Assembly (NCBI GenBank): GCA_964469675.1
Contig: CAYYBV010000001.1
Coordinates: forward strand, 12,909-40,605
Reading direction: 5' to 3'
Length of the DNA: 27,697 bases
Source of the DNA: an uncultured Verrucomicrobiota bacterium
GTDB lineage: Bacteria > Verrucomicrobiota > Kiritimatiellia > JAAZAB01
Shown here: piece after piece, positions 1 through 27,697 of the stretch
Numbering within the stretch: position 1 is the first letter of the stretch
Layout of the letters: every line of letters starts with the position of its first letter
The notes under the pieces: model-generated
Told to the model about the DNA's origin: nothing
The model's input: the letters and a program-made list of their open reading frames with translations, nothing else
Databases searched by the model: none
Made by a program: the position numbers and the translations under genes

Positions 1-1083
1 GAGATCAGGTTTACCCAGCCGCTTTTAAAGGATGGGTGGTTTCGATACAACCGTGGCCCGATTATGATCGCCCAAAATGGCGAGCAGGTCTCCGTCTACC
101 AGTTTAAGTGGAATTTGATCAACCGGTTGGTGGAGGTGCACAGTTATTATTGGGCGTTGGTTCAAACCATTGAGGCCTTGAAGGTGAAGCGGGAGTCGTT
201 CAAGTATGCCCAGGACATGCTGGAAAAAAACCGCAAACAGGTCAAGGCCGGGTTCCTGGCCGAATACGATGTGATCTCGCCGGAAGCCAGTGCCACGGCG
301 CTGAGGGTTGATATTCTTGCCATCGAAAATTCCATTTACCAGTATGAGGATGCGATTAAGAACATCATTTTTAATAAAAACACCGAATTGCGCTCGGATC
401 TGGCGATTGTGCCGGCCGACCGGCCCGAAATGCAAAAAGACGTTAAAGAAATAATGGCCGATCCGGAGACAATCATTGACCTGGCGTTGAAGGCCCGCCC
501 GGATTATCAACTGCGGCAGCTGTCGGTAAAAAACTATGTAACCATGGAATACATGGCGAAAAACCAGCTACTGCCGCAAATCGATTTAACAGCGATCCTC
601 GGGGCGAACACGCTGGAAAACAGTTTCGGCGGCCAGTGGAACGACCTGTACTCACCCGATTCGCGGGATGCGTATGTCGGGCTGACCTTCAGTCTGCCGA
701 TTCAAAATCGGGCGGCCCGGGCCAGGCTCAAAATGGCCCGGATTGAACTTGACCAGGATTTGATTCGGCTGAAACAAAAAGAAAATGAAATTATTAAGGA
801 CGTCCGCAATGCGGTGCGCCAGTTGCAGATTGATTTTCAGCAGCTGCAGGCCAATACTGCCAATGTGGCCGCGAAGGAAAGACTTTTGAAGGCGGAGGAG
901 TTGCGCTTCAGCATTGGGGAGCGCACAAGCTTGGATGTTTTGAACGCCCAAACCGGTCTCTCCAATGCCCGGTTGCAAAGATTAAATGCCCTGGTCAATT
1001 ACAATATGTCAATCGTGAAGCTGGCGCAACAAAAGGGAACGCTTTTGGAGGAAAATGGCATTGAATGGAAAATTACAGAATAG
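1..1083 (+). CDS. TolC-family outer membrane efflux protein (5'-truncated by the window edge)
   Basis: Frame is open from base 1 (EIRFTQPLLKDG...), upstream of the Met at 64. OEP-type motifs FTQPLL, ALKARPDY, KNQLLPQIDL, GLTFSLPIQNRAARA and LRFSIGERTSLDVLNAQ, with two helical repeats. Confidence 0.92.
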   Translation, partial: EIRFTQPLLKDGWFRYNRGPIMIAQNGEQVSVYQFKWNLINRLVEVHSYYWALVQTIEALKVKRESFKYAQDMLEKNRKQVKAGFLAEYDVISPEASATALRVDILAIENSIYQYEDAIKNIIFNKNTELRSDLAIVPADRPEMQKDVKEIMADPETIIDLALKARPDYQLRQLSVKNYVTMEYMAKNQLLPQIDLTAILGANTLENSFGGQWNDLYSPDSRDAYVGLTFSLPIQNRAARARLKMARIELDQDLIRLKQKENEIIKDVRNAVRQLQIDFQQLQANTANVAAKERLLKAEELRFSIGERTSLDVLNAQTGLSNARLQRLNALVNYNMSIVKLAQQKGTLLEENGIEWKITE

Positions 1084-2701
1084 CTGTCGGACAGGATGTT
1101 ATGTGGCGGTCGTCCTGTGTGGTTTGTTTGTGGCGCTGACGCTTCCGCTTGCGGCGGAGATTGAACCGGTCAAGGTGGCAACAAATGTCCCGGCCCCGGC
1201 GGCGCAGCCGGGCGCAACGGGTGACCTGATGACTGCTGCCGTGGATCAGGATGATTATCGCACGTACCTTGACAGTCGCTTGCAGATGAAGAAGGCGCAG
1301 CTGGATCTCTACCAGGCGCAGCTGGAGCAAGCCCAGGCGCAGAGGTTGTTTGACCAAACCACCATGCTTTGCGAGGCGGGTGTTGCCAGCGGCAAAAGCG
1401 TTAACGACGCCAAAAAGAGCCTGGACAACAGCGCCGTGCAGGTCAAAAAAATGGAAATCGCCCTGGACCAGGTCAAGGTGGATATGTTGGACAAGGCCTC
1501 TTCGATTGCCGTGATTGCCGCCAAGAAATACCGGACCACGGATGAAAAAAGGATGGTGGATATCACGCTGCTGAACGATTCGCTGGAAGGCCGGATCAGG
1601 GCCATGTTCAATGATTTGACGCCGGAGCAGTTTAAAACCCTCATGACCATTCATAATATCAGGGTTTCGCTGCGCGAACAGGCCATCATTGCCGAGCCTT
1701 ACGAGCAAACGATTGCCCTGTTGGAGCATGGTGCGCAGACCAATCTCACCTTCCAGCTGCTCAAGGATGCCGACAACCTGGTGGTTGATATTCGCTTTGG
1801 CCAGCGCAATCTTCTGCCGCAGGTGTATCTTAAAAAAGATTCACAGGAAGCTTTCCCCAGTATTGATTCTGCCCAGTTTGCCCAGGAAGGCAGCCTGGGC
1901 GGCAAGGTTAAGTTCGACCTGATGCTTGAAAAGCTGGCGGAGAAAGACGAATCCTTCCGGCTGGTTGCGGTCAATCTGCCCAAGCAGTTTGATTTTTCCA
2001 TGGTTGATCCCAAAACCAGCGCCAAGGTCATGCAGGTAAAGTTTTCGTCCAGCGTTCCCAAGCAGCAGCTGGACCTTGAGATCGCGATCCCGGAAAAACT
2101 CGAGGCGTCCTTTGTTGACCAGACCATTGTGTTCTACGTGATGGCCGTAAGCACCAGCGAACTCAAGACCATCAATGACTTGCGCGAAAAATACAAGGAA
2201 GCGCCGATAGACGATGCCGACATTAAAACCATCAAAGGCAACAAGGTGCGCTTGGAGCTCATCCCGCGCGGCAAGGGCGAACTGGAGATTATCAGCGCCA
2301 ACCGGTACCAGGAAATCAAGGTCGGCGAACAGCCGACCATCCGGGTTGATTTGCATAATGTCGGCACCTTGTCCGTGCTGAATGCCCGGGTTGTGGTGGA
2401 TGCGCCCTATCTGTGGAAGGAGAAAATCGCGCCCAACCTTATTCCGGAGCTTAAGCCGGGCAACAAGGAGCCGGTGTTGGTTACGCTTACACCTCCGGCT
2501 GATATCGGCGTGGGCGAATATGATATCCGCGTGAAGGCCGAAGCCGAAGTCGGCACCGAGAAGATCATGGCCCTGGATAAAAGCATCTCGATTCGCGTCG
2601 GATCAAAAAGCAATGTTATTGGCAACGTTATCCTGATCGGGCTGTTGCTTGCCCTGGTCGGCGGGAGTGCGGTCGCGAGCATTAAAATCAGCAGGAGGTA
2701 A
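1055..2701 (+). CDS. Exported protein: signal peptide, alpha-helical hairpin, beta-rich domains, NEW3 (NPCBM-associated)-like Ig domain and C-terminal TM anchor
   Basis: 548 aa. Hydrophobic N-terminus ending LPLAA. Heptad-rich segment ~1250-1490. NEW3-like pattern (VDLHNVGT..VDAPYLW..IPELKPG..VTLTPPADIGVGEYDIRVKA) ~2290-2600. C-terminal TM (NVILIGLLLALVGGSAVASI) followed by KISRR. Overlaps the tolC end by 29 nt; GGAGG at 1047-1051. Confidence 0.75.
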   Translation: MALNGKLQNSCRTGCYVAVVLCGLFVALTLPLAAEIEPVKVATNVPAPAAQPGATGDLMTAAVDQDDYRTYLDSRLQMKKAQLDLYQAQLEQAQAQRLFDQTTMLCEAGVASGKSVNDAKKSLDNSAVQVKKMEIALDQVKVDMLDKASSIAVIAAKKYRTTDEKRMVDITLLNDSLEGRIRAMFNDLTPEQFKTLMTIHNIRVSLREQAIIAEPYEQTIALLEHGAQTNLTFQLLKDADNLVVDIRFGQRNLLPQVYLKKDSQEAFPSIDSAQFAQEGSLGGKVKFDLMLEKLAEKDESFRLVAVNLPKQFDFSMVDPKTSAKVMQVKFSSSVPKQQLDLEIAIPEKLEASFVDQTIVFYVMAVSTSELKTINDLREKYKEAPIDDADIKTIKGNKVRLELIPRGKGELEIISANRYQEIKVGEQPTIRVDLHNVGTLSVLNARVVVDAPYLWKEKIAPNLIPELKPGNKEPVLVTLTPPADIGVGEYDIRVKAEAEVGTEKIMALDKSISIRVGSKSNVIGNVILIGLLLALVGGSAVASIKISRR

Positions 2702-2707
2702 AGGCCT

Positions 2708-3433
2708 ATGGACAAAGCGGCTGTATTGGAAGCCGTCCAGCTGACCAAGCGCTATGAGAACGGTGTCCTGGCGGTGGACAATCTCAATCTCAACATCAGC
2801 CCGGGCGAGATCTATGTGCTTTTGGGGACCAACGGTGCGGGCAAAACCAGCACCATGATGCTGATGTTCGGCTTTACCGAGCCCACTGCGGGGACCGTCA
2901 GGATTTGCGGCTTTGACATCACGCGCGATCCGCTGGAGGCCAAAAAACACGCGGCCTATGTTTCAGAAAACGTGATGCTCTACGGCAGTTTCACGGCCCT
3001 GCAGAATATCGAGTTTTTTGCCAGGCTCGGCGGTGCCATTCAATCCGACGCCGCAACTTGTGAGCAATTCCTGTTGCGCGTGGGATTGCCCCTGGAAGCG
3101 CACCGCCGCCGCGTGCGCAGTTTTTCCAAGGGCATGCGCCAGCGCCTGGGTATTGCCATTGCCATGATGAAAAATACCGAGGTGATTATTTTGGATGAAC
3201 CCACTTCGGGGCTGGATCCCAAGGGTGGGGCTGATTTCCTGGATATTCTGCGGGAGTTAAAGGCGGAAGGCAAAGCCATTTTTATGTCCAGCCACGACAT
3301 CTTCCGGGCCGAGATCATCGCGGACCGGGTGGGGATCATGAGCCATGGCCGGATTGTCCAGGAGCTGGATCAGGCCGGCCTTGGTAATCAGGACCTTGAA
3401 AAGTTGTATTTACAGTACGAGCTGGAGAAATAG
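2708..3433 (+). CDS. ABC transporter ATP-binding protein (ABC-2/drug-exporter type)
   Basis: Walker A GTNGAGKT, signature FSKGMRQR, Walker B IILDEP, D-loop SGLD, H-loop SSH. SD AGGAGG at ~2692-2697. Confidence 0.96.
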   Translation: MDKAAVLEAVQLTKRYENGVLAVDNLNLNISPGEIYVLLGTNGAGKTSTMMLMFGFTEPTAGTVRICGFDITRDPLEAKKHAAYVSENVMLYGSFTALQNIEFFARLGGAIQSDAATCEQFLLRVGLPLEAHRRRVRSFSKGMRQRLGIAIAMMKNTEVIILDEPTSGLDPKGGADFLDILRELKAEGKAIFMSSHDIFRAEIIADRVGIMSHGRIVQELDQAGLGNQDLEKLYLQYELEK

Positions 3434-3434
3434 G

Positions 3435-4808
3435 ATGTTCGGGTTAATGGTCAAAAAAGAGATCCGCAGCCATGTCCTGACCTACCGGTTTGCGATGACG
3501 CTGGTCCTGTCCTTTGTGCTCATGCTGCTGGGTTTTCATTTGATGACCATGCATTACCAGGGCCGCATGGATGCCTATGCGGCCAGCGCGTCGGTTCGCG
3601 CCGATCAGGTGGCCAAAATCAGGAAAATTCCGGAACCGGAACAGCGTCTCCGCGAGTTGACCAGTCAAGGTGTTAGCTCTGGTTACCGGCCCGCGCTTTT
3701 AAGCATATTGGCGGTCGGGGTTGAAGGCGGTCTGCCGATTGCGCGCCATGCCGGCGGCTGGGGCGCTGACGGGAGCGATACGGACCGGTTTAAAAACCCG
3801 TTCCTCTCGGTGCTGATGGCGCCGGATTTTACCTATATTGTCGCCGTTATCTTGAGCCTGCTGGCCTTGATTTTTTCTTTTGATAATATCTGCGGCGAAA
3901 AAGAGCAGCAGACCTTGAAGTTGACCCTTTCTTATGCGGTGCCGCGCCACCTCGTGTTGCTGTCCAAATGGGTTGGCGGCTACGTGGTGCTGATCTGTCC
4001 GGTGCTCTTGGCCACGGGGGTGGCGCTGTTTATTATGAGTTTGCAAAAACATGTGCAACTGGAGCCGGGCGACCTCGTTCGCATTGCCCTGATGGTTGGG
4101 GCGGCGCTGGTCTACATTTCGCTTTTTTTTACGGTCGGCATCATGATTTCAACCCTGACCCATCGCGCGGTCACAGCCATGATCATTGCGCTGTTTGTCT
4201 GGGCGGCCTGGGTCTTGGTAATCCCGAATATCGCCATTGTGTGCGCCAAGCTGATTGCGCCGGTGCCGACTTATAACAAAATCGAAAATGAAAAAAACGC
4301 AGTGGACGAAGAAATCAACCTGAAAATCAATGCGATCGGCAAAACAATGCTTAATTATGGAAACGCGGCCAAAAAGCTCAAGGAAACATTTGAGCAGGAA
4401 AGGCAGCGGCGCCGGCAGGACCTTGATGAATTTTATGCAAACAAGATTGTTGCCCAGAACCGGCTGTGCACGCTGTTTTCGCGGCTCTCGCCCTTTGCCG
4501 CGTATAGCTATCTCTCGGCGGCGCTGGCCGATACGGGTGTTGATTTATACCGCCAATATTGGGCGGCGGACAAGCGGTTTAAAGATGATTTTGAAAGTTA
4601 TCGGCAGAAGCTTTGGGACGAAAGACGCGCAAACAAACTCAAGGCGGACTGGTTCCGGCCGGATGCGTTGGCGGTCTTTGTCGTCAGTCCAACTAGACTG
4701 GAAGACAGCATCAACCGGGCCGCGTTCGATTTTTCAATCATCGCCGTTCTTAATGTCATCTGCTTTTTAACCGCCTTTATGTGCTTCTTGCGTTATGATG
4801 TGAAGTAA
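3435..4808 (+). CDS. ABC-2 type permease subunit 1 with two large extracytoplasmic loops
   Basis: Start reassigned to ATG 3435, 1 nt after the ATPase stop: MFGLMVKKEIR. Contains FDNICGEKEQQTLKLTLSYAVPR..LLSKW, several TM helices and ends FLRYDVK. Confidence 0.88.
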   Translation: MFGLMVKKEIRSHVLTYRFAMTLVLSFVLMLLGFHLMTMHYQGRMDAYAASASVRADQVAKIRKIPEPEQRLRELTSQGVSSGYRPALLSILAVGVEGGLPIARHAGGWGADGSDTDRFKNPFLSVLMAPDFTYIVAVILSLLALIFSFDNICGEKEQQTLKLTLSYAVPRHLVLLSKWVGGYVVLICPVLLATGVALFIMSLQKHVQLEPGDLVRIALMVGAALVYISLFFTVGIMISTLTHRAVTAMIIALFVWAAWVLVIPNIAIVCAKLIAPVPTYNKIENEKNAVDEEINLKINAIGKTMLNYGNAAKKLKETFEQERQRRRQDLDEFYANKIVAQNRLCTLFSRLSPFAAYSYLSAALADTGVDLYRQYWAADKRFKDDFESYRQKLWDERRANKLKADWFRPDALAVFVVSPTRLEDSINRAAFDFSIIAVLNVICFLTAFMCFLRYDVK

Positions 4809-4819
4809 GGAGTCACGCC

Positions 4820-6247
4820 ATGCTGGCGCTGGTTATTAAAAAAGAAGTTTTGGAAAACCTGTTGAGCCTGCGGTTCAGCCTGGCCTGCCTGTTGTGCTTT
4901 GTGACGCTTGGGCTTGGACTGTGGGTTAACAGCTGGGAATATACTGAGAACCTGGCGGACTTGCGGGCAAATGCGGCCATGCATCGCCAGGAGGTGGAGC
5001 GCTATAATGACTCCTATATGATTTTATGGCGGGGCGTCAAGGTGGATTTGCCGCTCAATATCATGCAAATTTTCGTGTCGCGCCGGGCCGATGAAGGGTT
5101 GCGCACGATTCAAATCGCGCCATATTTGGAGCCTTTGTCGGTTGCGAGCCCAAAACTGACACCACTTGCGCACATGTTTCCGCGCACCGACCTGATTTTT
5201 TTCATTGGCGTTGTGATGAGTTTGCTGGCGCTGGTCTTCAGCTACGAGGCGGTGAGCGGTGAAAAAGAGCAGGGCACGCTCCGGCTCATGCTTTCCTACA
5301 GCATTCCGCGGGACACATACTTGCTGGGCAAATGGATCGGCGGCTTTGTCAGTCTGGTTCTACCGCTGGTGGTGGGCTTGATTTGCGCCGTGATGATTAC
5401 CCTCATTTTCCGGGATGTGCATTATACCCCGGCCAACTGGGCGCAGTTGCTGTTAATGTTTTTTGTCTCCATGCTTTACCTGTCCGCGATTTACTCGCTG
5501 GGCCTGTTTGTTTCAGCCCGCACCGCGCGCCCGGCTACCAGCGCGGTGGCCGTGCTTTTGGTGTGGGTAATCCTGGTCCTGGCCTGGCCGGCCGTGACGC
5601 CCTACCTGGCCACGCAGTTTGGCCGGACATCATCGCTGGTTGACCTTGAGAAAAGCAAGCGCGATGTGACCAATCTGGCCTGGGAACAGATGCAAACGGT
5701 GAGCAAGGCATATGATAAGTCGCACGGTATCCCGGAAAAATGGTGGGAAAACGGTATTGCCTGGGATAGTGAAATAATATTGCGCAAATGGATGGATATG
5801 AACGATGTGCAATTAAAAACCAGCAGGTTTATGACGCAGGAACAGGAGAAGTTGGATAATAATTTCTTGAACGCAATCAACCGCCAGACATTGATGGGGC
5901 AACATGTGTCCCGCCTGTCGCCTTTTTCGTCCTTCATGTATGTTTTGCTGGCGGCGGGCGGGGAAGACGCCGGGAATGAACGCGTGCTTCGCAAGCAGCT
6001 GATTGAGTATAAAGGGCGGATCGCTGATTACGGCTTTAAGAAAGAGGGTGAGCAGTTAGAAGCGCAGCTTAAAGGCGAAAAAAACCCGAAATATTCCTGT
6101 TCGGATTATCCGCGCTTTCAGATGCCGGTTATGACCATGCCGCATTTGCTGGGTGGCGTGGTCCTGGATGTGGCGTTGCTGTTGATCTGGAATGCGGTTT
6201 TTTTCATGGGGGCCTATATGTCGTTTCTCAGGTATGATGCGAGGTAG
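4820..6247 (+). CDS. ABC-2 type permease subunit 2 (paralogue of subunit 1)
   Basis: SD AAGGAG. MLALVIKKEV start, YEAVSGEKEQGTLRLMLSYSIPR..LLGKW, RLSPF and FLRYDAR end all match subunit 1. Confidence 0.88.
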   Translation: MLALVIKKEVLENLLSLRFSLACLLCFVTLGLGLWVNSWEYTENLADLRANAAMHRQEVERYNDSYMILWRGVKVDLPLNIMQIFVSRRADEGLRTIQIAPYLEPLSVASPKLTPLAHMFPRTDLIFFIGVVMSLLALVFSYEAVSGEKEQGTLRLMLSYSIPRDTYLLGKWIGGFVSLVLPLVVGLICAVMITLIFRDVHYTPANWAQLLLMFFVSMLYLSAIYSLGLFVSARTARPATSAVAVLLVWVILVLAWPAVTPYLATQFGRTSSLVDLEKSKRDVTNLAWEQMQTVSKAYDKSHGIPEKWWENGIAWDSEIILRKWMDMNDVQLKTSRFMTQEQEKLDNNFLNAINRQTLMGQHVSRLSPFSSFMYVLLAAGGEDAGNERVLRKQLIEYKGRIADYGFKKEGEQLEAQLKGEKNPKYSCSDYPRFQMPVMTMPHLLGGVVLDVALLLIWNAVFFMGAYMSFLRYDAR

Positions 6248-6248
6248 C

Positions 6249-7613
6249 ATGATGAAAAAAATGAAGTCTGATTTTCTGGTATTTTGCCTGGCAGGTTGCG
6301 CGTTGGTCCTGGCGGGGTGCGGCAACCGGGTGGAAAGCAATGTCCGCAAGCTGAGCGGCAATGCCGATGAGCGCAAAACGGCGATGATCGAATTGGCCAT
6401 GGTTAAGGATTTTGATGTCGCCGCCATGATCCAGGCGGCCAAAAACAAGCGCTTGCCTGTTGCCGCGCGCATGGATCTGATTACGGTGCTTGCGCGCCTG
6501 TTTTTGCGGGGCGGCCAGATGGAAATTGGCCAAGCATTGAATACCCTGGCCAATGATCCGGCGCCGGACGTCCGCAAGGCGGCTATCCGGGCATTGGGCG
6601 ATTTACATAATGCGGAAGGTGTCGAGCCCATGTTGGCCGCGCTTAAGGACCCTGACCCGGAGTTGCAGAAAGAGGTTCTGCTGGCCCTTGAGAAAAAAAA
6701 CACTGCCGATTTCAGGCTGGTCCTTATGAAGGATGTTCAAGAAATTTATGCCAAGACAAAAAATGACGCCAAGCAGGCCGAACTTAATGCCCTGGCCTTG
6801 AAACTGCTGGAAGACAATGCGAATAAGCTTGCGCAACAGGCGAACCAGCTGGCCTTGCGCGGGCAGCTTCGGGAGGCGGAGGCGAGCCTGGCGGGCGTCC
6901 TGGCCCTGGTGCCCGACAGCATTAATATAAACTACAAGCTGGGCCGTTTTTATTATGACAATGGTCAAAAGGACAAGGGGCTGGCCCTGCTCGAAAAGTA
7001 TGGCCTACTGGTGCGCGTTAAAAAGTTTGCCGCCGCCCCGCTGCTGGATGGCGGCCTTTCCGACCCATGCTGGGAACATGCGGTCCGGATCACTAATTTT
7101 TATCAATGCGTCTATACCTCACTGACTAAAAAAATATCCGGCAGAAGCGAGGTTCGCATGGGTTATACCACCACGGATTTCTATATTGCTTACAAGGCGT
7201 GGGAGCCTTCAACCAAAGGCATTAAATGTGCAGCCAAACTCAGGGACGCCGATGTCTGGGCTGATGACTGCGTTGAAATCTTTTTTGATCCCCGGCGCGA
7301 TCATAAAAAGTTTTACCAGGTTGTGGTTAATGGCCTGGGCACAATCTTTGATGTGCGTTGCGCGGGTGCCGGAGAAGACAAATCCTGGAACCCCAAAATC
7401 GAAGCCTGCCCGAAAGTGCAGCCGGATGCCTGGACCGCGGAAATAAAAATACCGCTTGCCGATCTGGAGATGGCTGACATTGTTCCGGGCACAATTTTCG
7501 GGTTTAATGTCGCCACAGTTCGAATTGGCAATGCCTCCGAATACGGGCAGTGGGCGCCCACATATGGCAGCTCGCGCCGGCCGGAACAATTCGGGTTTTT
7601 GCTGTTTGAATAA
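6249..7613 (+). CDS. Predicted lipoprotein: HEAT/PBS-lyase repeats + TPR-like helices + CBM9-like (DOMON-type sugar-binding) C-terminal domain
   Basis: Start reassigned to 6249, 1 nt after the permease stop. Lipobox LAGC. HEAT motifs (LANDPAPDVRKAAIRALG; ALKDPDPELQKEVLLAL), TPR-like NYKLGRFYYDNG, CBM9-like APLLDG..D..W, DDCVEIFFDP, WTAEIKIPLADL, GFNV, PEQFG. Confidence 0.75.
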   Translation: MMKKMKSDFLVFCLAGCALVLAGCGNRVESNVRKLSGNADERKTAMIELAMVKDFDVAAMIQAAKNKRLPVAARMDLITVLARLFLRGGQMEIGQALNTLANDPAPDVRKAAIRALGDLHNAEGVEPMLAALKDPDPELQKEVLLALEKKNTADFRLVLMKDVQEIYAKTKNDAKQAELNALALKLLEDNANKLAQQANQLALRGQLREAEASLAGVLALVPDSININYKLGRFYYDNGQKDKGLALLEKYGLLVRVKKFAAAPLLDGGLSDPCWEHAVRITNFYQCVYTSLTKKISGRSEVRMGYTTTDFYIAYKAWEPSTKGIKCAAKLRDADVWADDCVEIFFDPRRDHKKFYQVVVNGLGTIFDVRCAGAGEDKSWNPKIEACPKVQPDAWTAEIKIPLADLEMADIVPGTIFGFNVATVRIGNASEYGQWAPTYGSSRRPEQFGFLLFE

Positions 7614-7635
7614 TATTCGTCAATTCGGATAAAAT
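7606..7635 (+). promoter_or_regulatory. Candidate sigma70 promoter for cobS-btuF-btuC
   Basis: TTGAAT (7606-7611), 18 nt spacer, TAAAAT (7630-7635). By-eye match only. Confidence 0.4.
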
Positions 7636-7667
7636 CTCAAATCATTTGCGGGAGAGATTGTAAAATA

Positions 7668-8423
7668 ATGGTGTTTTCCGGCTTCATCACCGCAATGCGG
7701 ACATTGACCATCCTGCCCATGCCCGGCAAGGATGCGGCGCGAATGGCCGATGCCCTGTATTATTTCCCGCTGGTGGGCGCGCTCGTCGGCGGGTTGGTGA
7801 CTCTGGCGGTCTGGCTGCTGGGCGGCGTGCTGACCTGGCCCGTGGGCGCCGGCGTGGCCGGTGTATTGCTTTCCGCCTGGTTCACCCGCGGCCTGCACTT
7901 GGACGGCTTAAGCGACACGGTCGATGGTTTTTATGGGGCCTTTAGCAGTGAACGGCGGCTGGAAATAATGAAAGATCACCACGTCGGCGCGTTCGGCGTC
8001 GTGGCTGTCGTTATCGTGTTGTTGATGAAATCGGTGGCGTTTACCCAGCTGGCGATCGGCGGCCAATGGGTCTGGATCCCGGTCCCATTCATTCTCGCGC
8101 GCCTGGTACAGGTTTTGCTGGCCATGACACTGCCCTATGCCCGCCACGAGGGCGGCAAGGCGGAAGCATTTGTAAGGCAGGCGGACAAAACTCATTTTAT
8201 TGTTGCCGGCATCCTGGCCTTGGTCCTGTGCGGATTGCTGGTGCAACTCAGCGCGCTGGTATTGTTTGTGGTCACGTTAATTATCGGCTATTTATCTGCC
8301 CAGTGGATGAAACGCGCCTTTGGCGGTGTTACCGGCGATCTGCTGGGGTTTGCCAATGAGCTGGTCGAGTGCGCGCTCCTTTTCGCAATTGCCGCGGGCA
8401 GGCCTTATCTGGGAAACGGATGA
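7668..8423 (+). CDS. cobS: Adenosylcobinamide-GDP ribazoletransferase (cobalamin synthase)
   Basis: Motifs YFPLVG, TRGLHLDGLSDTVDG, LEIMKD..VGAFGV and FGGVTGDLLG in a polytopic membrane protein. Confidence 0.96.
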   Translation: MVFSGFITAMRTLTILPMPGKDAARMADALYYFPLVGALVGGLVTLAVWLLGGVLTWPVGAGVAGVLLSAWFTRGLHLDGLSDTVDGFYGAFSSERRLEIMKDHHVGAFGVVAVVIVLLMKSVAFTQLAIGGQWVWIPVPFILARLVQVLLAMTLPYARHEGGKAEAFVRQADKTHFIVAGILALVLCGLLVQLSALVLFVVTLIIGYLSAQWMKRAFGGVTGDLLGFANELVECALLFAIAAGRPYLGNG

Positions 8424-9379
8424 AATCAGCCATCGCCTTTTTAGCGCTCTGTGTCTTGCTGTCGGCCGGCTGCGCGCCGCGCCAGCCGGACCCGGCGCCG
8501 GATGCGATAAGGATTGTTTCGTTGGCGCCTAACCTGACCGAAATGGTCTGTGCCGTCGGCGCGGGTGCCGCGCTGGTGGGCCGGACCAGCGCCTGCGACT
8601 ATCCGCCGGAAATCATCAAATCCGTGCCTGTGATCGGCGGATTCGGCGCGCCCTCGCTGGACCGGCTCCTGGCCACCCGTCCAACCCTGATCCTGGATGT
8701 AGACTTGGAAGACGAAACAACGGCCAGCCTGATGATGCAAACGGGTGTCCGGCGCGTACGGGTGCCTTGTGCGACGCTCGACGAGATTCCCGCGGCCATA
8801 ATTACGGTCGGGCGCCTGGCAAATTGCGCGGCCGCCCAGCCATTGGCCGAGCGCATTCGCCGCGCGGTTTTGGAACGGCGCAATGCGGTCAAAGTTTATC
8901 AAGCATCCGGGCAAACCGTGCCTACGGTTTTCGCCGAAATCTGGGGCGACCCGCTGATGACGGTGGGCCGCAACTCTTTTGTTTCCGAACTGATTGCGCT
9001 GGCCGGCGGCAGGAATCTGGGTGATGAGGTAACCGACAAGGATTATTTTCCTGTTTCCAGCGAATGGGTCATCGCGCGTAATCCGGACATTATTCTGTGT
9101 TTGTATATGACCAAGGCCGGCGGTGGACAAGCGCCAGGCGACGAACGGGGGCTAAACGCCGGCAAAAAAGCAACAACCGAAAATCGAAAGTCCAATACCG
9201 GCGTGCGGCTGTCCGGACGGCCAGGCTGGGCGCAGATCAAGGCCGTCCGTGACAATCGCGTATACGGCGGGTTTGACAATAATCTTATTCTCCGTCCCGG
9301 CCCGCGTGTTTTGGAAGGCATCGCGGCATTGCAAACATGTTTTCAAAATGGCGTGCATCCGGGTGCAGATCATCCCTGA
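8420..9379 (+). CDS. btuF: Cobalamin/cobinamide-binding lipoprotein (BtuF-like)
   Basis: ATGA overlap with the cobS stop. Lipobox SAGC. RIVSLAPNLTEMVCAVG, GRTSACDYP, EWVIARNPDIIL, RPGW..IKAVRDNRVY, LRPGPR. B12 specificity inferred from the cobS context. Confidence 0.85.
   Translation: MKSAIAFLALCVLLSAGCAPRQPDPAPDAIRIVSLAPNLTEMVCAVGAGAALVGRTSACDYPPEIIKSVPVIGGFGAPSLDRLLATRPTLILDVDLEDETTASLMMQTGVRRVRVPCATLDEIPAAIITVGRLANCAAAQPLAERIRRAVLERRNAVKVYQASGQTVPTVFAEIWGDPLMTVGRNSFVSELIALAGGRNLGDEVTDKDYFPVSSEWVIARNPDIILCLYMTKAGGGQAPGDERGLNAGKKATTENRKSNTGVRLSGRPGWAQIKAVRDNRVYGGFDNNLILRPGPRVLEGIAALQTCFQNGVHPGADHP
9171..9198 (+). repeat. Degenerate heptamer tandem array inside btuF
   Basis: caacaac-cgaaaat-cgaaagt-ccaatac, encoding part of ATTENRKSNT. 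Confidence 0.5.
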
Positions 9380-9461
9380 ACAAGGTCATTGGTTGATGCG
9401 TCGGTTGCTTGCGAACAGGCTTGGGTGGCGGGTCGCGCTGCATTAGCGTTAATTGGTTGCC

Positions 9462-10427
9462 ATGAGAAAAAAAGCCATTTGGATATTGCTCGTCATCACG
9501 CCGCTGGCCATGGGCGCATGCCTGTTTGTGGGCGCCGCCAACCTGGCCACGCATGATTGGGCGACGCCCCTGGGGCGCGCTATTCTAGGCTTGCGCGCCA
9601 GCCGGATTGCGGCCGGGTTTGTGGTCGGCGGAGCGCTGGCCGGCGCGGGCGTCGTGCTCCAGGCGCTCCTGCGCAACCCGCTGGCGGAGCCCTATGTGTT
9701 GGGCGTCAGCGGTGGGTCTGCCCTGGGCGTCGCCGTGGCGATTTTTTTGGGCGCCGTCGGTGTGTTTACGCTTTCTTTCAGTGCTTTTACCGCCGGTGTC
9801 CTGGCGCTGGCCGTCGTCTATCTGCTGGCATACCATAGTGGTGCGCCCTCGCTTTATGCGCTATTGTTAAGCGGGGTCATCATTAGCGCCATCTGTTCCA
9901 GCCTGCTGATGCTGATCATTTCAATTGCGCCGGCGGAGGGCTTGCACAGCATCACCTGGTGGATGCTGGGCAATTTACAGGTGACGTCCCTGCCGCTTCT
10001 GCTGTTCAGCGCCGCATTGATTCTGGCCGCGTTTATCGGCATATGGCTCATGGCGCGCGAATTGAATGCCCTGACCCTCGGCCAGGAGATGGCCTATCAT
10101 TTGGGCGTACGCACGCGCCTGGTCGTTACCATGGGGCTGGGCCTGGCCACGCTCATGACCGCCGCGGCCGTTGCCGTGGCCGGGCTCATTGGATTTGTCG
10201 GCCTTATCGTTCCGCACGTCATGCGCAGTATCGTTGGCCCCGATCATCGGCGGCTCATCCCGGCGGCAACGCTTGCCGGCGGGCTGTTTTTGACGCTGTG
10301 CGACACGCTGGCCCGCACGGTTGCCGCGCCAATTGAAATTCCGGTAGGGGTTATCACGGCGCTGGTGGGCGGGCCTTTTTTCCTTGTGCTCCTGCGCCGC
10401 CGCCGCCATGGGGCGTGGGGCGAATAA
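9462..10427 (+). CDS. btuC: FecCD/BtuC-family ABC permease
   Basis: LRASRI..G..VGGALAGAGVVLQALLRNPLAEPYVLGVSGG, LNALTLG...A..LG, GLIGFVGLIVPH, EIPVGVITALVGGPFF. Confidence 0.92.
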   Translation: MRKKAIWILLVITPLAMGACLFVGAANLATHDWATPLGRAILGLRASRIAAGFVVGGALAGAGVVLQALLRNPLAEPYVLGVSGGSALGVAVAIFLGAVGVFTLSFSAFTAGVLALAVVYLLAYHSGAPSLYALLLSGVIISAICSSLLMLIISIAPAEGLHSITWWMLGNLQVTSLPLLLFSAALILAAFIGIWLMARELNALTLGQEMAYHLGVRTRLVVTMGLGLATLMTAAAVAVAGLIGFVGLIVPHVMRSIVGPDHRRLIPAATLAGGLFLTLCDTLARTVAAPIEIPVGVITALVGGPFFLVLLRRRRHGAWGE

Positions 10428-10451
10428 TCCCGGTGTGTTTCTTCGGCGCGC

Positions 10452-10480
10452 TTGACCGCAAAACTGTTGATCAATACATT
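10452..10480 (+). promoter_or_regulatory. Candidate sigma70 promoter of the BspA-like gene
   Basis: TTGACC (10452-10457), 17 nt spacer, TACATT (10475-10480). SD AGGAGA at 10590-10595. Confidence 0.6.
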
Positions 10481-10598
10481 ACAAATATATTGCAAATTTG
10501 AATTCGGTATTTTACCATTGTGAAAAGCAATTAACTTTTTACGCCGAATAAATATTTGTGCACGTAACCAGCGGGCAGCCGTTAAAACCAGGAGAACC

Positions 10599-12383
10599 AT
10601 GAAAAGATCAATGCTGGCGATGCTTGTATTGCTGACAATCACGATGACGGTAAAGGCGGATGTTTCCGGTGATTATGTCTACACGGTAAATCCCAATGGC
10701 ACGGTCCGAATTGACGAATACACCGGATCTGACATTTTGGTTACTGTTCCAAATATCATCAGTGGCAGGACGGTGGTCGGCATCGGACGCTATGCCTTCG
10801 CCGACAATGACATCATGACCAGCGTCACGATCCCCGACAGCGTTCTCTACCTCGAAGACTATGTTTTCGATGATTGCTCCAATCTATCAAGCGTTACGAT
10901 CGGCACCGGCGTTGCCAGCATTGGTTTTCGGGTGTTCGATGATTGTCCCAACTTGACGATCATCAACGTTACCGCGGGGAACACTTCCTACAGCAGTTCG
11001 GATAATGTTTTGTTCAACAACGGCCAGACCGCGCTCATTCAATGCCCGGGTGGCAGGGCCGGAAGCTACACGATCCCGGATGGCGTCACCAGTGTCGAGC
11101 GCGGGGCGTTCTTTTGGTGCACTCGCCTGGAAGGCGTCACGATTGCTTCCACCGTCACTAACATAGCCGCAGAGGCGTTCTGGAGTTGCACCAGCCTGGG
11201 AGGCATCGTGATCCCCAACGGCGTGACCAGCATCGGGGATAATGCCTTCTGGGGCTGCACCAACATGGCCAGCGCCACGATTGGCGCCAGTGTTGCCAAC
11301 ATCGGGGAATTTGCGTTCTATGAATGCGCCCGTCTGACCGAAGTCAGTCTTCCCGCCAGTGTCACCAACATCGGGTACGCGGCTTTTGTCCGCTGCGCCA
11401 GCCTGGCGGCCATCACGGTGGACGGGGGCAACCCTGCCTACAGCAGTAGTGGTAATGGTCTTTTGTTCAATAAAAACAAGACGACGCTCATCCAATGCCC
11501 GGGTGCCAAAAGCATTGTCACGATCCCCGCCGGTGTCGGCAGCATTGGGCGCGGGGCGTTCTACTGGTGTGCTAGATTGGATAGCATCCCGATCCCCGAC
11601 AGCGTCACCAACATCGGGAACAGCAGTTTTGCCTTTTGCACCAACCTGACCACCATCACGATGCCTAACAGTGTCGCCGATATTGGGTATTACGCGTTTG
11701 AAAACTGCTCCCGCCTGGATAGTATTACGATCCCCGACAACGTCACCAGCCTCAAATACTGGGCGTTCATCAGTTGCAGCAGCCTGCGCACCGCCACGAT
11801 TGCCGCCAACGTCACCAACATCGATGACGATGTCTTTGCTTCCTGTACCAACCTGGCCGGCGTCTATTTCCGGGGCAACGCTCCCGGCGGCAGTACGAAC
11901 ATTTTCTACAATGACGAAAATGTGACCGTCTATTACTTGGCCGGGGCCACGGGATGGGGCGCGACGTTTAGCGGCCGCCCAACCGCGCTATGGAATAACG
12001 CTTCGCCGGAACCAAGGATCAGGGCTAACGGCGCGGTTGGCACGGTAACCGTTAATTATCCCGAAACCGTGTCCATCACCGTGAGTTTGAATGCGGGGTC
12101 TTATGCGGGCGTTCCGGTCGATTGGTGGGTCGTTGCCCAGTCGGGATCGGCATGGTTCTATCGTGATAGCGTGAAGGGCTGGACGGAAGAAAGCAATTTG
12201 CATAATTGGCGCCCAGCTTATCAGGCGGGCTTGTTCAATCTTTCGACTTTTGAAGTCCTGCGCATCGCGGGTTTATCGCGGGGCGCGTATAAATTATATT
12301 TTGCGGTCGATTATCCGATGGATGGGGTTTTAAACCTGGATGGCATTATTTTTATGGACACGGTTGATCTCATCGTGCAGTAG
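10599..12383 (+). CDS. Secreted BspA/TpLRR-type leucine-rich-repeat protein with an uncharacterised ~125-aa C-terminal domain
   Basis: Signal peptide ending TVKA. N-cap YTVNPNGTVRIDEYTG. Many 23-aa repeats (SVTIPDSVTxIGxxAFxxCxxL). Two (Y)SSxxxxLFNxxxTxLIQCPG inserts. C-cap YFRGNAP..VYYLAGATGW. Confidence 0.92.
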   Translation: MKRSMLAMLVLLTITMTVKADVSGDYVYTVNPNGTVRIDEYTGSDILVTVPNIISGRTVVGIGRYAFADNDIMTSVTIPDSVLYLEDYVFDDCSNLSSVTIGTGVASIGFRVFDDCPNLTIINVTAGNTSYSSSDNVLFNNGQTALIQCPGGRAGSYTIPDGVTSVERGAFFWCTRLEGVTIASTVTNIAAEAFWSCTSLGGIVIPNGVTSIGDNAFWGCTNMASATIGASVANIGEFAFYECARLTEVSLPASVTNIGYAAFVRCASLAAITVDGGNPAYSSSGNGLLFNKNKTTLIQCPGAKSIVTIPAGVGSIGRGAFYWCARLDSIPIPDSVTNIGNSSFAFCTNLTTITMPNSVADIGYYAFENCSRLDSITIPDNVTSLKYWAFISCSSLRTATIAANVTNIDDDVFASCTNLAGVYFRGNAPGGSTNIFYNDENVTVYYLAGATGWGATFSGRPTALWNNASPEPRIRANGAVGTVTVNYPETVSITVSLNAGSYAGVPVDWWVVAQSGSAWFYRDSVKGWTEESNLHNWRPAYQAGLFNLSTFEVLRIAGLSRGAYKLYFAVDYPMDGVLNLDGIIFMDTVDLIVQ

Positions 12384-12413
12384 CAATTATAATAGCGTGA
12401 TTAGTGTGTGCAG

Positions 12414-12450
12414 AAAGGGGTTTTGACTTTACCGGTCAGCACCCCTTTTT
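12414..12450. terminator. Rho-independent terminator, probably bidirectional
   Basis: aaaggggttttgac-tttaccg-gtcagcaccccttttt: ~14-bp stem with one mismatch and one G-T pair, flanked by A and T tracts, 30 nt after the BspA stop. Confidence 0.75.
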
Positions 12451-12502
12451 GTTGCCGCCGGTAGTCCCCGGGTTGATTCGAGCGACCAGAATCAATATCC
12501 CT

Positions 12503-12531
12503 TTGTCTTCCCTCTGCCGAACTGGTATCTT
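12503..12531 (+). promoter_or_regulatory. Candidate promoter for btuD
   Basis: TTGTCT (12503-12508), 17 nt spacer, TATCTT (12526-12531), with extended-10 TG at 12523-12524. Confidence 0.5.
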
Positions 12532-12573
12532 CACGGGCATAACAACCGGTTGCCTTGTGAACCCCTGACAAGC

Positions 12574-13827
12574 ATGAATGCCGCATTTAGTTTTGAGCAT
12601 CTTTCGGCCGGGTATGCCGCGCGGACCGTATTAAACAATGTCAATTTTACGGTCGCGGAAGGCGAGATGGTGGCGCTGTTGGGGCCCAACGGCGCCGGTA
12701 AATCCACGCTCCTGCGGGTGCTGACCGGCCTGCACCCGGCAAGCGCCGGCAATGTCCGGCTGTTTGGCCAGGATGTGCGCCGCTTGCGGGCGCTGGATCG
12801 TTCACGCCTGATCGCCGTGGTGCCCCAAGAACTCACAACGCCCATGGCTTATACTGTGGAAGAACTGGTGCTCATGGGCCGCGCCGCCCTGTTGAGCCCG
12901 TGGCAGGCGCCCACTGCCGCGGATCGCCTGGTTGTCGAACGCGCCATGGTTTACACCGACGTCAGCGAACTGCGTGATCGCCCGCTGGTGGCCCTCAGCG
13001 GCGGCGAGAAACAACGCGCCGTGATCGCCATGGCCTTGGCCCAGGAACCCCGCGTGATCGTCATGGACGAACCGACCACCCACCTCGACCTGAATCATTC
13101 GTTGGAAATCATGCAGATCATCGAGCGCCTGAACCGTAACCAGCGTGTTACGGTCATGATGACCAGCCATGATTTAAACCTTGCTGCCGAATTCTGCCAA
13201 CGCCTGATCCTGTTGGATCATGGCGCGCTGGTCGCCGATGGCACGCCTTCCGAGGTTCTGCGTGAAAATGTTTTGCGCGATGTGTATCATTGCGATATCC
13301 GGGTTGGGCAGGAACCGCATACCGGCGCGGTACTCGTCCTGCCGGCGCGGCGGCTGGCCGGGCCCCGGGTCGGGCAACACCTGCGCGTGCACGTCGTTGC
13401 CGGCGGCGGGTGTGCCGGCGAACTGCTGCGCCGGTTGAGCCTGGCAGGGTACCGGGTTAGTTGTGGCGTGCTTAACCAGCAGGATACGGATGCGCAGGTG
13501 GCGGAAGCGCTGGGTGTTGACATCGTGCTTGAAAAGCCGTTTTCACCAATTGGCCCAGCGGCGCTGGAGCAAGCCAAAATCATGGCGGCGGATGCCGCCG
13601 TTGTGATTATTTGCGAGGTGCCGTTTGGCCCCGGGAATGTGGTTAACCTGGAGCTTGCCGACCAAGCCTTGCAGCGCGGCGGGCGCGTGTTGATCAACGA
13701 TCACCACCTGGCCAACCGGGATTACAGTCCTGACTGTCAGGCGCGCGCCTGGATCCGGCGGCTGATGGAGGCGGGCGCCACGCCCTGGCACCAGATAAAT
13801 CAGGTCTTGGGCGCCCTAACCCCTTGA
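12574..13827 (+). CDS. btuD: BtuD/FecE-type ABC ATP-binding protein with a ~160-aa C-terminal extension
   Basis: GPNGAGKST, LSGGEKQR, VMDEPTTHLD, TSHDLNLAAEFC, GTPSEVL. The extra domain begins near RVHVVAGGGC. Start at ATG 12574 preferred over TTG 12550. Confidence 0.88.
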   Translation: MNAAFSFEHLSAGYAARTVLNNVNFTVAEGEMVALLGPNGAGKSTLLRVLTGLHPASAGNVRLFGQDVRRLRALDRSRLIAVVPQELTTPMAYTVEELVLMGRAALLSPWQAPTAADRLVVERAMVYTDVSELRDRPLVALSGGEKQRAVIAMALAQEPRVIVMDEPTTHLDLNHSLEIMQIIERLNRNQRVTVMMTSHDLNLAAEFCQRLILLDHGALVADGTPSEVLRENVLRDVYHCDIRVGQEPHTGAVLVLPARRLAGPRVGQHLRVHVVAGGGCAGELLRRLSLAGYRVSCGVLNQQDTDAQVAEALGVDIVLEKPFSPIGPAALEQAKIMAADAAVVIICEVPFGPGNVVNLELADQALQRGGRVLINDHHLANRDYSPDCQARAWIRRLMEAGATPWHQINQVLGALTP

Positions 13828-13866
13828 TTTTGCAGCGCGTCAGTGCGGCCCCGCTGGAAACAAAAC

Positions 13867-13894
13867 TTGACTTCACTGCGGCGTTTGCTAAATT
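13867..13894 (+). promoter_or_regulatory. Candidate sigma70 promoter for the DUF883 pair
   Basis: TTGACT (13867-13872), 16 nt spacer, TAAATT (13889-13894) with extended TG. SD-like AAAGGG at ~13915-13920. Confidence 0.55.
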
Positions 13895-13929
13895 AAACAT
13901 AAAGAAAATAAACGAAAGGGACATTAATT

Positions 13930-14274
13930 ATGGAACAGACATTGTCGAACAACGAGAAGATCGCGGAAGCCCTGCGCCTGCTGGAAGACGCGGCCAAGGG
14001 TAAAAAAGAAGAGCTGCGCACGCTGGTATCGAATAAATACCACAATCTTAAAAACGCCTTTGGCGCGGTTGAACTCGGCATGGCCGATGCGATGGCCGCC
14101 GCCAAAAAAAGAACCATAGAAGCTGCCTTACAGGCGAAGGATGTTGGTCTTGTAAAGGCTAAGGAAATCGCCGCCGACGTGGATGAGCAAGTCCGCGAGA
14201 ATCCGTGGCCCTATATGGGCGGCGTTGCCGTTGCCGCTTTGCTGATCGGCTATATTCTGGGCAGGAACAAGTAG
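13930..14274 (+). CDS. DUF883 (YqjD/ElaB)-family tail-anchored protein
   Basis: 114 aa. Helical, charged N-terminus. C-terminal VRENPW..MGGVAVAALLIGYILGR motif. Confidence 0.88.
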   Translation: MEQTLSNNEKIAEALRLLEDAAKGKKEELRTLVSNKYHNLKNAFGAVELGMADAMAAAKKRTIEAALQAKDVGLVKAKEIAADVDEQVRENPWPYMGGVAVAALLIGYILGRNK

Positions 14275-14436
14275 AAACCGGCCGGCAGATACTGGATGGC
14301 GCGGGCCGCGTGCGGCGAGCATTGTGTTGGTCGTTGGTTAACAAGTGATTGACCGCTGTGCGGCGGATTGAACGCCCATTTTTGCATTGAAGATCAGATA
14401 GCAATGGGCGCGCGGGCAAAGATTAAGGATCAGTTT

Positions 14437-14841
14437 ATGTGGGCTCATTTTTTGCGAACCCTTTTAGCGACAACCTCCGTATGGTTGTTGAATAAATACC
14501 GGCAGAAGTCCCTGGAGCTGATCAAACTGGAAGCGGCCATCGGTTACGTTAAAGGGGTGCGCTCGGCCCGGCAGGCCTTTCTGGCGGTTCTGGTGGTCGT
14601 CCTGGGCGCCGGTCTGCTGGCCGCTGGTTTTGTGCTACTGCACATTGGGCTTGGCATTCTGCTTTATCTGATCTTCCAGAACTGGTGGGCATTGGGCTTG
14701 GCGATTCTGGCCCTCGGCATTCTTTATGTCATCGTGCCGCTGCTTGTTATCCGGCGGCTTTGCGCCGAAAAAACCTGGATGCATTTTTTCAAGGCCGATA
14801 AAATCGTCGGGCAGGTGACCAAAACACCGAAACCCGGCTGA
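14437..14841 (+). CDS. Small two-TM membrane protein, YqjE/phage-holin_3_6-like (alternative start 14404)
   Basis: LELIKLEA motif then two hydrophobic helices. Position after DUF883 mirrors yqjD-yqjE. AAGGA 7 nt before ATG 14437. Confidence 0.55.
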   Translation: MWAHFLRTLLATTSVWLLNKYRQKSLELIKLEAAIGYVKGVRSARQAFLAVLVVVLGAGLLAAGFVLLHIGLGILLYLIFQNWWALGLAILALGILYVIVPLLVIRRLCAEKTWMHFFKADKIVGQVTKTPKPG

Positions 14842-14911
14842 CCGTTCAACGTTTTACACTGGAATCTTTACTTGTTTTTTCCACCGGCGGCTGTCGCTCC
14901 GCGCTCAATAT

Positions 14912-15412
14912 TTAGCGCCCCACATGCTTCCCGGCCGACTCCATGATCAATATCGCCCGGCCCCAACCATCTGCCTTGCGGGACGATGCCAGCGTGCATT
15001 CCACGAGCCGCCAGGGCGGACGTTGCATTGCGGCTATCTGCAGGAAGCCGGGCAATTGGTCAAATTCCACGTCGCTGAAGACAACTTCCATTTGCCAAAG
15101 CGTCCAGCCGGCTGCAAGGTTGCGCGTTTCGCGTTCCCGAATTTCCGGCGTTGTGTTGGTTAAGATAGCCCGGCCCATGCTCGCCAATGAGACGGGCTGC
15201 GCGTTGCTCAGCCCCTCAAAGACGCGCAAGGCCGCCTGGTGGCGGGCGCGCGTCTGTTGCATTACCTTCAGTTGGTCAAGGGTTTCAATTTTACTGCGGA
15301 GCTTGCCGCGCAGTTCCAGGTTCTGGCGCAACGTGGTAACGGCCCCCAGCACCCCGGCCATAAATACCGCCAGCGCGCAGACCTGCAGAATAATCAATGT
15401 TTTCGGCTTCAT
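14912..15412 (-). CDS. GspM/PilO-like inner-membrane platform protein
   Basis: N-terminal TM, coiled coil, then a ferredoxin-like pattern (EVVFSDVEFDQLPGFL). ATGA-coupled to the gspL-like gene. Identity rests largely on synteny. Confidence 0.55.
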   Translation of the reverse strand: MKPKTLIILQVCALAVFMAGVLGAVTTLRQNLELRGKLRSKIETLDQLKVMQQTRARHQAALRVFEGLSNAQPVSLASMGRAILTNTTPEIRERETRNLAAGWTLWQMEVVFSDVEFDQLPGFLQIAAMQRPPWRLVECTLASSRKADGWGRAILIMESAGKHVGR

Positions 15413-16806
15413 GGCCCACCGCCTTCAGCGTTGATTGTGAAGCGCACTTCGGTCTCTGCCACGGCCTCCTGCCGGTCCAGTTTCACGGTGTAGCCCAAAG
15501 CTTTCAGGTTTTGTTCCAAAGTGCCGCACTGATCCCAGTCCTCGGCTACACCGGTAAGTACCAAGCTGTTGCGTTTTAGTTTCAAGGTCTCCAAGTGCAC
15601 GGCGGCCGCCTGGCCCGCCTTGATAATCTCGGCCAGGCGCACGGCCAGCGAAGGCATGAATGCATCAAGCAATGGAGCGGTCTGGGGCGCTTGTTGCTCC
15701 CATGCTTTCTGAACTTCCGGAATTTCACGGCCATATTGAATATGCGCACCGGGAGCCAGCTCGCCGGCCAGTGCCGTGATTTCGGATTTGATGCGGTTAA
15801 ATTGACGCGCACCCAAAAGGCGCGACGTTAAACTGAATCCAGCCAGCAGGATGCCGGCAATCAGGATGCCCACGGCGGCGGCACGCGTGCGACCATCCAG
15901 GGCGTGCTGCAACACCGGGTGCGTAAAGGATTGCTGGCGCAAATTGCACCGCAACGGTCCGCGCTTAACTGCGCGATTGCAAAGGGCGCGCGCCAGGAAG
16001 GCGGCGGGCGCGTTAATCAATGTCAAAGGCCCCGGCCAGGTTGCGGTCAATGACCGGTGTAACATTTCCGCCATGTCCGGCTGTCCGCCGCCCGCGTCAC
16101 AGAATAGCCACTGCACGTTGACGCCGGCAGGAATATCCGCATGTAAAATAAGTTGCAGTCGGTTAACAAGGTCGCCATCCTTGGTGGGCGCCGTCATCTG
16201 CAGGCTATGCGCATTGGCATAACGTTTGCCGCAACCGATGACCAGCGTGGCGTGATCGTTGGCCAGGTAAATCAGCGCCCGATATTGTTCAAGCCGCTGC
16301 TGCGGAACGGGGGGGCATTCAACCAGGCTTTGTGTCCAGAGGGCCAGGCCTTCATGGTCCAACAGCATCGGATTGATGCCCTGAGCCTGGTAGCGTTCCA
16401 GACAGGTTTGAATGGCTTCGCGGCGTGCGGCGCAAACCAGGGCGCTAACCTTGCCATCAGGCGTCCGGCGAAATTCCACAAACCGGTACAGGCAGTCCCC
16501 CAGCGGAAATGGCAGTTGGATAACCAGTAGCGAGGCCAGAACTTTCTCGGCCTTGGTGCGCGACACCAGCGGCGAGTTTAGCCATAGGGTGAGACTTTCC
16601 TGCACGGCCAGACAGCCTGAAGTTATGCCGCCGCTGCGGGTCTTTTCACCTGTGGCCAGCATGGTATGGCGCACGGTCCCGCCCGATGAGCGCAAGCCCT
16701 TGACAATGACGGCTTGGTCGCCTGCAAGCGTTATGCCGTAACAAAACCGCGGCCGGAATGGTATGGCGCTTTGGCAGGTAAAAATTAATTTTTCAGAAAT
16801 TGCCAT
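15409..16806 (-). CDS. gspL: GspL (PilM-PilN-like) T2SS platform protein
   Basis: Cytoplasmic actin-like region (QLPFPL, GINPMLLDHEGLAL, ATLVIG), single TM (AAAVGILIAGILLAGF), periplasmic PilN-like end (SLVLTGVAEDW...LEQNL). TAATG overlap with gspK. Confidence 0.65.
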   Translation of the reverse strand: MAISEKLIFTCQSAIPFRPRFCYGITLAGDQAVIVKGLRSSGGTVRHTMLATGEKTRSGGITSGCLAVQESLTLWLNSPLVSRTKAEKVLASLLVIQLPFPLGDCLYRFVEFRRTPDGKVSALVCAARREAIQTCLERYQAQGINPMLLDHEGLALWTQSLVECPPVPQQRLEQYRALIYLANDHATLVIGCGKRYANAHSLQMTAPTKDGDLVNRLQLILHADIPAGVNVQWLFCDAGGGQPDMAEMLHRSLTATWPGPLTLINAPAAFLARALCNRAVKRGPLRCNLRQQSFTHPVLQHALDGRTRAAAVGILIAGILLAGFSLTSRLLGARQFNRIKSEITALAGELAPGAHIQYGREIPEVQKAWEQQAPQTAPLLDAFMPSLAVRLAEIIKAGQAAAVHLETLKLKRNSLVLTGVAEDWDQCGTLEQNLKALGYTVKLDRQEAVAETEVRFTINAEGGGP

Positions 16807-17798
16807 TAGTAGTATAACCAGCGTAAGATTTCAACCTCGCCTTGGTCGTCACGGTGCACGAGAGCATAAACGGTTTCCGCTTGTCCGTTATGGGTGGCTT
16901 GTGCGGCCACCGAAAAATAGCGGCTCCGTGTATTCAGGTAAGGACCAAGTTCTTTTAGTGTTTTAGCATCCATTACCTGGCTCAAGATTGTTATGGGATG
17001 TGCGCTGCGCCACCGGCAAATTTTTTCAGCCAGCGCGCTCCGGCCCGCCCCCAGGACTGCCTGGAGTACTGGCCGGCTGGCCGTATTTACGTTAATCGGC
17101 ACGATCCGTTCCGCCCGGTCCGGTAATACCGTGAGCTCCGGCGGCGGCGCGCGCTGTTCCACCTGCGCGGCATTCAATACGCTACCAAGTTCAGCCGGAC
17201 TTTCCATCAGGGCGTTAGGCGGCTCCATTGTCAGGCGGGCCTGGTGATAATAGCCGGCCTCACGTGTGCCTTCCTCCCGACCTCTCGGAGAGTCGGGACG
17301 ATCCATCCAGTCTTTCAGCGCCTCGGTTTCACCCGCCGGATCAGGCCATTGATTGGCGGTGAACACTTCCCGGACAATCGTTTGCGGCAACCGGGCGGCG
17401 GTGTTGCTGGGTACGGCAGCCAGGTTGTTGACGTTAAAATACCGGTTTTCATCGGTGATCTGGGTAATGGTCTGGATGTTATTCGGCAGGCAATTTGTCT
17501 GCCAGGCGGCCCAAAGTTCATTGGTATGGTCTACCTGCAGGTTTTCATCGGCGGCGAGCACGCGCAGCGCTTCCCAGGCGGCTTCGGTCGCCGCCACGCG
17601 TAATTGTGCCCGTAGGGCCTGGCGGTTTTCAAACCGCAGGGTCATCCGTGCAACAATCTGGGATTGGATGACGAGTGCCAGGATTAGGCCCATGAAAAGC
17701 AGGACGGTCACGAGGATCATCCCCGATTCGCGAGAACGCTCTTGACGGGAAAGACCGGGTATGGTGTGATAAACCGCTAATGGAATGATCCATCGCAT
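16806..17798 (-). CDS. gspK: Type II secretion minor pseudopilin GspK
   Basis: Start reassigned to 17798. Basic leader RQERSRESG followed by hydrophobic MILVTVLLFMGLILAL. Motifs LWAAW, ITDENRYFNVN, ALKDWMD, PPNALMESPAEL, INVNTAS, SRYFSV. Confidence 0.82.
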   Translation of the reverse strand: MRWIIPLAVYHTIPGLSRQERSRESGMILVTVLLFMGLILALVIQSQIVARMTLRFENRQALRAQLRVAATEAAWEALRVLAADENLQVDHTNELWAAWQTNCLPNNIQTITQITDENRYFNVNNLAAVPSNTAARLPQTIVREVFTANQWPDPAGETEALKDWMDRPDSPRGREEGTREAGYYHQARLTMEPPNALMESPAELGSVLNAAQVEQRAPPPELTVLPDRAERIVPINVNTASRPVLQAVLGAGRSALAEKICRWRSAHPITILSQVMDAKTLKELGPYLNTRSRYFSVAAQATHNGQAETVYALVHRDDQGEVEILRWLYY

Positions 17799-17804
17799 GT
17801 CATT

Positions 17805-17833
17805 ATTATTACCAGATGTGGCGGGAAAGTCAA
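17805..17833 (-). promoter_or_regulatory. Candidate promoter for gspK-L-M, positioned for a leaderless transcript
   Basis: Minus strand: TTGACT (17833-17828), 16-17 nt spacer, TG-g-TAATAAT, then 6 nt to ATG 17798. Confidence 0.5.
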
Positions 17834-17853
17834 ATGGAGCGGGCAGGCATCCA

Positions 17854-18960
17854 ATGAACACGGCTCTATTCAACTTCAGGTTGCCAGTCGGTCTCGCGCT
17901 GATTATGCTGGCGCTGACCGCCTTGCCGCTCAACGGCGCGGTTGATCCTGATTTATCTATTTTGCCCGGCAAATCGGATCGTCGCGAAGAACGATTGACT
18001 CCTAACAATCAATTCCTGACAGCATATAATTCCATGGCCTTGGCCGATTGGCTGGCTAAAAAGAACCTTCGGACAGAAGCCGGCGATCTTTACACCGAAG
18101 CTTTGCAGCTTTTTGATAAGTTGTCCGTTGATTATCCGCAATGGCAACCGGCCGTGGTCTCATTCCGCATGAACTATTGCCGCGAGGCGCTGCAACGCTT
18201 GTCTGCAATGCCGGACGCCGCCGGGCGATCAGATCAAGCGGGGGTTCCACCAACGGTAGGGCAAGCTGCCGGTTCGCCCAGCGCCGTGCGTGAGCATGAA
18301 GCAAAACCGGCGGTCATTTTAAAAAAACCGCCGGCTACCGGCCGACCGACAGCGGCAAATCAACAATCAAAAATAGAAAGTCCTAAATCTGAAATTCCGG
18401 CACTTTCGCCGCTTAATTTCAAGCTCCAGCAAGCGGCGCTCAAGGAGCGTGGCCGTGATGATGCCGGCGCGCTTGCCATGTACCTCGTGCTTTTAGAAGA
18501 ATATCCACAGGAACCCTGGGCCTTGAAAGGCGCCTGTCGCTGTTGTTTGCGTTTGGGATACACAAATAAGGTGCGTGCGTTGATCCGGCAGATCCCGGCT
18601 TTACCCTGGCCCGATGCCGATTTTAATTTGCTGATTGCGCTGGTGGATTGCCAAGAAGGCCGCTATCAGGCGGCGATCTCCCGTCTGCATCAGGCACTCA
18701 AGCAGAATAGCGCGTCCCCCGAGGCGCACGTGGCCCTCGGTGTGGCGCTAGCGGCTACCGGTAAACTGACCGATGCCCAGATCGAAATGAAACGGGCTTT
18801 GGCGCTTAACCCGAAACTGGGCGATGCTTTCTATAACTTAACGCTTCTGGGTCTGTGCCAAAAACCGATGGACCATGATACGGCGCGCGTACATTACAAA
18901 AACGCCTTGCGGCATGGCGCCGCGCCCGATCCCAAACTTGATGCTTTGCTGGCCGAATGA
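17854..18960 (+). CDS. Exported TPR protein with N-terminal helical domain and Pro/Ala-rich linker
   Basis: Start reassigned to 17854 (MNTALFNFRLPVGLALIMLALTALPLNG signal). N-domain with YPQWQPAVVSFRMNY. C-terminal TPRs (EAHVALGVALAATG...ALALNPKLGDAFYNL; YKNALRHGA..DPKLD). Confidence 0.8.
   Translation: MNTALFNFRLPVGLALIMLALTALPLNGAVDPDLSILPGKSDRREERLTPNNQFLTAYNSMALADWLAKKNLRTEAGDLYTEALQLFDKLSVDYPQWQPAVVSFRMNYCREALQRLSAMPDAAGRSDQAGVPPTVGQAAGSPSAVREHEAKPAVILKKPPATGRPTAANQQSKIESPKSEIPALSPLNFKLQQAALKERGRDDAGALAMYLVLLEEYPQEPWALKGACRCCLRLGYTNKVRALIRQIPALPWPDADFNLLIALVDCQEGRYQAAISRLHQALKQNSASPEAHVALGVALAATGKLTDAQIEMKRALALNPKLGDAFYNLTLLGLCQKPMDHDTARVHYKNALRHGAAPDPKLDALLAE
18361..18395 (+). repeat. 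Degenerate heptamer tandem array inside the TPR gene linker
   Basis: caacaat-caaaaat-agaaagt-cctaaat-ctgaaat (five units), encoding QQSKIESPKSEI. Confidence 0.65.
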
Positions 18961-18963
18961 GGT

Positions 18964-19959
18964 CTAATCCCGCTCCGGGCGGGCATCGCGGGTCATGAGC
19001 GCTGCCATGGCTTTGGCGGGGCTCCGACTGTCGTGGAGCATGGCATGCACTTCGTCCGTGATCGGGGTGCGTACGCCGTGTTCAAGGGCCAAAGCGTGGG
19101 CAATGGCGCAGGTCGTTACGCCTTCCGCCACCTGGTGCATGCCGCCGATAATTCCGTCTAATGTTTCCCCGTGGCCCAGTCGCTCACCCACTGCGTGATT
19201 GCGGCTCAAGCGGCTCGTGCAGGTGACAATTAAGTCACCCAGTCCACTCAAACCGGCAAAAGTTTCCGGCCGCGCGCCTAACGCAACCCCCAGGCGCGTC
19301 ATTTCCGCCAGGCCGCGCGTTATGAGCGCGGAACGTGTGTTATCGCCAAAACCAAGGCCGTCGCTGACCCCCGCGGCAATGGCGATGATGTTTTTCAAGG
19401 TGCCACCCAATTCGACGCCCGCAACATCTTCGGATGTGTACACCCGGAACTGCTGGCAGGTAATGATTTTTTGCAAAGCTTGTGCGCGGGAATGATCAGC
19501 ACAGGCGATTACGACAGCGGTCGGCATGCCCCGGGCCACCTCTCCCGCGAGACTTGGCCCGGATAATACCGCCACCGCCTTATGGCCGAGCACTTCGCCG
19601 GCCACTTCCGTGAGCCGCCGGTGCGTGCTGGCATCCAATCCCTTGCTTACGCTTAAAAGTGCGCAATCAGCCGGCACACGCCCCGCAAACGATTCAAGCA
19701 CGCTCCGGTAATACTTGGATGGCGAGGCCAGGATGATGACCTCGGCCCCGGTCACAGCCTCGTCCCGGTCAGCCGTCCAATGCAAGGCATCCGGCAACGG
19801 CACGCCCGGTAGGAACAGCTTGTTTTCGCGTTCGCTGCGCAGGCGCTCGATATATTTTTGAAAAGGGCCCCAGATTCGCACCGCATGCCCTTGTTTGACA
19901 AGCAGCAAGCCAAGCGCTGTGCCCCATCCGCCGTCACCCAGTATGGCAATTTGGTGCAT
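18964..19959 (-). CDS. gpsA: NAD(P)H-dependent glycerol-3-phosphate dehydrogenase
   Basis: AILGDGGWGTAL, SVSKG, LSGPSLA.EV, GVELGGTLKNIIAIAAG, GLSGLGDLIVTCTSRLSRN, VAEG. Confidence 0.97.
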   Translation of the reverse strand: MHQIAILGDGGWGTALGLLLVKQGHAVRIWGPFQKYIERLRSERENKLFLPGVPLPDALHWTADRDEAVTGAEVIILASPSKYYRSVLESFAGRVPADCALLSVSKGLDASTHRRLTEVAGEVLGHKAVAVLSGPSLAGEVARGMPTAVVIACADHSRAQALQKIITCQQFRVYTSEDVAGVELGGTLKNIIAIAAGVSDGLGFGDNTRSALITRGLAEMTRLGVALGARPETFAGLSGLGDLIVTCTSRLSRNHAVGERLGHGETLDGIIGGMHQVAEGVTTCAIAHALALEHGVRTPITDEVHAMLHDSRSPAKAMAALMTRDARPERD

Positions 19960-19965
19960 TGATTT

Positions 19966-20607
19966 TTATGAGTTTGCCGTTTTCTTTTTAAACGCCATCC
20001 GGTTTTCAGTGCCCTGCCGCAAACGCTGGATATTACTTTTATGCCGCCAGATTACCAGGGTGCACAGCACCGTCAAGACCACCGGCAAAAGTTTGTCCGT
20101 TTGGGCATAAAAAATCCAGACCGATCCGGCAACCGCGATGGCGGCCACGATAGACGCCACGGAAACGTAACGGGTTGCCAAGAAAACCACTGCCCAGGTC
20201 AACAGGCCGATGCCGGCCGCCGAGGGTGCCAGCCCGATCAGCGCGCCCACGCTGGTGGCCACGCCTTTGCCACCCTTGAATCGCAGATAAACCGGCCAGT
20301 TATGCCCGGCAATAGCAAGGCAGGCGCAAACCAGTGACAAAACGCTATCGTCACCGGGCGCCCCGATCGTTTTGGCCAAAAACGGAAACAAGCTGGCCGG
20401 AATAAAGCCTTTCAGCGCATCGCAGGTAAATGCCAGGATGCCCCATTTTTTGCCGAGCGCACGGAATACATTGGTGGCGCCAATGTTCCCGCTGCCGACC
20501 TTGCGAATGTCCACGCCATTGGCCCGCGCAATCAGGAGGCCAAATGGAATGGCGCCCAGCAGGTACGCGAGGACGCCGCAAATGCTATAAATTAGTGGTG
20601 TTGTCAT
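19966..20607 (-). CDS. plsY: Glycerol-3-phosphate acyltransferase PlsY
   Basis: YLLGAIPFG, DIRKVGSGNIGATNVFR, DALKG, GHNWPVYLRFKGGKGVAT, RHKSNIQRL..GTE. Confidence 0.97.
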   Translation of the reverse strand: MTTPLIYSICGVLAYLLGAIPFGLLIARANGVDIRKVGSGNIGATNVFRALGKKWGILAFTCDALKGFIPASLFPFLAKTIGAPGDDSVLSLVCACLAIAGHNWPVYLRFKGGKGVATSVGALIGLAPSAAGIGLLTWAVVFLATRYVSVASIVAAIAVAGSVWIFYAQTDKLLPVVLTVLCTLVIWRHKSNIQRLRQGTENRMAFKKKTANS

Positions 20608-20612
20608 GGAGT

Positions 20613-20631
20613 AGTTACAATCCTTGTAACT
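20613..20631. promoter_or_regulatory. Perfect 8-3-8 inverted repeat just upstream of plsY (candidate operator or RNA hairpin)
   Basis: AGTTACAA-TCC-TTGTAACT, 5 nt from the plsY ATG at 20607. Confidence 0.5.
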
Positions 20632-20723
20632 GCTTGGGAGCCAGCATTCAGCATCAGGAAAACCGGCCTGGTTATTTAGTTCGGAATTATGGGCTCTGCA
20701 TGATTACAATAGCATTATTAAAA

Positions 20724-21350
20724 TCATTCCGTCAACTTGAACCGGAAGGTCAGCACTGTTTCAACCTCGGCGCGCCAGGTGCCCGGCTGTGTGGACACAT
20801 AATGCGCCTGCCGGACGGCATCCATTGCCGCCTGGTCCAACATCGGAAATCCGCTTGAACGCACCACTTCACAGCGGTTGGCGCGCCCGGAAGGTTTGAC
20901 CCACACGCGTATTGTAACCGCGCCCTCTTCGCCGCGCAAACGCGCACCCAGTGGATAATACGGGCGAATTTCCGATTTTCCCCGCACGGCACCGACTACC
21001 CCCTGGTTAAGCGCCTCGTCCGGCTGCGCCGCCTGGCTCACATTTGGCGCACTGGCCGCAGGCGGATTGGCGGGTGTCTTCACTAATTCTTGCGTTGCGG
21101 TTTCTGGATCAAGCCGATCTTGATTTTGCCCTGTTTCCGCCTCTTGCGCCGGTTCGTTTTCGTCCGTTATCTGTCGTCCATCCGGGTCTTTCGCCACAAT
21201 CGTCACGGCCAGGCTGACATCGCCGCTCTGGAACAGCGGGCGGAGCTCCGGCGGCCGCAGGTTCCATAACCAGGCGGTGCCCACGATCAGCAGCCCGTGC
21301 AAGAACAGGGCCATACTAAAACAAACCGAGAAATCAGTCAGGCGTTTCAT
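20724..21350 (-). CDS. tonB: Energy transducer TonB
   Basis: TM anchor with S-x3-H (SMALFLHG), charged/Pro linker, TonB_C motif (YYPLGARLRGEEGAVTIRVWV..SG......VVRSSGFPMLDQAAMDAV). Confidence 0.92.
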   Translation of the reverse strand: MKRLTDFSVCFSMALFLHGLLIVGTAWLWNLRPPELRPLFQSGDVSLAVTIVAKDPDGRQITDENEPAQEAETGQNQDRLDPETATQELVKTPANPPAASAPNVSQAAQPDEALNQGVVGAVRGKSEIRPYYPLGARLRGEEGAVTIRVWVKPSGRANRCEVVRSSGFPMLDQAAMDAVRQAHYVSTQPGTWRAEVETVLTFRFKLTE

Positions 21351-21447
21351 TTTTAATCACGGTTATTCGGAATATTATTCTGAACGGCAATCAAAAGCCA
21401 ATGAATCTGGCGAGTAGGGGGATAATGTTTGGGCAACAATTTAATTT

Positions 21448-21846
21448 TTATTGCCCTTGCACTTCAAACGCCACCGACGGTACCCCGGCGGTCCGGAGCC
21501 GCGAAAGCAGTTCAATCCCAATGCCAAGCTCCGCCTGGCGGTCGCCGCGGATAAGCACGGTGCCGGGCGCGCTCCGTATCCGTTCCGCCACGCGCTGGAC
21601 ACAGTCATTCATGTTGTAAGTTGTCCCGTCCAAGGCGAGTGTGTTTTTGGCGTCCAGCACGATTCGCACTACTTTTTTCGGCTGCGTTTCGCCGGTTGCC
21701 GCCGGAAGCGTGATGCGCACGCCCTGGTTCACCGACATGGAAATAATCGCGTAGATGAAAAACACAAGCAGCAGGAAAACCACATCCAGCAGGGGCACAA
21801 GCTCGATCCGCGCCTTCTTATACTCGTAGCCGGTTGTTAGGCGCAT
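21448..21846 (-). CDS. exbD: Biopolymer transporter ExbD
   Basis: Start reassigned to 21846. IELVPLLDVVFLLLVFF, ITLP.A, VLIRGD. Confidence 0.93.
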   Translation of the reverse strand: MRLTTGYEYKKARIELVPLLDVVFLLLVFFIYAIISMSVNQGVRITLPAATGETQPKKVVRIVLDAKNTLALDGTTYNMNDCVQRVAERIRSAPGTVLIRGDRQAELGIGIELLSRLRTAGVPSVAFEVQGQ

Positions 21847-22471
21847 GGTCCGTTCCCTTCCGGTAGGCAGTTTCAAATTGGGCAATTGTTTGCTCAAGGC
21901 GCCGGGTTTCGCGCTGAACCTTGCTGACGAAGGCATTGAATGGCACCAGTGTCAGGAGCGCAACGGTAATGCCCGCGGCCGTGTTGATCAGCGACTCCGC
22001 CACGCCGCGCGTCACGGCGGCCGAGCTCTGGATGTCATCCATGCCGAGCACATGGAATGAACGGATAATGCCAAAGACCGTCCCGAGGATGCCCAAAAGC
22101 GGTGCCATGGTGATAATGGTTTCCAGGGCGGAAAGCCCTTGTTTCATGCGGGCAATCTCGTCATTGGCGGCGATTTCCATGTTTTCGGTCAGCCCGTAAT
22201 GACGGTGTTTTAATCCTGCGGTCAGCACGCGCAGGATGGCGGTGTTCCGGCTTTGGCCGATCGCCAGGGCCTGCTCAAACCGGCCCTGTTCGGTATGCTC
22301 AAACAGTTCTTCCAGGGGAGCGGCGCCCAGCCGATTGCTCCGTTCCGCGCGCCACCAGAAGAGCATGCGCTCGATTGTGATGGTCAGTGACACCAGCGAG
22401 CAGGCCAACAGCGGCCAGAGCACCGGCCCGCCCTTGATGAAAAAATCCAGGATGATGTCATAACCGTGCAT
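21818..22471 (-). CDS. exbB: MotA/TolQ/ExbB proton channel protein
   Basis: Start reassigned to 22471. KGGPVLWPLLACS, LETIITMAPLLGILGTVFGII, GVAESLINTAAG. Confidence 0.93.
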   Translation of the reverse strand: MHGYDIILDFFIKGGPVLWPLLACSLVSLTITIERMLFWWRAERSNRLGAAPLEELFEHTEQGRFEQALAIGQSRNTAILRVLTAGLKHRHYGLTENMEIAANDEIARMKQGLSALETIITMAPLLGILGTVFGIIRSFHVLGMDDIQSSAAVTRGVAESLINTAAGITVALLTLVPFNAFVSKVQRETRRLEQTIAQFETAYRKGTDHAPNNRLRV

Positions 22472-22763
22472 ATCACCCATCCCATCAAACAGCGGGCACG
22501 AAGTCAAGATCGGAGGCAATCTTGCCCGGCCGGCCGGATGTGATGCGCCCAGCCGGGCGATTAGGCCGGGAGTATTTACATTAAATTCATCATCGTGCCT
22601 GCCGCCGTTGCATCGCGGGCGGGTGCAAGGCGACATTGAAAATTGTGCAGGCGATTGGATCGGCCTTGCTCCCGGACAATGCCGCAGGTGTGGCGCGCGT
22701 GCATACGTTTGGCCAAAATGAAAAAGCTCGTTTTTTTCACCCGGCTTTGTCACAATGCAAACA

Positions 22764-25700
22764 ATGAACATGCTTTTGGAACAAACACCTGCTCCCGGAC
22801 AACACCGGCTGGCCTTTTGTGGCGATGTGCTGGAATTCACGCTCCGCTTGTCAGGCCCGGAGCGGGGCGAGGCCCGTCTGCGCACCAATATTGGCAACGC
22901 CGAAACCGCCCGGCGCGAAATTATCCGCGAGGCCGCCGAACATCGGCAACGTCTGGCCGAGGATTGGTTCGATATTCCCATGACGCGCGTTGATGACCAG
23001 TTCTATCGCTTGACCCTGCCGCTGTTGGAATCCGGCCATTTCGAGGCCAAGGCGCTTTTCCTGCCGGAGGGTGGTAATCAGCCCGTTTGGCCGCAAGGAC
23101 CGAATACGGCCATTAACGTTCACCCGGCGGCATATTGTTGCGCCAACAGCCTGTATAATGCGTTTGTCCGGCAGTTTGGCCAGGAGCGGCGTGCCCCCCT
23201 TGTTTTCACGCCTCAGCAAACCAAAGGCATCCAGGCCCTGCAAGCCAACGACTATGCCGTGATTCCACCCTCGGGCACGTTTCGTGATGTTATCCGGCAA
23301 CTCGATTTCATTATCGGGCGCCTGCGCTGCCGCGCGCTCATGCTCCTGCCGATTCACCCCACACCGACTGTTTACGGACGCATGGGCACGTTCGGCAGTC
23401 CCTATGCGGCGCTCGACTTCGTGGATGTGGACCCGGCCCTGGCCGAGTTCGACCCCAAGGCCACGCCGCTGGAGCAGTTCGGCGAGCTGGTGGATGCCGT
23501 GCACGCGCGCGGCGCGCGCCTCTTCCTGGATATTGCCATCAACCATACCGGCTGGGCCGCCAAAATTCACGCCGAGCACCCCGATTGGCTTATGCGCGAA
23601 ACCGACGGCACGATCCGTTCGCCCGGCGCATGGGGCGTGGTCTGGAGCGATTTAACCGAGATCAACCACCAGCACGTGGGGCTGTGGCGTTACCTGGCGA
23701 AGGTGTTCCTGACCTGGTGCCGGCGCGGCGTGGACGGGTTCCGCTGTGATGCCGGCTACATGATCCCGGTAAGCGCCTGGGAGTTCATCGTCGCCATGGT
23801 GCGCCGCGAATTTCCCGATACGCTCTTTCTGCTCGAGGGCCTGGGCGGCGGGATCGAAGCCACCACGACGCTCCTGAACATTGCCAACCTGAACTGGGCC
23901 TATTCGGAACTGTTTCAGAACTATGACCGCCGGCAGATCGAGGCTTATCTGCCGGGTGCCATCCGCATTTCCGAAACCGAAGGGCTCCTTGTGCACTTCG
24001 CCGAACCGCACGATAATAACCGCCTGGCGTCGCGCTCGATTCCCTATGCCTGCATGCGTACGGCGCTTTCGGCGCTCTGTTCCAGTAACGGCGCGTTTGC
24101 TTTTGCCAACGGCGTGGAATGGCATGCGGTCGAGAAAATCGACGTGCACGGACGTGCCCCCCTTGCGTGGGGATCGGGCGAAAACCAGGTGGACCGGATT
24201 GCGCGACTGCACTGCATCTTGCAGACGCACCCTGTCTTTTTTGCCGGCGCGCGCCTGCGCCTGATCCAGCAAGGCAGTGGCAACAGTATCGCGCTCCTGC
24301 GCTATTTACCCTCTACCGACCAGCGCCTCCTGGTCCTTGTTAACCTGGATGACAGCGCCACTCAGCCGGTCGCATGGAATCCCAGCGATGCCGGCCTGGC
24401 AAATCATGAATTAACCGATTTGTTGACCGGCCGCGTGGTGGCCGTCTCTTTGACGGGCGGCCAGGCGAGTTTAGTGCTGGCCCCGGCCGAGGTTCTGTGT
24501 CTTACGCCGGACCGCCTCGATCTTGACCGGATCCTCTCTGCCGAGGCCATCCCGACTCCCCAAAGGTTGGGACCGCCGGAAATTGTGCGGCGCCAGGGCT
24601 TGCGGGCCAAGGCGCTGGAGATTGTTAAAACCTGTCGTAACCCAGTCGATTTTTCCACGTTGGATCCCGACCGTCTGGCGATGGAGCTGGCGGAAAATCC
24701 GGGCGCCTTTTGCCGGAAACAGGATGTGCCGGGTGCCGCGCCGCGGGTGGTTACCTGGGAATGGCCGCGTGATTTAAAACGCGAGGTCATGATTCCGCCA
24801 AATCATTTTCTTTATCTGCGCGCGCCTGTCGCGTTTCGCGCGCAAATCGAGGAGGGGTCGAGGGTTGTCCAACAGCAAAATTCGCTTACGGCTGTGGACG
24901 GTTGCCATTTTATCCTGTTTTGTCCCGGGGCCGCGCGGCTGATGCCGCACGCGGCCAAATTAAAGCTTGTCGTTTATGAGCCGGAGCACACCCGGCATGA
25001 AACCGCGGCCTTGCTCTTTTTGCCGCCGGGCGATGTGCCGCGGGTACCGTTGGCGTTTAGTCACAAGGAATTGCTTGGCACACATCCTGTGTTTTTAAGC
25101 ACGAACGGGCGCGGCGGCATGCTGCGCGCTCCCGTGCTGTGGGCGGAAGTGCGCAGTCGTTATGATGCCCTGCTGGCCGGCAACCTGAACCCGGACTATC
25201 CCGAGGATCGGCGGATCATGCTGACGCGCTGCCGCGCGTGGCTGGTGTTTCAAGGTTATTCCCAGGATATCACGATTGATCGTCTGCAGCTTTTCCAGCT
25301 TGGCGACAATGCGGGTCTGTGGCGTTTTCGTGTGCCATTCGGTTTTGGACAATCCGTGTTCCTTGATATTCATGCCGAAATGATTGCCGGGCAGAATGCC
25401 ATGCGCCTGAAATTTTACCGGGCGCCTTGCCTAAATGCCGAAAACTGCTTGGCCGATGGCCAGGCGGTGCAATTGATTATTCGCCCGGATGTTGAAGACC
25501 GTTCGTTCCACGAGGACACCAAGGCGTTCCTCGGCCCGGAACGGAATTGGCCCGGTGCCGTGCATCCGGAATCCAATGGATTTATTTTTGCGCCGGACCC
25601 CGCCCGGCAGTTACGCGTGATTGTTTCCACCGGCAGCTTTCTGCCGGCGACCGAATGGCAATACATGGTGCATCATCCCATCGAGGCCGGACGCGGATTG

Positions 25701-27080
25701 AACGCCGATTCCGATCTGTTCAGTCCCGGTTACTTCCGCTGTCCTTTGGCGGGCGGCGCTGAAATTGAATTACTGGCGCAGATCCTGACCCCGGCGGAAA
25801 ATGATCGGATTGCCGTTGCTTCGCGGTCTGAAGCAGCGGAAACTGGACAGGGTGAGGTCCGGGATCTTCAGCCATTGGATGCGCCGCTCCTGGAAATACT
25901 GGAGCGCGCCATGCGGCAGTTTATTGTCCGGCGCGGTGCTTATAAAACCGTGATTGCCGGTTATCCCTGGTTCCTTGACTGGGGACGCGACACGTTTATT
26001 TGCGCGCGTGGCTTAATTGCCGCCGGCCGTTGGGAGGAAGTTACGGCAATTTTAAAGCAATTTGCGGCATTTGAGCAGGACGGCACGCTGCCCAATATGA
26101 TTCATGGTGACGACGCCCGAAATCGCGACACATCCGATGCGCCCCTTTGGTTTATCGTTGCCTGTGCGGATGTCTGCCGCGCTGCCGGTCATGATCATTT
26201 ATTATCCGAACGGTGTGGTCCAAGGACTCTGCGCCAGGTTCTGCAATCGATAGCCGAAGGCTATCGCCGGGGAACTTCCAACGGCATTCGTATGGACCCG
26301 GAAAGCGGGTTGATTTTTAGTCCGGCCCATTTTACGTGGATGGATACCAACCATCCAGCCGGCTCGCCACGCGAAGGTTACCCCATTGAAATCCAGGCGC
26401 TCTGGTTTGCCGCGTGCTCATTCCTGGCCGGCTTGGATAAGCCGGCCGCACCCTGGCGCGAACTGGCCGGGCAGGTGCGGAATTCCATCCGCCAGTATTT
26501 CTGGAACGAGTCCCGCGGCTACTTTGCCGATTGCCTGCACGCCAAAGTGGGCCAGGGCGCGGCCAGCGCCATGCCGGACGACGCCCTGCGGCCCAATCAG
26601 TTGCTGGTGTTGACCCTGGGCGCAGTGGTCGAAAACGCCATCGGCGCGCGCGTTCTGGAAGCATGTGCGGAGCTGCTTGTGCCCGGCGCCATCCGCACAC
26701 TCGCCAATCGTCCGGTGGAATATCCCCAGCCTGTCGTGCTGGGCGACCGGCTGCTTAATAATCCCCAGCGGCCTTACTGGGGAGAATATGCGGGCGATGA
26801 AGATACGCGCCGCAAACCGGCCTATCACAATGGCACAGCCTGGACCTGGCTGTTCCCATCGTTTTGCGAAGCCTGGGTCCAGGTGCATGGCAGTGCCGGG
26901 CGCTCCGCGGCGCTGGCCTGGCTGGGCAGCAGCACACGGCTGATAGAGCGTGGCTGCCTGGGACAGATTCCGGAAATCGTGGATGGCGATTACCCGCACA
27001 CCCAGCGCGGTTGTGATGCCCAGGCCTGGGGCGTTACCGAGCTGTACCGCGTTCTGAAGCAGACCGGAGCAGCAGATTGA
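22764..27080 (+). CDS. Fused glycogen debranching enzyme: N-terminal GH13 alpha-amylase-fold domain + GDE_N + amylo-alpha-1,6-glucosidase (GDE_C/GH133-type); alternative start 22755
   Basis: GH13 regions: DIAINHTG, GVDGFRCDAG (Asp at 23748), LLEGLG, EPHDN. GDE_N-like LSTNGRGG (~25095). GDE_C motifs IAGYPWFLDWGRDTFI, GTLPN, TWMD, IEIQALW, RPNQL, YHNGTAW, EIVDG, GCDAQAW. Confidence 0.92.
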   Translation: MNMLLEQTPAPGQHRLAFCGDVLEFTLRLSGPERGEARLRTNIGNAETARREIIREAAEHRQRLAEDWFDIPMTRVDDQFYRLTLPLLESGHFEAKALFLPEGGNQPVWPQGPNTAINVHPAAYCCANSLYNAFVRQFGQERRAPLVFTPQQTKGIQALQANDYAVIPPSGTFRDVIRQLDFIIGRLRCRALMLLPIHPTPTVYGRMGTFGSPYAALDFVDVDPALAEFDPKATPLEQFGELVDAVHARGARLFLDIAINHTGWAAKIHAEHPDWLMRETDGTIRSPGAWGVVWSDLTEINHQHVGLWRYLAKVFLTWCRRGVDGFRCDAGYMIPVSAWEFIVAMVRREFPDTLFLLEGLGGGIEATTTLLNIANLNWAYSELFQNYDRRQIEAYLPGAIRISETEGLLVHFAEPHDNNRLASRSIPYACMRTALSALCSSNGAFAFANGVEWHAVEKIDVHGRAPLAWGSGENQVDRIARLHCILQTHPVFFAGARLRLIQQGSGNSIALLRYLPSTDQRLLVLVNLDDSATQPVAWNPSDAGLANHELTDLLTGRVVAVSLTGGQASLVLAPAEVLCLTPDRLDLDRILSAEAIPTPQRLGPPEIVRRQGLRAKALEIVKTCRNPVDFSTLDPDRLAMELAENPGAFCRKQDVPGAAPRVVTWEWPRDLKREVMIPPNHFLYLRAPVAFRAQIEEGSRVVQQQNSLTAVDGCHFILFCPGAARLMPHAAKLKLVVYEPEHTRHETAALLFLPPGDVPRVPLAFSHKELLGTHPVFLSTNGRGGMLRAPVLWAEVRSRYDALLAGNLNPDYPEDRRIMLTRCRAWLVFQGYSQDITIDRLQLFQLGDNAGLWRFRVPFGFGQSVFLDIHAEMIAGQNAMRLKFYRAPCLNAENCLADGQAVQLIIRPDVEDRSFHEDTKAFLGPERNWPGAVHPESNGFIFAPDPARQLRVIVSTGSFLPATEWQYMVHHPIEAGRGLNADSDLFSPGYFRCPLAGGAEIELLAQILTPAENDRIAVASRSEAAETGQGEVRDLQPLDAPLLEILERAMRQFIVRRGAYKTVIAGYPWFLDWGRDTFICARGLIAAGRWEEVTAILKQFAAFEQDGTLPNMIHGDDARNRDTSDAPLWFIVACADVCRAAGHDHLLSERCGPRTLRQVLQSIAEGYRRGTSNGIRMDPESGLIFSPAHFTWMDTNHPAGSPREGYPIEIQALWFAACSFLAGLDKPAAPWRELAGQVRNSIRQYFWNESRGYFADCLHAKVGQGAASAMPDDALRPNQLLVLTLGAVVENAIGARVLEACAELLVPGAIRTLANRPVEYPQPVVLGDRLLNNPQRPYWGEYAGDEDTRRKPAYHNGTAWTWLFPSFCEAWVQVHGSAGRSAALAWLGSSTRLIERGCLGQIPEIVDGDYPHTQRGCDAQAWGVTELYRVLKQTGAAD

Positions 27081-27275
27081 ACCACGGCTTGATCTGATGC
27101 GGGAGGCGCGCTATGCGCGGCGATGACCCGGGGCAGGCCAACACCAGGTTAAATCACTATAATTTAAGGCGGAGGGCATTCCCCGCTTGCCGTGCATGGA
27201 TATTTGGTTTACGAGCCGATTCTATATTAGTTCGATCTTTACGCTTCACGCTCCCCGCTCCATGTGCTTTCATGC

Positions 27276-27304
27276 TTGCATTCCGCTGCCCGATTTTCTA
27301 CCGT
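27276..27304 (+). promoter_or_regulatory. Candidate tRNA promoter
   Basis: TTGCAT (27276-27281), 17 nt spacer, TACCGT (27299-27304), 7 nt before the tRNA. Confidence 0.45.
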
Positions 27305-27311
27305 TTGCATC

Positions 27312-27384
<73 letters not shown>

Positions 27385-27394
27385 CTCCCTTTTC

Positions 27395-27422
27395 TGGTCA
27401 TCCAAGTCTTTTGGAACCATTT
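27395..27422 (+). terminator. Possible terminator or processing hairpin after the tRNA
   Basis: tggt-ca-tccaa-gtctt-ttgga-acca followed by ttt. Confidence 0.35.
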
Positions 27423-27627
27423 CGGGCTCAGAAAAGTAATCGCAGTGGTTACGAAGCAGACGCGGCAAAATCGGCGGGCTTTTTAGTGTCTTTTTGTGGA
27501 AAACCAAAAAAACACTTGGCAAAAATTTATTTTATGTTATTTTTATACATCTTATTTATTTGCAATTGAATTACTTTTGCTGTTTTGCATAAATGGATCA
27601 GGCTAAACACATAGAAGGAAAAGAAAA

Positions 27628-27697
27628 ATGAGCAGCTCAACACGTAATGTTGGTTTTGCGGTCGCGACGGCGCTCGGCATGGCGTTTTGCTCCGCGG
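27628..27697 (+). CDS. Start of a probably exported protein (3'-truncated)
   Basis: Purine-rich AGAAGGAAAAGAAAA upstream. MSSSTRNVGFAVATALGMAFCSA looks like a signal peptide. Only 23 codons are visible. Confidence 0.5.
   Translation, partial: MSSSTRNVGFAVATALGMAFCSA

Follow-up and report, generated by a model that had tools for sequence, protein, structure and literature searches.

A candidate TolC-linked ABC-2 export machine with an adaptor-like hairpin/Ig protein, conserved in several little-studied phyla

The window, by which we mean the whole analyzed stretch of 27,697 nucleotides from an uncultured wastewater bacterium, begins with six plus-strand genes separated by gaps of -29, 6, 1, 11, and 1 nt. 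They encode a TolC-family outer-membrane factor (OEP), a 548-aa adaptor-like protein, one ABC ATPase, two NosY-like ABC-2 permeases, and a HEAT/TPR/CBM9 lipoprotein (Table 1). A previous sequence-only reading had described a tight, co-oriented operon of six genes, and inspection of the open reading frames confirmed all six at their places as well as the gaps. The composition it had claimed, TolC with a hairpin/NEW3 protein, an ABC-2 pair and a lipoprotein, proved to be real by Pfam, hydropathy, and AlphaFold2 (AF2) analyses. Shine-Dalgarno-like sequences (GGAGG, AAGGAG, or GAGG) are found upstream of each start in the operon. The public gene call places the start of the 548-aa protein 16 codons downstream (532 aa); of the two starts, the ATG at 1055 has the better ribosome-binding site. 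Metatranscriptome coverage of the operon consists of scraps only.

Table 1. Genes of the operon and domains of the 548-aa protein, in window coordinates.
Feature	Position	Strand	Evidence
TolC-family outer-membrane factor (OEP), 3' 360 codons	1..1083	+	Pfam PF02321 119 bits, two stretches; 5' end beyond window edge
548-aa adaptor-like protein	1055..2701	+	AF2 pLDDT 80; 33-sequence family alignment; Pfam NEW3 detected in 33/33 family members
Alpha-helical hairpin of the 548-aa protein (aa 60-148)	1232..1498	+	AF2; matches to membrane-fusion protein (MFP) models
Two Ig-like beta-sandwich domains (aa 151-258, 269-390)	1505..2224	+	AF2
Third beta-sandwich, NEW3/NPCBM_assoc (CARDB-like; aa 396-516)	2240..2602	+	PF10633
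C-terminal TM helix (aa 521-547), then SRR end, predicted cytoplasmic	2615..2695	+	Hydropathy, AF2, conservation
ABC ATPase, 241 aa, DrrA/GldA/NosF-like	2708..3433	+	PF00005 104 bits
ABC-2 permease A, 457 aa; six TM segments in a NosY-like core, plus helical additions (DUF3526), predicted periplasmic	3435..4808	+	PF12679 109 bits, PF12040 32.9 bits
ABC-2 permease B, 475 aa, topology as in its paralogue permease A	4820..6247	+	PF12679 116 bits
Lipoprotein, 454 aa, HEAT repeats, TPR, C-terminal CBM9-like domain	6249..7613	+	Pfam, lipobox

According to hydropathy and AF2, the 548-aa protein consists of a signal peptide, an alpha-hairpin, three Ig-like sandwiches, the last of which is NEW3, and a C-terminal transmembrane (TM) helix, and the AF2 model thus bears out the inverted topology that had been claimed, with a free N-terminus, a hairpin, and a C-terminal anchor. 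The hairpin helices span aa 60-107 and 113-148 and are modeled with a pLDDT of 81-93. The first two Ig-like domains gave Foldseek matches to generic tandem Ig-like domains only, whereas the third clearly passes the NEW3 cut-off (47.4 bits vs 24.4) and also matches CARDB (E 2e-4). The TM segment has a hydropathy of 2.5 and is kept in all 33 aligned homologues, in which the terminal residues S546-R547-R548 are invariant as well. There is room for a signal peptide and a hairpin in 172 of the 176 full-length family members, and in the alignment the members from Aminicenantes and Zixibacteria show paired deletions by which both hairpin arms shorten together.

The hairpin is the part of the protein that resembles canonical adaptors. 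The RND_mfp model TIGR01730 aligns aa 62-144 with its profile positions 56-132 (E 0.0045) and gives sub-threshold matches in 15 of 33 family members, the CzcB model TIGR00999 does so in nine of 33 (best 4e-7), and MdtN, EmrA, HlyD, MdtA, and MexA models match family hairpins too; all these matches lie below the curated cut-offs, and coiled coils draw spurious matches. Three of the four weak PDB profile matches to the hairpin region are MexJ, ZneB, and a MexA fusion, and the L and the S/T of an R-x3-L-x6-S tip motif are in register with them. Outside the hairpin the protein is not MFP-like. In one respect the earlier view needs correcting: the sub-threshold matches of the hairpin mean that adaptor ancestry is not absent, and a chimera that joins an MFP-type hairpin to an Ig-like stalk is the better description of the protein.

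The TolC-like protein aligns with positions 94-406 of the 414 positions of TIGR01844 (type_I_sec_TolC), below the cut-off, and the complete tolC of a 93%-identical relative (locus L001) begins with the signal peptide MNKAFLGLILALAVAAG. The ATPase has its best NCBIfam matches to drrA, GldA, and NodI, all below the equivalog cut-offs, and presumably forms a homodimer, as it is the only nucleotide-binding subunit in the operon. Each permease has six TM segments and two large non-membrane loops of ~80 and ~150 aa by hydropathy and AF2 (aa 40-118 and 266-436 in permease B by hydropathy), which confirms the loops noted before; their periplasmic location is inferred from the N-in topology. The AF2 model of permease A reached a pLDDT of 82.8 and a pTM of 0.76. 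The lipoprotein carries the lipobox VLAGC, and lipobox and post-Cys motif are conserved in all homologues. It had been described as a protein with a sugar-binding fold at the end of the operon, and its lipobox and CBM9_1 domain (34.8 bits, cut-off 23) agree with this, but HEAT_2 (41 bits) and TPR_19 (25.9) repeats are present too, and it is thus not CBM9-like alone. Its gene adjoins the permeases in L001, L039, L006, L024, L027, L031, L034, and the P0005 and P0318 loci; the lipoprotein occurs in only some of the family and is an accessory, optional component. For the substrates proposed earlier, glycans/glycoconjugates or released surface proteins, we found nothing beyond the CBM9-like domain of this optional protein.

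The co-occurrence of tolC, NEW3, and ABC-2 genes, on which the earlier proposal depended, was found across phyla, with at least seven different gene orders in the related loci, whose source assemblies are assigned to Latescibacterota, Planctomycetota, Omnitrophota, Poribacteria-like bacteria, and Aminicenantes. Of 44 fetched loci, 40 have an OEP gene as the immediate neighbor of the NEW3 homologue, as do L046 and L049, and in most loci an ABC ATPase and two PF12679 permeases accompany the pair. As most of the loci are from Latescibacterota and share synteny (dapA, dapB, purH), they amount to about 7-9 independent observations, not 40. The OEPs of the system belong to several subfamilies that are unlinked by BLASTP: the window protein is 30% identical to the OEP of L036 and has no BLASTP similarity to the OEPs beside the NEW3 genes of L003 and L039 (E 10 and 0.02), while these NEW3 genes are 40-50% identical to that of the window. 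Very divergent OEPs thus keep their place beside the NEW3 gene.

We therefore lean, with modest confidence, towards the view that the operon encodes an envelope-spanning, TolC-dependent ABC-2 machine of undescribed architecture with a new chimeric adaptor. This reading rests on the computed composition and architecture, the predicted folds, the conservation of the gene set, and the finding that no canonical adaptor is conserved among the most frequent neighboring families, whereas physical contacts, stoichiometry, transport direction, and substrate are what we infer from these. The NosY-like core of the permease also speaks for it, as NosFY is itself a machine that acts on periplasmic partners. 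A rare variant without the hairpin is a main caveat for this view, and loci with only part of the gene set also count against it (both described below). In such a machine, the homodimeric ATPase would drive the two NosY-like (type V, ABC-2) permeases, arranged as a heterodimer and each bearing a helical periplasmic turret. The 548-aa protein would replace the membrane-fusion (periplasmic adaptor) protein: after signal peptide cleavage, its C-terminal helix would anchor it in the inner membrane, with the invariant SRR tail available in the cytoplasm for transporter contact, and it would ascend via its three Ig-like domains to a ~70-Angstrom MFP-type alpha-hairpin that may dock tip-to-tip onto the periplasmic end of the TolC-like trimer. 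Where present, the lipoprotein could act as a periplasmic partner that presents or holds the substrate, as NosL does for NosDFY, and ATP hydrolysis would expel through TolC a substrate that may come from the periplasm, from the outer leaflet, or from the cytoplasm. No description of such a system was found in the literature searched, and the operon looks like an undescribed way of building an envelope-spanning export machine, conserved in several little-studied phyla.

Alternatively, the ABC-2 complex could be a mechanotransducer of the NosDFY type that performs work in the periplasm, for example by loading, maturing, or releasing the CBM9/HEAT lipoprotein or another envelope component, instead of pumping through TolC, with the TolC-like protein and the Ig stalk as an outer-membrane tether or scaffold. 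Among solved structures, NosY of NosDFY is indeed the closest to permease A (Foldseek E 1e-5, target-normalized TM-score 0.63-0.79), the source annotation assigns the permeases to a 'multi-copper enzyme maturation' ABC family (COG1277), and the operon has a lipoprotein partner, like NosL, with arrays of 6-8 lipoprotein paralogues next to the system in L006 and L031. In a rare Omnitrophota-type variant (L039, L049), the NEW3 protein lacks the hairpin and the OEP is still adjacent, so the hairpin is dispensable for whatever ties the two together, and docking does not have to follow the MFP mode. However, NosD, NosZ, and NosL homologues are absent from the scanned window ORFs, many loci lack the lipoprotein but very few the OEP, and the MFP-type hairpin is, to our knowledge, known only from duct-forming adaptors. 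We consider this alternative unlikely.

The operon could also belong to an ordinary tripartite ABC-2 pump, like YbhGFSR or HP1486-HP1489 of Helicobacter pylori, with its canonical MFP encoded elsewhere and the 548-aa protein only an auxiliary, much as GldG is to GldAF. Since the MAG is fragmentary, with a contig of 40.6 kb, distant genes are out of sight, the carrier genomes hold unrelated RND systems with canonical adaptors, and ATPase and permeases weakly match GldA and GldF. An adaptor gene unlinked from both the OEP and the transporter would be unusual, however, and the OEP is bound to the NEW3 gene, which itself encodes the MFP-type hairpin, in nearly every locus and arrangement. In L001, cobT sits upstream of tolC and the 10 kb on that side contain no HlyD-family adaptor; Pfam revealed no HlyD-family protein among the scanned window ORFs, and no canonical adaptor recurs among the 25 most frequent of 96 families in 134 neighboring ORFs of 37 related loci. 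We consider an ordinary pump of this kind rather improbable.

Two separate modules that merely travel together, an outer-envelope structure of OEP and NEW3 protein and an unrelated ABC-2 exporter with no physical bridge, would fit the divergent transcription of the two modules in Latescibacterota, and one module occurs without the other within 10 kb in L020 and L026 (OEP-NEW3-NEW3 without permeases within reach) and in L045, which like the P0005 locus has NEW3 and ABC genes without an adjoining OEP. But the union persists through many rearrangements and across phyla, both modules form one operon in the window lineage, L036, L043, L027, L034, L039, and L049, and the NEW3 protein has a predicted inner membrane anchor with an invariant, presumably cytoplasmic, tail; we regard independent modules as very unlikely. 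CBM9-like domains belong to the DOMON-like fold group, which can bind tetrapyrroles, and the insertion of the cluster between cobT and cobS-btuF-btuC (DBI_PRT on one side and CobS, Peripla_BP_2, and FecCD on the other in L001 and L002, with the same downstream genes in the window) could speak for corrinoid (cobalamin) traffic, but this is hardly credible, as the cob/btu context is limited to the window lineage, other loci have unrelated neighbors, and no cobalamin riboswitch was found in the window or in L001.

The proposed TolC-dependent machine has parts in common with several known systems. In YbhGFSR of Escherichia coli and HP1486-HP1489, the genes of an ABC-2 permease pair and an ATPase are likewise linked to an adaptor gene, in the H. 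pylori case also to that of a TolC-like protein, but the adaptor (YbhG, HP1488) is of the canonical HlyD family (PMC7190983, PMC9570263). Their permeases belong to other ABC-2 subfamilies without DUF3526-type helical periplasmic additions, and neither a NEW3 protein nor a lipoprotein partner is present. With MacAB-TolC, a type VII ABC tripartite efflux pump, the system would share the coupling of an ABC transporter to a TolC-family duct, sizeable periplasmic domains on the transporter, an alpha-hairpin of comparable length with an expected tip-to-tip meeting with TolC, and a plausible substrate uptake from the periplasm. MacB, however, has a four-TM type VII fold with a fused ATPase, in contrast to the six-TM NosY-like type V permeases with a separate ATPase here, and MacA is an N-terminally anchored MFP with lipoyl, beta-barrel, and membrane-proximal domains instead of three linear Ig-like sandwiches and a C-terminal anchor. 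GldAFG of Bacteroidota gliding motility likewise has, beside its ABC-2 transporter, a large periplasmic auxiliary protein anchored in the membrane, but the weak matches of the window proteins to GldA and GldF are far below the equivalog cut-offs (144 vs 403 and 18-21 vs 288), the GldG/ABC_transp_aux domain is missing here, and GldAFG has no dedicated OEP.

The solved structure that comes closest to the permease core is NosDFYL (PDB 7o0y, 7znq), an ABC-2 machine that delivers Cu to N2O reductase. It is of the same family (PF12679, COG1277), has a separate ATPase, and acts with a periplasmic partner and a lipoprotein, but NosY, with ~270 aa, forms a homodimer and lacks the periplasmic helices seen in the window permeases, the partner NosD is a beta-helix and not a hairpin/Ig protein, and there is no outer-membrane factor; nos genes are absent here. 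Compared with the MFPs (AcrA, MexJ, CzcB/ZneB, EmrA, HlyD), the 548-aa protein lacks the lipoyl, beta-barrel, and membrane-proximal domains and the out-and-back chain topology, has its membrane anchor at the opposite end, and scores far below the family cut-offs (16 bits vs 94.9), whereas it resembles them in the hairpin sequence, in the L-x6-S/T spacing of the tip motif, and in the position of its gene between those of the outer-membrane factor and the transporter.

The six genes at the 5' end of the window (see table) represent a real and conserved feature, and the best explanation, which we regard as probable on balance, is that they encode an ABC-2 machine that depends on TolC and uses an adaptor of a new, chimeric kind. 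ORF calls and Pfam searches placed six plus-strand ORFs exactly where the sequence-only reading had seen them, and as ORF positions, gene junctions (-29, 6, 1, 11 and 1 nt) and Pfam families, the latter all exceeding gathering scores, agree, that observation is confirmed. A GGAGG, AAGGAG or GAGG element lies upstream of each start codon. For the 548-aa NEW3 protein, the ATG at 1055 (GGAGGA ribosome-binding site, 29-nt overlap with the tolC stop) competes with a GTG at 1103 in the public gene call, which yields 532 aa and is 16 codons shorter at the start; the ribosome-binding site of the ATG is the stronger one. Promoter and terminator scans at the operon borders gave nothing over background. 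In one metatranscriptome, a few 151-nt contigs lie within the NEW3 gene and one spans the NEW3/ATPase junction, which is too thin for proving co-transcription, and DNA carry-over is possible. Many metagenomes of 2018-2025 from wastewater, sludge and landfill contain DNA nearly identical to window positions 1-9500; the organism thus belongs to those that wastewater communities harbour repeatedly.

Features of the window, including the predicted domains of the 548-aa protein (aa, residues of that protein)
Feature	Position	Strand	Family or remark
tolC-family gene	1..	+	PF02321 OEP, 119 bits; 360 codons, the 5' edge of the window passes through the gene
548-aa ORF	1055..2701	+	NEW3/NPCBM_assoc (Pfam)
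Antiparallel alpha-hairpin	aa 60-107 and 113-148		AlphaFold2; ~70 Angstrom long, as estimated from the number of residues
Three consecutive Ig-like beta-sandwiches	aa 151-258, 269-390, 396-516		AlphaFold2; the last is NEW3
C-terminal TM helix	aa 521-547		AlphaFold2; hydrophobic segment aa 517-546
ABC ATPase, 241 aa	2708..3433	+	ABC_tran (Pfam)
Permease A	3435..4808	+	ABC2_membrane_2, also DUF3526 (Pfam)
Permease B	4820..6247	+	ABC2_membrane_2 (Pfam); paralogue of permease A
Lipoprotein, 454 aa	6249..7613	+	HEAT_2, TPR_19, CBM9_1 (Pfam)
BtuF-like binding protein	8369-9379		downstream of the cluster, after cobS
FecCD permease	9453-10427
BspA-type LRR_5 protein	10599-12383
ABC ATPase, 425 aa	12550-13827
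465-aa ORF	15409-16806	-	no Pfam match
400-aa protein	16806-18008	-	T2SS pseudopilin K first domain
TPR protein	17785-18960		strand opposite to the pseudopilin K protein
gpsA	18964-19959
plsY	19966-20607
TonB	20724-21350	-
ExbD	21448-21936	-
ExbB	about 21818-22981	-
1441-aa ORF	22755-27080	+	alpha-amylase catalytic domain fused to glycogen debranching enzyme N- and C-terminal domains
tRNA-Lys (CTT)	27312-27385		after the 1441-aa ORF

The protein in the adaptor position is the 548-aa NEW3 protein. Its AlphaFold2 model, built on 33 homologues (mean pLDDT 80), predicts a signal peptide, a disordered linker rich in Pro and Ala, a hairpin, three beta-sandwiches and a C-terminal transmembrane helix, in this order. 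The NEW3/NPCBM_assoc domain (PF10633) scores 47.4 bits against a gathering score of 24.4 and is matched in all 33 family members. The predicted signal peptide ends with LAA directly before an E, and the segment at aa 517-546 is the sole other hydrophobic one; an N-terminal transmembrane or lipid anchor, as found in MFPs, is absent by AlphaFold2 and hydropathy. Since the signal peptide directly precedes the first helix in many homologues, alignment and model together suggest that the N-terminus is free and that anchoring occurs at the C-terminus only, and the previously proposed inverted topology is thus upheld. The C-terminal Ser-Arg-Arg (window 2690-2701; aa 545-548), which is invariant in 33 of 33 aligned homologues from several phyla, points to a putative specific contact in the cytoplasm.

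With respect to the stalk, Foldseek searches of the PDB with this model retrieved generic tandem Ig arrays (integrin-leg, alpha-2-macroglobulin and CEP192-type, TM-score <0.3), which are uninformative on function, and no MFP; the stalk is therefore not that of an MFP. Lipoyl, beta-barrel and membrane-proximal domains, or a chain running out and back, were not found in the 548-aa protein by AlphaFold2 and Foldseek, and none of the 33 family members has a Pfam HlyD or BSH domain. The hairpin is another matter: the RND_mfp model TIGR01730 aligns aa 62-144 to its profile positions 56-132 with an E-value of 0.0045, at a score of 16 bits that lies below the curated cut-off of 94.9. Sub-threshold NCBIfam matches of the 33 members are mostly to adaptor models, with RND_mfp in 15 and CzcB/NccB in 9 of them (best E-value 4e-7), and MdtN, EmrA, HlyD, MdtA and MexA models are also among these matches. 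When the family profile was compared with PDB sequences, three of the four matches in the hairpin region were MexJ, ZneB and a MexA fusion, those to MexJ and ZneB being weak; of the R-x3-L-x6-S tip motif, Leu and Ser/Thr line up in the weak MexJ match, and Arg is not conserved. Members from Aminicenantes and Zixibacteria have both hairpin arms shortened jointly, by 12 and 7 residues in the alignment, as a hairpin would predict. At the sequence level, the hairpin therefore seems recognisably adaptor-like and of MFP type, though model scores are sub-threshold. The earlier view that no adaptor-related gene is visible thus needs to be corrected: a canonical MFP was indeed not found among the window ORFs scanned, but the 548-aa protein itself is chimeric and joins a hairpin of MFP type to an Ig-like stalk.

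The engine of the system is of a known kind. Both permeases match PF12679 (109.1 and 116.4 bits, gathering score 27.2), and each has six hydrophobic segments with long loops of ~80 aa after TM1 and ~150 aa before TM6. In the AlphaFold2 model of permease A (pLDDT 82.8, pTM 0.76), TM1 reaches residue 63, and helices 280-304, 310-349, 353-364 and 369-398 form a helical addition beyond the membrane. The best Foldseek matches of this model were NosY chains of NosDFY(L) (7o0y, 7o12, 7qba; E-values 1e-5 to 1e-4; TM-score 0.63-0.79, normalised to NosY), with ABCG25 next in the ranking, and permease homologues are annotated by sources under COG1277, the family of 'multi-copper enzyme maturation' permeases. 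The ATPase is DrrA/GldA/NodI-like and scores under all NCBIfam equivalog cut-offs. Because two NosY-like permeases accompany one ATPase, the engine is assigned as a type V (ABC-2) heterodimer with a single kind of ATPase. Its likeness to NosY is also what would be expected of a NosDFY-like periplasmic mechanotransducer that is tethered to the outer membrane, a reading that we consider unlikely.

In the lipoprotein that closes the cluster, CBM9_1 (PF06452) scores 34.8 bits against 23.4, and CBM9_2 25.7 bits against 25. All its homologues share a lipobox followed by the acidic motif C-G-x-S-[IV]-E-[DE]-S-I-[DE]-K-L and align to the window protein over nearly the full length. This family is small, with 21 full-length matches; its genes usually adjoin the permease genes, with one standalone case, and as they are missing from many loci, the lipoprotein is an optional partner. 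By analogy with NosL, it may present the substrate, and the CBM9-like domain is the sole pointer to glycans as that substrate, which would be a guess. Two loci from other genomes, L006 (11528-20019) and L031 (11606-21423), carry arrays of six to eight HEAT/TPR/CBM9 lipoprotein paralogues and an extra copy of permease A adjacent to the system. In the same two loci, a CBM9/HEAT protein is encoded between ATPase and permease A (L006 4557-6023 and L031 4550-6016, minus strand); its first residues, IIRKEIVNNILSFRF, are similar to the KEI...RF motif that is conserved at the N-terminus of the permeases, and a hydrophobic segment and a Cys come next. The protein could have a hybrid N-terminus or a miscalled start.

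Could a conventional adaptor be encoded nearby? The region 5' of tolC was read from L001, a 423-kb scaffold of a 93%-identical relative that contains all six genes, with an assembly gap in tolC. There, the complete tolC has a signal peptide, cobT (DBI_PRT) lies directly upstream, and unrelated genes for a GDSL/FG-GAP protein, UvrD, BrkB, NUDIX and Wzt follow further upstream; no HlyD family member occurs within 10 kb, and an MFP gene just upstream of tolC, which the earlier reading had named as one of the findings that would overturn it, was thus not encountered. Downstream of the cluster, the window encodes cobS, a BtuF-like binding protein, a FecCD permease, an LRR_5 protein, an ABC ATPase and more unrelated genes, and no HlyD/MFP adaptor was found among the window ORFs scanned with Pfam. 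From 37 loci, 134 other ORFs (250-560 aa, no more than 4.5 kb away from the clusters, purH homologues removed) were scanned with Pfam. The 25 commonest of the 96 families (each matched by at least two members) included no adaptor family and were synteny markers only, such as DapA, DapB and a protein with a UVR motif. These results would also fit an ordinary pump with an MFP gene located elsewhere, and as the cluster already holds a protein with an MFP-type hairpin, we judge this improbable.

The NEW3 protein gave 71 word-index matches, and a HMMER scan of 1.84 billion representatives found 442 clusters (50% identity) at E<=1e-3 and 127 at E<=1e-30; the family is small yet widespread. A genome scan with one genome per species and a narrower family alignment returned 39 loci, mostly of Latescibacterota (some labelled Gemmatimonadetes), the others of Planctomycetota and one of Omnitrophota. 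ORFs were called in all 44 loci, and the queries run against them were the six proteins of the window and an OEP profile built by iteration. The OEP gene directly adjoins the NEW3 gene in 40 of these 44, and the ATPase and two permeases were found in most, so that the expected co-occurrence was borne out. Three of the four exceptions (L010, L042, L044) are truncated where their contig ends, and in L040 the upstream neighbour is an opposite-strand ORF without assignment.

Gene order varies. The lineage of the window, L036 and L043 have OEP-NEW3-ATPase-permease-permease(-lipoprotein); L039 and L049 have NEW3-OEP-ATPase-permease-permease(-lipoprotein); most Latescibacterota have permease-permease-(lipoprotein)-ATPase, divergent from OEP-NEW3-NEW3. 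Single arrangements are OEP-NEW3-NEW3-lipoprotein-permease-permease-lipoprotein-ATPase (L027), ATPase-lipoprotein-permease-permease-OEP-NEW3-NEW3 (L034), permease-permease-x-ATPase-NEW3-OEP (L005) and ATPase-permease divergent from OEP-NEW3 (L046). The Latescibacterota loci are not independent because of their common synteny, and roughly seven to nine independent arrangements are left. The window TolC is 30% identical to the OEP of L036 and has no BLASTP similarity to those of L003 and L039, where the NEW3 proteins are 40-50% identical; the OEPs across loci are not all orthologous at a detectable level. Despite rearrangement and apparent replacement, some OEP has stayed in this place, which argues strongly for a functional link. 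It is very improbable, then, that the cluster combines two unrelated modules, even though the P0005 locus, L045 and L047 are without an adjacent OEP and L020 and L026 without permeases within reach.

Several loci show variations on this theme. L003 (8478-11542) and most Latescibacterota loci (L006-L038) have two tandem hairpin/NEW3 paralogues of ~500 aa each after the OEP, and this duplication suggests a hetero-oligomeric adaptor ring in Latescibacterota. Next after the paralogues comes a conserved protein of 264 aa in which a UVR motif is weakly matched (14 of the 134 neighbouring ORFs). In the Poribacteria-like L005 (1-8332 and 13793-16813), five genes for ABC-2 permeases surround one ATPase gene, one NEW3 gene and one OEP gene; the NEW3 protein has 756 aa with two extra beta-sandwich domains, and genes for an ECF sigma factor and Peptidase_M61 are near.

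The hairpin is not universal. In the Omnitrophota-type NEW3 proteins of L039 (427 aa) and L049 (426 aa), the signal peptide leads straight into the first Ig-like domain, and the OEP gene directly follows NEW3 instead of preceding it (L039 9911-12561, L049 1078-3754). The OEP of this variant has no BLASTP similarity to the window TolC; its remaining genes are, among the named relatives, those closest to the window (NEW3 50% identical). At least 80 residues precede the first Ig-like domain in 172 of 176 full-length family members, and clearly fewer in 3. As L039 and L049 lack the hairpin and still have an adjacent OEP, the hairpin is the rule but not indispensable, and this variant is counter-evidence to a model in which the hairpin docks on TolC.

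In the window, the cluster is inserted in a cobalamin salvage/uptake operon (window 7668-13827; L001 7217-8281), a context specific to the lineage, and cobT lies upstream of it in the relatives L001 and L002. A corrinoid-related role, which the cobT and cobS flanks would suggest, can hardly be right, because these flanks are peculiar to the lineage of the window and an Rfam scan near the cluster gave no cobalamin riboswitch, nor any other riboswitch or RNA, so that the idea of cobalamin regulation was dropped. Further downstream, an ExbB/ExbD/TonB cluster (20724-22981) adjoins plsY and gpsA, and the organism therefore has TonB-dependent outer-membrane transport; the listed start of the 1441-aa ORF overlaps the exbB ORF.

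The TolC-dependent machine with a chimeric adaptor can be extended to a broader proposal, which we put forward tentatively and hold to be possible but short of probable. The family with signal peptide, hairpin, three Ig-like domains and transmembrane helix might be a second, structurally independent class of periplasmic adaptor, in which an MFP-type hairpin on a C-terminally anchored Ig-like stalk would join TolC-family ducts to NosY-type ABC-2 engines in candidate phyla and those of the FCB/PVC group, with a mixed ring of two paralogues in Latescibacterota and with lipoprotein arrays as interchangeable substrate presenters for export from the periplasm to the outside. To our knowledge, every characterised TolC-dependent pump (RND, MFS, ABC, T1SS) uses an MFP of one conserved domain plan. 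If the proposal is true, there is a second way of building an adaptor, TolC coupling extends to NosY-type ABC-2 engines, and the hairpin-less and two-paralogue variants offer a test, provided by nature, of the parts that an adaptor requires to open the duct. It would also give a plausible role to ~440 clusters (50% identity) from Latescibacterota, Planctomycetota, Omnitrophota, Poribacteria-like bacteria, Aminicenantes and Zixibacteria, whose proteins are labelled merely 'NEW3 domain-containing' or 'hypothetical' by sources.

A literature search found no description of a system of TolC, NEW3/Ig-like adaptor and ABC-2 transporter, an absence that is not proof of novelty, and the available part of a 2021 Chem Rev review held nothing relevant on such a system. 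Among known systems, GldAFG was rejected (GldA 144 bits against 402.6, GldF 18-21 bits against 288.5, no GldG), and so was type I secretion of the HlyB/HlyD/TolC kind, as the permeases are of the ABC-2 type and their ATPase is a protein of its own, HlyD is missing, and TIGR03375 was matched through the ATPase fold only (98 bits against 693). Membership in NosDFYL was likewise rejected, with no NosD beta-helix, NosL or nosZ context among the window ORFs scanned; the engine nevertheless belongs to the same NosY-like ABC-2 family (PF12679, COG1277), and its six-TM fold is superimposable on NosY. As in a canonical tripartite pump, the TolC-family OMF is encoded with the transporter in the cluster, whereas a canonical HlyD/MFP adaptor was not found, and the 548-aa protein, which has an MFP-like hairpin, departs from canonical MFPs in domains, anchor and score. 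The system of the window would work most like the tripartite ABC pumps MacAB-TolC, YbhGFSR and HP1486-1489, the last being the tripartite ABC system of H. pylori (PMC9570263).
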